A DNA stretch of 64,000 bases from an uncultured Bacillota bacterium (GCA_958448635.1 CAUDEQ010000002.1:5009-69008), one strand, 5' to 3'. Positions 1 through 64,000 are shown, counted from the first letter of the stretch. Notes: generated by a model from the sequence alone, not told the origin. Made by a program: numbers and translations.

Positions 1-125
1 GATTGTTGACAGAGGCAGTTTAGATGATGATAACAAGGAGTAGGCAAATCTTCTTCCTTGCGGACTACAGAAAAGGGCGTCGCACTAACGATTTTTTTCG
101 TTAATGCGATAGCCCTCTTTTAAGA

Positions 126-1340
126 TTATTTGTTGTGAAAGAAGACATCGAGATAAGGCTTGGAAAAATGGAGCCTGGAAAAAAAGAAAAGCTTGCCGTA
201 AAACTCCATGTCGTTTTCTGCGTCAAAGACGGTTTTCAGCTTATTGAGTCGATATCTTATTGTATTCTTATGCTGATACATCTTCTGAGCTGTCATGTCT
301 ACATTACCACTGCATTCGATGAGAGTGATAAGAGTCTCCAGAAGTGGAGAGCGCTGAGTGGTGGTTTCGGACAGCCTGTCCAGTATTCTTTCATAATACA
401 GGCTGGGCTCCAGCAGGTATCTGTCCTTGAACACGATATGGTCAAATGGGGCATCACCTATTTGGACAACATTCTTTTTATCGAGTATGCAGCTGGTATT
501 GGCAAATATTGCGTCCAAAAGTATCGTGCTTATGTCATCAATGCCTATGATATAATCGCTTATCCCTATGCAGGTATCTTTCAGAGCATTATCTGCCTTA
601 AGGATCTTTACAAGGTCTTCTAGAAATCTCTGGAGGAGCTCGTCGTCAGATGAGTTGCTGGTAATTATGAGAAAGATACCGCGCTTGTAGGCGATGAAGG
701 AGTATACGAATTCTGCAGTCCCTGATTTTTCAGGAATATCAGGAGCATTGTCCAAAAGAGCGTTGTTGTATAGCTCCATGGCCTCCTCTGAAATGGAGGA
801 TTTATCCTTACAGTTGGAAATATATGCGCACATCATAGAGCCTGATAGAAAGAATGGGTTTAGCTTTCTTAGAAGGCTCTCCTTATTAAGATTGTCCAGA
901 TTGTCGTTGAATATCAGAGTGTCCAGAACGATTCCGTTGAAGGACGTATACAGACTGTTGAGCGTTTCGTTTTTCACCGCATAAAGGAGCTCATCTATAT
1001 ATGTGTCTGAAAAAAACATGATAGGTATGCTGTGCTCGTTGGAATAGCTCTTAAGCTCATCTGAAATATCCTTGTAATATATATCTTTTATAGCGATGGC
1101 AGCGACGTTGTTGTTAATCAAAAGCTTAAGAGATTTTTCGACGGCATTGGAATCATCCTTAAAGGATGAAAGTGTGGAAATAACGAATTCACCCTTACTG
1201 AAGGATTTTGTAATCTGGAAATCCTGCTCCCATTCAAAAAAACCGGCGCTTGTAACATTGTTGTTTAATCCGTTTTTTCCAGATATGATACGAAAATTCT
1301 TGAATAAAGGCTTTGACAATAAGTTGGCTACTGTTGGCAT
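126..1340 (-). CDS. PucR/CdaR-family transcriptional regulator
   Basis: 404-aa ORF. C-terminal PucR-type helix-turn-helix (TAQKMYQHKNTIRYRLNKLKTVF) and the domain architecture typical of PucR/CdaR. Divergent from the downstream TIM-barrel/cobT genes. Confidence 0.7.
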   Translation of the reverse strand: MPTVANLLSKPLFKNFRIISGKNGLNNNVTSAGFFEWEQDFQITKSFSKGEFVISTLSSFKDDSNAVEKSLKLLINNNVAAIAIKDIYYKDISDELKSYSNEHSIPIMFFSDTYIDELLYAVKNETLNSLYTSFNGIVLDTLIFNDNLDNLNKESLLRKLNPFFLSGSMMCAYISNCKDKSSISEEAMELYNNALLDNAPDIPEKSGTAEFVYSFIAYKRGIFLIITSNSSDDELLQRFLEDLVKILKADNALKDTCIGISDYIIGIDDISTILLDAIFANTSCILDKKNVVQIGDAPFDHIVFKDRYLLEPSLYYERILDRLSETTTQRSPLLETLITLIECSGNVDMTAQKMYQHKNTIRYRLNKLKTVFDAENDMEFYGKLFFFSRLHFSKPYLDVFFHNK

Positions 1341-1642
1341 GTCCGTTTATCGCTCCTTTCATAATGATATTATACACCTTTGCCGGCGAATAACGCCATC
1401 ATTATCTTTGTGAGATTTACAAAGATAACGCATTTCAATTCATGATTTATCCAATTGAAGTTTATGGTGTATATAGTAAAATAGTAAGCGAAGAATAATA
1501 ATGATTTCTGCAAATAATAATGATTGCCACATAGGTTTTACCTATATAATATTGGAGTGGATCGAAACATCACCCTGAATTTCGATTCACTCTTTTCTTT
1601 TGGTGTGATATGATGTGCTAAAGGATTGATGCGCTATATATA

Positions 1643-2455
1643 GTGAGGACAGGCATGATGAAAAGAATAGATAACAGACTGTTCATAGCTACGATATGCA
1701 GTCAGCATGAGACTATAATAGATGAATACGGGATAGGTGTGGAGCTGGATCAGTTCTGCCAGGCGGAGAGAATGGACGCGCCATTAAACCGGGAGGCATG
1801 CCGGGAGATAGAGAGCCTCCTGAAAAGAGCCGATAGGTGTACTTTGCATGCGCCCTTCAGCGAGATTTTCCCTGCTGCAATAGATCCTCGTGCGAGGAGC
1901 CTTGCCATGGAAAGGCTGCAGCAGGCGGCGCAGTATGCTGTGAGATACGATGCAGAGAAGATGATCGTTCATTCAGGATACGTGCCAAGGATATTCTACA
2001 AGGAATGGCATGAGGAAAGATCCGTGGAGTTCTGGGAGGAATTCATGTCTGAAAGGACGGACGGCCTTGAAATCGTAATTGAAAATGTCATGGAGGATGA
2101 GCCGTACATGATGGTAAGGATCATGGAAAGGCTCAAGGCTTCCGGTATAAGGCTGTGTCTCGACACAGGTCATGCGATCTGCTCGGGAAAGCTGCCGGCA
2201 GAGGAATGGCTTGAGGTCATGGCGCCGTATCTGGCTCATCTTCACATACATAATAACGACGGGAGCCATGATTATCACAGACCTGCCTACGAGGGAAAGA
2301 TCGATATGGAGGCCTTTCTTTGTAAGGCTGTCAGTCTCTGTCCGGAGGACACCACATTTACCATTGAGAGTCTGGACGGTATGGGGACAATGAAATGGCT
2401 TAGGGAGCTGGGCTTCATAGGGAAGCCGGTGACAGATACCGATGGAAGAGGGTGA
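1643..2455 (+). CDS. sugar phosphate isomerase/epimerase (xylose-isomerase-like TIM barrel) family protein
   Basis: 270-aa ORF with the His/Asp/Glu-rich motifs of the AP-endonuclease-2/xylose-isomerase-like fold (HSGY, DTGH, HLHIHNNDG). Its stop overlaps the cobT start region. Confidence 0.65.
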   Translation: MRTGMMKRIDNRLFIATICSQHETIIDEYGIGVELDQFCQAERMDAPLNREACREIESLLKRADRCTLHAPFSEIFPAAIDPRARSLAMERLQQAAQYAVRYDAEKMIVHSGYVPRIFYKEWHEERSVEFWEEFMSERTDGLEIVIENVMEDEPYMMVRIMERLKASGIRLCLDTGHAICSGKLPAEEWLEVMAPYLAHLHIHNNDGSHDYHRPAYEGKIDMEAFLCKAVSLCPEDTTFTIESLDGMGTMKWLRELGFIGKPVTDTDGRG

Positions 2456-2459
2456 TTAT

Positions 2460-3641
2460 ATGCGTAGGGAAGAACTCATAGAAAGGATAAAAAGCATAGA
2501 GCCTGTCGATAAAGCCGCGATGGAAAAGGCAGCTGAAAGACAGGAATCCCTGGCAAAGCCTCCCGGAAGCCTGGGGAAGCTGGAGGATATCTCCATTAGA
2601 ATGGCGGGGATCACCGGCAAGGTGAAAAACAGCATAGCCGGAGGCTGTGTGGCTGTATTCTGTGCCGATAACGGAGTGGCAGAGGAAAACGTCAGCTCTG
2701 CGCCACAGAGCGTGACCATGGCGCAGACGGTGAATTTCACCAGAAGACTGACGGGAGTAGGCGCACTGTCGGAAAGCTTCGGAAGTCAGCTGCTGATAGT
2801 GGATATGGGGATAAAAAACGAGATTCCCGAAGGGCTGTACGATACGATCCCGCTGAGGGACACACATAAGATAGTAGACAGAAGGATAAGACCCGGTACA
2901 GATAATATGGCAAAAGGAGACGCCATGAGCGTGGAGGAAGCCTTGAGATGCATCGAGGTGGGCATTGAAATGGCTGAGGCCGTCAGTGAAGGCGTATATG
3001 ACATCATGGGGATCGGAGAGATGGGCATAGGCAACACAACCACCAGCGCCGCCGTTCTGTCTGCCGTCACAGGTCTTGACAGCGGCAGCACATGCGGCAG
3101 GGGCGGTGGAATAAAGGAAGACAGCTTCAGGCGCAAGCGTATTATCGTCGACAAAGTATCGGAGCCTTATCGCAGCAGGGGAGGGGCTGTTGAGATCCTC
3201 AAGGCAAGGCAGGACGAGAAGTCATATCATGAGGCTGCATGCGATATGATGCTGGAAATCCTTGCCCGCATGGGCGGCTTCGACATCTGCGCCATGACGG
3301 GAGCCTTTATAGGGGCGGCCTGCAGGAGACTGCCTGTGGTGATAGACGGATATATTTCGGTGGTGGCGGCTCTGACGGCATATGTGATGGCCCCTGCCTG
3401 CAGAGATTACATGTTCGCCTCACATATTTCAATGGAGAGGGGATATCTGCCGGCTGTGGAGCTTTTGGGGCTGGAGCCGTTTCTGGCGCTGGATATGAGG
3501 CTGGGAGAGGGCAGTGGATGCCCTGTGGCCTTTGAGATAATAAGGGGAGCGTGCGATGTGATGAGGAACATGGCAACCTTCGAGGAGGCCGAGATAAACG
3601 ACGATTATCTCATGGAGATAAGAGGAGGCGACTGCTTCTGA
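2460..3641 (+). CDS. cobT: nicotinate-nucleotide--dimethylbenzimidazole phosphoribosyltransferase
   Basis: Full-length similarity to CobT (GIGEMGIGNTT motif region). Start moved to the ATG at 2460, which has a GGAAGAGGG ribosome-binding site 6 nt upstream (track ORF begins 2442). Confidence 0.9.
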   Translation: MRREELIERIKSIEPVDKAAMEKAAERQESLAKPPGSLGKLEDISIRMAGITGKVKNSIAGGCVAVFCADNGVAEENVSSAPQSVTMAQTVNFTRRLTGVGALSESFGSQLLIVDMGIKNEIPEGLYDTIPLRDTHKIVDRRIRPGTDNMAKGDAMSVEEALRCIEVGIEMAEAVSEGVYDIMGIGEMGIGNTTTSAAVLSAVTGLDSGSTCGRGGGIKEDSFRRKRIIVDKVSEPYRSRGGAVEILKARQDEKSYHEAACDMMLEILARMGGFDICAMTGAFIGAACRRLPVVIDGYISVVAALTAYVMAPACRDYMFASHISMERGYLPAVELLGLEPFLALDMRLGEGSGCPVAFEIIRGACDVMRNMATFEEAEINDDYLMEIRGGDCF

Positions 3642-3676
3642 GCATGAACCGGCATTAAAGCCGGTTCATTCAAAGC

Positions 3677-4966
3677 TCAGTCTATGACAGGCTCGTATCC
3701 GTCATATTCTCCTGCCGCGATGGAAGCTACTGTGGCGAGAGTCCTGTCGATGTCGCCCTCTGTACAGTAAGGGGCGAGACCCAGTCTCACAACTCCGTCA
3801 GGAAGACCAAGAGCTTTCATCGTCTCGATGGCGTAGAAATCTCCGTTCCAGCTGTTGATGGCCTTGGAGCCCAGCACCTTGGAGACGAATTCATTGGAGT
3901 AATCATCCATTGTGAAGACAACGGTAGGCGTTCTCGGCTGACCCTCGGCAGGGCCGTATACGTTGACGCCCTTTATCCTTCTGAGCCCCATTCTCAGCTT
4001 CGTGCCAAGGGGCTCTTCATATGCATCGATGGCAAGCATGCCGGCAACGACGTATTTTCTTCTTCCCTCAAGACCCTTGACCTCTTCTTCGAAATACTCT
4101 ATGTATTTTTCACCTATGGAGGCGATGAAGTTCACCGCAGCCTCACATCCTCGAAGATGCTCATATTGAGGTGTGCCCATGTGGAACTGTCTGGCGCCCT
4201 CTGCGATGTCAGGAGCGCCTGCATTGTTGATTTCCAGACTGTCTATATGCTCCTTTTTGAGATATATGAGACCCATGTGAGGTCCGAACCATTTGTACGG
4301 CGAGCAAACGAGGCAGTCCGTATCTATTGCCTTGACGTCGATGGGAAGATGTGCCGCATAGTGAACGGCATCCACCACTGTAAAGGCGCCGACCTTGTGA
4401 GCCTCATCTATGTATTTTTTCACATCTGTGATGGTGCCGATGCCGTTGGCAGCCCAGTTTACGGCGACAAGCTTCGTCCTGTCGGAAAGCTTGGCTTTGT
4501 AATCATCGAAATCCAGCTGCTGTGTAACGGGATCCAGCCTTACCTCCTTGATGATGCAGCCGTATCTCTCCAGTGATTTCCACGGTGCGATGTTGCACTG
4601 ATGATCGATCTGAGTGACGATGATCTCATCGCCTTCCTTGAAATTCTTGGAAATATTCGCTGCCAGATTGTAGTTGTTTTGGGTAGATGAGCAGTTGTAG
4701 CCCACCTCTTCAGCGTCACAGCCCAGGAAATCGGCGGCTGCCTGTCTTGCAGCGACCTCGATATCGCCCTGCTTGAGTCCTGCCCTGAAGTTCCCGTCTT
4801 CGTTGGCATTGTCGTTGATCATATATCCGGTGATGGCATCAAGAACGCTCTGAGGGACCTGGGTTCCTCCCGGACCGTCCAGATATGCGATGGGAGTTCC
4901 GTTGATCTGAAGCCTGCATGCGGGAAATTCGCTTCGCAGAGCTTCCACGTCAAATTTAAAAGCCAT
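3677..4966 (-). CDS. class V aminotransferase / cysteine desulfurase-like PLP enzyme
   Basis: 429 aa. SufS/CsdA-like fold with the PLP-lysine motif region (CSPYKWFGPHMG). GGAGG ribosome-binding site upstream of the ATG. Confidence 0.8.
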   Translation of the reverse strand: MAFKFDVEALRSEFPACRLQINGTPIAYLDGPGGTQVPQSVLDAITGYMINDNANEDGNFRAGLKQGDIEVAARQAAADFLGCDAEEVGYNCSSTQNNYNLAANISKNFKEGDEIIVTQIDHQCNIAPWKSLERYGCIIKEVRLDPVTQQLDFDDYKAKLSDRTKLVAVNWAANGIGTITDVKKYIDEAHKVGAFTVVDAVHYAAHLPIDVKAIDTDCLVCSPYKWFGPHMGLIYLKKEHIDSLEINNAGAPDIAEGARQFHMGTPQYEHLRGCEAAVNFIASIGEKYIEYFEEEVKGLEGRRKYVVAGMLAIDAYEEPLGTKLRMGLRRIKGVNVYGPAEGQPRTPTVVFTMDDYSNEFVSKVLGSKAINSWNGDFYAIETMKALGLPDGVVRLGLAPYCTEGDIDRTLATVASIAAGEYDGYEPVID

Positions 4967-5265
4967 TTTTATCCTCCTTTTTTCATCGATAAATGTATAA
5001 GTGTATTGTCTTTTCGCCGGTTTTGTTCAATGCATCAAATCATCTTAATTATATAACTTCAATGGGATATTACAAGTGTTTAAAATTACAATCGATCCGT
5101 GCAAATTTGTTCAAAGTACAAAATCAATAGGAGGGTTTCGGAGATCAGGTTTCTGTAAGGGTTATACGTTACAATTTTATATCGCCATGTTTTTGCGGCG
5201 GTAGAATCGTATTTGCTGAAATAAAGGAGGATGTGTGATATAATCTAAGGCGGAGGTCGCGGCAT

Positions 5266-5802
5266 ATGAACATATTCATCAGCGGAGGCTGCAAAAACGG
5301 CAAATCATATTACGCGCAGCGCAGGGCAAAGGACATGGCTTCGGAGAAGGGAGTGCCGCTTTACTATGTGGCGACGATGATACCTCGAGATGAGGAGGAC
5401 AACAGAAGGATCAGAAGGCATATCTCGGAAAGGGCAGGCTGGGGCTTTGAAACCATAGAGCAGGGAAAAGCGCTGACTGAGATTTTGCATGACGACAGCA
5501 TAGATAAAAACGGAGTTTTTCTTCTGGATAGCATAACGGCGCTTCTCGACAATGAAATGTTCGGAGGAAGCGGAGAAATGGACGAAACGGCGGCGGACAG
5601 GGTAAAAAGAGATGTGCTGGAATTTGCCGAGGCTACAGGGAATACCGTGTTCGTGTCGGACTACATATATTCAGACGCAGAGCTGTACGATGAATCCGTC
5701 GAGAGCTACAGACGCGGGCTGGCAGCCGTGGACAGAGCATTGGCGGAGATATGTGATCAGGTCATGGAAATAGGATTCGGTATTGAGGAGAGATGGAAAT
5801 GA
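5266..5802 (+). CDS. cobU: bifunctional adenosylcobinamide kinase / adenosylcobinamide-phosphate guanylyltransferase
   Basis: 178 aa. Walker A motif GGCKNGKS, the guanylylation His region (RRHISERAGW) and the conserved C-terminus. GGAGG ribosome-binding site. Confidence 0.85.
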   Translation: MNIFISGGCKNGKSYYAQRRAKDMASEKGVPLYYVATMIPRDEEDNRRIRRHISERAGWGFETIEQGKALTEILHDDSIDKNGVFLLDSITALLDNEMFGGSGEMDETAADRVKRDVLEFAEATGNTVFVSDYIYSDAELYDESVESYRRGLAAVDRALAEICDQVMEIGFGIEERWK

Positions 5803-6674
5803 AGTATGCAAGAGGGCTTTTAATGGCCATCGGAAATTTCAGTGCCCTGCCATGCCCTTATCATAAGTGGCATGACAACAGCAGAAAGGCCATGCTGAGC
5901 ATGCTGCCTGTGGTGGGACTGATACTGGCAGGGATAATCATCGCAGCATGGTGGCTGCTGGGCATGACGGAGCTCTCGCCTCTTTTCAGAGGGGTAATCC
6001 TCACCGTACTGTATTTCTGCTGCTGCGGATTCATACATCTTGACGGCTTCATGGACTGCTGTGATGCCATACTGTCGCGCAGGCCGGAGCTCCGGGAAAG
6101 ACAGAGGATACTGAAATCGCCTGATGTGGGAGCCTTTGCAGTCATCAGCATGGTTTTGATGATGATGGTGTTTGTCGCTTCCATGGCAGAGCTGGCAGCT
6201 CGCTTCACATTCCGGGAGGCAGGCATACTGCTGATCATAATGTTCATTTCGAGAGCCATAGCCGCAGATCATGTGATGAGAAAGCCGACGATGGCTACAA
6301 GCCAGTATGCGGATATGAATGGGGAGCCCGCCGGGGGAATGCATGACAGCATGAAAAAAGACAACCCCCGTACTGCTGAAAACCATGTGCTGGCATTCAT
6401 GACATACCTGACGGTTATGGTGGTGATAAGTATATGTAGATATTGCTGCAGTGCAGATATGATGAACGGGGGAGAATCAGGAAGCCTTCTGCTCTTCTAT
6501 GTGTTCTGTGCAGGGACGGTATGTGTTCAGATTGCAGTCATATATCTGATAAGCCTCCATGCCAGAAAGCAGCTGGGAGGCATGAGCGGAGATATAGCGG
6601 GATATATGATAGTAATTTCGGAGACGGCAGCAGTTTTCACAGCGGCTGTAATATCTTCATTTACAAATCTGTAG
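5793..6674 (+). CDS. cobS: adenosylcobinamide-GDP ribazoletransferase (cobalamin synthase)
   Basis: Polytopic membrane protein with the CobS signature HLDGFMDCCDA. Overlaps the cobU stop, suggesting translational coupling. Confidence 0.85.
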   Translation: MEMKYARGLLMAIGNFSALPCPYHKWHDNSRKAMLSMLPVVGLILAGIIIAAWWLLGMTELSPLFRGVILTVLYFCCCGFIHLDGFMDCCDAILSRRPELRERQRILKSPDVGAFAVISMVLMMMVFVASMAELAARFTFREAGILLIIMFISRAIAADHVMRKPTMATSQYADMNGEPAGGMHDSMKKDNPRTAENHVLAFMTYLTVMVVISICRYCCSADMMNGGESGSLLLFYVFCAGTVCVQIAVIYLISLHARKQLGGMSGDIAGYMIVISETAAVFTAAVISSFTNL

Positions 6675-6720
6675 TGTGTAAGCAGCGCACAAAAGAGGAT
6701 TGGATGACAGGGAGGATAGG

Positions 6721-7125
6721 ATGATTCTGATATTCGGAGGAGCGTTTCAGGGAAAGCTGGAATACGCCGAAAAAAACTTTGATATAGCTTCCGTATGTGA
6801 CTGCGGTGCAGCATGTGATGATACGGAGGGAAAGTCCTTTGAGGAATGTCTGCCTGATTTTTCAAAGGCTGCAGTATACTCTCTGGAAAAATTCGTACTG
6901 AGGTGCGTCGACGAAGGCGTTGAAGCCGTCGATTATTTCAGAGAGAACAGGGACAAATGGCAGGATAGCATATTGATACTCACGGACGTTTCACAGGGGA
7001 TAGTGCCGATGGAGGCCAGATTGAGAGAATTTCGGGAAATGAACGGCAGACTGATGGTGTATCTGGCAGGTGAAGCGCAGCAGGTTATAAGGGTGTTTTG
7101 CGGAATAGGAAAGAAGGTAAAGTGA
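6721..7125 (+). CDS. truncated CobU-like paralog (degenerate P-loop, lacks central guanylylation region)
   Basis: 134 aa. N-terminal MILIFGGAFQGKLEYA aligns to the CobU P-loop but the canonical GKS/T is GKL. C-terminal ILILTDVSQGIVPMEARLREFREMNGRL...IRVFCGIGKKVK aligns to the CobU C-terminus VVLVTNEVGMGIVPE...RL. About 40 central residues, including the His of the GMP intermediate, are absent. GGGAGGA ribosome-binding site before the ATG. Its stop overlaps the cobC start (ATGA). Confidence 0.55.
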   Translation: MILIFGGAFQGKLEYAEKNFDIASVCDCGAACDDTEGKSFEECLPDFSKAAVYSLEKFVLRCVDEGVEAVDYFRENRDKWQDSILILTDVSQGIVPMEARLREFREMNGRLMVYLAGEAQQVIRVFCGIGKKVK

Positions 7126-7745
7126 TGAAATCCAGAATATGCCTTATAAGGCACGGAATAACTGAAGGAAACAAGAAGAAGCTGTACTACGGACATTCGG
7201 ATATAGATCTGGCAGAGGAAGGGATAACGGAGCTTAAAGAGCTGGTATCCTCCGGGCTTTATCCTGACGGAGAGGGCGCTGACTTTTACACGACTGATCT
7301 GAAGCGTACGCAGCAGACTCTGAAGCTGATATACGGAGAGAGGGAATTTCAGATGATACCTGATCTCAAGGAGATAAATTTCGGCGATTTTGAGATGAAA
7401 AGCTACGGAGAGCTGAAGGAAATAGAGGAGTATAGGCAGTGGCTCAAAAATCCGGGACAGGACCAGGCGCCGCCCAACGGCGAGAGCATCCGGACATTCT
7501 ATGCCAGGATAAAAAAAGGCTTCGAGGAGCTGAAGAAGAAGCATGCTCTGAAGGTATTGTCCATGAGGCATTCCGGCAGGGAGGCCCTGAGCATAGTCAT
7601 ATGCCATGGAGGAACAATTTCGGCAGTGATGGAGGAGGTCTTTCCGGGGAAAAAGGATAATTTCTACCAGTGGATACCTGATCCGGGACACGGCTATATG
7701 CTGACGCTGGAGGACGGTGCGGTGACTTCGGCAGATCCGTTTTAA
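7125..7745 (+). CDS. cobC: alpha-ribazole phosphatase (histidine phosphatase family)
   Basis: Histidine phosphatase motif (LIRHGITEGN) near the N-terminus and catalytic His (ICHGGT) later. Sits in the cob nucleotide-loop cluster. Start at the ATG overlapping the upstream stop. Confidence 0.75.
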   Translation: MKSRICLIRHGITEGNKKKLYYGHSDIDLAEEGITELKELVSSGLYPDGEGADFYTTDLKRTQQTLKLIYGEREFQMIPDLKEINFGDFEMKSYGELKEIEEYRQWLKNPGQDQAPPNGESIRTFYARIKKGFEELKKKHALKVLSMRHSGREALSIVICHGGTISAVMEEVFPGKKDNFYQWIPDPGHGYMLTLEDGAVTSADPF

Positions 7746-7844
7746 TCGTCGTCGGTGAAGCTGTACGGAGGCGGCCATCTAAGCGGCATCATGCCGGATA
7801 ACGATAAGTGAACATCCGGATTTAAAATCGAAAGGGAGAAGAAA

Positions 7845-8762
7845 ATGAGGATAAAGAACACGGTCACAGAGCTTATAGGAGGAACACCTCTGCTTAGGCT
7901 TCAGAGTATGGAGGAAAAGCTGGGATGCGGAGCGAATCTCATCGCCAAGGTGGAATTCTTCAATCCTGCCGGCAGCATCAAGGACAGAGTCGGCTTCAAC
8001 ATGATAACAGAGGCGGAAAAATCCGGCAGGCTCAAGCCGGGAGGCACCATAATAGAGCCCACCAGCGGCAATACGGGAGTAGGTATCGCCATGACTGCAG
8101 CTGCACGAGGCTATAAGGCCATAATGGTAATGCCTGAGAGCATGAGCATGGAAAGAAGGCTGCTGCTGAAGGCGCTGGGTGCAGAGCTGGTGCTTACGGA
8201 TAAGGCTCTTGGTATGCAGGGCAGCGTCGACAAGGCCAATGAGCTGGCAGAGGAAATACCGGGCAGCATAATAGCGGGACAATTCGAAAATCCTGCGAAC
8301 CCACAGGCTCATTACGATACGACGGGTCCTGAAATATGGGAGGATACAGACGGAAATATAGACATCCTGGTGTCGGCCTTCGGCACAGGGGGTACAATAT
8401 CGGGAGTGGGAAAGTACCTGAAGGAAAAGAATCCGGAAATAAAGGTCATAGGTGTGGAGCCGGCATCGTCTCCACTGCTTTCTCAGGGAAAAGCCGGCCC
8501 TCATAAGATACAGGGAATCGGCGCCAACTTCATACCAGAGGTTCTCGACCGCACTGTTATAGATGAGATCATCACAGTGGAGGATGATGATGCCTTGAAT
8601 ACGATGAAGGAAATCTCACGTACGGAGGGGCTGCTGGTAGGCGTGTCCTCAGGTGCGGCAGTATATGCTGCGGCAGCTGCAGGCGCCAGGGCTGAGAACA
8701 AGGGGAAGAACATCGTGGTGATACTTCCTGACACGGGAGAAAGGTATCTCAGTATATTTTGA
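7845..8762 (+). CDS. cysK: cysteine synthase A (O-acetylserine sulfhydrylase)
   Basis: 305 aa. PLP-lysine motif (SIKDR), the TSGNTG glycine loop and GTGGT. Ribosome-binding site AAGGGAGAAG. Confidence 0.9.
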   Translation: MRIKNTVTELIGGTPLLRLQSMEEKLGCGANLIAKVEFFNPAGSIKDRVGFNMITEAEKSGRLKPGGTIIEPTSGNTGVGIAMTAAARGYKAIMVMPESMSMERRLLLKALGAELVLTDKALGMQGSVDKANELAEEIPGSIIAGQFENPANPQAHYDTTGPEIWEDTDGNIDILVSAFGTGGTISGVGKYLKEKNPEIKVIGVEPASSPLLSQGKAGPHKIQGIGANFIPEVLDRTVIDEIITVEDDDALNTMKEISRTEGLLVGVSSGAAVYAAAAAGARAENKGKNIVVILPDTGERYLSIF

Positions 8763-8772
8763 TGGAGGAATC

Positions 8773-8810
8773 GACCGTCGGTAGGTAAGAAGACCGGCGG
8801 TCTTTTATTA
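8773..8810 (+). terminator. intrinsic terminator after cysK
   Basis: GACCGTCGG...CCGGCGGTC stem with one mismatch, then TTTTATT. Confidence 0.55.
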
Positions 8811-8936
8811 AAAAGCTGATTTGTGAAAATCTATTTGCCAAATTACCTTGGATTTTGAAGGTTTATATTTACAAGCCGACAGTTATCACATATTATATAG
8901 GCAGATGTGAGTTAAAAAATTAACAGGAGTGATTTT

Positions 8937-10373
8937 ATGCGAATTTTTGACACTAAGGTACAGGAAATCAAGTATATGGTTCTTATGGAGCTGGCCTGGC
9001 AGACATGGAGGGAAAACGACGCCTTCATGGTATTCAACGAGATCGCCGACGAAATCGTTACGAAGGATGCGCCGCCTATGAGCTGCTGCATATACAAGGA
9101 CAGAGCCATCGTTGCCGAGAGGATAAGGATAGCTCTTGGAGGAAAGAAGGACGATCCCAACATAATACAGGTCATAGATATAGCCTGCGATGAATGTCCG
9201 GTGGCAGGCCATGTGGTAACTGACCTCTGCAGAGGCTGCGTTGCACACAGGTGCTCCGATGCCTGCAAGCTGGGAGCGATAACCTTCGATGACGACCAGA
9301 TAGCCCATATAGATAAGGAAAAATGCGTGGAATGCGGAAAATGCGCAGAGCTGTGTCCGTACAGCGCCATAACTAACTTCAAGAGACCTTGTGAAAGGGC
9401 ATGCAAGGTGGATGCGATACATATGGCCAAGGACGGAGTCGCAATGATAGACAGCGAAAAGTGCATATCCTGCGGAGCGTGCGTGTACCAGTGCCCATTT
9501 GGAGCTACGCTGGATGTTTCCAGCATAACCGACGTTATAAAGACCATCATGGCCAGCGAAGACAACCGGAAGTTTAAGGTTTATGCAGTGGTGGCGCCTG
9601 CCATCGCCAGCCAGTTCACATATGCCAAGACAGGTCAGATCATAACGGCCATAAAGGAGGTGGGCTTCTACGGAGTCGAGGAAGCGGCTCTGGGAGCAGA
9701 CTTCGTCGCCTACAATGAGGCAGAGGAGCTGCAGGAGAGAGAGCTGATGACATCGTCCTGCTGTCCTGCCTTCGTCGAATACATCAAGACCAAGTTCCCT
9801 GAGATGGAAAAATACATTTCGGAAAACCTGTCGCCTATGGCTGAAACAGGAAAGCTGCTGAAAAAGTACGATCCGGACTGCAAGGTGGTATTTATAGGAC
9901 CTTGCACTGCCAAAAAGGCGGAGATAAGAGATCCGAAGGTGGGGCAGTACATTGACTACGTTCTGACCTTCGAGGAGCTGCAGGCCCTCATAGACAGCAA
10001 GGACATAGAGGTGGAGCAGCTGCCTGAAACAGATCTCAGCACAGCATCGCCATTTGGAAGAAACTTCGCCAGATCGGGAGGAGTAGCCGAGGCGGTAACC
10101 GAGGCTGTAAAAGAGAGACTGGGAGACGCCGTCAAGGTGGACCCTGTGGTATGCGATGGTATCGAGGAATGCAGAGTGGCGCTTTTGAAAGCGTCCAAGG
10201 GCGTGCTTAAAAACAATTTCATAGAAGGAATGGTATGCGACGGAGGCTGTATAGGCGGTGCGGCGTGTCTCACCCATGTTGACAAGGCCAACAGGAAGAA
10301 GATAGAGGATTACGGCATCAGCGCCAAGATAAAGGAAATACAGTCGGCAGTCGAAAATGCCAATAACAGATAG
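8937..10373 (+). CDS. monomeric [FeFe]-hydrogenase-family protein (two 4Fe-4S ferredoxin motifs plus H-cluster domain with variant motifs)
   Basis: Two CxxCxxCxxxCP ferredoxin motifs. H-cluster-like motifs L1 TSSCCPAF, L2 IGPCTAKKAE and L3 EGMVCDGGCIGGAAC, with all ligand Cys present but the flanking residues non-canonical. AGGAG ribosome-binding site. Confidence 0.8.
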   Translation: MRIFDTKVQEIKYMVLMELAWQTWRENDAFMVFNEIADEIVTKDAPPMSCCIYKDRAIVAERIRIALGGKKDDPNIIQVIDIACDECPVAGHVVTDLCRGCVAHRCSDACKLGAITFDDDQIAHIDKEKCVECGKCAELCPYSAITNFKRPCERACKVDAIHMAKDGVAMIDSEKCISCGACVYQCPFGATLDVSSITDVIKTIMASEDNRKFKVYAVVAPAIASQFTYAKTGQIITAIKEVGFYGVEEAALGADFVAYNEAEELQERELMTSSCCPAFVEYIKTKFPEMEKYISENLSPMAETGKLLKKYDPDCKVVFIGPCTAKKAEIRDPKVGQYIDYVLTFEELQALIDSKDIEVEQLPETDLSTASPFGRNFARSGGVAEAVTEAVKERLGDAVKVDPVVCDGIEECRVALLKASKGVLKNNFIEGMVCDGGCIGGAACLTHVDKANRKKIEDYGISAKIKEIQSAVENANNR

Positions 10374-10501
10374 AAGTGAGCTTTGCGCAGAGGGAATGGA
10401 TCGCAGCGGCAAGTGCGGCGATCCGGACATGAAACGGCTGACTGAGATAGCCGCAAACAGAATACGATCCCGGAAGACGCACATCAGTATCATGGAAAGG
10501 A

Positions 10502-10550
10502 AAAGAGGATCGAAGAATCTTGGGAATCGGAGATCCTCTTTGATTTTGTA
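10502..10550 (+). terminator. intrinsic terminator after hydrogenase-family gene
   Basis: 10-bp stem AAAGAGGATC/GATCCTCTTT followed by a T-rich stretch (GATTTTGT). Confidence 0.65.
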
Positions 10551-10622
10551 AGGGCAGGATACTTTCGTGTCATATGAACATTTTCTCGGTGTCAGAGGAG
10601 GGGAAAAGATGAGCAGGGGCAA

Positions 10623-10667
10623 AATACCGAACATTATAAAAGCACCACGATTCATATGTTCGTAAAA
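10623..10667 (+). promoter_or_regulatory. PurR-type PurBox pair (operator) upstream of purL operon
   Basis: AATACCGAACATT matches the Bacillus PurBox consensus AWWWCCGAACWWT exactly. An inverted second box (ATATGTTCGTAAAA, one mismatch) lies 18 bp away. About 125 nt upstream of the purL start. Confidence 0.6.
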
Positions 10668-10790
10668 AGTCAATTTTTAAAGGTTTAATGGCGATAATTG
10701 TTGCGAATTAACGGCAAAAGTGCTAACTTTATAAGGAGATAATAACGTATTCGCTGCCGCGTTAACGAAAATCAGAAAGGACTATGGTTT

Positions 10791-13700
10791 ATGGTAAGAA
10801 GAATTTACGTTGAAAAGAAAAAAGGCTTTGATGTGGAGGCGACATCGCTTTTCAATGATGTCAGGGAGAATCTCCATCTCAATGATCTGACATCAGTAAG
10901 AATCCTGAATCGTTATGATATAGACGGAATAGATGATGCTACCTATGAAGCAGCTAAATTTACGGTATTCGCAGAACCTGCCGTGGACATCGTATACGAA
11001 GAAACGATGCCAGAGGACGTGTGTTCTGCTATTTATTTTGCAGTGGAATATCTGCCGGGACAGTATGATCAGAGAGCAGACTCGGCGGCACAGTGCATAC
11101 AGCTTATGAACTCCTCCGCCCATGCGGCAGTAAAATTCGCAAGGGTGATCGTTCTTCAGGGATCGTTGACGGAAGCAGAGGTGGATTCGGTGAGAAACTA
11201 CTGTGTAAATCCTGTGGATTCACAGCTGGCGGCTCATGAGAAGCCGGCGGATCTGGAAATGGAAACGACAATACCTGAAGATGTTGCCATCATAGACGGC
11301 TTCAGAGCCATGGATGAGCAGAGGCTGGAGGAATACAGAAAGGCCATGGGCTTCGCCATGAGCCACGATGATATCGTGATGATACAGCAATACTTCAGAG
11401 AAGACGAGGACAGGGAGCCGACTCTTACGGAGCTGAAGGTGGTGGATACATACTGGTCGGATCACTGCAGACATACGACATTCAATACTACTTTAAGCAA
11501 TATCACCTTTGAGGACAGCCGCTATGGAGCGATGGTTAAGAAAGCCTTCGACAGATATATGGAAATGAGGGCGGACGTATACGGTGACAGGGAGAAGAAC
11601 GTATGTCTGATGGATATGGCGTGCATAGGTGCAAAATACCTGAAAAAGCACGGCAAGGTGGAGGATCTTGATGAATCCGAGGAAATCAACGCATGCAGCA
11701 TAAAGGTGAAGGCAAAGATCGACGGTGATGAAGAGGATTGGTTGGTGATGTTTAAAAACGAGACTCACAATCATCCGACGGAGATAGAGCCTTTCGGCGG
11801 AGCTGCAACATGTCTGGGAGGAGCAATAAGAGACCCTCTCTCAGGCAGAGTATACGTATATCAGGCCATGAGAGTGACAGGCGCTGCGGATCCGAGAAAG
11901 CCGATAGAGGAGACTCTGGCAGGCAAACTGCCTCAGCGAAAGATAACGAGGGAGGCTGCGGCCGGATACAGCTCCTACGGAAATCAGATAGGACTTGCGA
12001 CAGGACTTGTGGATGAGGTATATCACGAAAACTACGTTGCCAAGAGAATGGAAATCGGCGCAGTGGTGGGAGCTGCTCCTGCAGATCACGTTATAAGAAA
12101 GGTTCCGGAAAAGGGCGATGTGATAATACTTCTCGGCGGCAGAACGGGAAGAGACGGCTGCGGAGGAGCGACAGGCTCATCCAAGGAGCATACGGAGGAA
12201 TCCATCCTTCAGTGCGGAGCAGAGGTGCAGAAGGGAAATCCTCCTGTGGAGAGAAACATACAGCGTATGTTCAGAAGAAAAGAAGCGGCTACGCTGATAA
12301 AAAGATGCAACGATTTCGGTGCCGGAGGCGTTTCGGTAGCGATAGGGGAGCTGGCTGACGGCCTTGAAATCTATCTGGATAAGGTCCCTAAGAAGTACGA
12401 GGGACTTGACGGAACGGAGCTGGCAATTTCCGAGTCGCAGGAGAGAATGGCGGTTGTTGTTGCAGCGGACAGAGCCGAAGAATTCATGAGATACGCAGAT
12501 GAAGAAAATCTGGAGGCCACTCAGGTGGCGGAGGTCACAGATACCAACAGAGTCAGGATGTACTGGAGAGAAAAGTGCATTCTGGATCTTTCAAGAGATT
12601 TTCTCAATACCAACGGAGCACAGCAGTTTGCCGATGTCCACGTTGCAGCACGTGAGAAGGACGGCGATCAATGGCTCGATGAGCTGCTGAAGGAGACAAA
12701 GACGAAGGAAGAGCTGCTGACGGATCTCAACTGCTGCAGCAAGAAGGGGCTGATAGAGCGTTTCGACAGCACCATAGGAGCTGCAACGGTACTCATGCCT
12801 CTGGGAGGAAAGTATCAGCTGTCGCCTGCAGCAGGTATGGCAGCAAAGCTCCCTGTAGTGGACGGCGAGACCGACACGGCCACCATCATGGCATACGGCT
12901 TCGATCCGGAGCTGGCGGTAAAGAGCCCTTACCACGGAGCATTGTATGCGGTGGTGGATTCCGTAGCCAAGATAGCGGCTATGGGTGGAGATTACAGGAC
13001 GATAAGGCTCACCTTCCAGGAATACTTCGAAAAGTTGGGTGAGGATGCATCGAGATGGGGCAAGCCTGCAGCGGCCCTGCTGGGAGCGCTGACGGTTCAG
13101 AAGGAGCTGGAGATTCCGTCCATCGGAGGAAAGGACAGCATGTCCGGAACCTTCATGGACATAGACGTTCCTCCTACGCTGGCATCATTTGCCATCACCA
13201 CCGTAGATGCGGATGATGTGGTATCGACGGAATTCAAGAAAGCAGACAGCAGGCTTGTGGTTCTCACCACACCTGTAGATAAAAACGGAGTCATAGATTT
13301 TGAGAGCTTCAGAAAGAACATGCTGAAGCTGAGAGAGCTGGCTGTTACCAAGAAGCTTCTTGCCGCCAATACCATCGGCAGGGGCGGCCTTTACATGACG
13401 CTGGTGAAGATGGCTGTAGGCAACGGCATCGGAGCAGATGTAAAGGCAGAGGGAGACATTCTGTCACCTATGTACGGCTCTGTACTGGTGGAAATTCCTG
13501 CCGATAAGGATGTGGACAGGATAATGGAAGGCTCGATATATACCGAAATCGGAGCAACCACGAAGGATGGAAGACTGACGATAAACGGCGAGGCAGAGGA
13601 GGTGGCCTCCTTAACGGTGAGGTGGCAGACTCCGGTGGAGAGCGTATTCCCTGTAAGAACTGCGGAATACAGAAACAAGGTGGATAAGACTCCTGTTGAA

Positions 13701-14549
13701 AGGACACTGTACAAGGAGAGAAATGCAGCAGGCCCTAAGATAGGGACAGCAAGACCGAAGGTTGTGATACCTGTATTCCCGGGAACAAACTGCGAGATGG
13801 ATTCGGCGAGAGCCTTCAGAAAAGCAGGCGCCGAGGCCGATATCCATATCATCAGGAATCTGACGGCAGCGCAGTTGGAGGAGTCCATCGCAGAGCTGGA
13901 AAAGAAGATAAGAGAAAGTCAGATGATAATGATACCGGGAGGCTTTTCCGGAGGAGACGAGCCTGACGGGTCTGCTAAATTCATCACGGCCGTATTCAGG
14001 AATCCTGCCATAAGCGATGCCGTATCGGATCTGCTGAAGAACAGAGACGGACTGATGCTGGGAATATGCAACGGCTTCCAGGCATTGATAAAGCTGGGAC
14101 TTGTCCCTTACGGAGAGATAAGGGATATGAAGGAGGACAGCCCTACGCTGACATACAACAGGATCAACAGACATGCTTCATGCCTCGTGAGAACGGGAGT
14201 AACATCTGTCAAGTCGCCATGGCTTGCAGGAGTTGAGGCAGGCGATGTGTTCACCATACCGGTATCCCACGGCGAGGGAAGATTCATCGCAGATCATCAG
14301 CTGGCAGAGCAGCTGATGAAAAACGGCCAGGTCGCCACACAGTATGTTGACTTCGAGGGGAACCCGTCCATGGATATAGCCTTCAATCCCAACGGATCGG
14401 TGATGGCCATAGAGGGAATAACATCGCCGGACGGAAGGATATTGGGGAAGATGGGACATTCGGAAAGAATCGGCGGAAATCTCTACAAGAATGTTGCCGG
14501 CGAAAAGGATCAGAAGATTTTCGAATCAGGCGTAAAGTATTTCAGATAA
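10791..14549 (+). CDS. purL: phosphoribosylformylglycinamidine synthase, single-chain large form
   Basis: 1252 aa with N-terminal, AIR-synthase-like and C-terminal glutaminase (GATase1: ICNGFQ) domains. Confidence 0.95.
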   Translation: MVRRIYVEKKKGFDVEATSLFNDVRENLHLNDLTSVRILNRYDIDGIDDATYEAAKFTVFAEPAVDIVYEETMPEDVCSAIYFAVEYLPGQYDQRADSAAQCIQLMNSSAHAAVKFARVIVLQGSLTEAEVDSVRNYCVNPVDSQLAAHEKPADLEMETTIPEDVAIIDGFRAMDEQRLEEYRKAMGFAMSHDDIVMIQQYFREDEDREPTLTELKVVDTYWSDHCRHTTFNTTLSNITFEDSRYGAMVKKAFDRYMEMRADVYGDREKNVCLMDMACIGAKYLKKHGKVEDLDESEEINACSIKVKAKIDGDEEDWLVMFKNETHNHPTEIEPFGGAATCLGGAIRDPLSGRVYVYQAMRVTGAADPRKPIEETLAGKLPQRKITREAAAGYSSYGNQIGLATGLVDEVYHENYVAKRMEIGAVVGAAPADHVIRKVPEKGDVIILLGGRTGRDGCGGATGSSKEHTEESILQCGAEVQKGNPPVERNIQRMFRRKEAATLIKRCNDFGAGGVSVAIGELADGLEIYLDKVPKKYEGLDGTELAISESQERMAVVVAADRAEEFMRYADEENLEATQVAEVTDTNRVRMYWREKCILDLSRDFLNTNGAQQFADVHVAAREKDGDQWLDELLKETKTKEELLTDLNCCSKKGLIERFDSTIGAATVLMPLGGKYQLSPAAGMAAKLPVVDGETDTATIMAYGFDPELAVKSPYHGALYAVVDSVAKIAAMGGDYRTIRLTFQEYFEKLGEDASRWGKPAAALLGALTVQKELEIPSIGGKDSMSGTFMDIDVPPTLASFAITTVDADDVVSTEFKKADSRLVVLTTPVDKNGVIDFESFRKNMLKLRELAVTKKLLAANTIGRGGLYMTLVKMAVGNGIGADVKAEGDILSPMYGSVLVEIPADKDVDRIMEGSIYTEIGATTKDGRLTINGEAEEVASLTVRWQTPVESVFPVRTAEYRNKVDKTPVERTLYKERNAAGPKIGTARPKVVIPVFPGTNCEMDSARAFRKAGAEADIHIIRNLTAAQLEESIAELEKKIRESQMIMIPGGFSGGDEPDGSAKFITAVFRNPAISDAVSDLLKNRDGLMLGICNGFQALIKLGLVPYGEIRDMKEDSPTLTYNRINRHASCLVRTGVTSVKSPWLAGVEAGDVFTIPVSHGEGRFIADHQLAEQLMKNGQVATQYVDFEGNPSMDIAFNPNGSVMAIEGITSPDGRILGKMGHSERIGGNLYKNVAGEKDQKIFESGVKYFR

Positions 14550-14589
14550 TGAGCAAAAGAAGTATTTCAATTCAGAAAGGAAAAAGAAT

Positions 14590-15069
14590 ATGAAAGTAGC
14601 TATAATCATGGGAAGCAAATCGGATTATCCCGTAGTGCAGAAGGCAGAGAAAATGCTGGCAGATTTCGGAGTTGAGTATGAGACGAGGATAATATCGGCA
14701 CACAGAACGCCCAGACAGGCAGAGGAATTTGCCGCCAATGCGGAAGCCAACGGCTTCGGATGCATCATAGCGGCGGCAGGAAAGGCTGCTCATCTGGCAG
14801 GCGTGCTGGCAGCGACCACACCGCTTCCCGTAATAGGTCTTCCTATGAAATCCAGCACCCTTGACGGACTGGATTCGCTGCTGTCGGTGGTTCAGATGCC
14901 AAAGGGAGTGCCTGTTGCAACGGTGGCTATAGACGGTGCGGAAAACGCTGCGATTTTGGCTGTTCAGATACTCAGCACTGCCGATGCAGTCATGAGACAG
15001 GCCATAAAGGACTTTAAGAAGAAGCAGGAAGAGGATATAGTTGCGTTGGACGCTGAATTCAACAGCTGA
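14590..15069 (+). CDS. purE: 5-(carboxyamino)imidazole ribonucleotide mutase
   Basis: 159 aa, classic PurE (MGSKSD...AHRTP...GAAHLAG). Confidence 0.95.
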   Translation: MKVAIIMGSKSDYPVVQKAEKMLADFGVEYETRIISAHRTPRQAEEFAANAEANGFGCIIAAAGKAAHLAGVLAATTPLPVIGLPMKSSTLDGLDSLLSVVQMPKGVPVATVAIDGAENAAILAVQILSTADAVMRQAIKDFKKKQEEDIVALDAEFNS

Positions 15070-15219
15070 TGAGATAAACGGCAGACTATGTACAGCCTGC
15101 AATAAAGAAGCGGAAGCCGGCTATGCGGATCGTTTTTACCGCATCAGCCCTTCCCGAAGCGGTGAAAGGTATATTTGATATTTAATGCATTGTAAAACTC
15201 ATGAAACAGGAGAAAAAAA

Positions 15220-15927
15220 ATGAAAAAACTCGAACAGCTTTATGAAGGAAAAGCAAAAAAGGTATTCAAAACAGATGATCCCAAGTGCTATATCGTAGAC
15301 TACAAGGACGATGCGACGGCATTCAACGGAGAGAAAAAGGGTCAGATCGCAGGCAAGGGCGTTGTCAACAACACCATGGCAAACATCATCTTCCGGCTGC
15401 TGGAGGAAAAGGGAGTTCCCACTCATTTCGTGGAGCAGATCAGCGACAGGGAAACAGTTGTAAAGGCTGTGAAGATACTGCCTCTTGAGGTAATAATGAG
15501 AAACGTGTCGGCAGGCTCCTTTGCCAAGAGATACGGAGTAGAGGAAGGAATAACCTTTGAAAAGCCGACCTTCGAGCTTTCATATAAGAATGATGATCTG
15601 GGCGATCCTCTCATGTGTGAATCCCATGCACTGGCTCTGGGTCTGGTGACTGAGACTCAGCTGGAGGAGATAAGGAGCTATGCCGCAACCGTAAATGACG
15701 TTCTCAAGGAGTTCTTCCTGGAGAGAGGTCTCAAGCTCATAGACTTCAAGATCGAATTCGGACTTTACGACGGACAGGTGATTCTGGCAGATGAGATTTC
15801 CCCTGACACATGCAGGCTGTGGGATGTGAAGACCAATGAAAAGATGGATAAGGACAGATTCAGGAGAGATCTGGGCAATATAGAAGAGACATATGCGGAA
15901 GTTCTCAGAAGAGTAAAGAACAGCTGA
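15220..15927 (+). CDS. purC: phosphoribosylaminoimidazole-succinocarboxamide synthase
   Basis: 235 aa, SAICAR synthetase ([10 protein letters not shown]...). Confidence 0.95.
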
Positions 15928-17006
15928 TGAGTAAACGGCGGATAGGAGAAGATATGGAAGATAAGAAACTCACATACAAGGACGCCGGAGTCGATACCAA
16001 GGAAGGCGAAAGAGCAGTATCGCTGATGAAGGCGCATGTCAAGAGAACCTTCAATGAGAATGTCCTTACGGGGCTCGGCAGCTTCGGAAGCCTCTTTGCA
16101 CTGGATCTCAAGGACATTAAAGAGCCTGTACTGGTATCGGGAACAGACGGCGTAGGAACAAAACTTAAGATAGCCTTTCTTATGGACAGGCATGATACGG
16201 TGGGCATAGACTGCGTTGCCATGTGCGTTAACGACGTTCTCTGTCAGGGCGCAAAGCCGCTGTTTTTCCTGGATTATATAGCTACGGGAAAGGTAAAGGC
16301 GGAGAAGATCGCTGATATCGTAAAGGGAATAGCAGAGGGCTGCAGCCAGTCGGGAAGCGCCCTTGTCGGCGGTGAAACTGCGGAAATGCCTGATTTCTAT
16401 TCCGACGGCGAATACGACATGGCAGGCTTTTCCGTCGGCATAGCGGACAAGAGCAGGATAATCACAGGCGCCGATATCAAGGTGGGCGATAAGATAGTCG
16501 GAATCGCATCCACGGGAATACACAGCAACGGTTATTCGCTGGTAAGAAAGGTGTTCTTCGATAAGATGGACATGAAGGTTACAGATTATGTTGAGGAGCT
16601 GGGAGAAACTCTGGGAGAGGCGCTGCTCAGACCTACGAAAATATACGCCAACGCCTGCGGCGCAGTGCTGCCTGATTTCCATGTCAACGGGATAGTTCAT
16701 ATCACCGGAGGCGGATTTTACGAAAACATTCCGAGGATACTTCCGGAGGGTACTGCCGTGTCCATCGATGCAGGAGCGTGGGATGCGCCTCCGATATTCC
16801 CGTACATAGCAAGCTGCGGCAATATCGACAGAGAGGAAATGTTCTCCACATACAATATGGGCATAGGCATGATGATGATAGTTGACGCCGACGACGCAGA
16901 GGCTGTAAAGGACGCCCTGCTGAAGGCGGGAGAAAAGGCATATATAATCGGCGACGTGGTGGAGGATCAGGGAAGCAGAGTGAAGATAAGCTATCCTGAG
17001 ATATAG
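15927..17006 (+). CDS. purM: phosphoribosylformylglycinamidine cyclo-ligase (AIR synthetase)
   Basis: 359 aa, PurM N- and C-terminal domains (DGVGTK..., GGETAEMP). Confidence 0.95.
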   Translation: MSKRRIGEDMEDKKLTYKDAGVDTKEGERAVSLMKAHVKRTFNENVLTGLGSFGSLFALDLKDIKEPVLVSGTDGVGTKLKIAFLMDRHDTVGIDCVAMCVNDVLCQGAKPLFFLDYIATGKVKAEKIADIVKGIAEGCSQSGSALVGGETAEMPDFYSDGEYDMAGFSVGIADKSRIITGADIKVGDKIVGIASTGIHSNGYSLVRKVFFDKMDMKVTDYVEELGETLGEALLRPTKIYANACGAVLPDFHVNGIVHITGGGFYENIPRILPEGTAVSIDAGAWDAPPIFPYIASCGNIDREEMFSTYNMGIGMMMIVDADDAEAVKDALLKAGEKAYIIGDVVEDQGSRVKISYPEI

Positions 17007-17028
17007 GCTGCGAGCAAAAGAGGAAAAC

Positions 17029-17622
17029 ATGATGAGCAACAAGATAAAGACTGCCGTGCTGGTGTCGGGAGGCGGGACAAACCTTCAGGCGCTGATAGAC
17101 AAGCAGAGAGACGGCAGTATACCTAAGGCGGAGATCACCATGGTAATAGCCAGCAGAGAGGACGCATTTGCTCTGGAAAGGGCTGCAAGGGCAGGAATAC
17201 AGACTGCAGTTGCGCCGGAGCAGCATCAGGTTCTGGACGCGTTGAGAGCGTCAGGTGCGCAGATCGTTGTGCTGGCAGGATACATGAGGGTGCTGTCTCC
17301 GGAGATAATAGATGAATACAGAGACAGGATAATAAACATACACCCATCCCTCATACCGAAATACTGCGGTAAGGGATTTTACGGAAAGAGAGTCCACAAG
17401 GCAGTGCTGGAGGGAGGCGAAAAGGAAAGCGGAGCCACCGTACACTATGTGGACGAGGGTGTTGACACCGGTAAGATAATATTACAGAAGAAAGTACCTG
17501 TGCTGGAAGGCGATACTGCGGATATCCTTGCGGCCAGAGTACTTGAAATAGAACATGAGATCCTGGCGGAGGGGCTGAACATAGTGGCCGACAGGATAGA
17601 AAAGGACGGAGGTAAAATATAA
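17029..17622 (+). CDS. purN: phosphoribosylglycinamide formyltransferase
   Basis: 197 aa. SGGGTNLQA loop and the HPSL(IP) catalytic region. Confidence 0.9.
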   Translation: MMSNKIKTAVLVSGGGTNLQALIDKQRDGSIPKAEITMVIASREDAFALERAARAGIQTAVAPEQHQVLDALRASGAQIVVLAGYMRVLSPEIIDEYRDRIINIHPSLIPKYCGKGFYGKRVHKAVLEGGEKESGATVHYVDEGVDTGKIILQKKVPVLEGDTADILAARVLEIEHEILAEGLNIVADRIEKDGGKI

Positions 17623-19088
17623 TGGGCGGAGTAATAGGCTTTGTATCAAAGCAGGACTGTGTGATGGACCTGTTTTTCGGTACTGACTATCATTCACATC
17701 TGGGAACTAAGAGAGGCGGAATGTGCGTGCTTCAGGAGGATGGCTTCAACAGATCCATTCACAATATAGAAAATTCTCCCTTCAGAAGCAAGTTTGAAAA
17801 GGATATCGAGGAAATGCAGGGGAATATGGGTATAGGAGCCATAAGCGACAGCGACCCGCAGCCTCTGACGGTACGCAGCAGACAGGGCGAATACGCCATA
17901 ACCACTGTAGGCCGTATAAACAACAAGGACGAGATCGTAAACGAGCTGCTTAAGGACAGACCAAGCCAGTTCATGTCCATGAGCGGCGGCGGTATAAACA
18001 ATACCGAGCTGGTGGCTGCCATCGTATCCACCGGAAGAGATATAGTCGACGGCATAAGAAGAGCCCAGGATAAGATTGACGGCTCCGTAACGATGCTGGT
18101 GCTGACCAAGGAAGGTCTTTACGCCGCCAGAGACAAATACGGAAGAACTCCACTCATTATAGGCAAAAAGGACGGCGCATACTGTGCCGCATCCGAATCC
18201 TTTGCATTCATAAACGTAGGATATAAGTACAGCAGAGAGCTGGGACCCGCAGAGATCGCATTTCTCACTCCCGACGGGGAGGAAACCGTGGGAGAACCGC
18301 AGGAGGGCATGAGGATATGCTCCTTCCTCTGGACGTATTTCGGATATACGACTTCAATATACGAAGGAAAGAACGTGGAGCTGATGAGAAACAGAAACGG
18401 AGGAATTCTGGCACAGAAGGACGAGGATCTGGACGTGGACTACGTTGCGGGAGTTCCGGACAGCGGCACTGCCCATGCGTTGGGCTATGCCAATCAGTCG
18501 CGGGTGCCATATGCACGTCCGCTGATCAAATATACGCCGACATGGCCAAGGAGCTTCATGCCGCAGAACCAGAAGGCCAGAAACCTCATCGCCAAGATGA
18601 AGCTGGTGCCTGTTTTCCAGATCATAAAGGACAAGAAGTTCGTGCTTATAGACGACTCCATCGTAAGAGGTACGCAGCTTTCGGAAACAGTAAGCTATCT
18701 GATAGAAAACGGCGCCAAGGATATACATGTAAGATCTGCATGCCCGCCGATCATGTACGGATGTAAATTCCTGAACTTTTCACGATCGGTAAGCGATATG
18801 GAGCTCATCACCAGAAGATGCATCAGAGAGCTGGAGGGCATGGATCAGCCGGGAGATGCAGCGGCAAACCCTGCAGGCTTCGACAGCGAGATGCAGTCTG
18901 ATATCTCTGCCGAGGTGCTGGCGGAGTATGCAGACCCTAAGACGGAAAGACATAAGAACATGGTTGAGCTTATAAGAAAGAAGCTGAATTTCGACAGTCT
19001 GAAATTCCAGGAGCTGGATGACACCATCGAGGCCATAGGAATAGACAGATGCAAGCTCTGTACATACTGTTGGGACGGAAAGGAGTAA
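17622..19088 (+). CDS. purF: amidophosphoribosyltransferase homolog with substituted glutaminase active-site residues
   Basis: 488 aa. PRTase domain and C-terminal 4Fe-4S Cys ligands (SACPP, YGCKF, CKLCTYC) typical of Bacillus-type PurF. The N-terminus is MGGVIGF where the Ntn nucleophile motif MCG(I/V) is expected. The oxyanion-hole HNGN aligns to TVGR. Start overlaps the purN stop (TAATG). Confidence 0.85.
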   Translation: MGGVIGFVSKQDCVMDLFFGTDYHSHLGTKRGGMCVLQEDGFNRSIHNIENSPFRSKFEKDIEEMQGNMGIGAISDSDPQPLTVRSRQGEYAITTVGRINNKDEIVNELLKDRPSQFMSMSGGGINNTELVAAIVSTGRDIVDGIRRAQDKIDGSVTMLVLTKEGLYAARDKYGRTPLIIGKKDGAYCAASESFAFINVGYKYSRELGPAEIAFLTPDGEETVGEPQEGMRICSFLWTYFGYTTSIYEGKNVELMRNRNGGILAQKDEDLDVDYVAGVPDSGTAHALGYANQSRVPYARPLIKYTPTWPRSFMPQNQKARNLIAKMKLVPVFQIIKDKKFVLIDDSIVRGTQLSETVSYLIENGAKDIHVRSACPPIMYGCKFLNFSRSVSDMELITRRCIRELEGMDQPGDAAANPAGFDSEMQSDISAEVLAEYADPKTERHKNMVELIRKKLNFDSLKFQELDDTIEAIGIDRCKLCTYCWDGKE

Positions 19089-19094
19089 GGTAAT

Positions 19095-19808
19095 ATGAAA
19101 AAATCACTGCTGACGGATCTTCTGAAGGGAAACTCCTATCCGGGGAGAGGAATCGTTACAGCCCGTTCAGAAGACGGTAAAAGCGCTGTGGCAGCGTATT
19201 TCATTATGGGAAGAAGCGTCAACAGCCGCAACAGGATATTCGTGGAGGAGGGCGAGGGAATCAGGACACAGGCTCATGATCCTGCTTTGCTCAGTGATCC
19301 AAGCCTGATAATTTATTCTCCTGTAAAGGTGCTGGGCAACAAGACCATCATCACCAACGGAGACCAGACCGACACCATCTATGAAGGCATGGACAAGCAG
19401 CAGACCTTCGAGCAGTCTCTGAGAATCAGGGAGTTCGAGCCGGACGGTCCCAACTATACTCCGAGAATATCAGGAATAATACATATAGAAAAGGGCAGCT
19501 GCAATTATGCCATGTCAATACTGAAGAGCAATAACGGCGACCCTGAAGGCTGCAGCAGATATACTTTTGCGTATGAGAATCCTGCAGCGGGAGAGGGCAG
19601 ATACATACACACCTACATGCATGACGGCGAGCCGCTGCCGAGCTTTGAAGGCGAGCCTGAGTGGGTGGAGATCTCCGGAGATATCGATGAGTTCACCGAT
19701 GCGGTATGGAGCAGCCTGAACGAAGACAACAAGGTATCGCTGTTTGTCAGATATATAGACATAGAGACAGGCAGCTATGAGACGAGAATAGTCAATAAGA
19801 ACAAATAG
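19095..19808 (+). CDS. purO: archaeal-type IMP cyclohydrolase
   Basis: 237 aa with the PurO family signature (YPGRGIV...AAYFIMGRSVNSRNR). Confidence 0.75.
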   Translation: MKKSLLTDLLKGNSYPGRGIVTARSEDGKSAVAAYFIMGRSVNSRNRIFVEEGEGIRTQAHDPALLSDPSLIIYSPVKVLGNKTIITNGDQTDTIYEGMDKQQTFEQSLRIREFEPDGPNYTPRISGIIHIEKGSCNYAMSILKSNNGDPEGCSRYTFAYENPAAGEGRYIHTYMHDGEPLPSFEGEPEWVEISGDIDEFTDAVWSSLNEDNKVSLFVRYIDIETGSYETRIVNKNK

Positions 19809-19937
19809 GAAAGCCGCACTGCGGGCTTTGCGGAAAGCGTTACGGATGCGACGCAGGAGTGCGCTTTGCAGAGAAAGTCCGGACGTATCATAAGTGTGCG
19901 CTTTGCATGAGAGATAAGCAATACAGAAGGAGATAAG

Positions 19938-21113
19938 ATGAAAGAACTGGAACTCAAATACGGATGCAATCCCAATCAGAAGCCATCCAGAATATTTGTC
20001 GAAGAGGGAGAGCTTCCCATCGAGGTACTCAACGGAAAGCCGGGATATATCAATTTTATGGACGCCTTCAACGGCTGGCAGCTGGTTAAGGAGCTGAAGG
20101 AGGCAACAGGACTGCCTGCAGCCACATCATTCAAGCACGTTTCGCCTGCCGGAGCAGCTGTGGGGCTGCCTCTCACGGAGGTGGAGAAAAAGATATACTG
20201 GGTGGACGACAGCATAGAGCTTTCGCCGCTGGCATGCGCCTATGCCAGAGCAAGAGGCGCCGACAGGATGTCATCCTTCGGTGATTTCATATCGTTGTCG
20301 GATGTATGCGATACGGCGACTGCCATGCTGATAAAGCCTGAGGTGTCCGACGGCGTGATCGCTCCCGGTTATGAGCCTGAGGCTCTTGAGATACTTAAGA
20401 CAAAGAAAAAGGGAAATTACAATGTGATAAAGATAGATCCCGACTATGTCCCTGAAAAGCAGGAGCGCAAGCAGGTGTTTGGGATTACCTTCGAACAGGG
20501 AAGAAACGATATGCCGATAGATGAAAAATTTCTGGGCAGCATCGTGACGGAAAACAAGGAAATAAGCAGTGAGGCCAAGAGGGATTTACTGATAGCCCTC
20601 ATCACCCTTAAATATACCCAGTCCAATTCCGTATGCTACGCCAAGGGCGGTCAGGCCATCGGAATAGGAGCAGGACAGCAGTCACGTATACACTGCACCA
20701 GGCTGGCAGGGCAGAAGGCAGACAACTGGCTGCTGAGACAGTGTCCTAAGGTGCTGGAACTGCCTTTCAAAGACGGTGTGGGAAGACCTGACAGGGATAA
20801 TGCCATAGATGTGTATATGAGCGACGACTACGAGGATGTCATAGGTGAAGGTCAGTGGCAGCGCTTTTTCACCAGACAGCCGGAGCCTCTTACCAGAGAG
20901 GAAAAAAGGGAATGGCTGTCAAAGATGGACGATGTAGCGTTGGGCTCGGATGCGTTCTTCCCGTTCAGCGACAATATCGACAGAGCGTACAGGAGCGGAG
21001 TTAAATACATAGCGCAGCCGGGTGGCTCGGTGAGAGACGATATCGTCATCAAGGCATGCGATGAATACGGCATGGTGATGTATTTCTCAGGCATGAGACT
21101 GTTCCATCATTAA
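19938..21113 (+). CDS. purH: phosphoribosylaminoimidazolecarboxamide formyltransferase (AICARFT domain only)
   Basis: 391 aa. Matches the C-terminal AICAR transformylase half of bifunctional PurH. The N-terminal MGS-like IMP cyclohydrolase domain is absent. Confidence 0.85.
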   Translation: MKELELKYGCNPNQKPSRIFVEEGELPIEVLNGKPGYINFMDAFNGWQLVKELKEATGLPAATSFKHVSPAGAAVGLPLTEVEKKIYWVDDSIELSPLACAYARARGADRMSSFGDFISLSDVCDTATAMLIKPEVSDGVIAPGYEPEALEILKTKKKGNYNVIKIDPDYVPEKQERKQVFGITFEQGRNDMPIDEKFLGSIVTENKEISSEAKRDLLIALITLKYTQSNSVCYAKGGQAIGIGAGQQSRIHCTRLAGQKADNWLLRQCPKVLELPFKDGVGRPDRDNAIDVYMSDDYEDVIGEGQWQRFFTRQPEPLTREEKREWLSKMDDVALGSDAFFPFSDNIDRAYRSGVKYIAQPGGSVRDDIVIKACDEYGMVMYFSGMRLFHH

Positions 21114-21124
21114 GGAGGTTTATA

Positions 21125-22441
21125 ATGAAGGTACTGGTAGTTGGAAGCGGCGGAAGAGAACATGCAATATGCTGGAAGCTGAAGCAGAGCCCTGCTCTTG
21201 AGGAGCTTTACTGTGCTCCCGGCAATGCGGGAATAGCTGCCGATGCAACGTGTGTGGATATAAGTGCCGAGGACGTGGAGGGGATCTGCGGCTGGGCATC
21301 TGAAAACAAAATAGACCTGGCTGTGATCGGCCCTGAGGTGCCGCTGGCAATGGGCATCGTGGACGCCCTGGAAGCAAAGGGCATAAGGACGTTCGGACCC
21401 AACATGAAATGCTCTCGACTTGAGGCAAGCAAATCCTTTACCAAGGACTTTCTCGACAGGCATGACATTCCGACGGCGGGCTACAGAGAGTTCACCGATA
21501 AGGCGGAACTGCTTGAGAACGTGGGCCTTTACGGATATCCCATGGTGCTGAAGGCTGACGGTCTGGCGGCAGGCAAGGGAGTAGTCATTGCAGAAAACGA
21601 AAAGGATGCCGTGGCTGCCATCGAGGAAATGATGGGAGAGAGGATCTTCGGAGCTGCGGCAGATAAGATAGTGGTGGAGGAATTCCTGACGGGAGTAGAG
21701 GCTTCGATGCTCTGCTTCGTAGATGAGAATACCATAGTTCCCATGGAATCGGCCCAGGATTACAAGAGGATCTTTGACGGAGACAAGGGACCGAACACAG
21801 GAGGCATGGGTACATACTCGCCAAGCCTGCTCTTTACGCCTGAGCTGGAGGAGCAGATAAGAGAGAGAATACTTGAGCCGACGCTGAAAGGCTTTCAGGA
21901 GGACGGTCTGGATTTCAAGGGGGTGCTGTTCATCGGGCTCATGCTGTCGGAGGACGGGCCGAAGGTAATTGAATTCAACAACAGATTCGGAGACCCTGAG
22001 ACTCAGTCGGTGCTGATGCGCCTCGACAGCGATCTTCTGGAGATTTTCATGGCAGTCACCGAAAACAGGCTGTCGGATATTGAAATCAGATGGAAGGACG
22101 ATAGAGCAGTATGCGTCGTACTGGCTTCAGGCGGATATCCCGGCAGCTATGAAAAGAACAAGCTGATAAAGGGGCTTGACGCTGTGGACGATGATGTGGT
22201 GGTGTTCCATGCGGGAACCAGGTTCGCACCGATGCCGGAGGGAAGCAAATGCGCTTCCTGCGAGGACGACTGCGACATCAAGACAGGAGCCGTAGTAACA
22301 TCCGGAGGCCGCGTTCTGGGCGTGACGGCTGTCGGTAAAACCCACGAGGAGGCAAGGAAAAAGGCATATGAAAATGCCGGACGTATCAGCTTCGAGGGAA
22401 TGCAGTACAGAAACGACATAGGAATGATAAACAGACATTGA
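21125..22441 (+). CDS. purD: phosphoribosylamine--glycine ligase
   Basis: 438 aa. GAR synthetase with ATP-grasp (MKVLVVGSGGREHA...). Confidence 0.95.
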   Translation: MKVLVVGSGGREHAICWKLKQSPALEELYCAPGNAGIAADATCVDISAEDVEGICGWASENKIDLAVIGPEVPLAMGIVDALEAKGIRTFGPNMKCSRLEASKSFTKDFLDRHDIPTAGYREFTDKAELLENVGLYGYPMVLKADGLAAGKGVVIAENEKDAVAAIEEMMGERIFGAAADKIVVEEFLTGVEASMLCFVDENTIVPMESAQDYKRIFDGDKGPNTGGMGTYSPSLLFTPELEEQIRERILEPTLKGFQEDGLDFKGVLFIGLMLSEDGPKVIEFNNRFGDPETQSVLMRLDSDLLEIFMAVTENRLSDIEIRWKDDRAVCVVLASGGYPGSYEKNKLIKGLDAVDDDVVVFHAGTRFAPMPEGSKCASCEDDCDIKTGAVVTSGGRVLGVTAVGKTHEEARKKAYENAGRISFEGMQYRNDIGMINRH

Positions 22442-22480
22442 GACGATCCCGTATCGTGGGATGGAAAAGAGTGAAGACAT

Positions 22481-22522
22481 GAGTGCAAAGGAAGCCTTGT
22501 TTCCGTCCTGCACTCTTTTTCT
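22481..22522 (+). terminator. intrinsic terminator after purD (end of pur operon)
   Basis: GAGTGCA...TGCACTC stem followed by TTTTT. Confidence 0.7.
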
Positions 22523-22767
22523 TATGCGGGAGTATAGTATGTGGGATGGCTTCTGAATTTCAGCAAAGCCTGCCGTTTAGAAGCTGTAGGCTTTGCTTCG
22601 AGGCGGCGCTTTTGCTCATGCATCTCCGTTAAATTGAACAGCGACATGTAATTGGTATTTGAATAGTAAACGTGGTTTATGATAAAATATAAAAATAAAG
22701 CAGCGGTGTTGTTGGTGCAGATATAGTGACAGCGGTTTTTTCAATATGGGTAATATCCAATGCGTGG

Positions 22768-22800
22768 CATTTCCCGTATTTCAACAAAGTCTCCCGATTA
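22768..22800 (+). promoter_or_regulatory. conserved leader element, copy A (5' UTR of cytidylate-kinase-like gene)
   Basis: GCATTTCCCGTATTTCAACAAAGTCTCCCG. About 28 of 31 positions are identical to copy B at 36087-36117. Confidence 0.45.
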
Positions 22801-22852
22801 AATTGGATCGGCGGGATCGACTTCGTTACGGCGGCACTGCGATGAGGAGGCA

Positions 22853-23491
22853 ATGATTATGAATGAGAAAAAATGTATAGTTACCATAAGCAGAGAGTTT
22901 GGCAGCGGCGGAAGGCTGATCGGCAAGAGACTCGCTGAGAAAATGGGGGTTAATTATTACGATAAGAAGCTTCTGGACAGGATTGCCGAGGAATCGGGCC
23001 TTTGCAGGGAGATGATGGAGGATGCTGAGAAGAAGGCAAAGAACAGCTTCCTTTACAGTCTGGCGTCTGCGCTGGGTACAGGTGAAGCGGGTCCCGAAAG
23101 CCTTTCCCTCAATGAGAGATTCTTTCTGGCTCAGTTTGACACCATCAGAAAGATTGCGGAGGAGGAGTCATGCGTTATCGTAGGGCGATGCGCCGATTAT
23201 ATTTTAAGGGGAATGCCTGAGGCGACCAACGTATTCATCTATGCAGAGGAGGCTGACAAGATCAAGAGAGCCGTTGAGGAGTACGGTGTGCCTGAGGATT
23301 CCGTAAAGAAGATGATGAAGGATACGGATAAGGCCAGAGCCAACTATTACGCATACCATACGGGAAGAAAATGGGGAGAGCATGTCAACTATCATCTGTC
23401 AATAGACAGCGGATATCTGGAGATAGATGATATAGTGGATCTCATCATAAAGTACACCGAAGTCAAGATCAACAAGCTGGAATCCATCTAG
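22853..23491 (+). CDS. cytidylate kinase-like family protein (Cytidylate_kin2)
   Basis: 212 aa. P-loop-like SREFGSGG, a family common in Clostridia and of unknown function. Confidence 0.65.
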   Translation: MIMNEKKCIVTISREFGSGGRLIGKRLAEKMGVNYYDKKLLDRIAEESGLCREMMEDAEKKAKNSFLYSLASALGTGEAGPESLSLNERFFLAQFDTIRKIAEEESCVIVGRCADYILRGMPEATNVFIYAEEADKIKRAVEEYGVPEDSVKKMMKDTDKARANYYAYHTGRKWGEHVNYHLSIDSGYLEIDDIVDLIIKYTEVKINKLESI

Positions 23492-23540
23492 TCAGCTCTG
23501 CAGACCACTATCGCACTGATTGATTCAGGAGAGTGATAAA

Positions 23541-24461
23541 ATGAAAAAGAAGATAAGAGCCATGTATTTTACAGGCACCAACACTACGGCCAGGATCACA
23601 ACGAGCATCGCATACAGCATGTGGAGAGATATGAGCAGGGCTGTCGGCGAAAGCCCGTGGAACGATAAAGACGCTACGGATTATGAAGTGAGCTTTTCAA
23701 AGGAAGATGATATAAATTTCTCGCCGAAGGCGGCAAGGGAAAGGGAATATGTTTTCGATGAAGACGACATCGTGGTATTCGGCGTTCCTGTCATCGCAGG
23801 AAGGGTTCCAAATGTCCTTCTGAAGTTTCTCGACACGCTTAAAGGCGGCGGTGCCATGGCCATTCCCGTGGTTCTTTACGGAAACAGGAATTTCGACGAT
23901 GCGCTGATAGAGCTGAGGAATATCCTGGAGGAAAAGGGCTTCAATACGGTGGCAGGAGCGGCATTCATCGGTGAGCATTCATTTTCCAAGACTCTGGCGG
24001 CAGGAAGACCTGATGAAGATGATATGAAGAAGGCAGAGGCGTTTTCAAAGGATGTTGCAGATAAGATACTGTATATCATCAGGGAGGGCGAAGGAGACAA
24101 CGATAAAATAAGAGATGTGCTGGAGAAGCTGTGCCCTGTGGAGGTCGAGGGCTGCCAGCCGATAAGACCGTACTACAAGCCTAGGGACAGGCATGGTGAG
24201 CATATAAATATCCTCAAGGTAACACCTAAGCTCGATGAGTCAAAATGCATAAAATGCGGTATGTGTGCGGCGATATGCCCCATGGGCTCCATCAGCAGGG
24301 AAGAACCCGGTATAGTCAACGGCATATGCATAAAGTGCTGCGGCTGTGTCAAGGGATGCCCGCAGCAGGCTCTTTACTATGATGATGCCGGATACATATA
24401 CCACAAGGAAGAACTGGAAGCCATGTACGCCGATAGGAAGGAGCCGTCTACGTTCCTTTGA
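23541..24461 (+). CDS. flavodoxin-like domain fused to 2x[4Fe-4S] ferredoxin domain protein
   Basis: N-terminal flavodoxin-like fold (MYFTGTNTTARI...), C-terminal CIKCGMCAAICP and CIKCCGCVKGCP motifs. Start moved to the ATG with an AGGAGAG ribosome-binding site. Confidence 0.7.
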   Translation: MKKKIRAMYFTGTNTTARITTSIAYSMWRDMSRAVGESPWNDKDATDYEVSFSKEDDINFSPKAAREREYVFDEDDIVVFGVPVIAGRVPNVLLKFLDTLKGGGAMAIPVVLYGNRNFDDALIELRNILEEKGFNTVAGAAFIGEHSFSKTLAAGRPDEDDMKKAEAFSKDVADKILYIIREGEGDNDKIRDVLEKLCPVEVEGCQPIRPYYKPRDRHGEHINILKVTPKLDESKCIKCGMCAAICPMGSISREEPGIVNGICIKCCGCVKGCPQQALYYDDAGYIYHKEELEAMYADRKEPSTFL

Positions 24462-24479
24462 GCACAAATGATAAAGCAT

Positions 24480-24508
24480 TGACCTGATTTATGAATAGTG
24501 ATATTCTA
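24480..24508 (+). promoter_or_regulatory. sigma-A type promoter of metG
   Basis: -35 TTGACC, 17-nt spacer, extended -10 TGaTATTCT, about 85 nt upstream of the metG ATG. Confidence 0.55.
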
Positions 24509-24591
24509 AAATACAGACCACCTGCCGCCCATTTGCGGCAGATGAAAAAACGCATCTCATCTGATGCGGATATGAAAGGAAGAATGAAAAA

Positions 24592-26526
24592 ATGGCAGAA
24601 AACAAAGGCACCTATTACATCACCACACCTATTTATTACCCCAGTGCGAACCTGCATATAGGTCATACGTACTGTACCGTCATGGCTGACGCCATGGCAA
24701 GGTTCAAGAGACTGCTGGGATACGATGTAAGATTTCTTACGGGAACTGATGAACACGGACAGAAGATTCAGACCATAGCCGAAAAGGAGGGCGTATCTCC
24801 TCAGGAATACGTTGATAAGGTCGTGTCGGGAATCAAGGATCTGTGGAAGACCATGGAAATATCCTACGATGATTTCATCAGAACCACAGAGGACAGGCAT
24901 ATAAAGAGAGTACAGGCTCTTTTCATGAAGATGTATGAAAAGGGAGATATATACAAGGGAGAATACGAAGGCATGTACTGCACGCCGTGCGAATCCTTCT
25001 GGACCGAAAGCCAGCTGGTGGACGGAAAATGCCCGGACTGCGGCAGACCTGTCCAGAAAGCTCAGGAGGAGGCATACTTCTTCAAGCTGTCAAAGTATGA
25101 GGATGCGCTTCTGGAGCTGTTTGAAAACAATCCTGAATTCCTCCAGCCTGAAACGAGAAGAAACGAAATGGTAGCCTTCGTAAAGCAGGGCCTTGAGGAC
25201 CTGTGCATTTCAAGGTCGACCTTTGACTGGGGAATCCCTGTACCTATCAATGACAAGCACGTTATGTACGTGTGGCTGGATGCGCTTTCCAACTATATAA
25301 CGGCTCTTGGATGGCCTGATGAGCCTGAGCTTTATGAAAAGTACTGGCCTGTAAACGTCCATCTGGTGGGCAAGGAAATCGTAAGATTCCACACGATAAT
25401 CTGGCCTGCAATGCTGATGAGTGCAGAGCTCCCTCTGCCTAAGCAGGTGCTGGGTCACGGTTGGCTGCTGCTGGAGGGCGGCAAGATGTCAAAGTCAAAG
25501 GGCAACGTTGTGGACCCTGTGAAGCTGATAGAAAGATACGGTATCGACGCTCTTAAATACTTCCTGCTGAGGGAATATACCTTCGGGCAGGACGGCATAT
25601 TCACCAACGAGGTTATGCTGAAGAGAATGAACTACGATCTTGCCAACGATCTGGGGAATCTCGTATCCAGAACCGTTTCAATGATCGAAAAATACAACGG
25701 AGGATTTGTTCCGGATCTTACGGATGCCATAGAGCCTGTGGATCAGGAGCTTAAAAACACAGCCGTAGGTGCCGCCGCTAAGGTGGAGGCCAATATGGAC
25801 GAGTTCAAGTTTAATCTGGCACTGGAGGAAATCTGGGTGCTGGTGAGAAGAGCCAACAAGTACATCGATGAAACCATGCCTTGGGCGCTGGCCAAGGATG
25901 AGGCTGCAAAGCCTAGACTTGACAATGTTCTCCACAACCTGGCAGAAGCCATCAGGATTATATCCATACTGATATATCCGTTCATGCACACAACATCTGA
26001 TAAGATAAGAAAGCAGATGGGTCTTTGGTATGCCGATGTGGCATGGGAGGATGCGCTGCAGTTTGAAATGATGCAGGGTGAGCAGGTGAAGAAGGGAGAT
26101 CCTATATTCCCTAGACTCGATATAGATAAGGAGCTGGAGGAGCTGGAAGCCATGAAGGGCGGTAGTGAGGAAGAGAACATACCTCTGGAGCTGAAGCCGG
26201 AGATCGAATACGATGATTTCGACAAGATTGATTTCAGAGTGGGAACGATACTGTCGGCAGAAAAGCACCCTAAGGCAGATAAGCTGCTGGTATTCCAGGT
26301 GAAGATGGGAACTGAAAAGCGCCAGATAATCTCAGGCGTCGCAGAACACTTCAAGCCTGAGGAATGCGTTGGGCAGAAGGTGTTGGTGGTTGCCAATCTG
26401 AAGCCTAGAAAGCTGAGAGGGCTTGAATCCAAGGGCATGATAATGTTTGCGGACAATGTGGTGGATGGCAAGGAAAGGCTTGAGTTCATGACTACTGAAG
26501 CCGAGGACGGAAACCCTGTAACGTAA
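24592..26526 (+). CDS. metG: methionine--tRNA ligase with C-terminal tRNA-binding domain
   Basis: 644 aa. HIGH motif (NLHIGH), KMSKS, CxxC zinc knuckles and a C-terminal EMAP/Trbp111-like domain. Confidence 0.95.
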
Positions 26527-26577
26527 TGCATAAGCCTGAAAGCATGGCTTAGACAAAAGTTATAGATAGTAAAATAT

Positions 26578-26683
26578 AAAGAGTAACATCAGTCTGAAAA
26601 AAAATGAACCGACTCCCGGAGGCGGATTAAAAAATCCGGTATAGGGAAGAGCGGTCCATGAATTCAGCCCAATGTTACTCTTT
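26578..26683. other. structured intergenic element closed by a 12-nt perfect inverted repeat (probable bidirectional terminator or small RNA) between convergent metG and tatD
   Basis: AAAGAGTAACAT at 26578-26589 pairs with ATGTTACTCTTT at 26672-26683. An internal hairpin CCGGA...TCCGG (26616-26639) lies between them. T-tracts follow the element on both strands. Confidence 0.4.
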
Positions 26684-26715
26684 TGTATTGTCGCAGACGA
26701 GGATAACGGTTCTGC

Positions 26716-27579
26716 TTATTTTATTCCGTAAAATCTCATGGCATTGGCCCTTGTGGCTGCGGCAACGATCTCAAAGCTGATGCCTTTGATATCGGCAATC
26801 TTTCCGGCGGTATGCTCCACCAGAGAAGGGTTGTTTTTTTTGCCGCGGAAAGGCTCCGGCGTAAGATAAGGTGAGTCTGTTTCCACCAGAAGGAAATCGA
26901 GAGGTATTTCCTCAACGACGGCAACAGTCTTTCGATTGTTCTTGTAGGTCACAGGACCGGCGATGGAAAGAGTGGCTCCGAGCTTTACATATTGACGCCC
27001 GAGCTCGGCGCTGCCGGAGAAGCAGTGGAGAAGCACACGGGCATCGTCGACCATGGCGGCGGCATTTGTATTTGAATCGCCGCCTTTTACGTATCCGCTG
27101 GGATCAGGCCTCTTGGGGAACCAGATCTTCCTTTCGGCGGAAAATGCGCCCTCCTCCTTCAGTATATCCATAACCTCCTGATCCGCCTCACGGGAGTGGA
27201 TAACTATGGGCATTTTAAGCTCGTTGGCCAGACGGATCTGCTTCCTGAATGCCTCTCTCTGAAGCTCGCGCGGCGATCTGTCATAATGAAAATCAAGACC
27301 TATCTCTCCTATGGCCATGACCTTGTTCTTTTTTGCCAGCATTCTTATCATCGTAAGATCCATATCATCCATGTGCTGTGCATCATGAGGGTGGAAGCCT
27401 ACCGCAGCGTAGCACCATGCGTATTTTGAAGCATGGTCGACGGCAAGCTTGGAACTGGCCAGATCGAAGCCTATATCCATGACGTAATCCAAATCTGAGC
27501 CTTCTATGGCTGTAACCATTGCGGCCCTGTCTTTATCGGACATTTCATTATTTATATGTGCATGTGAATCAAACAGCAT
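26716..27579 (-). CDS. tatD: TatD-family metal-dependent hydrolase
   Basis: 287 aa. N-terminal DSHAH and the GEIGLD motif. Confidence 0.9.
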   Translation of the reverse strand: MLFDSHAHINNEMSDKDRAAMVTAIEGSDLDYVMDIGFDLASSKLAVDHASKYAWCYAAVGFHPHDAQHMDDMDLTMIRMLAKKNKVMAIGEIGLDFHYDRSPRELQREAFRKQIRLANELKMPIVIHSREADQEVMDILKEEGAFSAERKIWFPKRPDPSGYVKGGDSNTNAAAMVDDARVLLHCFSGSAELGRQYVKLGATLSIAGPVTYKNNRKTVAVVEEIPLDFLLVETDSPYLTPEPFRGKKNNPSLVEHTAGKIADIKGISFEIVAAATRANAMRFYGIK

Positions 27580-27809
27580 AAATTCTCCTTTCGTGCGGAT
27601 TTTCCGTGAGAATTATTATATCAGAAATTATGACGAAAAAAAATATCATTATTACAGCCATATCGACAAATTACGATGAAGAAGGTCTGTATAATAAATT
27701 TTGCTGCCGAGCTTGGATAATGGCAGCGCAAACCGGAGAAAAATCGGGTAATCATGCTCCGATTAAGAATAAAGAGAGTAATGAGTCGGTAAAGAACAGG
27801 GAGAGCAAT

Positions 27810-29606
27810 ATGCAAAACACTACTGCGGCCGGTGCTGTACGGCTGTCAAAAGCTAAAATAATACACGTTGTGACGCTTATAATATTTACTGCAATAGTCT
27901 GCAGAGGGCCTTTGCTGGGCGACAGCTTCATCATAGGCGTATCGCTTATCGCCTATATGCTGTCCAAGAACGCTATGAATCTGTACTTAATCGTTCCTGC
28001 TGCCGCAGGTCTGCTCCCGTACATTTCCAGAGGCATGGAGCCGATGCCGTACATAGTATCGATGATAATCTGCGGCCTCGTATTGGTATCCGCCAGGAGG
28101 ATAAGGCTGAAGCTGTGGCATCGCGGTATAATCGCAGCATGTACTTCAATAGTGGCTGGAAGCATTTACAGGCTGGCCACCGGCAGCGTATATATGACCG
28201 GGCCTGAAAAAATGATCCTGGAGGCGGCGCTTGTATTCATCTTCATGTATGTTTTCGATGCCGTGTTTTGCGCCGTGCAAAGGGCAGACGGCAAGGCGCC
28301 CGGGACGGAACGTGCCCTGGCGGGGGCATGTGTGGTGATGCTGCTGATACTCAACGGATCAGGGCTTTCCTTCGCCATATGGATGGCAATAGTGTTCATG
28401 GCGCTTTGGGTGCTCATATGCCTCGGCTCAGGTCCTGCGCTGCAGATAACCGTTGCGGGAGGTCTTGCTGCCGCACTTATGGGAGAAGGTCAGTGGGGTG
28501 TCATGGTTACCGTAATGCTGGGGATACTGGCCGCATCATATGCTGCAAGGTTCGGAGCGACGATGCAGACCGTAGTATTTGCGGCAGCCTGCCGGCTGTC
28601 GGGATACATCGAAAGCGGAGTTGTCCTGGGCATGGATATATATTGTCTCCTAATACCTGTGATGCTGTTTCTGGTGATGTACTGGCGACTGGGAGACGGC
28701 ATGAGAAAAATTATATATATGCTGGCGGATAAAAAGGCAAATGCAGAAGAAACGGGAGGCAGCTGCGGAGAGCGGCTGATGAAAGAAAAAGCAGCGCATA
28801 TGCAGGAGCTGGCGGAGCTATACTCGACGTATCTGGATAGCAGGTCAGTACTGGCAGGACAGTTTAACATAACGAAACAGATAATAGACGACATAAGGTG
28901 GCAGGTCAGCCGACAGGGTCGCAGAGCCGCCGGGGAAAATGAAAAATACGATGTAGAGATAGCAATATCCCAGTGTGCGGCATCGGGAGGGATAAACGGC
29001 GACTGCTGTGGATGGCAGGATATAGGAGGCAATCGTACAGTCATGGTGATAAGCGATGGTATGGGAAAGGGAAAGAAAGCGGCTGCGGAAAGCCTGATGG
29101 TGACAAAGACGATAATATCGCTTCTGAAGTCAGGAGTCACGACCGATCTGGCTCTTAAGATGATAAACACCGTAATGCTTATGAAGGATGACGAGGATTC
29201 GTACGCTACGCTGGATATGGTGATCGTGGACAGGCATTCAGGCAACGCCAAGTTTTACAAGATAGGAGCAGCGCCTACATTGATAAGGCGAAAGTCCAAC
29301 GTGGAGGAGGTGAAGCTCACCGCCGTGCCTCTGGGAATAGTCAACGGCCTTAAGGTGAGCTATGTGGAGACGGATCTTAAAAGGGGAGACTGGATCATAA
29401 TGATGTCCGACGGCGTAAGTGACGGAGGCGAGGAAAGAGGAAAATCAGGCGGCAGAGGATTTCTCGGAAGGATAAAGGATACCGCTGCATGCATAAGATC
29501 GACGGACCCGCAGACCATGTGCGATCTTTTGATGGACAAGGCTGCAGACAGCTATATCGGAAAGGAGAGAGACGATCTGACGGTAATGGTGGCACATATC
29601 GTTTGA
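27810..29606 (+). CDS. spoIIE: stage II sporulation protein E (PP2C phosphatase with N-terminal multi-TM domain)
   Basis: About 10 predicted TM helices followed by a PP2C domain (MVISDGMGKG...MMSDGVSD). Conserved spoIIE-tilS-ftsH synteny. Start chosen at the internal ATG with a GGGAGAG ribosome-binding site. The track ORF starts at 27606, so the start is uncertain. Confidence 0.8.
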   Translation: MQNTTAAGAVRLSKAKIIHVVTLIIFTAIVCRGPLLGDSFIIGVSLIAYMLSKNAMNLYLIVPAAAGLLPYISRGMEPMPYIVSMIICGLVLVSARRIRLKLWHRGIIAACTSIVAGSIYRLATGSVYMTGPEKMILEAALVFIFMYVFDAVFCAVQRADGKAPGTERALAGACVVMLLILNGSGLSFAIWMAIVFMALWVLICLGSGPALQITVAGGLAAALMGEGQWGVMVTVMLGILAASYAARFGATMQTVVFAAACRLSGYIESGVVLGMDIYCLLIPVMLFLVMYWRLGDGMRKIIYMLADKKANAEETGGSCGERLMKEKAAHMQELAELYSTYLDSRSVLAGQFNITKQIIDDIRWQVSRQGRRAAGENEKYDVEIAISQCAASGGINGDCCGWQDIGGNRTVMVISDGMGKGKKAAAESLMVTKTIISLLKSGVTTDLALKMINTVMLMKDDEDSYATLDMVIVDRHSGNAKFYKIGAAPTLIRRKSNVEEVKLTAVPLGIVNGLKVSYVETDLKRGDWIIMMSDGVSDGGEERGKSGGRGFLGRIKDTAACIRSTDPQTMCDLLMDKAADSYIGKERDDLTVMVAHIV

Positions 29607-29665
29607 ATATGGTACAATTAAATGGATTTCAGATGTACCATAAAATCCGTTTGGAAAGGATGAAC

Positions 29666-30700
29666 ATGCTGCCGGATATTACGAAGAAAACAGAAGATAA
29701 GATAAGGGAAACGATAAAACAGAAAAAGCTTATCACATCAGGACAGCACATTGTTATCGGCCTTTCGGGAGGCCCCGATTCAGTGTGCCTTTTTAATGCG
29801 CTGATGTCCATGAAAGATGAGATGAAGCTCACAATACACCCTGTGCATGTCAACCATCTGTTCAGGCCGGGGGCTGCCGAGGAGGATCAGGCCTTCGTTG
29901 AGGAGCTGTGCAGAAAGAGAGGCCTGGAATGCAAAAGCTTTGTGGTGGACTGCAACAAGCTGGCTGCAGATACGGGAATGACGGGAGAAGAAGCAGGACG
30001 AAAGGCAAGATACGACGCCTTTTACAGCGTGGCTGAAAAAATAGCGCATAGCTGCCGTAAGGAGGACATCAGGATAGCGGTGGCTCAGAATGCCAATGAC
30101 CAGGCGGAGACAGTGCTGTTCAGGCTGTTGAGAGGGACAGGAACGGACGGTCTTGCCGGCATAGCGTATGAGAGAGAGGAGCGCGGCTACAAGGTGATAC
30201 GACCGCTGCTGGACGTCTACAGAGATGAGATAGAGCGATATTGCGACTATAACGGACTTAGGCCGAGGATAGATCACACCAATATGGAAACAATCTATTC
30301 GAGAAACAAGATAAGAAACGAGCTGATTCCGTATATTGAGAAGGAATATAACGGCAATATCATGGAAAGCATGGTGCGCCTTGCCCGCATAGCGGCTGCC
30401 GACAAGGAATACATGTGGCAGCAGGCGGAGAAGGAATACAGGAGGCTGGCGACGGAAAACATCGAGGACAGAGTCGTCACCATGGAAAGAGAAAAGCTGG
30501 CTGCCCTCCACGAGGCGGTGCGCCACAGAGTGATGCTGAAGGCCTTTGCAGCCATAGGTCTGGAAAGCGACATTTCCGAGGAGCGTATAAAGGCTGCGGA
30601 TAGCATAATAGAGAAGAAGCAGGGAGCCAAAACCGTGCAGTTTCCGAGAGGATACACGCTGACGGTGGCAAAAGGTGTAGTTATGGTAAAATATTTGTGA
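29666..30700 (+). CDS. tilS: tRNA(Ile)-lysidine synthetase
   Basis: PP-loop motif SGGPDS. Start at the ATG downstream of a GGAAAGGA ribosome-binding site, after the spoIIE stop. Confidence 0.85.
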   Translation: MLPDITKKTEDKIRETIKQKKLITSGQHIVIGLSGGPDSVCLFNALMSMKDEMKLTIHPVHVNHLFRPGAAEEDQAFVEELCRKRGLECKSFVVDCNKLAADTGMTGEEAGRKARYDAFYSVAEKIAHSCRKEDIRIAVAQNANDQAETVLFRLLRGTGTDGLAGIAYEREERGYKVIRPLLDVYRDEIERYCDYNGLRPRIDHTNMETIYSRNKIRNELIPYIEKEYNGNIMESMVRLARIAAADKEYMWQQAEKEYRRLATENIEDRVVTMEREKLAALHEAVRHRVMLKAFAAIGLESDISEERIKAADSIIEKKQGAKTVQFPRGYTLTVAKGVVMVKYL

Positions 30701-30728
30701 AAAACCAACAAAAGAGATTTGCCTGCTA

Positions 30729-30757
30729 TTGAATAAAATTGGTATATATGATAAAAT
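30729..30757 (+). promoter_or_regulatory. sigma-A type promoter of ftsH
   Basis: -35 TTGAAT, 17-nt spacer, -10 TAAAAT. Supports the downstream TTG start at 30830. Confidence 0.5.
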
Positions 30758-30829
30758 AGTTCGATAAATTTGGTACATGGCAACAAAAAAATAAGACATA
30801 ATAAAAGGAGTAATTCAGGAGGAAAGAAA

Positions 30830-33103
30830 TTGAAAAGAAGTAAAGCCAAAAACATATGGATATATGTGATCATATTCGGCCTTGTGTTCGCCATGGCATG
30901 GTTCTACAGCAGTGGAACTCCCGAGGAACAGAAGGAGATAAAGACCTCCACATTGGTTAAGCATCTGAAGCAGGACGAGGTTGAGGAGATCAATGTTACG
31001 GAGACGAAGCTCACTGCCGAGCTGAAATCAGGGGACACGGTATATGCATATGTCAACAGCGCCGTGGATATGAGCTATATATACGAAATGTATATAATGC
31101 CGAAGGTGGATGACGGTAAGCTGAAGCTGTCCAGCGACGAGCCTAAGAAGGAATCCATATTCCTCAGTCTGCTGCCTACGCTGATAATGATAGGTATCAT
31201 GGTATTCTTCTTCGTCATGATAATGAATCAGAGCGGAGGCGGAGGAAAGGCAATGTCCTTTGGAAAGAGCAGGGCTAAGCTGCAGAAGGACGGCGATCTC
31301 AAGAAGATCACCTTCAAGGACGTTGCGGGTCTCAAGGAGGAAAAGGAGGAGCTTGAAGAAATCGTGGACTTCCTCAAGCACCCTATGAAATACAATTCCC
31401 TGGGAGCAAGGATTCCAAAGGGAATTCTGTTGGTGGGTCCTCCGGGAACAGGTAAGACATATATTTCCAGAGCTACCGCAGGAGAAGCGGGAGTTCCGTT
31501 CTTCACAATATCAGGTTCGGACTTTGTTGAAATGTTCGTAGGTGTAGGTGCATCGAGAGTAAGAGACCTCTTCGAGCAAGCAAAGAAGAATGCACCATGC
31601 ATCGTATTCATAGACGAGATAGATGCCGTTGGGCGTAAAAGAGGTGCAGGCCTCGGCGGCGGACACGATGAAAGAGAACAGACTCTCAACCAGCTGCTGG
31701 TGGAGATGGATGGATTCGCAGAAAATGCGGGGATCATCATACTGGCTGCAACCAACAGGCCTGACGTACTGGACCCTGCTCTGCTGAGACCGGGAAGATT
31801 CGACAGACAGATCGTCATAGGAATTCCTGACATAGTGGGAAGAGAAGAAATTTTCAAGGTACATTCGAGAAACAAGCCTCTGGCTGACGGAGTTAACCCG
31901 AAGGTTCTGGCCAGAAGAACGCCGGGCTTCTCACCTGCCGATATCGAAAACATGCTCAACGAAGCGGCGCTGCTCACAGCCAGAAGAAACGGCATGAAGA
32001 TCAGGATGGAGGAAATTGAGGAGGCCATAACCAAGGTCATCGCAGGTCCTGAGAAGAAGAGCAGAGTCATCAGCGAAGAGGAAAGAAAGCTCACAGCATA
32101 TCATGAAGCGGGACATGCAGTGGTGGCTCACGTTCTGCCTAAGACGGATCCTGTACATCAGATAACCATAATTCCTAGAGGAAGAGCCGGCGGTTTCACT
32201 ATGATCCTGCCGAAGGAAGATAAATATTACGGCACCAAGGAGACCATGAGAGAGCAGATAATACATCTGTTGGGTGGAAGAGTTGCCGAAATGCTTACCC
32301 TGGATGATATAAGCACCGGAGCAAGCAACGATATACAGCGTGCCACTGATATAGCCAAGGAAATGGTGACAAAATACGGCTTCAGTGAAAAGATGGGGCC
32401 TGTCAACTACAGTTCTTCAGATGAAGTCTTCCTCGGAAAAGACTTTTCGACGAGACAGAGCTATTCCGAGGGAACTGCTGCCAACATAGACGCCGAGGTC
32501 AAGGCCATCATAGATGAAGCTTTTGAAGCGGCCAAGAAGATTCTTACGGAGCATATGGATCAACTGACGGCTGTGGCAGAAGGACTCCTTGAGGTAGAAA
32601 CTCTTGACCACGATCAGTTCGTGCAGCTTTACGACGGAGTAAAGACTCCTGCGGAGCTGGCGGCGGATTTCAGGGAAAAGACGGAGCAGAAGCGTGCCAA
32701 GGATCAGGAGGAAGCAGCAGAATCCGAAAAGCTCAGAAAGCGAGAGAAAAGACTGGCAAAGAAGCGTGAAATGGAGGAAACAGCCAAGGCCATAAAGGAT
32801 AAGGAAGGCAACGGCAAGTTTAAGCCAAGGCTTATGACATACAACGAGGTGACAAAGACGGCAGAGCCTTTTGATCCCGACAAGCTGGCCGGGGATGAGG
32901 AGTTTCCTGAAGACGAAGATATCAGAGATAAATACGATGATGAGGACCTCGAAGGCTGGGATGATGACGATATGCCGACGGAGGAGGAACTGGCTGTATA
33001 TGATACTGACTACCTCAATGACGATGATGATTCGGTCGATGAGGAAGACGAAGCTGCGGCAGAGGATGAAGCCGGAGAAGAGGTCGATAAAGAAAGGAAG
33101 TAG
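30830..33103 (+). CDS. ftsH: ATP-dependent zinc metalloprotease FtsH with long acidic C-terminal tail
   Basis: TM helices, AAA Walker A GPPGTGKT, Walker B and SRH, and the zinc site HEAGH. Probable TTG start after an AGGAGG ribosome-binding site. The C-terminal ~150 aa are Lys/Glu-rich then Asp/Glu-rich low complexity. Confidence 0.9.
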
Positions 33104-33105
33104 CC

Positions 33106-34674
33106 ATGAGAGTAACGGTTGCAGATTGTCTCAGCCTTGATGCCTTCAAGGGCGCAAGGGTGCTGACGGGGAAGCTGAATCTTTCAAATGATGTCAAGGC
33201 GATTTCCGTTCTGGATGCCTGTACTGCAGAGGACATGGCGCTCAGAAGGGGAGATGACGCGGAAATACTTCTGACGGGATTTTTAGGTGTAAGGGACGAT
33301 GTGGAAGCCCAGTGCGGCATCGTCAGTGCAGCTGCATCAGGCGGCTGTGCGGCTCTTGTCGTTTATTATGTAGGGAAGGCTGTAAAAAAGCTGGATTCCA
33401 GAGTCATGGAAACAGCCGACAAGGCCATGCTTCCTCTGATCGTGATGCCTGAGGAAGCGGAATATTCGCAGGCCATCACCGAGGTCATGGACAAGGTTCT
33501 CTACGGGGATAATTTCAGCAACAGCCTCATAAGCAACACGGTATTTCATCTGCTGAATTTTGAGAAGCACAGCAATTTTCAGTCGGCGGTGAGAGAGGCG
33601 GCCATAAACAATGATTTCCAGCTGATAATCCTCAGCGAGGACTTCAATCCGATACTGACGGTGGAGACAAGGCATAAGGCGACCATAGCCGATGCCATCA
33701 AGCTGGGGAAGGAGAGAAACGTCGAAAGCGACTCGAAGGTATACACCATGATAGACGTAAACGGCGTACTGACCTACTGGGGGCCGGTGACCATCAACAA
33801 CGACAAGTATTACATGTTCATCGTGGACAATGAGGATTCATACACGGCGGGCGAGATAACAAAGCTGGCGGAGATAATAGAGCTGGCCATGGGAATGTGG
33901 AAGTACACTCCTGAGAGAGATGCCAAGGCGGAATTCATAAAGGCGCTGATCCGCGGCAACAAGAGTCTGGCATATACGCTGAAGGATGAAGCCAAGATAA
34001 GCGGCGACGATATCCTGAGCGTGTTTTTCTCCAAGGGCATAGGACAGGATGTGGAGAGCCACATATTCGCAGAGTTCGAGAAGGAGGAAGACCTGAACAT
34101 CATGAAGATCACCGAGGGCGACGAGACCTACGGCATGATACTTACATACGATGAAGAGGGCTCGGATCCCGCCATAAGAAACAGCTGCGTGCAGCTTTTC
34201 AACAAAATGAAGGGAAACAAGAAGGCGAGGATTTTCCATGTGACGGGGCTCAACGGAATAGAAGGCGCCGGAGATGCATACAGGCTCATAAGCGAGAGCT
34301 GGTCGTTCGTACAGAGTGTATTCCCATACAAGAGGGTGTTCACAAAATACGAGCTGACGCTGGTGAGCAACTGCATCAACATACAGATACAGGGAGGCTT
34401 CGTAAAGAAGAATTATATAGAGCTTCTGGAGCCTTTCAAGGAGGCAGGCGAGAACAAGGGAAGACAGCTTCTGGAGACCCTTGAGACGTTTGTTCTGGAC
34501 GCAGGCATGAACAGCGGCAAGACGGCTGAATTCATGGGAATACACACCAATACGGTGCAATACAGGCTTAAGAAGATAAATGAGATGCTGGGAGTGGAAA
34601 TCACAGGCAACAGGGTTATTCCGGGGCTGACGATGGCTCTTGCGCTCAAACGGCTGGAAAGGGTGGTAAGCTGA
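33106..34674 (+). CDS. PucR/CdaR-family transcriptional regulator
   Basis: 522 aa. C-terminal PucR helix-turn-helix (TAEFMGIHTNTVQYRLKKINEMLGVEI). Starts 2 nt after the ftsH stop. Confidence 0.75.
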   Translation: MRVTVADCLSLDAFKGARVLTGKLNLSNDVKAISVLDACTAEDMALRRGDDAEILLTGFLGVRDDVEAQCGIVSAAASGGCAALVVYYVGKAVKKLDSRVMETADKAMLPLIVMPEEAEYSQAITEVMDKVLYGDNFSNSLISNTVFHLLNFEKHSNFQSAVREAAINNDFQLIILSEDFNPILTVETRHKATIADAIKLGKERNVESDSKVYTMIDVNGVLTYWGPVTINNDKYYMFIVDNEDSYTAGEITKLAEIIELAMGMWKYTPERDAKAEFIKALIRGNKSLAYTLKDEAKISGDDILSVFFSKGIGQDVESHIFAEFEKEEDLNIMKITEGDETYGMILTYDEEGSDPAIRNSCVQLFNKMKGNKKARIFHVTGLNGIEGAGDAYRLISESWSFVQSVFPYKRVFTKYELTLVSNCINIQIQGGFVKKNYIELLEPFKEAGENKGRQLLETLETFVLDAGMNSGKTAEFMGIHTNTVQYRLKKINEMLGVEITGNRVIPGLTMALALKRLERVVS

Positions 34675-34724
34675 TAGATACAGCTGATGTATCAGTAAAT
34701 AAATATAGAAGGAGATGAGTTGAT

Positions 34725-35978
34725 ATGTACTTTAATTATCTGGAAAAGGCAGACCCGGAAATAACGGCTGCAATTAAACGTGAGATAAACAGGCAGGAGA
34801 ACAAGATAGAAATGATAGCTTCCGAGAATTTCGTCAACTATGAGATCATGGAGGCGGCAGGAAGCGCATTGACCAATAAGTATGCCGAAGGATATCCCGG
34901 CAAGAGATATTACGGCGGCTGCGAATTCGTAGATGAGGTAGAGACTCTTGCAATAGAGCGTGTGAAGGAGATCTTCGGAGCAGAGCATGCCAATGTTCAG
35001 CCTCATTCGGGAGCAAATGCCAATACAGCCGTTTATCAGGCAGTGCTGGAATACGGAGATACGGTGTTGGGAATGGATCTTTCCAACGGCGGACATCTCA
35101 CTCACGGTTCTCCTGTGAATATTTCGGGAAGATCATATAACTTCATTTCCTACGGACTTGACCCTGAAACTGAGACCATCAACTTTGACAACGTCAGAGA
35201 GCTGGCGCTGAAGCACAAGCCTAAGCTCATCGTAGCAGGCGCATCGGCTTATCCGAGGACGATCCACACAGACAAGTTCAGAGAAATCGCTGATGAGGTT
35301 GGCGCACTTCTGATGGTGGACATGGCTCATATAGCGGGCCTTGTGGCGGCAGGCCTTCACCCTAATCCAATGGATCATGCACACATCGTTACAAGCACGA
35401 CGCACAAGACTCTGAGAGGACCGAGAGGCGGTATAATACTCTGCAACAAGGAATTTGCCAAGGCCATCGACAAGGCAGTCTTCCCGGGAACTCAGGGAGG
35501 ACCGCTGATGCATATAATCGCAGCCAAGGCAGTATGCTTCAAGGAAGCGATGGAGCCTTCATTCAAGGATTACCAGCAGCAGGTTCTGAAAAATGCCAAG
35601 GCGCTGGCGGAAGGGCTTACAACAAAGGGCTTCGAGCTTGTTTCGGGAGGAACCGACAATCACCTTATTCTGGTAAAGCTGGTAAACAAGGACATAACAG
35701 GAAAGCTGGCAGAAAACCTGTTGGACGATGCCAATATAACCACTAACAAAAACACCATACCTAACGACCCTCAGAGCCCGTTTGTAACCAGTGGTCTGAG
35801 ACTTGGAACTCCTGCCATGACCAGCAGAGGCTTCAAGGAGGACGATGTTGCCAAGGTTGCGGAAGCCATAGCGCTTGTTATCGACAGCAAGGGTGAAGAG
35901 GCTGAAATGGATAAGGCAAGGGCCATCGTAAGAGAGCTGACCGAAAGGTATCCGCTCTACAGTGATTTCAACGCTTGA
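34725..35978 (+). CDS. glyA: serine hydroxymethyltransferase
   Basis: 417 aa. PLP-lysine motif [14 protein letters not shown]. Confidence 0.95.
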
Positions 35979-36086
35979 TGCCATATGCAAGAATAATGTA
36001 TACAAACAAAAACAAGATTGCAAATTGAAATCACATGCTGTATAGTGAGATTGGTATTTTATCGTGTAGGAAATACGGGGATTGTG

Positions 36087-36117
36087 GTATTTCCTGTATT
36101 TCAACAAAGTCTGCCGC
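36087..36117 (+). promoter_or_regulatory. conserved leader element, copy B (5' UTR of decarboxylase alpha-subunit operon)
   Basis: GGTATTTCCTGTATTTCAACAAAGTCTGCCG. Preceded by GGAAATAC, which is complementary to GTATTTCC, and by a plausible promoter (-35 TTGCAA, -10 TATAGT) about 45 nt upstream. Confidence 0.45.
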
Positions 36118-36202
36118 TGAAGGGAAGTTTTGACGGCGTGATTTTGTGCTTACACATATACAATGAAATATAATAACCAAATACTGTAAGGAGGAAGCAT
36201 AG

Positions 36203-37750
36203 ATGAACAAGCTTGAACAGCTCCGTGAAAAAAAGGAAAAACTGTTACTGGGCGGCGGTGAAAAGAGAATTGAAGCTCAGCATGCAAAGGGCAAGCTGAC
36301 TGCCAGAGAAAGACTGGACATCCTTTTTGATAAAGACAGCTTTGTCGAAATGGACGTATTCGTAAAACACAGATGCAGCAACTTCGGAATGGATGAAAAA
36401 GAAATGCCGAGCGATGGCGTAGTTACAGGCTACGGTCAGGTAGACGGCAGACTTGTGTTCGCCTTTGCACAGGATTTCACTGTAAGCGGAGGCTCTCTCG
36501 GTGAATACCATGCAGAGAAAATAGTAAAGGTACAGAATATGGCTCTTAAGATGGGAGCTCCTGTGGTAGGACTTCAGGATTCCGGTGGAGCCAGAGTAGA
36601 GGAAGGTGTGGCAGCACTTTCAGGTTTCGGCAAGATATTCTACAACAACACGATTTCCTCCGGTGTTATACCTCAGATATCCGTGATCATGGGACCATGT
36701 GCCGGTGGTGCAGTTTATTCACCTGCCATAACCGATTACGTTTTCATGGTTGATCAGACAAGCCAGATGTTCATAACGGGACCTGAGGTAATTAAGACGG
36801 TTACAGGCGAGGTGGTAACTGCAGAGCAGCTGGGTGGAGCAATGACTCACAACAGCATCAGCGGTGTGGCTCACTTTATCGGAAAGAACGACGAGGAGAC
36901 TCTCATGATGGTAAGAGAGCTGCTCAGCTACATGCCTTCCAATAATATGGAGACTGCGCCTGTATATGCATGCACAGATGATATTAACAGGATGATCCCT
37001 GAGCTAAACGAGATTATTCCTGATAATCCTAATAAGGCCTACGACATGTATCAGGTCATAGCCAGCATAGCGGACGACGGCAAGTTCTTCGATGTAATGC
37101 CTCATTTCGCTAAGAATATGATTACATGCTATATAAGAATGGACGGGGCAACGGTAGGCGTAATAGCCAACCAGCCTAAGGTGGGAGCAGGCTGTCTCGA
37201 TATAGATGCTTCCGATAAAGCGGCCAGATTCATAAGAAGATGTGATGCCTTCAATATTCCTTTGCTGACAATTGAAGATGTTCCGGGCTTCCTTCCTGGA
37301 ACAGGCCAGGAATACGGCGGCATCATCAGACACGGAGCCAAGATGCTCTACGCATATTGCGAAGCTACAGTTCCTAAGGTTACCGTTATCCTGAGAAAGG
37401 CATACGGCGGAGCATATATCGGAATGTGCAACAAGGAGCTGGGCGCCGACATGGTAATGGCATGGCCTACAGCTCAGATCGCAGTAATGGGAGCCTCCGG
37501 TGCAGTAAACATCATCTCCTCAGTCAAGAAGGAAATCAAGGAGGCTGACGATCCTGATGCATTGAGAGCAGAAAAAATCGCAGAATACGAGGAAAAATTC
37601 AACAACCCTTATGTGGCAGCAGGTCTGGGATATGTAGATGACGTTATCGAGCCTGCTACTACGAGACAGAGGATAATCAGTGCTCTCGACATGCTGAGTA
37701 CTAAGAGAGAATCATTGCCGGCCAAGAAGCACGGTAATATTCCGCTTTAG
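36203..37750 (+). CDS. methylmalonyl-CoA / glutaconyl-CoA decarboxylase carboxyltransferase (alpha) subunit
   Basis: 515 aa carboxyltransferase domain pair (propionyl-CoA carboxylase beta-like). Followed by the OadG-like and biotin carrier subunits. Confidence 0.9.
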   Translation: MNKLEQLREKKEKLLLGGGEKRIEAQHAKGKLTARERLDILFDKDSFVEMDVFVKHRCSNFGMDEKEMPSDGVVTGYGQVDGRLVFAFAQDFTVSGGSLGEYHAEKIVKVQNMALKMGAPVVGLQDSGGARVEEGVAALSGFGKIFYNNTISSGVIPQISVIMGPCAGGAVYSPAITDYVFMVDQTSQMFITGPEVIKTVTGEVVTAEQLGGAMTHNSISGVAHFIGKNDEETLMMVRELLSYMPSNNMETAPVYACTDDINRMIPELNEIIPDNPNKAYDMYQVIASIADDGKFFDVMPHFAKNMITCYIRMDGATVGVIANQPKVGAGCLDIDASDKAARFIRRCDAFNIPLLTIEDVPGFLPGTGQEYGGIIRHGAKMLYAYCEATVPKVTVILRKAYGGAYIGMCNKELGADMVMAWPTAQIAVMGASGAVNIISSVKKEIKEADDPDALRAEKIAEYEEKFNNPYVAAGLGYVDDVIEPATTRQRIISALDMLSTKRESLPAKKHGNIPL

Positions 37751-37760
37751 GAGGTGCGCC

Positions 37761-38174
37761 ATGGGTTTAATGGATAAATTTGCGGATCCCGCATTATTTG
37801 AATCGCTGGGCTTCGGCGAAAAGATGACAGGCTCATTCATAACCATGCTTATGGGAATGGGAATAACATTTATAATACTTTGTCTGCTATGGGCTTTCGT
37901 AGCGATAATGGGAAAAATAATGAATACAGCGCAGAAGGGAGATAAGGCGTCAGCAAAGACAGAAGCCGCCGCCACGCCCTCAGCAGCAGCAGTAGCACAG
38001 CCAAAGACTGATGATGAAGTCATCAAGGCAGTTATTGCAGCAGCTATTGCTGCGTATCAGGGAAGCGGCGGAACCGGAAATCTGGTTGTGAGAAAGATAA
38101 GCAGAATCTCCGGGGAGACGACCCTTTGGACCAATGCAGCCAGAGAAGACTGCATAGCAAGCAGAAAATTCTGA
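37761..38174 (+). CDS. OadG-family Na+-pump decarboxylase small membrane subunit (delta/gamma)
   Basis: 137 aa with a single N-terminal TM helix and an Ala/Pro-rich linker. Sits between the carboxyltransferase and the biotin carrier. Confidence 0.65.
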   Translation: MGLMDKFADPALFESLGFGEKMTGSFITMLMGMGITFIILCLLWAFVAIMGKIMNTAQKGDKASAKTEAAATPSAAAVAQPKTDDEVIKAVIAAAIAAYQGSGGTGNLVVRKISRISGETTLWTNAAREDCIASRKF

Positions 38175-38217
38175 TCGACAATAACGTAAATTATATTATT
38201 GAAAGGAAACGGAAGAA

Positions 38218-38604
38218 ATGAAAAAGTATAATATTACTGTTAATGGAACGACATATGCAGTTGAAGTAGAAGAGGTTGGCGGCGCAGCATCAGCTGCACC
38301 TGCAGCACCGGCACCTGCAGCACCTGCAGCAGCGCCTGCAGCAGTGCCTGCACCTGCAGCACCGGCACCTGCAGCAGCTCCTGCCGGCGGAGCAGATTCT
38401 GTGACAGCACCTATGCCTGGAACAGTTCTGGACGTAAAGGTTGCTCCCGGACAGGCAGTTAATCCTGGAGACGTTCTGCTGATTCTCGAAGCCATGAAGA
38501 TGGAAAACGAAATCACTGCAGTGGCAGCAGGAACAGTTGACACGGTTCCTGCAACTAAGGGCGCGGCTGTAAATGCAGGCGATGTGCTTGTTACATTTAA
38601 ATAA
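38218..38604 (+). CDS. biotin carboxyl carrier subunit of decarboxylase
   Basis: 128 aa. Ala/Pro-rich linker and a biotinyl domain with EAMKM. Confidence 0.85.
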
Positions 38605-38723
38605 AAAGCTTTAGATAAAAAAGTATTTTGGTTATTAAGATATTTATGATACAATAGGGACGGTTTTATTAAACCGTCTCTATGACGTTATGGCAATATT
38701 TACAGAGCAAAAGGAGAAGAACC

Positions 38724-39566
38724 ATGCTACTGGCATTTGATGTGGGAAACACCAATATCGTACTGGGCGTGTTCAAGGACGGCAGAATGATCACCAACTG
38801 GAGACTTGAGACCGACAACAACAAGAGCGCCGATGAGTACGGCATGATAATAAGTCAGCTGTTCAAGTACGAAGGACTCAAGGTGGAAAACGTAAAGGAC
38901 GTTATAATATCCACAGTAGTACCGTCAGTGCTTTTCACGCTGCAGCACCTTTCCGTTAAATACTTTAACAGGAAAGCGATGGTAATAGGACCGGGAATAA
39001 GGACAGGTCTTATAGTGAAGTACGATAATCCAAAGCAGGTGGGCGCAGATAGGATAGTCAACGCTGTAGCCGCTCACGCCAAATACGGCGGACCGCTTAT
39101 AATCATAGATTTCGGTACTGCCACGACCTTCTGCGCAGTATCGGAAAAGGCAGAATATATCGGAGGAACTATCGCACCGGGACTTAAGATATCATCTGAG
39201 GCGCTTTTCGAAAAGACCTCCAAGCTGCCCAAGGTAGAGCTGGAAGAGCCCGGCCACGTTATCTGCAGGAACACCATCAACAGTATGCAGTCCGGCCTCG
39301 TATACGGACACATGGGAATGGTGGACTATATAGTTAAGAAGATGAAGCAGGAGCTTTTGGAATACAGCAATGAGGGCGATGATAAAAAAGTAAAGGTCAT
39401 CGCAACAGGCGGCCTTGCAACTCTCATAGACTCGGGAATAGACTGTATAGATCATGTGGACAAGATGCTGACTCTCGAAGGGCTGCATATAATATATGAG
39501 AAAAACAAGAAGGTAAGAAAATCAGAGCCAAAGTGCAGCAGGGAAAGTCATGAGGGCGATATATGA
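38724..39566 (+). CDS. coaX: type III pantothenate kinase
   Basis: N-terminal LLAFDVGNTN and the conserved GADR motif. AAGGAGAAG ribosome-binding site before the internal ATG (track ORF starts 38682). Confidence 0.85.
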   Translation: MLLAFDVGNTNIVLGVFKDGRMITNWRLETDNNKSADEYGMIISQLFKYEGLKVENVKDVIISTVVPSVLFTLQHLSVKYFNRKAMVIGPGIRTGLIVKYDNPKQVGADRIVNAVAAHAKYGGPLIIIDFGTATTFCAVSEKAEYIGGTIAPGLKISSEALFEKTSKLPKVELEEPGHVICRNTINSMQSGLVYGHMGMVDYIVKKMKQELLEYSNEGDDKKVKVIATGGLATLIDSGIDCIDHVDKMLTLEGLHIIYEKNKKVRKSEPKCSRESHEGDI

Positions 39567-40543
39567 GGAAAAGCACCCTTAAAATCGGCAGGCTTCAGCT
39601 GGATTCTCCATTTGTGATGGCCCCTCTGGCGGGGATCACGGACAAGGCGATGAGGAGCCTCTGCGCCGAGCAAGGGGCTTCTTTGACATATACGGAGATG
39701 GTCAGCTGTAAGGGACTGTGGTATGGAGACAGGAAGAGCCGTAAGCTGTTGGAAATCGGAGACAATGAGGGACTAGTGGCTTTTCAGCTGTTCGGCAGCG
39801 AGCCTGAGATCATGGCACATGCGGTAAAAGAGCTGGAGCAAGAGAAAAACCCTCTGATAGATCTAAATGCAGGCTGTCCTGTACCAAAGATAGTAAAAAA
39901 CGGAGACGGATCTGCACTTCTAAAAAAGCCTCAGCTGCTCTACGATGTGGTGAGAGCCATGGTGAAAAGCACGGAAAAGCCTGTGACTGTAAAGATAAGG
40001 ATGGGATTCCAGCGTGGAGAAAATACCGCAGTGGAATCTGCAAAAGCAATAGAAGCCGCCGGCGCTGCAGCTGTAACAGTGCATGGCAGAACAAGAGAGC
40101 AGTACTACGAGGGCAAGGCTGACTGGTCGGTCATCGAAGAAGTGAAAAAAGCCGTAAGTATCCCTGTTATAGGAAACGGCGACGTTATGACAGGCCGGGC
40201 AGCTGTCGATATGATGGAAGAAACGGGCTGTGACGGCGTGATGATAGCACGGGGCGCCATGGGCAATCCATGGATATTCAGGGATGCATCGGCGATCTGG
40301 AGGGGAGAAGAGGCGCCTGAGCCGCCCACAGACATGGAAAAGCTTGAAATGCTGATGAGGCACCTTGAAATGGTGGCTGAAGATAAAGGAGAACGTATAG
40401 CAGTAAAGGAAATAAGGAAGCATGTGGGCTGGTATGTAAAGGGCATGCACGGTGCGGCAGCTTTCAGAAGGATGATAAACGGTATAGATGATGCACAGCA
40501 GATGAGGTCTGCAATAGCGGGCCTGATGCATGAAGATTTATAA
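39563..40543 (+). CDS. dusB: tRNA-dihydrouridine synthase
   Basis: 326 aa. MAPLAG..TD, the GCP catalytic Cys (LNAGCPVPK) and a TIM barrel. Confidence 0.9.
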   Translation: MRKSTLKIGRLQLDSPFVMAPLAGITDKAMRSLCAEQGASLTYTEMVSCKGLWYGDRKSRKLLEIGDNEGLVAFQLFGSEPEIMAHAVKELEQEKNPLIDLNAGCPVPKIVKNGDGSALLKKPQLLYDVVRAMVKSTEKPVTVKIRMGFQRGENTAVESAKAIEAAGAAAVTVHGRTREQYYEGKADWSVIEEVKKAVSIPVIGNGDVMTGRAAVDMMEETGCDGVMIARGAMGNPWIFRDASAIWRGEEAPEPPTDMEKLEMLMRHLEMVAEDKGERIAVKEIRKHVGWYVKGMHGAAAFRRMINGIDDAQQMRSAIAGLMHEDL

Positions 40544-40556
40544 AGGAGACCGGATA

Positions 40557-41486
40557 ATGGTATATAATAATATTTTAGAGGCTATGGGAAACACTCCTAT
40601 AATAAAACTGAATCATATGGTTCCGGAGGGAGCGGCGAGAATATTGGTAAAATTCGAAGGCTTGAATGTTGGAGGATCAATTAAGACAAGGACAGCCTAC
40701 AACATGATACTTGATGCGGAGGAGAAGGGGCTCATCAATGAGAATACCATAATCGTTGAGCCTACCAGCGGAAATCAGGGAATCGGTCTCGCCCTTGTGG
40801 GGGCTGTAAGGGGATATAGGACCAGGATAATAATGCCTGACTCTGTCAGCGAAGAGCGAAGAAAGATAATGAAGCATTACGGGGCAGAGGTAGTTCTTAT
40901 ACACGATGATGACAACATAGGAGAATGTATAGAGGAATGTCTCAATACTGCCATGAGAATGGCTGAAGAGGATCCTAATGTCTTCGTTCCGCAGCAGTTC
41001 ACCAACCCGGCAAATCCGCAGGTTCACAGGAACCATACAGCCATCGAGATACTGCAGGAGGTTGACGGCCCTATACACGGATTCTGTTCAGGAATAGGAA
41101 CAGGAGGCACCATAACAGGCATAGGAGAGACGCTGATGGAAAAAAACCCGGACATGGAGATATGGGCTGTAGAGCCTGAAAATGCAGCAATTCTGTCGGG
41201 CGGCTCCATAGGCTCACATATCCAGATGGGAATAGGCGACGGCGTGATCCCTGATATACTGAATCGCGAAATCTATCAGGGAATACATATAATAAAGGAC
41301 GATGAGGCACTTCAGACAGCCAGAGATCTGGCGTCAAAGGAAGGAATACTGTGCGGAATATCCAGCGGCACCAATGTGGCGGCGGCAATACAGCTGGCTA
41401 AAAAGCTGGGACCGGGTAAGACCGTTGTGACAGTGCTGCCTGATACGGCGGAAAGATATTTCTCGACGCCGCTGTTTGAGGAATAG
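40557..41486 (+). CDS. cysteine synthase family PLP enzyme (second CysK/CysM paralog)
   Basis: PLP-lysine motif GSIKTR and the TSGNQG loop. AAAGGAGA ribosome-binding site before the ATG at 40557. Confidence 0.85.
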   Translation: MVYNNILEAMGNTPIIKLNHMVPEGAARILVKFEGLNVGGSIKTRTAYNMILDAEEKGLINENTIIVEPTSGNQGIGLALVGAVRGYRTRIIMPDSVSEERRKIMKHYGAEVVLIHDDDNIGECIEECLNTAMRMAEEDPNVFVPQQFTNPANPQVHRNHTAIEILQEVDGPIHGFCSGIGTGGTITGIGETLMEKNPDMEIWAVEPENAAILSGGSIGSHIQMGIGDGVIPDILNREIYQGIHIIKDDEALQTARDLASKEGILCGISSGTNVAAAIQLAKKLGPGKTVVTVLPDTAERYFSTPLFEE

Positions 41487-41504
41487 GCAATAATGATATT
41501 ACAA

Positions 41505-41548
41505 ATGGCAAGGTGTGAAAACCTTGCCATTTAATTTTTTTGTTGTAG
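41505..41548 (+). terminator. intrinsic terminator after cysK paralog
   Basis: ATGGCAAGG-tgtgaaaa-CCTTGCCAT followed by TTAATTTTTTT. Confidence 0.75.
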
Positions 41549-41659
41549 GACAAAAAAATGGTGAAAATCGCTGTAAACATTGGAAAATCAATGCTTGCGG
41601 CCAATTTAAAGAGGCTTCGCAGCTGCATCGAGCCGGCCGAAGGGTCCCCTTTGATTATG

Positions 41660-41710
41660 GTAAAAAATTCCCGGTATCGCCACCCAACCAAAAACGATAC
41701 CGGGAATTTC
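41660..41710 (-). terminator. intrinsic terminator after APC permease gene
   Basis: 12-bp stem TTCCCGGTATCG/CGATACCGGGAA, preceded on the plus strand by AAAAAA, which is the U-tract on the minus strand. Confidence 0.7.
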
Positions 41711-41737
41711 TATACTTATGAAAATTTACTTGAAAAC

Positions 41738-43093
41738 TTATTCGTCCTTTGTGAACATAAGGCTTTCGCGCTCTTCAGGTGTAACGTTCTTGTACTTGAA
41801 GTATGCATACAGTGCGAGGATGAAGCCTATGGCGTACCAGCCCAGCACGAATATCCATTCGATAGGGATAAGCGGGCTTGGATCGAACGGCAGATAGAGA
41901 CATATGAAGAATATGGAAACTATCACCGCAAGCGTTCCTATCAGCTTTGCTGCCGGCAGCTTGTACGGTCTCAGGAAGTCAGGCTGTTTCTTTCTCAGGA
42001 ATATGAATGAGAGAACAACCATGAAGTATGTAGCCACAGTTCCGAAGGAAGCTGCGTTTACAAGCCATGTGAGAGCTCCTGAGCCCAGCAGACATGAGAA
42101 AGCCGAAAGAGCGCCCACGAACAGTACAGCGTTTGACGGAGTCTTGTGCTTAGGATGCACCTTTCCGAGAAATGCAGGCATCATCTTGGCGTTTGCCAGT
42201 GAGAAAAGCACTCGTGCACTTCCGTAAAGGAATCCGTTCCAGCTGGTCAGGATACCGCATATGGCGCCTATGATGCAGATCTTACCCCATATAGGGCTTC
42301 CGAAAGCATATGCCATTGCGTCTGCAACAGGGATAGTTCCGGCGCCTGTTGCGGCTCTGATTTCTGTAGGTGCCGACAGGCATGTTGCCAGAATCATCAG
42401 CATATACCATGCTGCAGCCATGCAGATAGATATGATAAGTATGCTCGGGATCTTCTTCAAAGGAACATCCATTTCGCTGGCAGACTGAGGGATAACATCG
42501 AAGCCTACGAACATGGCAGGAACCATCAGAAGTACTGCGGCGAATCCACCGAAGTCAGTTAAGAGCGGCTTGGTGTTTTCCACTTCACCGAAAGCCACGC
42601 CTCCGCTCAGGAACACTATGCCCACCAGCACGAGACCAACCGTGGCGATGGTCTGGAATACAGCGGCTGATTTTGCGCCGCGATAGTTTACGATGGTTAT
42701 GATGACCGAAGCGATGATGGAAACTGCACAGACGGAAGCATAAACTTCTGCCCCCTCTATGGTCCACAGATGACCTATTTTCAGGATAGGTATAACATAG
42801 TTGACGGCTGTCGAAAAGGCAGGTCCCTCCCATGCAGCAACGCCAAGATAAGCAAGAGCGGTGGATACACCGGCGATGATTGATGGCCAGTAGCCCATGC
42901 TCTTATACGCGAATACCACACCTCCACCTGTAAAAGGTATGGCAGGCGTAAGCTCGGCATATACGAGACCTACGACGATGCACAGCACCGCACCTACCGC
43001 ATATGCCAGAATGGCACCCAGCATGCCTCCATCGGCAGCCCACTGACCGGAAAGCATTATCCAGCCCCATCCAATCATGGTACCGAATGCCAT
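41738..43093 (-). CDS. APC-superfamily amino acid permease
   Basis: 451 aa, about 12 TM helices, with the amino acid/polyamine permease fold. Confidence 0.85.
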   Translation of the reverse strand: MAFGTMIGWGWIMLSGQWAADGGMLGAILAYAVGAVLCIVVGLVYAELTPAIPFTGGGVVFAYKSMGYWPSIIAGVSTALAYLGVAAWEGPAFSTAVNYVIPILKIGHLWTIEGAEVYASVCAVSIIASVIITIVNYRGAKSAAVFQTIATVGLVLVGIVFLSGGVAFGEVENTKPLLTDFGGFAAVLLMVPAMFVGFDVIPQSASEMDVPLKKIPSILIISICMAAAWYMLMILATCLSAPTEIRAATGAGTIPVADAMAYAFGSPIWGKICIIGAICGILTSWNGFLYGSARVLFSLANAKMMPAFLGKVHPKHKTPSNAVLFVGALSAFSCLLGSGALTWLVNAASFGTVATYFMVVLSFIFLRKKQPDFLRPYKLPAAKLIGTLAVIVSIFFICLYLPFDPSPLIPIEWIFVLGWYAIGFILALYAYFKYKNVTPEERESLMFTKDE

Positions 43094-43392
43094 TGCCGGA
43101 ACGTCTTTCTGCTTAAAAGACTTCTGGAGATTCTGATTTTCTTAACCCATTTAATTTAATTCCTTCTATTTAATACGATTCTTACTGTGGCGCAAGAAAG
43201 GTTAAACTATATATATCCAATCTCTTTTTCAACATATTTATGATGTGAACAAAGCAATGTAGGTAGGAGATTAAATATAGCATAGACACTTTACATTAAA
43301 TCGAGGAAAAAAGCTAGAGTTATTATGAAAATCGTTAAAGTCTTTATAATAGCAATATTCAGAATTATGATGTAAAAACGCATCCGATAATT

Positions 43393-44763
43393 CTATCCCC
43401 AGAGCTCCTCATCTGTCGGAACGTAGTTGCCAGGCATGTATCGTGCTATCCTGGAAACGTTCATAAGATGCTTGTAGTCCAGGTTTTCCGATATGCTGTT
43501 ATGACCCCAGCTTCCGCAGCCCAACGTGTTGGTAGGTGCAAGACCGTTGTAGAAGCTTCCGCCGGCGCTGCTGGCACACACCTGATTTATTACAAATCTT
43601 GATACGCACAGCTCCTTGCCAACGTATTCTATATGTTCTTCCGAATCGGAATGGAATGAGACGCTGTGACCTTTTCCTTCCTTTTCCAGATTTTCTCTTG
43701 CTATGTTGACGCCTTCCTCCAGGGTCTTGTATTTGTATGCTGTGATTACAGGAGCCATTTTTTCTCCTCCCAGAGGATCAACGTCGGCGGTGGCCTCTGC
43801 TACGGCGACTATGATTCTTGTTCCTTCGGGAATGGTGAAGCCTGCCAGCTTGGCAATGTTTTCGGGTGACTGGCCTACTGAATGTCTGTTTGGCTTGCCG
43901 TCCTCAAAGAGAGCTCCTCTCACGGCTTCCAGCTGATCTTTATCGCGGACGATGTATCCTCCGTTGGCCTCGAATTCAGCCATTATATCATCGAAATCCT
44001 TTTCAGGGCAGATGACGGACTGCTCTCCTGAGCAGATGATGCCGTAATCAAATGTACGGCCTGTAACGATTTTCGGAACCGCCTCTTTAAAATCATATCC
44101 TTCGTCGATGATGCACTGTACGTTGCCGGCTCCTACGCCGAGAGCCGGTCTTCCGGAGCTGTAGGCTGCGTTCACCATGCCGGCGCCGCCTGTGGCAACC
44201 ACCACATCTGCGGAGGAAATGAGATTCCTCGTATTCTCTCTGGACTGGACATCGAGTATCTGAATGAGATTTTCAGGCATACCCAGCTTTGCCAACTCAT
44301 CGTTCATCATCTCCACTGTTTTTGTGCTGCATTTTATTGCCTTGTGGTGAGGCGTTATTATGATGGCGTTTCCGCACTTCAAGGCGAACATCGAATTGCT
44401 CATAGGGGTGACGATAGGATTGGTGCATGGCGTGATGGCAGCCACAACGCCCACAGGCTTGGCTATCCTGGTGATGCCGGTAGCCTCGTCGGTATCGAGT
44501 ATACCGCGTGATTTTTTCCCCTTGAGATTGTTCCATATTATCTTGGATTTCTGTTTGTTCTTGGCGATCTTATCGGGAACATTGCCCATGCCGGTTTCCT
44601 CTACGGCGATTTCTGCCAGAAATTCCGCATTGTCATATACGACCTTGCCGATAACCTTTACAGCCTCGTCCACCTGCTCCTGGCTCATCTTTTCGAAAGC
44701 CTCCTGAGCTTTTCTGGCACGCTGTATGTATTCATCGATATAAGCTTTGCTGTCAAATTCCAT
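43393..44763 (-). CDS. CoA-acylating aldehyde dehydrogenase (EutE/PduP/SucD-like)
   Basis: Catalytic Cys region (IICSGEQS) and an NAD-binding fold. Start set at the internal ATG with a GGAGG ribosome-binding site. The track ORF extends 89 aa upstream with no ribosome-binding site. Confidence 0.8.
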   Translation of the reverse strand: MEFDSKAYIDEYIQRARKAQEAFEKMSQEQVDEAVKVIGKVVYDNAEFLAEIAVEETGMGNVPDKIAKNKQKSKIIWNNLKGKKSRGILDTDEATGITRIAKPVGVVAAITPCTNPIVTPMSNSMFALKCGNAIIITPHHKAIKCSTKTVEMMNDELAKLGMPENLIQILDVQSRENTRNLISSADVVVATGGAGMVNAAYSSGRPALGVGAGNVQCIIDEGYDFKEAVPKIVTGRTFDYGIICSGEQSVICPEKDFDDIMAEFEANGGYIVRDKDQLEAVRGALFEDGKPNRHSVGQSPENIAKLAGFTIPEGTRIIVAVAEATADVDPLGGEKMAPVITAYKYKTLEEGVNIARENLEKEGKGHSVSFHSDSEEHIEYVGKELCVSRFVINQVCASSAGGSFYNGLAPTNTLGCGSWGHNSISENLDYKHLMNVSRIARYMPGNYVPTDEELWG

Positions 44764-45115
44764 AATTACCTCCGTATGAGCGCAATATATGCGCATTTTG
44801 TTTCTTTTCCAATACATTATATAATGAAGATACACGGCTTTCAAGATGTGCGCTGCGGCAAAAGCTGCGAAAATCGCACTAAAATTGTACTTCGATGCTG
44901 CAGCGCTTGTAATCGCCGGCCTCAGCGGTACAGCAGAGCATCGGTCATACAGGTGCAGGAGCGCATCGGCTTCAGCAGAGCAGCAACATATCGGCTTCGG
45001 TAGTGACATGCCCGGAAGATAAGGCAGCATGAGGCCTTATCGATAAATTCACCAAAATGTCATTGTAGTGAAAAGGAAAAATTGGTAGAATATAGGAAAT
45101 TATGGAGGGGACAAG

Positions 45116-45796
45116 GTGACAGCGATAATAATCAAAACTGCGGCGAGCATAGTGCTGGGGGTAATAGCCGGCTGCGGAGCAGTATACATTTTCAATAAAA
45201 TGCCGGCAGCATGGCTTTGCGATTACGGTGAGAAGCCCTCTGAGGAGCTTTCCGATCCATATATCCAGAGAATCAAAGGCTTTCCATGGAGGTGGGTGTA
45301 TTCTGCCGGCTTTGCGTGCCTTCTCATCAGGCTGACCTTCTTTGACGTGCAGTTTGCTGCAGCAGCGCTGTTTGCATGCTGGGCTATGCTGATCATAGGC
45401 CTGGCAGACCTGAAGTATATGATAATCCCCGATCAGTTCGTTATAATGCTGTCGGTGACGGCAATTGGCTTCATACCGTTTCACGGGAGCCTGTGGCAGC
45501 CTGTGTTGGGAGCAGCTATAGGAGGCGGCGTTATGATAATTGCCTCAATTCTGGGAGGAGCTGCATTCAAGCGTGAAGCTATGGGATTTGGAGATGTCAA
45601 GCTTTTCGCATCTCTGGGGCTTGCTCTTGGTGTAAAGGGCACGGTAATAGTGCTGATAGGTGCGTCTTTATGCAGCGGAGCGGTGGCTGCGCTGGGGCTT
45701 GCGACGAAGAAATTCGGAAAGAACGATGTAAAGCCTCTGGGCCCGTATATCTGCGGCTGGGGCGCATTTTACCTCTTCGTGATTTTTCCTCTTTAA
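45116..45796 (+). CDS. pilD: prepilin peptidase (A24 family)
   Basis: 226 aa polytopic membrane protein with the catalytic Asp pair context (GFGDVKL). GTG start after a GGAGGGG ribosome-binding site. Confidence 0.7.
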   Translation: MTAIIIKTAASIVLGVIAGCGAVYIFNKMPAAWLCDYGEKPSEELSDPYIQRIKGFPWRWVYSAGFACLLIRLTFFDVQFAAAALFACWAMLIIGLADLKYMIIPDQFVIMLSVTAIGFIPFHGSLWQPVLGAAIGGGVMIIASILGGAAFKREAMGFGDVKLFASLGLALGVKGTVIVLIGASLCSGAVAALGLATKKFGKNDVKPLGPYICGWGAFYLFVIFPL

Positions 45797-45805
45797 GGAT
45801 ATAGG

Positions 45806-45996
45806 AAAAACAAGGCGATGTTGGCTGAAGCGGAGCGAGTCTTTCAAACAGCCAACAATATCTCCGGAATAGTGGTGTTCCGGAGGTAAAAACAAGGTGC
45901 TGTTGGCTGTAAATAAAGCAGAAGGTATTTTGGACAACAGAATTGGTAAAAAGTGATGGCTGAAACATGTTACCATAGTCAGACAGCCAACAAAGG
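45806..45996 (+). repeat. tandem 22-nt direct repeats, each forming a hairpin with a downstream CAGCCAACA, between pilD and truA
   Basis: AAAAACAAGGCGATGTTGGCTG (45806-45827) and AAAAACAAGGTGCTGTTGGCTG (45888-45909) share 20 of 22 positions. Complementary CAGCCAACA lies at 45849-45857 and 45985-45993. A further hairpin CTCCGGAA/TTCCGGAG sits between them. Confidence 0.5.
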
Positions 45997-46097
45997 GCCC
46001 TTTGACGGCAAATGTACATAAAAAAGTGCATAATTGACGATATACACGCAGCAACCATTGAAAAATCATCGAGTTTAGGATATATTGTATATGTGTT

Positions 46098-46931
46098 ATG
46101 GAAAAGAATGTTTTGCTGACAATAGCATATGACGGTTCGGGTTTTTCGGGCTGGCAGCGACAGCCTGACAAGCTGACGGTTCAGGGATATCTGGAAAAGA
46201 CCATGTCGAGCCTTTTTAAAAGAGATATAATCCTCAATGGGACAAGCAGGACTGATGCGGGAGTTCACGCTCTGGGACAGTGTGCGTCGTTCACCATGAA
46301 TGCGGGAATACCGGTTGACAGACTTCCAAGGGTAGTGAACAACGCACTGTGCGGAAAGGAAAAGGGCCCGTTTGCGATATCTCCCGTCAGGATAGTTTCC
46401 GCGGAGGAGAAGCCCGCCGGTTTTCACGCCAGGTTTGACTGTCGGGGAAAGAAATATATCTACAGCATATCCAACACCGGGGATGTGGATATATTCAGGA
46501 GGAATTACACCTATCATGTGGACAGGCCATTGGATGTGGACAGCATGCGGAGGGCGGCTGAAGCTCTGAAGGGGACTCATGATTTCAAGTCCTTCGAAAG
46601 CTCCGGAGGCAATCCGAGGCAGACGACGGTCAGGACTGTATTTGACATAGAATTAAATGTGTGCGAGGATAGAACGAAGAAACAGGACGATACGTTAAAA
46701 AAATCCGGGAGGGGAAAAGAGCTTGAGCTTTGCATCACCGGAGACGGCTTCCTTTACAATATGGTAAGGATAATAACGGGAACGCTGGTGGATATAGGAC
46801 TGGGGAAAATCCCATGCGATCATATGAAGAAAATAATCGAAGCAAAGGACAGGACTGCAGCGGGGCATACGGCTCCGCCTTACGGACTTTATCTTGCAGA
46901 AGTGTACTATGAAGATATCGAAAGGAGATAA
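46098..46931 (+). CDS. truA: tRNA pseudouridine(38-40) synthase
   Basis: 277 aa. Catalytic Asp motif ([10 protein letters not shown]). Confidence 0.9.
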
Positions 46932-46933
46932 TC

Positions 46934-47389
46934 ATGGATAGAAGACCCAGCTGGGATGAATATTTTATGGATATGGCAGCACTTACAGCCAGAAGATCCA
47001 CATGCCTCAGAAGGCAGGTGGGGGCAGTTATAGTAAAGGATAGGCACATAGTTGCCACCGGCTATAACGGAGCGCCGAGAGGACTTGATCATTGCGGAGA
47101 AAGGGAAGGCGGCTGCCTCAGGCAGCAGCTGGGGATACCATCGGGAGAAAAGCACGAGCTGTGCAGGGCGCTGCATGCAGAGCAGAACGCCATAATCCAG
47201 GCTGCAACTCTGGGCCAGAGCATCGAGGGTGCGACCATATATATTACACATCAGCCGTGCGTGATATGTGCGAAGATGATAATAAACGCCGGTATAAGCA
47301 GGATAGTGGTAAAGGAAGGATATCCTGACGAGCTTTCCGTAGAGATACTTGGTGAAGCCGGACTGAAAATAGTGATGTTAGGAGAGTAA
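46934..47389 (+). CDS. comEB: dCMP deaminase (ComEB-type)
   Basis: 151 aa. Zinc motifs HAEQNA and PCVICA. Confidence 0.85.
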
Positions 47390-47391
47390 TA

Positions 47392-48486
47392 GTGACTGCA
47401 ACAAGCATATCTTTGTGGGGACCTTTTTTTGCGGCTCTGATCGTTGCTGCCATTGTAACGCCTCTGTCCATAAAGGCGGCGCCCAAGATAGGAGCCATGG
47501 ATATCCCCAAGGATGAAAGACGAATGCATGACAAGGCCATGCCCCGATTCGGAGGAGTGGCGATATATGCCGGCATCATGGTGGCGCTGGCTATTTTTGC
47601 GTCCGATGAAAAGGGAATCATAAGTATCATGGTGGGATGCACTATGATATATATACTGGGGCTCATAGACGATATCAGGAATCTGTCTCCGATAGTGAAG
47701 CTGCTGGGACAGGTGGCCTGTGCTGTTTTATTGTATGTTCAGGATATACGTATAGAGTTCATCACCAACTATTTCGGTGAGGGAAGCATGGTATTCGGTG
47801 ATATAGCCTGCTTCATAATCACCGTGCTGTGGGTGGTGGCGATAACCAATGCCGTAAATCTCATAGACGGGCTGGACGGACTGGCTTCGGGGATAGCGGC
47901 CATTTCCGCCCTCTGCATCGGGTATGTGGCATATATACATGGAAGATATATCACGACCTTGGCGATGATGGCCATTGCAGGCGCATCGCTGGGCTTTCTG
48001 CCATACAACTTCCATCCGGCGAAGACCTTTATGGGTGACGGAGGATCTCAGCTTCTGGGCTTTTCCATCGCAGCCTTTTCTATAATGGGTACGGTAAAGA
48101 GCACTACGGTAGTTGTGGTGATAATACCGGCTCTCGTTCTGGGACTGCCTATCTTCGATACGCTGATGGCCATAATCAGGAGAACTTTGAGACATCAGTC
48201 CTTCGCCACTGCGGATAAGGAGCATCTGCACCACAGGATAATGAAGGCGGGATACGGACAGAGGAGAGCTGTGATGATCATGTACTGCATAAGCGGTATA
48301 ATGGGCGTAGTGGCCGTTCTCTACAGCCGAGGCTTCGTGGTGGAATATCTGGGACTGCTGGCTGTGGCCGCTATGCTGATATATGTGCTGCTGACTGATA
48401 CCAGCAACAGGAACGTCAGCGCCAGGGGCAGCAAGATACCCAGCGAGAAAAAGGAACTGAAGGAGAAAAAGACAAGCAAGCCATGA
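47392..48486 (+). CDS. polyprenyl-phosphate N-acetylhexosamine-1-phosphate transferase (WecA/TagO/MraY family)
   Basis: 364 aa. Conserved DxP..RK.H region (MDIPKDERRMHDKAMPRFGG), DDxxN and the NLIDGLDGL motif. GTG start after a GGAGAG ribosome-binding site. Confidence 0.8.
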   Translation: MTATSISLWGPFFAALIVAAIVTPLSIKAAPKIGAMDIPKDERRMHDKAMPRFGGVAIYAGIMVALAIFASDEKGIISIMVGCTMIYILGLIDDIRNLSPIVKLLGQVACAVLLYVQDIRIEFITNYFGEGSMVFGDIACFIITVLWVVAITNAVNLIDGLDGLASGIAAISALCIGYVAYIHGRYITTLAMMAIAGASLGFLPYNFHPAKTFMGDGGSQLLGFSIAAFSIMGTVKSTTVVVVIIPALVLGLPIFDTLMAIIRRTLRHQSFATADKEHLHHRIMKAGYGQRRAVMIMYCISGIMGVVAVLYSRGFVVEYLGLLAVAAMLIYVLLTDTSNRNVSARGSKIPSEKKELKEKKTSKP

Positions 48487-49859
48487 CATATAATGAAAAT
48501 CTAAACACTATCGACAACAGAAATCTGCTGAAAATGATGGGTAGGGTAGCTCTTCCCATTGCGGCTCAAAGCCTTATAGGCTCCAGTCTGAGCCTTATAG
48601 ACAACTTAATGGTGGGAAGTTTGGGAGAGCTGGAGCTCAATGCGGTAGGCGTATCGGTGCAGCTGTTCTTCATAAACTGGATGCTGCTGTTTGGATTTAC
48701 CAGCGGGGCTGCCACATTCATATCGCAGTTTTACGGAGTAAACGACATAAAGAATATAAAGAAGACCACAGGCTTTGCCTTGACTGTAGCAGCAGGCATA
48801 GGTCTGATGTTTTTTGTTGTGGCCATGGTGCTGCCGGAATACGTGCTGAGGTTATTCACCAGATTTCCGGATGTCATAGAGCTGGGAGTCGTATACATAA
48901 GAAACGGAGCGCCATGCTTCCTGTTTCTGGCCATAACCCAGCCCTTTACAGTGGCATTGAGGGCGACTCAGCAGACGAGGCTGCCTCTCTACGCCAGCGT
49001 TACAGCTCTGGCAACCAACACCTTCCTCAACTATGTGCTGATATTCGGCAAATTCGGAGCGCCTGCGCTGGGAGTACAAGGCGCTGCCCTGGCCACATCC
49101 ATAGCAAGATTCATAGAGATGTCCATAATACTCTACATAGTTTTTGTAAGAAAGAACATAGTTGCCGGAAGCATTTCGGAGTATTTCAGCTATGGCAGGG
49201 ATCTGGCTGCAAGGGTCATAAGAAATTCGTTGCCGACGACGATCAACGAAACGATGTGGGGTATCGGTACATCGTTATATGTTGCCGCCTTTGCAAGGAT
49301 AAGCATAACCGCAGGGGCAGCCATACAGGCATGTAATACCATAAACAACATGTTTTCGCTGGCCGCCTTCAGCGTGGGAGATGCAGTCCTGATCCTGGTG
49401 GGACAGAAGCTGGGTGAGGGAAAGAAGGAGCTGGCATATGAAATGTCGAAGAAAATGACCATGGCGGGACTGCTCATAGGTGTGGTCATGGGTATAGGAG
49501 TCATCGCCGCAGGCGAGCCGCTGCTGTCCCTTTTTGAATTCACCGAAGAGGGAGCAGATATGGCCGGCAAGATACTCATAATATACGGAGCGACCATGTG
49601 GCTGGCGCTTTACAACGGGATACATGTGACAGGAACTCTGCGATGCGGAGGCGATACAAGATTTGCCATGTTCACCGAGGTGGGCACCGTATGGATAATA
49701 GGTGTTCCCATGGCGTTTATAACATCTTTGTACCTGGGATGGCCTATATATTTCGCACTTCTTGCCGTAAAATCAGAGGAGCTGGTAAAGGGATTGATCC
49801 TCACCAGACGATATTTCAGCAAAAAATGGTTGAAAAATGTGATACACGACATAAAATAA
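48483..49859 (+). CDS. MATE-family efflux transporter
   Basis: 458 aa, 12 TM helices in a MatE repeat. Overlaps the upstream stop (ATGA). Confidence 0.85.
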   Translation: MTYNENLNTIDNRNLLKMMGRVALPIAAQSLIGSSLSLIDNLMVGSLGELELNAVGVSVQLFFINWMLLFGFTSGAATFISQFYGVNDIKNIKKTTGFALTVAAGIGLMFFVVAMVLPEYVLRLFTRFPDVIELGVVYIRNGAPCFLFLAITQPFTVALRATQQTRLPLYASVTALATNTFLNYVLIFGKFGAPALGVQGAALATSIARFIEMSIILYIVFVRKNIVAGSISEYFSYGRDLAARVIRNSLPTTINETMWGIGTSLYVAAFARISITAGAAIQACNTINNMFSLAAFSVGDAVLILVGQKLGEGKKELAYEMSKKMTMAGLLIGVVMGIGVIAAGEPLLSLFEFTEEGADMAGKILIIYGATMWLALYNGIHVTGTLRCGGDTRFAMFTEVGTVWIIGVPMAFITSLYLGWPIYFALLAVKSEELVKGLILTRRYFSKKWLKNVIHDIK

Positions 49860-49917
49860 TACAATGCTATAATTTATATATATAGTTTAATGAAAAACTA
49901 AATTTTCATAAAATTGT

Positions 49918-49946
49918 TTCACAATTACAGCAAATAGGTGTATAAT
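49918..49946 (+). promoter_or_regulatory. sigma-A type promoter of ATP synthase operon
   Basis: -35 TTCACA, 17-nt spacer, extended -10 TGtATAAT, about 30 nt upstream of the atpI-like start. Confidence 0.55.
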
Positions 49947-49976
49947 CTGAACTGAAGGCGAAAGGGGACGTGTAAT

Positions 49977-50297
49977 ATGACTTATGTTATAGGGGCAGCA
50001 GCAGGGCTTGTTTTAGGCGTGATAATCGGTGCCCTGAAGAATCGTTTTATATGGGGAGATTACCTGCGCAGGGAGGACACCTCCGGCGAAGCCGGCGCTC
50101 TTTACGGGAGAATGCTGGCCAGCAATATCACAAACCTTGTTACGCTTATCATCGTTTTCTTTTTAAGAGATATCGTTCCTTTTGACGGCATAGCGTTTCT
50201 CATAGGGACGGCGGTGGCTCTGACAATCATGAGTAGGGCGCTGTCGCTGAAGCAAAGGAAGGATAAAGACCAGCGAAGGGAGGTAAGGATGCAATGA
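49977..50297 (+). CDS. small membrane protein, probable ATP synthase protein I (AtpI/AtpZ-like)
   Basis: 106 aa, two TM helices, immediately upstream of atpB with overlapping stop and start. Called by position only. Confidence 0.45.
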   Translation: MTYVIGAAAGLVLGVIIGALKNRFIWGDYLRREDTSGEAGALYGRMLASNITNLVTLIIVFFLRDIVPFDGIAFLIGTAVALTIMSRALSLKQRKDKDQRREVRMQ

Positions 50298-50962
50298 TGG
50301 ATGCATTAAGCTCTATGGGAATAACAAGCGGAATGATCACCAGCCTCGGCATCACCGTATTGCTGGCGGGGATTTCCATTTATGCAGGCAGACGTCTGCA
50401 GACCATACCGGGCGGATTGCAGAATTTTATAGAATGGGCAGTGGGCGGACTCAACAAGTTTTTCACCGATATAATGGGCGAAAAGGCATGTAAAAAATAT
50501 TTTCCGCTGATAGCAACATTGTTCATTTACATCCTTTTCTGTAACTATTCGGGACTGCTTCCCGGCTCGGGGCACATGCCGTGGCTGAATGCGCCGACAG
50601 GTTCGATAAACTGCACCATGGCAATGGCGGTTATCGTATTCGTAATGATGTTCTATGTGGGGATCAAGGAGAATAAGGGTCTTGGATATTTCAAGCATTA
50701 TTTCAAGCCTTTTGCATTTCTGTTCCCGCTGATGATACTGGAGGATCTGGTCAAGCCTGTATCGCTGACCTTGCGACTTTACGGCAACATATTTGGAGAG
50801 CATACTGTAATACAGTCGTTCTTCGATCTGGTACCTATCGGCCTGCCGGTGATAATGCAGGCTCTCAGCGTACTGATGGGATTGATACAGGCACTGGTAT
50901 TCTCGCTTCTGGCGGCCATATACATCAAGGAGGCCATGCCGGAGGAAGAGGAGCATTTATAA
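50294..50962 (+). CDS. atpB: F0F1 ATP synthase subunit a
   Basis: 222 aa. Conserved Arg region LRLYGNIFGEH. Confidence 0.9.
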   Translation: MMDALSSMGITSGMITSLGITVLLAGISIYAGRRLQTIPGGLQNFIEWAVGGLNKFFTDIMGEKACKKYFPLIATLFIYILFCNYSGLLPGSGHMPWLNAPTGSINCTMAMAVIVFVMMFYVGIKENKGLGYFKHYFKPFAFLFPLMILEDLVKPVSLTLRLYGNIFGEHTVIQSFFDLVPIGLPVIMQALSVLMGLIQALVFSLLAAIYIKEAMPEEEEHL

Positions 50963-51232
<270 letters not shown>

Positions 51233-51285
51233 CAGGGGACGGTGCGTCGCAGTACGCATAACTTCAATGGAAGGAAGGCTGAATT

Positions 51286-51779
51286 ATGGTAGAAGCATTA
51301 GGAATGAGTTTAACTGAATTCATATTTTACCTGATCAATTTTCTTATTCTGGTGGGCATACTGGGGAAGTTCCTCTATAAACCGTTTCTTGAGTTTATGG
51401 AAAACAGAAGGCAGTCCATACAGGACGCTCTGGACAATGCGGAGCTGACCAACAGGAGAGCCGATGAAAAGATGGAAAATTACAATAAGCGCATTGCCAG
51501 GGCTGAAGAGGAAGGTCGAGAGATCATTAGGGAAGCCAAGCAGAGGGCAGACGCCCAGGCTGCCGAGATAATCGAAGAGGCAAACCGCAAGGCCAATGAG
51601 ATGATGGTCAGGGCTGAGCAGAATATAGAGCGTGAGAAGGAAAAGGCCACGGAAGAAATGCGTCAGGAAATCGCAGCATTGGCAGTCCTTGTCGCTGAGA
51701 AAATCGTTGAGCGAGAAATCCAGCGTATAGGACAGGAGGCCATCGTTGACGAAGTGATCAAACAGGCGAGGAGTACGGG

Positions 51780-51792
<13 letters not shown>
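51286..51792 (+). CDS. atpF: F0F1 ATP synthase subunit b
   Basis: 168 aa. N-terminal TM helix then a long charged coiled coil. Confidence 0.85.
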
Positions 51793-53854
<2,062 letters not shown>

Positions 53855-53878
53855 TTTTTATAACGCAGGAAAGGAGGT

Positions 53879-54754
53879 GTGAGTATGGCAGCTGAAAGCA
53901 TGCAGGACATAAAGCGCCGTATAAAAAGCGTCACCAGCACAGAGCATATTACCAACGCCATGAAGCTGGTATCTGCCGGAAAGCTGAGAAAAGCAAAAGC
54001 GATATTCGAGAAAACCAATGAAAACTCACACTACATTACCCATACCATAGCTGAAATCTTCAACAGCAGTCCCGACGATATACCCGGTGAATATCTGGCG
54101 GGAAACAGGGAAATAAAAACCACATGCTACATCGTTGTCACCAGCAGCAGAGGTCTCTGCGGGGGCTTCAACAGCAATATACTCAAGGAGGCTCAGAGAG
54201 ACATAGACGATGACTGGGAGGACCCTGTTATCCTGGCCATAGGGAGCAAGGGAAAGGAGTATTTCGAGAAGAGAGGATATAACGTCTATGATGATTACTT
54301 AGCTCCTCCGGAGAATATTTCCTTCCTGGAGTCAAGGGAGATGAGCCTGCCTATAATAGACATGTATAACAAGGGCGTGATAGATGAAGTGGTGCTGATA
54401 TATACATCCTTCATAAGCTCCATGGAGCAGGAAGTGAAAAACGTCACATTGCTGCCCTTTGAGCTGGAGCATGACCCTGAGATCATCAAGAACACCAAGC
54501 AGGTGGAGTACGAGCCTTCCGTGGAAGCCGTATTCAACTACCTTGTGCCGAAATACGTTGAAATGATGATATACAGCGCAGTGGTGGAATCAGCGACATG
54601 CGAGCATGCGGCCAGAAGAATGGCCATGGAAAATGCCACGGACAATGCCAGGGAAATGCTGGATAAGCTTTCCCTGAACTATAACAGAGCCCGTCAGGCA
54701 GCAATAACAGATGAAATAATAGAAATCGTTGCCGGATCAGAGGCACAAAAATAG
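53879..54754 (+). CDS. atpG: F0F1 ATP synthase subunit gamma
   Basis: 291 aa, gamma subunit fold. Confidence 0.9.
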   Translation: MSMAAESMQDIKRRIKSVTSTEHITNAMKLVSAGKLRKAKAIFEKTNENSHYITHTIAEIFNSSPDDIPGEYLAGNREIKTTCYIVVTSSRGLCGGFNSNILKEAQRDIDDDWEDPVILAIGSKGKEYFEKRGYNVYDDYLAPPENISFLESREMSLPIIDMYNKGVIDEVVLIYTSFISSMEQEVKNVTLLPFELEHDPEIIKNTKQVEYEPSVEAVFNYLVPKYVEMMIYSAVVESATCEHAARRMAMENATDNAREMLDKLSLNYNRARQAAITDEIIEIVAGSEAQK

Positions 54755-56161
<1,407 letters not shown>

Positions 56162-56173
56162 CAGGAGAGTATT

Positions 56174-56611
56174 ATGGCTAACAGTGTAAAATTAGAAATA
56201 ATAACTCCATCCAAGATGTTTTACCGCGGCTTTGTGGAGCTGGTCATCGCCACTACGCTGGAGGGTGATGAGGGCTTCATGTACGGTCATTCATGGGCGT
56301 GCAAGCTGTTGGATATAGGAGAGCTGTGGATCCAGGAGGAGGGTGCGGACAAGGATGATTTTCGTGTCGCAGCCATATCGGGAGGCTTCATAGATGTAAA
56401 GGACAGTATCATCATCTATACGGACGCTGCCGAATGGGCCGAGGATATAGATATGGACAGAGTTCTCAGCGAAAAGGCCAAGGCGGAGGACTGGCTGGTA
56501 AAGCATGTGGATGACGGAGATCCTAACGACGTCATAAAGGCAAAGATCGCCATAACCAAGGCGGCAACCAGAAGTCATGTGGCGGGAGGAAGCCACAGGC
56601 ACGGGCATTGA
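56174..56611 (+). CDS. atpC: F0F1 ATP synthase subunit epsilon
   Basis: 145 aa, epsilon fold at the end of the operon. Confidence 0.9.
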   Translation: MANSVKLEIITPSKMFYRGFVELVIATTLEGDEGFMYGHSWACKLLDIGELWIQEEGADKDDFRVAAISGGFIDVKDSIIIYTDAAEWAEDIDMDRVLSEKAKAEDWLVKHVDDGDPNDVIKAKIAITKAATRSHVAGGSHRHGH

Positions 56612-56901
56612 TGCCTGCGCAATGTGCAGTAAAGGATAAGGAGCTTATAGTGGGAAGTGAGACGAGAACAGCATTGATAGGGATAATCGTAGAAAACGAG
56701 GCATCGGTCGAAAGGCTGAATGCCTTGCTTCATGATTACAGACATTATATAATAGGGCGAATGGGCGTGCCACATCCGAAAAAGGAGATGTCCATAATAA
56801 GCATTGCCCTTGAAGCGCAGCAGGATGTGATAAGTGCGCTTTCAGGCAAGCTGGGTGCTCTGGACGGAGTGAGCACCAAAACCATCTATTCGAAGAGCTG
56901 A
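56608..56901 (+). CDS. small ACT-like protein resembling TM1266-family putative iron-only hydrogenase system regulators
   Basis: 97 aa. Core IGIIVEN...HDYRHYIIGRMGVPHPKKEMSIISIALEA matches my recollection of TM1266-family signatures. I could not verify this. Its start overlaps the atpC stop. Confidence 0.4.
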   Translation: MMPAQCAVKDKELIVGSETRTALIGIIVENEASVERLNALLHDYRHYIIGRMGVPHPKKEMSIISIALEAQQDVISALSGKLGALDGVSTKTIYSKS

Positions 56902-56937
56902 TAACACCAGATCAAACAGGAATGGAGAATTCATACT

Positions 56938-57885
56938 ATGGCGACAATGGATATAATTACTGCGCTGGCAAAGATATTCATAATAATGCTGCCGGGATAC
57001 ATATTGAAAAAGACAGGAGTGCTCAGCAAGCAGCATGTCGAGGGAATGTCCTCGCTCATAACGAATGTGACGTTCCCATGCATGATAATAGTTTCCATGC
57101 AGATGGAATTCTCCATGGAGATACTGAACAACTGCAAAAATGCCATCATCGTCTTTTCCTGCATCATTGCGGTGACGATGGTACTGGCAAGGGTGGTCAG
57201 TAAGCGTGCGAAGCTGCCCAGGACTCAGTCCGGGATATTCGCATTCATGCTGATGTTCGGAAATACAGGCTTCATCGGGTTTCCTGTATTAAGCGGTCTC
57301 TTCGGACAGGAGGCTGTGCTTTACGGAGCATTGTGCGATGCGGTCTACAACATTTTCATGTTTACCATAGGCATAGCCCTTATCAAGCCGGGAGATGAAA
57401 GGCGTGACAGGCGGGAGGTCATAAGGCAGACTGTCAGGGAAAGTCTGAATCCGTGCTTTTTCGGGCTTATTATAGGTCTGGTGCTTTTCATCGGGCAGAT
57501 ATCTCTGCCTGAAATAATAGGAGGGCCTATGGAATCCATAGGAAATATCACCAGCCCTCTGGCCATGATAGTCATCGGAGCGCATTTGGCTGAAATAAAC
57601 TTCGGGGAGCTGTTCAGAGCGAAGCATGCATATGTGGTATGTCTGCTGAAGCTGATAGTTACTCCGCTGATAGGGCTTGTCTTCGTAAAGCTGATAATCG
57701 GTACTGGAAGTCTGCTGGCGTCGGCTATAATAATAGAAGCGGCAATGCCTGTGGCCATGTGTTCAGTAATCTTCTCCGAGCAGTACAAGGCAGATGTGAA
57801 CTTCGCCGTAAAAGGCGTAATGCTTACCACGGTAATGTGTATCGTTACCATACCGGTGTTTGCAATACTGCTGCAATATATATAA
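56938..57885 (+). CDS. AEC-family (auxin efflux carrier / malate permease-like) transporter
   Basis: 315 aa, about 10 TM helices in two AEC half repeats. Confidence 0.8.
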   Translation: MATMDIITALAKIFIIMLPGYILKKTGVLSKQHVEGMSSLITNVTFPCMIIVSMQMEFSMEILNNCKNAIIVFSCIIAVTMVLARVVSKRAKLPRTQSGIFAFMLMFGNTGFIGFPVLSGLFGQEAVLYGALCDAVYNIFMFTIGIALIKPGDERRDRREVIRQTVRESLNPCFFGLIIGLVLFIGQISLPEIIGGPMESIGNITSPLAMIVIGAHLAEINFGELFRAKHAYVVCLLKLIVTPLIGLVFVKLIIGTGSLLASAIIIEAAMPVAMCSVIFSEQYKADVNFAVKGVMLTTVMCIVTIPVFAILLQYI

Positions 57886-57912
57886 GCTAATCTGAAAAGG
57901 AAATATAGAAAT

Positions 57913-57975
57913 TGAAAAAAACAGGGTCTATAATCGAGCTGTACGTTTATAGACCCTATTTGTATTTTCTGTTTA
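57913..57975. terminator. bidirectional terminator between convergent AEC transporter and ABC ATPase genes
   Basis: AGGGTCTATA/TATAGACCCT stem flanked by an A-run upstream and a T-rich tract downstream. Confidence 0.65.
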
Positions 57976-57991
57976 ATATGTCTGTTGAAAA

Positions 57992-58741
57992 TCACGCCTT
58001 CAGCATAGCCGAAAGGAATGCTCTGAGCCTTTCATTATCAGGGTTATCGAATATCTCCTTAGGAGAGCCGCAGGCTACTATTTTACCTGCATCGATGAAT
58101 ACGACCTTATCGGCGACCTCCTTGGCAAATCCCATCTCGTGTGTGACCACTATCATGGTATTATCCTTGGATTTGAGGCTTTTGATTACCCTCAGGACCT
58201 CGCCCGTAAGCTCGGGATCCAACGCAGATGTCGGTTCGTCAAAGCAGAGGATATCGGGCTCCATGGCCATGGCTCTTGCTATGGCGACTCTCTGCTGCTG
58301 CCCGCCGGACAGCTGCCATGGATAGTTATCGGTCTTTTCAGTCAGACCCACCTTGGCTATCAGCTCGTCGGCAATGTCGCTGATCTCGTTGTCGGGGTGC
58401 TTCTTGAGGAGCTTAGGAGCCAGAGTGATGTTCTCCTTTACCGTGTACTGAGGGAAAAGGTTGAACTGCTGGAATACCATGCCGAAATGCAGGCGGTTTT
58501 TCCTGATCTCCTCTTCGGTTATCTTTTTCTCTCCGTCATATATGGTTTCGCCTTTAACCTTTATGGTGCCCTTTTCAGCAAGCTCCAGATAGTTGATACA
58601 TCTTAAAAGCGTCGTCTTTCCTCCTCCGGAGGAGCCGATTATGGCCATTACCTCGCCCTTTTCAAGAGAGAGATCGACGCCCTTGAGGACTTCAACCTTG
58701 CCAAAGGTCTTATGCAGATTGTTTACTTCCAATATTGGCAT
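57992..58741 (-). CDS. amino-acid ABC transporter ATP-binding protein
   Basis: Walker A GSSGGGKTT, signature LSGGQQQRVAIARA, Walker B ILCFDEPTSALD. Confidence 0.9.
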   Translation of the reverse strand: MPILEVNNLHKTFGKVEVLKGVDLSLEKGEVMAIIGSSGGGKTTLLRCINYLELAEKGTIKVKGETIYDGEKKITEEEIRKNRLHFGMVFQQFNLFPQYTVKENITLAPKLLKKHPDNEISDIADELIAKVGLTEKTDNYPWQLSGGQQQRVAIARAMAMEPDILCFDEPTSALDPELTGEVLRVIKSLKSKDNTMIVVTHEMGFAKEVADKVVFIDAGKIVACGSPKEIFDNPDNERLRAFLSAMLKA

Positions 58742-58754
58742 TATTGACTCCTTC

Positions 58755-59411
58755 CTATTTAAAATAGCTCAGCTTCTTCTCCAGCTTGGAAAATGCGATG
58801 GTCAGCAGTCCGCTGAACAGGAGGTAATACGCACCTGTCATAAACAGCGGCCAGATAAGTCCGTCGGATTTGATGAACACCTGCCCTGCCCATATAAGTT
58901 CATAGACAGCGATGATCCTGGCGAGAGAAGTATCCTTAACGAGGTTGATGAACTCATTGCTCATCGGAGGAAGGATCCTCTTAACGACCTGAAGCAGTAC
59001 GATCTTAAAAAATACCTGTCGCTTGTTGAGCCCTAAAACCGCCCCGGCTTCATATTGTCCCTGCGGGATGCTTTCGATACCGCCTCTGTATACCTCGGAG
59101 AAATAGCATGCGTAGTTGATTATAAAAGCAACTATTACGGCTATAAACCTGCCTTCGGTACCCATTCCCCATATGTTGGAGCCGAGTATGAGCCCCGGAC
59201 CGTAGTATATGATGATGAGCTGCAGCATCAGAGGCGTACCTCTCACGACCCATACGATGGTCTTCATAAGGCCTTTAAGCGGAAGAAACCTGCTCATGGT
59301 TCCGAAGGAAATGAGCAGGCCTAAAGGTAAAGCACCCAATAATGTCAGGAAGAATATTTGAAGTGTTTTAATGGAACCGGTGGTCAGCTCCATCATAACT
59401 TGCTGAAACAT
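58755..59411 (-). CDS. amino-acid ABC transporter permease (His/Glu/Gln/Arg/opine family)
   Basis: 218 aa, 5 TM helices with the EAA-like loop. Confidence 0.85.
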   Translation of the reverse strand: MFQQVMMELTTGSIKTLQIFFLTLLGALPLGLLISFGTMSRFLPLKGLMKTIVWVVRGTPLMLQLIIIYYGPGLILGSNIWGMGTEGRFIAVIVAFIINYACYFSEVYRGGIESIPQGQYEAGAVLGLNKRQVFFKIVLLQVVKRILPPMSNEFINLVKDTSLARIIAVYELIWAGQVFIKSDGLIWPLFMTGAYYLLFSGLLTIAFSKLEKKLSYFK

Positions 59412-59451
59412 ATGTATTCTCCTTGTTTTACTGTTGATTTAATATATTGAT

Positions 59452-60264
59452 TTATTTCTGTTCGATTATGCTTTCCTGAGTTCCGTATTTTTCGGCGATT
59501 TCCATTATGGTTCCGTCAGCGTAGGCAGCCTTGAAGAATTCGTTCAGTGAAGCAGCCATGTCGGAGCCCTTTCTGAAGCCTACACCGTAGAGCTCTTCGT
59601 TGAGTCCGATGGTTGCAGCGAGGTTTTCGTATGAAGTACCTTCACCTACCATTGCTCCTGCCATCAGTGAGTCGATGATGCATGCGTCTGCAGTTCCTGC
59701 AGCTACTTCCATAACAGCGTCAGCCTGTGTTTCAACGGCCATAACGTTGAATCCGTTATCGTTGGCAACCTCTTCACCGGCGGAGCCTGCTTCTACTACG
59801 AAGCTGAGATCTGCACAGTCTTCAGGGCTCTTGATGCTGTCGGCCTTGTCAGCGCTGACTACGACAACCTGAGCGTTGTTGCAGTATGCATTGGAGGTTT
59901 CCATTGCCTTCTTAACGCCGTCAGTAAGTGTCATACCGTTCCAAACGCAGTCGATGTTCTTGTTTTCCAGCTCCATTTCCTTGGAATCCCAGTTGATTTC
60001 GATGAATTCGATATCAACGCCGATGGATTCGGCATAAGCCCTTGACAGGTCAGCATCGAAGCCTATCCATTCACCGTTATCGTCCTTGTAGTCCATAGGA
60101 GCGAAGTCAGTGATACCTACAACGAGAGTGCCCTTGTCCTGAACGTATGCCAGATCGCTTTCATTTGATGCCGAATCATCTCCGCCACCGCCGCATCCTG
60201 CGAGGGCAAAACATGACAATGCCATAATGGCTGCTGCTGTAAGAGCAAGAATTTTTCTTTTCAT
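59452..60264 (-). CDS. amino-acid ABC transporter substrate-binding lipoprotein
   Basis: Lipobox LAGCGGGG after the signal peptide, periplasmic binding fold family 3. GGGAGG ribosome-binding site. Confidence 0.85.
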   Translation of the reverse strand: MKRKILALTAAAIMALSCFALAGCGGGGDDSASNESDLAYVQDKGTLVVGITDFAPMDYKDDNGEWIGFDADLSRAYAESIGVDIEFIEINWDSKEMELENKNIDCVWNGMTLTDGVKKAMETSNAYCNNAQVVVVSADKADSIKSPEDCADLSFVVEAGSAGEEVANDNGFNVMAVETQADAVMEVAAGTADACIIDSLMAGAMVGEGTSYENLAATIGLNEELYGVGFRKGSDMAASLNEFFKAAYADGTIMEIAEKYGTQESIIEQK

Positions 60265-60519
60265 TAGTACCTCCCAATCAATTGATCTGATTTCAATACA
60301 CTATTACGTTAAATTACTATTGCTGTATTAGAATATGATAATATACTAAATGACCGATGTCAATACTCATCGGAGGCAATTACTTAAGCCTGAAGTATTA
60401 AAAAACGCAAAATTCTCCATAAAACGTGATTTTCAGGCCAGCATGCAGTCCCTATGGAAGGGTTCTGCCCGGATTGTTTGCAATTCATTGAAATTGAGGC
60501 CTATAGGACAAAATTGATG

Positions 60520-60556
60520 ATTAAAAAAGCCGAAGAGAAAATTTCTCTTCGGCTTT
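60520..60556 (-). terminator. intrinsic terminator after hydA
   Basis: GCCGAAGAGAAA/TTTCTCTTCGGC 12-bp stem with A6 on the plus strand (U-tract on the minus strand). Confidence 0.7.
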
Positions 60557-60662
60557 GTCAGCGATCTGAGACCATGCTGTGTAAAGCATGGGTCTGTTTT
60601 TACAGGTGATTTTTGCCTGTGATTTAAAAGCTTGATTTTAATCTCGACGTTAAGCCGCAGCT

Positions 60663-62408
60663 TTAAACGTCGTAATTGCCTCTCTCGGTGTAGTGGGTGT
60701 GGAGAAGCTGATGAGCTCTGCTGCCTCCTGCCATTCCCAGGTATTCCTTGTAGAGCTTCTTGACGGAAGGATTGTTGTGAGACTTTCTGATGAAGGTCTG
60801 TCTGTCTTCCGTATAAAGACCCTTGGCACGCTCTGCTCTGATGTCGATCCAGTTGCGGACATCGGACAGCTGCAGCGGCTGACCGCCACCATTGACACAG
60901 CCTCCGGGACATGCCATGATCTCCACGAAGTGGAATTCCTCCTCACCGCTTTTGATCTTCTCCAGCAGCTTTCTTGCATTGCCCAGTCCGTGGGCTACGG
61001 CAGCTCTGATGGTAAGATCTCCTGTCTGTACCGAAGCCACCTTGATGCCGTCAAGACCTCTGACAGCTTCATATTCGATGTTGTCTGCCGAGCTTCCCGT
61101 AAGCAGATCGGCAGCTGTTCTGAGAGCAGCCTCCATTACGCCGCCTGTAGCTCCGAAGATGACTCCGGCGCCTGTGGCGTTTCCGAAAGGATTGTCAAAA
61201 TCCGAATCTCCGAGATCAGGAAAATCTATACCGATGTCGTATATCATCTTGCCCAGCTCTCTTGTGGTGAGGACCACGTCCACATCAGGATGACCGTTGA
61301 CCTGCATTTCAGGTCTTGCCGCCTCGAATTTCTTGGCTGTACAAGGCATGATGGAAACCACGAAAACGTCTTCGGGATCCAGATCGTTCTTTTCGGCGTA
61401 ATACGATTTCAATACAGCGCCGAACATCTGATGAGGCGATTTGCATGATGACAGATTATCCAACATGTCAGGGAAGTTGTGCTCGCAGAACTTGATCCAT
61501 CCAGGTGAGCATGAGGTTATCAGCGGAAGAGTACCGCCGCCTCTTATCCTGTCGATGAGTTCGGCACATTCCTCCATGATGGTAAGGTCAGCGCCGGTAT
61601 CAGTATCGAACACCTTGTCGACGCCCAACATCTTGAGGGCAGTTACCATCTTGCCTGTTACAGGCGTACCGATAGGCATGCCAAAGTCCTCGCCCAGGGC
61701 AACTCTTACGGCAGGGGCCGTCTGAACAACCACATGCTTTTTAGGGTCGTAGATGGCTTCCCATACCTTATCTATGTCGTCCTTTTCGTGAAGAGCGCCT
61801 ACAGGGCAGTAGTTGATGCACTGTCCGCAGTTGACGCAAGGTGTTTCCTCGAGAGGAAGTCCGAACGGCGAAGCAACCTGGGTGTTGAAGCCTCTGTTCA
61901 CGAGGTCGATAACGCCCACAGTCTGTATGTTTTTGCATGCGCTTACGCATCTTCTGCAGAGTATGCACTTGTTTGGATCTCTTACGATGGATACGCCCAC
62001 ATCGAGAGGCAGCTTCTTGTTTTCTCCCTCGAAGCGGACAACGCCCACCGACAGCTTGTTGGCCAGAGCCTGAAGCTCGCAGTCCATCCAGCTTCTGGTG
62101 CATGTCTGGCAGCTGGCATTGTGGTTTGAAAGGATCAGCTCAAGGTTTACCTTTCTTGCTTCCATTACCCTAGGAGTATGGGTGAAAACCTCCATGCCCT
62201 CCTTTACAGGATGCACGCATGCAGCCTGCAGAGCACTGGAACCCTTTACCTCGACGATGCACATACGGCAGCAGCCCACCTCGTTGACATCCTTGAGGAA
62301 GCAGAGGGTGGGGATATTGATGCTTACCTCCTTAGCTGCTTCCAGTATAGTGTAGTTTTCAGGCACATACAGCTTTATGCCGTCTATGGTTATATGTACT
62401 TTGTTCAT
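60663..62408 (-). CDS. hydA: [FeFe] hydrogenase catalytic subunit (HydA/HndD-type, NuoG-like N-terminus)
   Basis: N-terminal 2Fe-2S domain, His-ligated 4Fe-4S, two 4Fe-4S ferredoxin motifs. Canonical H-cluster motifs TSCSPGW, MPCTAKKFE and EIMACPGGCVNGGGQP. Confidence 0.9.
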   Translation of the reverse strand: MNKVHITIDGIKLYVPENYTILEAAKEVSINIPTLCFLKDVNEVGCCRMCIVEVKGSSALQAACVHPVKEGMEVFTHTPRVMEARKVNLELILSNHNASCQTCTRSWMDCELQALANKLSVGVVRFEGENKKLPLDVGVSIVRDPNKCILCRRCVSACKNIQTVGVIDLVNRGFNTQVASPFGLPLEETPCVNCGQCINYCPVGALHEKDDIDKVWEAIYDPKKHVVVQTAPAVRVALGEDFGMPIGTPVTGKMVTALKMLGVDKVFDTDTGADLTIMEECAELIDRIRGGGTLPLITSCSPGWIKFCEHNFPDMLDNLSSCKSPHQMFGAVLKSYYAEKNDLDPEDVFVVSIMPCTAKKFEAARPEMQVNGHPDVDVVLTTRELGKMIYDIGIDFPDLGDSDFDNPFGNATGAGVIFGATGGVMEAALRTAADLLTGSSADNIEYEAVRGLDGIKVASVQTGDLTIRAAVAHGLGNARKLLEKIKSGEEEFHFVEIMACPGGCVNGGGQPLQLSDVRNWIDIRAERAKGLYTEDRQTFIRKSHNNPSVKKLYKEYLGMAGGSRAHQLLHTHYTERGNYDV

Positions 62409-62426
62409 ATTTAAGCAGCCTCCTTA

Positions 62427-64000
62427 CTACGCGTTCTTGAGTATGGACTTGAACGGACATTTTTCCATACATACGCCGCACTTTACGCACTTGTCCTGAT
62501 CGATAACGAATGGAGTATTCTTGTCGCCGGAAATAGCGCCGGTCGGACAGTTCTTTTTACAGATGCTGCAGCGTTTGCAGACATCGTTGTCTATGATGAA
62601 CTTGATCATGGACTTGCAGACTCCTGCAGGGCACTTCTTTTCAACTACGTGAGCCATGTACTCGTCTCTGAAATATTTCATGGTGGAAAGTACAGGGTTA
62701 GGAGCGCTCTGGCCAAGTCCGCAGAGGGCTGAAGCCTTGATGTTCTTAGCGAGGACCTCAAGCTTATCCAGATCCTCAGGTTCTCCCTTACCTTCGGTGA
62801 TCCTCACAAGGATTTCGTGCATCCTCTTGGTGCCGATACGGCATGGAGGACATTTTCCGCAGGATTCATCTACCGTGAAGTCCAGGAAGAATCTTGCCAG
62901 GTCCACCATACATGTATCCTCGTCCATTACGATGAGCCCGCCCGAACCCATCATGGAGCCCAGCTTCGTCAGCGAATCGTAGTCTATAGGTGTATCCAGG
63001 TACTCGGCAGGAAGACATCCGCCGGAAGGTCCGCCTGTCTGAGCAGCCTTGAAGGACTTGCCGCCCGGTATACCGCCGCCTATATCGTATATGATCTCTC
63101 TGAGGGTAGTTCCCATAGGAACCTCCACCAGACCGATGTTGTTGATCTTGCCGCCCAGTGCGAAAACCTTTGTGCCCTTGGAGCCTTCCGTGCCTATTCC
63201 TCTGAACCAGTCAGCACCGTTTCTGATGATCTGAGGAATGTTGGCATAAGTCTCAACGTTGTTGAGAACAGTAGGCTTCTTCCAGAGTCCTTTTTCTGCA
63301 GACCTTGGCGGCTTAGGTCTAGGTTCGCCTCTCTTCCCTTCGATGGATGTCATAAGGGCTGAGCCTTCTCCGCATACGAAGGCGCCTGCTCCCAGTCTTA
63401 CCTCAAGCTCGAAGTCAAAGCCTTTGCCAAGTATGTTCTTTCCGAGGAAGCCGTATTCCCTGGCCTGCTTTATGGCAACAGCCAGACGCTGTACTGCCAC
63501 AGGGTATTCAGCTCTTACATATATATATCCCTGATGAGCGCCTACGGCATAGCCGTTTATTATCATCGCTTCGATGACCGAATGAGGATCTCCTTCCAGA
63601 ATGGATCTGTCCATGAATGCGCCGGGATCTCCTTCGTCGGCATTGCATATGACGTATTTCTCGTGATCCTGGACTACTGCCGACGATTCCCACTTACGAC
63701 CTGTAGGGAATCCGCCGCCGCCTCTTCCTCTGAGACCTGATTTCTTTATTTCATCTATTACGTCATCAGGCTCGAATTCGTTGAGGACCTTTGACAGAGC
63801 CTGATATCCGTCGAGAGCTATGTATTCGTCTATATTTTCCGGATCTATGATACCGCAGTTGTTGAGCGCTATCCTTCTCTGCATGGAGAAGAAAGGTATC
63901 TGAGGGAGTCTGTCTCTGATCTGTTCGTATTCGTTTTCCCCCGCCAGCAGACGCTTGATGATCTTGCCGCCCTTTATATGGCTTTCGAAGATCTCTTCGA
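62427..64000 (-). CDS. hydB: NADH-binding NuoF-like subunit of electron-bifurcating [FeFe] hydrogenase (HydB/HndC), 5' end beyond window
   Basis: NuoF-like FMN and NAD domain ([10 protein letters not shown]), SLBB, a 4Fe-4S site and two C-terminal ferredoxin motifs. The reading frame continues without a stop through position 64000, so the N-terminal thioredoxin-like domain lies outside the window. Confidence 0.9.

Follow-up and report, generated by a model that had tools for sequence, protein, structure and literature searches.

The purine biosynthesis operon carried in the 64-kb window (the whole stretch of DNA analysed here) has, as its only PurF-type gene, a member of a widespread PurF paralog family that lacks the N-terminal cysteine nucleophile, which we name purFx, and on balance we consider its product likely to be a glutamine-independent, ammonia-dependent synthase of 5-phosphoribosylamine (PRA). 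Purine synthesis is committed and regulated at the step catalysed by PurF, a textbook example of a glutamine amidotransferase in which ammonia passes through a channel. The gene (17622..19088, encoding 488 amino acids) was delineated by ORF calling, the TIGR01134 profile, sequence matches to the PDB, an AF2 model and Foldseek. All features described here lie on the plus strand.

The operon as a whole (10791..22441) was annotated using Pfam and NCBIfam and comprises purL (10791-14549), purE (14590-15069), purC (15220-15927), purM (15927-17006), purN (17029-17622), purFx, a gene for a PurO-like IMP cyclohydrolase (19095-19808), an AICARFT-only purH (19938-21113) and purD (21125-22441). Independently assembled loci L004-L006 and a related species (L091/L092) have this same gene order. 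A previous reading of the window, made from its sequence only, had described the operon as otherwise complete; it is not fully so, since the window contains neither purB nor purK. The same sequence-only reading regarded purFx as the sole gene of its type in the operon; tblastn searches, both with PurFx and with the canonical PurF of a relative, agree, since purFx was their sole match anywhere in the 64 kb. The glutaminase domain of PurL (13728..14549) served as an internal control: aligned to Salmonella PurL (6jt9/1t3t), it retains the complete Cys/His/Glu triad (GICNGFQ ... GHSER), and the loss of glutaminase is specific to step 1 of the pathway. No regulatory RNA was matched in the 64 kb by Rfam at gathering thresholds, and scans for an operon promoter and terminator gave results at chance level.

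The start of purFx is well defined. As the sequence-only reading had pointed out, its ATG shares an A with the TAA stop codon of purN (TAATG), an overlap that follows from the ORF coordinates and indicates translational coupling to purN, and GGAGG is located 9 nt 5′ of the ATG. The protein begins MGGVIGF, with codon 2 (17625..17627), which corresponds to the position of the Cys1 nucleophile according to the alignment and the N-termini of homologs, being GGC (Gly). Since the frame 5′ of the ATG reads ...R (stop) N I M G G, with a stop in-frame three codons upstream, a longer Cys-containing start is impossible, as had been supposed. A T-to-G error in codon 2 or a mis-called start was rejected on the basis of this upstream stop, of the MGG start shared by all 120 of the closest homologs (≥80% identity) in the database and of an identical protein recorded from tens of assembled contigs. 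The broader notion that the observation is an artefact, arising either from such an error or from a decaying pseudogene, is conceivable a priori, but the homologs and contigs speak against it, as do five separate active-site changes, one of them an 8-residue deletion, full-length ORFs and a dN/dS of ~0.05, and we give it practically no credence. The replacements in purFx are neither a sequencing error nor recent decay.

To assign residue equivalences, PurFx was aligned using HMMER to B. subtilis PurF (1ao0) and Arabidopsis ASE2 (6lbp). Every glutamine-site residue is replaced in the N-terminal Ntn-hydrolase-like domain (residues about 1-228; 17622..18305), which is nevertheless under strong purifying selection. 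Gly2 occupies the position of Cys1, the N-terminal nucleophile that canonical PurF exposes once Met or a propeptide has been removed, and AITTVGRINN stands opposite the canonical ALAHNGNLVN, so that in TTVGRINN (residues 94-101; 17901..17924; canonical AHNGNLVN) the oxyanion Asn is Val96, although the following Gly97 is kept. These two replacements had been recognised in the sequence-only reading and are borne out by the alignment; three further changes had not been described. Leu27, within the family motif DYHSHLG (residues 22-28; 17685..17705), takes the place of Arg26 in the canonical QHRGQ (SHLGT here). The canonical glutamine loop GHVRYATAGGGGYENVQP is reduced to GAISDSDPQP by an 8-residue deletion, and the equivalents of Arg73/Tyr74 are therefore absent; the shortened loop, GIGAISDSDPQPL (residues 70-82; 17829..17867), was located in the HMMER alignment to 1ao0 and in the family alignment. 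In INNTEL (residues 125-130; 17994..18011; canonical SSDTEV), Asp127 is replaced by Asn127 (SDTE to NNTE). Comparison with characterised PurF enzymes at Cys1, Arg26, Asn101 and Asp127, which had been proposed as a check, thus finds all four replaced, and within the full glutamine site (Arg26, Arg73/Tyr74, Asn101-Gly102 and Asp127 in E. coli numbering) PurFx presents Leu27, the loop deletion, Val96-Gly97 and Asn127. This predicts that glutamine-dependent PRA synthesis by PurFx is absent.

The remainder of the protein retains the elements of a phosphoribosyltransferase (PRTase). The type I PRTase domain (18306..18821), defined by profile and alignment, contains the PRTase motif GVPDSG (18450-18467), a flexible loop, KYTPTWPRSFMPQNQKARNLIAKMKL (18528-18605), in which KYTP..RSF..Q..R..KMKL is present, and the PRPP loop DDSIVRGTQ (residues 344-352; 18651-18677), and both the PRPP-binding loop and the flexible loop of canonical PurF are thus present. 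The canonical PRPP loop is DDSIVRGTT and its last Thr is Gln throughout the purFx family. Four cysteines, spanning 18318..19070, align with the 4Fe-4S ligands of the B. subtilis-type subclass: C233 (18318-18320) with Cys236, C381 (18762-18764) with Cys382, C480 (19059-19061) with Cys437 and C483 (19068-19070) with Cys440. Three of them, C233, C381 and C483, never vary in an alignment of 18 family members, C480 hardly does, and cluster binding is predicted. The earlier view that the PRTase domain and the 4Fe-4S cysteines are intact is therefore upheld. The best PDB sequence matches are 6lbp and 1ao0 (E about 1e-42). The AF2 model (pLDDT 89, pTM 0.89, with the N-domain mostly >90) adopts the two-domain Ntn plus type I PRTase fold, and Foldseek returns 1ao0 first (TM 0.80/0.86), with 1ao0, 6lbp and 1ecb (the B. 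subtilis, Arabidopsis and E. coli PurFs, respectively) all matching over both domains at TM ~0.77-0.86. A lineage-specific insertion (residues 407-432; 18840..18917), predicted to be disordered (pLDDT <50 at residues 410-425), is missing from relatives whose PurFx is 472-474 amino acids long. Moreover, PurFx scores 184.1 bits against TIGR01134, well below the curated equivalog cut-off of 350, and is named plain 'amidophosphoribosyltransferase' by NCBI and JGI despite this, which vindicates the warning that such a gene is easily mis-annotated.

Judged by its sequence signatures, the window gene is a member of an old, deep and very widespread family of Cys-less PurF paralogs. Carriers include Anaerovoracaceae, Lachnospiraceae, Ruminococcus, Erysipelotrichaceae, Treponema and Muribaculaceae, and among cultured ones are Zhenpiania hominis, which has canonical PurF as well, and Muribaculum intestinale. 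Residue 2 is G, S, T or A across the family, giving the N-terminus M-[G/S/T/A]-G, and the features M-[G/S/T/A]-G-x-x-[G/A/S], a DYHSHLG-type motif and the loop GIGxISDxDxQP, which appear in the window protein as MGGVIGF, DYHSHLG and GIGAISDSDPQPL, are kept in the 18-member alignment and in the purFx ORFs of the GTDB loci. The window protein likewise carries the signature [DE]DS[IL]VRG[TN]Q (as DDSIVRGTQ) and the C-terminal CxxCWxG Fe-S motif (as CTYCWDG). Among 79 PurF-family ORFs in the GTDB loci, 75 have the DDSIVRGTQ signature and the other 4 are canonical PurFs. A signature search of GTDB species genomes yielded at least 600 confirmed matches, so the state that the sequence-only reading had called uncommon is not so in sequence space. 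Nor has the pathway PurF lost its catalytic residues, as that reading had put it; rather, purFx is an old Cys-less paralog and it is the canonical gene that has been dropped from the operon. Full-text literature searches turned up neither an account of a Cys-less PurF family nor an assayed member; the only related material was a remark on the archaeal Mlab_0150 and work on E. coli Cys1 mutants, and the family is apparently uncharacterised.

The N-domain is far from degenerate. Since dS was saturated in 3/5 comparisons, only dN and two ratios are usable: dN relative to relatives is 0.06-0.09 for the N-domain and 0.10-0.12 for the C-terminal half, and where dS is unsaturated (two comparisons), dN/dS comes to about 0.04-0.06. 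Purifying selection on the N-domain is at least equal to that on the PRTase half. The domain has acquired family-specific invariant residues, Tyr23, Phe54 and Phe58, and the invariant or near-invariant Asp22, Tyr23 and His26 of DYHSHLG (in the 18 diverse members, Tyr23 is invariant and the other two nearly so) cluster with Ser75 of the shortened loop at the former glutamine pocket. The constraint, together with the new invariant residues, hints at a function beyond that of a passive scaffold. One could imagine that the N-domain has gained a new ligand-binding or catalytic role, using a non-glutamine nitrogen donor or sensing a metabolite while still feeding or gating the PRTase site. The low dN compared with the PRTase half would be in keeping with this, as would the conservation of Asp22, Tyr23, His26 and Ser75 where the glutamine pocket was and the Ser or Thr found at position 2 in many members, Ser and Thr being able to serve as nucleophiles in other Ntn hydrolases. 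However, Gly stands at position 2 in the window protein and in a large part of the family, with Ala in some members, and therefore there is no conserved N-terminal nucleophile; the equivalents of the oxyanion Asn and of Asp127 vary freely across the family, and the conserved neighbouring genes suggest no candidate donor. We regard such a role as improbable.

Comparison with relatives indicates how purFx may have come to stand alone. In close relatives whose PurFx is 84-90% identical, the gene order is purL-E-C-purF(canonical)-M-N-purFx-H-D, with the canonical purF between purC and purM. In the window these two genes abut at 15927, the stop codon of purC overlapping the start codon of purM (15925..15929), and there is no remnant of purF at this site. 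Operons with both genes are found at loci L007, L087, L089, L093 and L096, the canonical gene only at L095, and purFx only in the window, L008, L009 and L091, and at 84-90% PurFx identity the 'both' and 'purFx-only' lineages are intermingled. Such a distribution over three operon states is what one would expect if purF and purFx can do the same job, and suggests that they do. Recent ancestors had a pur operon with both the canonical glutamine-dependent purF and purFx, from which the canonical gene was dropped in the window lineage and purFx kept, which would leave purFx as the operon's only step-1 enzyme. Linkage to purine genes recurs elsewhere: the Anaerovoracaceae copies are inside a full operon, and the arrangements purC-purF-purB-purFx in Lachnospiraceae, purC-purFx at L052 and purL-purFx in Muribaculaceae were also observed.

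These arrangements can also be read differently, with purFx not being the pathway PRA synthase at all. A canonical purF would then be present elsewhere in the genome and purFx would be an accessory paralog, for example a partner of PurF with a regulatory or non-catalytic role, or a PRTase acting on another nucleophile or substrate in nucleotide metabolism. Several close relatives, and Lachnospiraceae too, do carry canonical PurF and purFx together and co-transcribed, which is as compatible with cooperation or distinct roles as with redundancy and counts against purFx as an ammonia enzyme. Furthermore, most Lachnospiraceae copies of purFx have no pur gene within 10 kb, four Lachnospiraceae copies are followed by carB, the family without exception has Gln in place of the second Thr of the PRPP loop, and our view is limited to 64 kb of a genome of ~2.6 Mb, outside which a canonical purF may lie. 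On the other hand, purFx-only operons in which the other pur genes are all intact occur in at least three lineages (window/L091, L008 and L009), and the PRPP-binding and flexible-loop motifs needed for catalysis are all conserved. When the canonical PurF of L007 was used as a query, no match could be linked to the source species; this is a weak test, as the link was judged from single sequences and not from clusters, and several abundant canonical PurF clusters that were checked belong to other species, whose operons have both genes or the canonical one only. A metagenome scan with canonical PurF gave no matches in the 77-99% identity band and is uninformative as to the source species. We tentatively infer that the rest of the source genome has no canonical purF, and we consider the accessory role unlikely, though it retains appreciable weight.

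A further possibility, raised in the sequence-only reading, is that PurFx is fed ammonia by a separate glutaminase subunit encoded elsewhere, the two forming a two-component amidotransferase. Split amidotransferases exist, for instance PurQ/PurL and PabA/PabB, and the arrangement is a logical one. Clustering of 1172 ORFs from 80 GTDB loci gave purB, purC, purL and carB as recurrent neighbours of purFx but no conserved neighbour of glutaminase type, and hence no candidate partner gene, and the only glutaminase domain in the operon is fused to PurL. We therefore consider a separate glutaminase highly improbable.

We favour instead ammonia-dependent PRA formation by PurFx, the grounds for which are the intact PRTase site, the purFx-only operons and the precedent of E. 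coli Cys1 mutants; the rest of the operon, including purD, whose product consumes PRA, is intact across independent assemblies. Without the residues that split glutamine, PurFx probably starts purine synthesis from free ammonia. At the conserved PRTase site, PRPP and NH3 would most likely be converted to PRA and PPi, free ammonia taking the place of the ammonia derived from glutamine. The retained N-domain would probably cover the PRTase site as its lid and channel, or function in oligomerisation or allosteric control, and ammonia may enter through the old glutamine pocket, opened to solvent by the shortening of the glutamine loop. Catalytic activity, ammonia as nitrogen donor and the role of the N-domain are all inferred here. 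Ammonia is plentiful in the gut and rumen, the habitats of the purFx family. A bolder proposal, which we put forward as decidedly doubtful, is that the constrained N-domain with its DYHSHLG motif constitutes a dedicated site for ammonia capture or gating, or an alternative nitrogen-donor or sensor site, and that gut anaerobes of several phyla have a distinct, ammonia-adapted first purine step, which has fully replaced the glutamine enzyme in lineages such as that of the window.

In purFx there is a large natural family in which the fold, the Fe-S site and the PRTase motifs are kept while the glutamine site is dismantled, and which in some gut species provides the sole step-1 gene of the pur operon. 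If the ammonia-dependent function is correct, many gut and rumen anaerobes would begin purine synthesis directly from ammonia, and models of nitrogen flow in gut microbes would have to draw step-1 nitrogen from ammonia and leave out the ATP cost of glutamine. Pathway reconstruction is affected, since purFx genes bear the same name as true glutamine-dependent PurF. Glutamine analogues and compounds targeted at PurF might not act on organisms that depend on purFx. The family also represents a natural experiment on roles of the Ntn domain besides glutamine hydrolysis.

The use of ammonia or glutamine for the same product has parallels in AsnA/AsnB and in NadE with or without a glutaminase domain, ammonia isozymes being favoured where ammonia is plentiful and saving the ATP of glutamine synthesis. 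The ammonia enzymes of the AsnA/NadE type have no glutaminase domain or are unrelated, whereas in PurFx a glutaminase-like domain persists at full length, strongly conserved yet catalytically disabled. Retention of the N-terminal fold after loss of Cys1 glutaminase function is also seen in the AsnB-derived beta-lactam and carbapenam synthetases (1m1z/1mbz), which are class II (Ntn) descendants, and beta-lactam synthetase is a distant Foldseek match to the PurFx N-domain. These synthetases differ in having another synthetase domain and a changed reaction, whereas PurFx is proposed to keep the acceptor reaction of PurF. Among the closest known enzymes are the B. subtilis-type PurFs (EC 2.4.2.14; 1ao0/1gph and ASE2, 6lbp), with which PurFx shares the Ntn plus PRTase fold (TM 0.80-0.86), the four 4Fe-4S cysteines, the PRPP loop, GVPDSG, the flexible loop and a location in the pur operon. 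It differs from them in its 26-27% identity, which accompanies a score below the TIGR01134 cut-off, in having no Cys1 and no propeptide, in the changes Arg26 to Leu, Asn to Val and Asp127 to Asn, in a glutamine loop 8 residues shorter and in a PRPP loop that ends in Gln rather than Thr. A PurF paralog with Ser for the active-site Cys, Mlab_0150, coexists with a canonical purF in Methanocorpusculum labreanum, and its function was stated not to be known (Brown et al., 2011, PMC3261824). It was described there as a recent duplicate of that organism's own purF, with no operon-level replacement of the canonical gene reported, unlike the deep and widespread purFx family. The functional model proposed for PurFx is provided by E. 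coli PurF in which Cys1 has been replaced: as summarised in PMC3261824, these enzymes lose glutamine-dependent activity but still form PRA from ammonia (Mei & Zalkin, 1989). Those are laboratory point mutants of an enzyme of the E. coli type, whereas PurFx is of the Fe-S (B. subtilis) type and comes from an ancient natural lineage that has rebuilt its entire glutamine pocket.

The purFx gene of the window (a name that we coined for a Cys-less PurF paralog family; 17622-19088, forward strand) encodes 488 amino acids with the N-terminus MGGVIGF. Its ATG overlaps the purN stop codon, TAA, by a single base (TAATG) and lies 9 nt downstream of a GGAGG; since upstream translation in the same frame meets a stop three codons before this ATG, there is no longer, Cys-containing start, in agreement with the sequence-only reading. 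The operon is ordered purL-purE-purC-purM-purN-purFx-PurO-like IMP cyclohydrolase-AICARFT-only purH-purD, and its purL is of the large type with a fused glutaminase. Using purFx itself and a relative's canonical PurF (glutamine PRPP amidotransferase) as queries, we found no second PurF copy in the 64 kb, so that purFx stands as the only PurF-type gene of the operon; purC and purM abut at 15927, with no canonical purF remnant there. The operon, earlier described as otherwise complete, does contain the purL to purD set, but purB and purK are missing from the window (purE is at 14590-15069).

To obtain residue correspondences, we aligned the protein with B. subtilis PurF (1ao0/1gph) and Arabidopsis ASE2 (6lbp) in HMMER, and made a MAFFT alignment in addition. 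These upheld the two replacements originally read from the sequence, canonical Cys1 being Gly2 in the window protein and the oxyanion Asn of AHNGNLVN being Val96 (TTVGRINN), and they lengthened the list: QHRGQ (Arg26) corresponds to SHLGT (Leu27), SDTE (Asp127) to NNTE (Asn127), and the glutamine loop GHVRYATAGGGGYENVQP (Arg73/Tyr74) to GAISDSDPQP, which is 8 residues shorter. The PRTase half is intact, as had been stated, with conserved GVPDSG, flexible loop KYTP..RSF..Q..R..KMKL and PRPP loop DDSIVRGTQ, and Cys 233, 381, 480 and 483 match in alignment the cysteines that bind the 4Fe-4S cluster in B. subtilis PurF. With 184 bits on the PurF equivalog profile TIGR01134 (cut-off 350), the protein is a clear yet divergent PurF homolog. 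An AlphaFold2 model computed from 18 members of the family (pLDDT 89, pTM 0.89) matches the PurF structures of B. subtilis, Arabidopsis and E. coli across both domains (TM ~0.8), and sequence and fold searches of solved structures returned none closer than the known PurFs. An acidic low-complexity insertion (18840-18917, residues 407-432), predicted to be disordered (pLDDT <50 at residues 410-425), is specific to this species, whose protein is longer than the 472-474 amino acids of its relatives.

MGG is the N-terminus of all 120 database proteins closest to it (identity of 80% or more; named, where the source gives a name, Anaerovoracaceae or Zhenpiania hominis), and the identical window protein is recorded from tens of assembled contigs, which rules out a sequencing error. 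Exhaustive HMMER searching against 1.84 billion cluster representatives found many full-length relatives, to ~35% identity, most of which share the N-terminus M-[G/S/T/A]-G-x-x-G, a DYHSHLG-type motif and a short glutamine loop, vary where the canonical enzymes have the oxyanion Asn and Asp127, and conserve the DDSIVRGTQ loop as well as the Fe-S cysteines. In a neighbour-joining tree the canonical enzymes (CG / HRG / RY / HNG / D) form a single tight clade and the Cys-less sequences a deep, diverse assemblage; the depth of this family, with its common N-terminus, rules out recent residue loss. A third PurF-like group (proteins P0203, P0242 and P0267), which keeps Cys1 and Arg26 and has neither the Arg/Tyr glutamine-loop residues nor the His-Asn-Gly oxyanion motif, branches between the two. 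Scanning GTDB species genomes for the family signature gave at least 600 matches, all confirmed relatives, the best 80 of which are from Lachnospiraceae (Roseburia, Agathobacter, Mediterraneibacter and others), Ruminococcus, Christensenella, Oscillospiraceae, Erysipelotrichaceae and gut Treponema; carriers among the Muribaculaceae include the cultured Muribaculum intestinale. The family is concentrated in gut and rumen habitats, which are ammonia-rich. The window gene therefore belongs to an old and common family of PurF paralogs, and is not a pathway PurF that has lost residues; in sequence space its state is not uncommon, as had been proposed; the expectation that it is easily mis-annotated was borne out, as databases currently give it the same name as the canonical enzyme.

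Relatives whose purFx is 84-90% identical carry both genes in the order purL-purE-purC-purF-purM-purN-purFx-purH-purD, and their purF, placed between purC and purM, is canonical throughout, with a propeptide ahead of Cys-Gly and then QHRGQ, GHVRYSTAG, AHNGNLVN and DSE. Such operons occur at the homologous loci L007, L093/L094 (purFx named Zhenpiania hominis), L087/L088, L089/L090 and, in more distant relatives, L096/L097. Operons with purFx only are found in the window and L004-L006 (independent assemblies of the same species), in L091/L092 (from a related species that has been assembled very often), in L008, whose purH is still bifunctional as in the two-gene operons, and in L009; one relative, L095, has canonical purF only. 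Pairwise purFx identities are star-like and the two-gene and purFx-only lineages interleave, the closest to the L008 purFx being that of the two-gene operon L089, so canonical purF was lost from the operon recently, and probably on more than one occasion. This loss is the real event in the window lineage. Elsewhere, purC-purF-purB-purFx recurs in Lachnospiraceae, where many purFx copies also stand alone, and purC-purFx (L052) and purL-purFx (Muribaculaceae) are found. Reading of neighbouring sequences, rather than an HMM search, identified carB (carbamoyl-phosphate synthase large subunit) directly 3' of purFx in four Lachnospiraceae loci (L033, L059, L069, L084) and the adenylosuccinate lyase gene purB directly 5' in L022, L024, L051, L056 and L078. 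In the Muribaculaceae loci L001-L003, genes for both glutamate synthase subunits, large and small, lie ~8 kb downstream of purFx on the opposite strand, which may be coincidental but is of note for an enzyme linked to nitrogen.

The last two purine steps are split in the window between the PurO-like IMP cyclohydrolase (19095-19808) and the AICARFT-only PurH (19938-21113; 726 bits on NF005492), an arrangement common to the L091 species; in close relatives (purFx 84-90% identical) one bifunctional PurH of 511 aa takes their place. The cyclohydrolase matches Pfam PF07826 with 232 bits but reaches only 47 of the 150 bits required by the archaeal PurO equivalog. No Rfam family reached its gathering score across 1-64000, hence the operon has no purine or ZTP riboswitch ahead of it, and within 10300-22900, the region of the operon, matches to sigma-70-like promoters and intrinsic terminators were at chance level. 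A 417-nt gap (10374-10790) lies 5' of purL, directly upstream of the operon is a [FeFe]-hydrogenase-like gene with ferredoxin domains (8937-10373), and further upstream are cobalamin lower-ligand/nucleotide-loop genes (2442-6674) encoding a CobT-type DBI_PRT (2442-3641), CobU (5266-5802) and CobS (5793-6674).

Having neither the nucleophile, the oxyanion Asn nor the glutamine-binding residues, purFx is predicted to be unable to hydrolyse glutamine by the Ntn mechanism, while it retains all known requirements for PRPP binding and the PurF fold. With slightly better than even confidence, we infer a glutamine-independent PRA (phosphoribosylamine) synthase, at which PRPP and free ammonia would yield PRA; an ammonia-dependent enzyme was one of the two options of the sequence-only reading, which is thus partly supported. 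The three operon states are those expected if purF and purFx are isofunctional, and purFx-only operons would otherwise lack step 1 while keeping the other genes, including the PRA-consuming purD. This role is also supported by E. coli PurF, in which replacement of Cys1 does not abolish the use of ammonia (Mei & Zalkin 1989, cited from the summary in PMC3261824). The sequence-only reading had alternatively proposed a separate amidotransferase partner, which is disfavoured since no conserved glutaminase was found among the neighbours in the purFx loci examined. That relatives co-transcribe purF and purFx would also fit cooperation of the two rather than redundancy. As to a canonical enzyme elsewhere in the genome, the relatives' canonical PurF as query found none attributable to this species, and scanning metagenomes gave no hit at the identities expected, both being weak tests.

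The disabled glutaminase-like domain is not decaying and is constrained at least as strongly as the PRTase half: in comparisons with five relatives, dN of the N-terminal domain (0.06-0.09) is below that of the C-terminal half (0.10-0.12), and dN/dS is 0.04-0.06 where dS can be estimated, synonymous sites being saturated or nearly so. The conserved domain could cover the PRTase site as a lid or channel, form an oligomer interface, or offer an allosteric site or a new ligand site centred on DYHSHLG. As an internal control, the glutaminase triad (Cys/His/Glu) of PurL in the same operon is intact; in general, then, this organism has not given up glutamine as a donor of nitrogen. Direct use of NH3 spares the ATP of glutamine synthesis, and on general grounds would make physiological sense in ammonia-rich gut and rumen habitats.

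We found no published description of a Cys-less purFx family in the literature searched; the nearest mention is the archaeal paralog Mlab_0150 (PMC3261824), in which Ser replaces Cys and which has no known role. purFx is a widely distributed glutamine-independent branch of PurF that is apparently uncharacterised, a finding that is unexpected for the amidotransferase and purine field and directly testable, and that extends a known enzyme family rather than defining a new kind of system.
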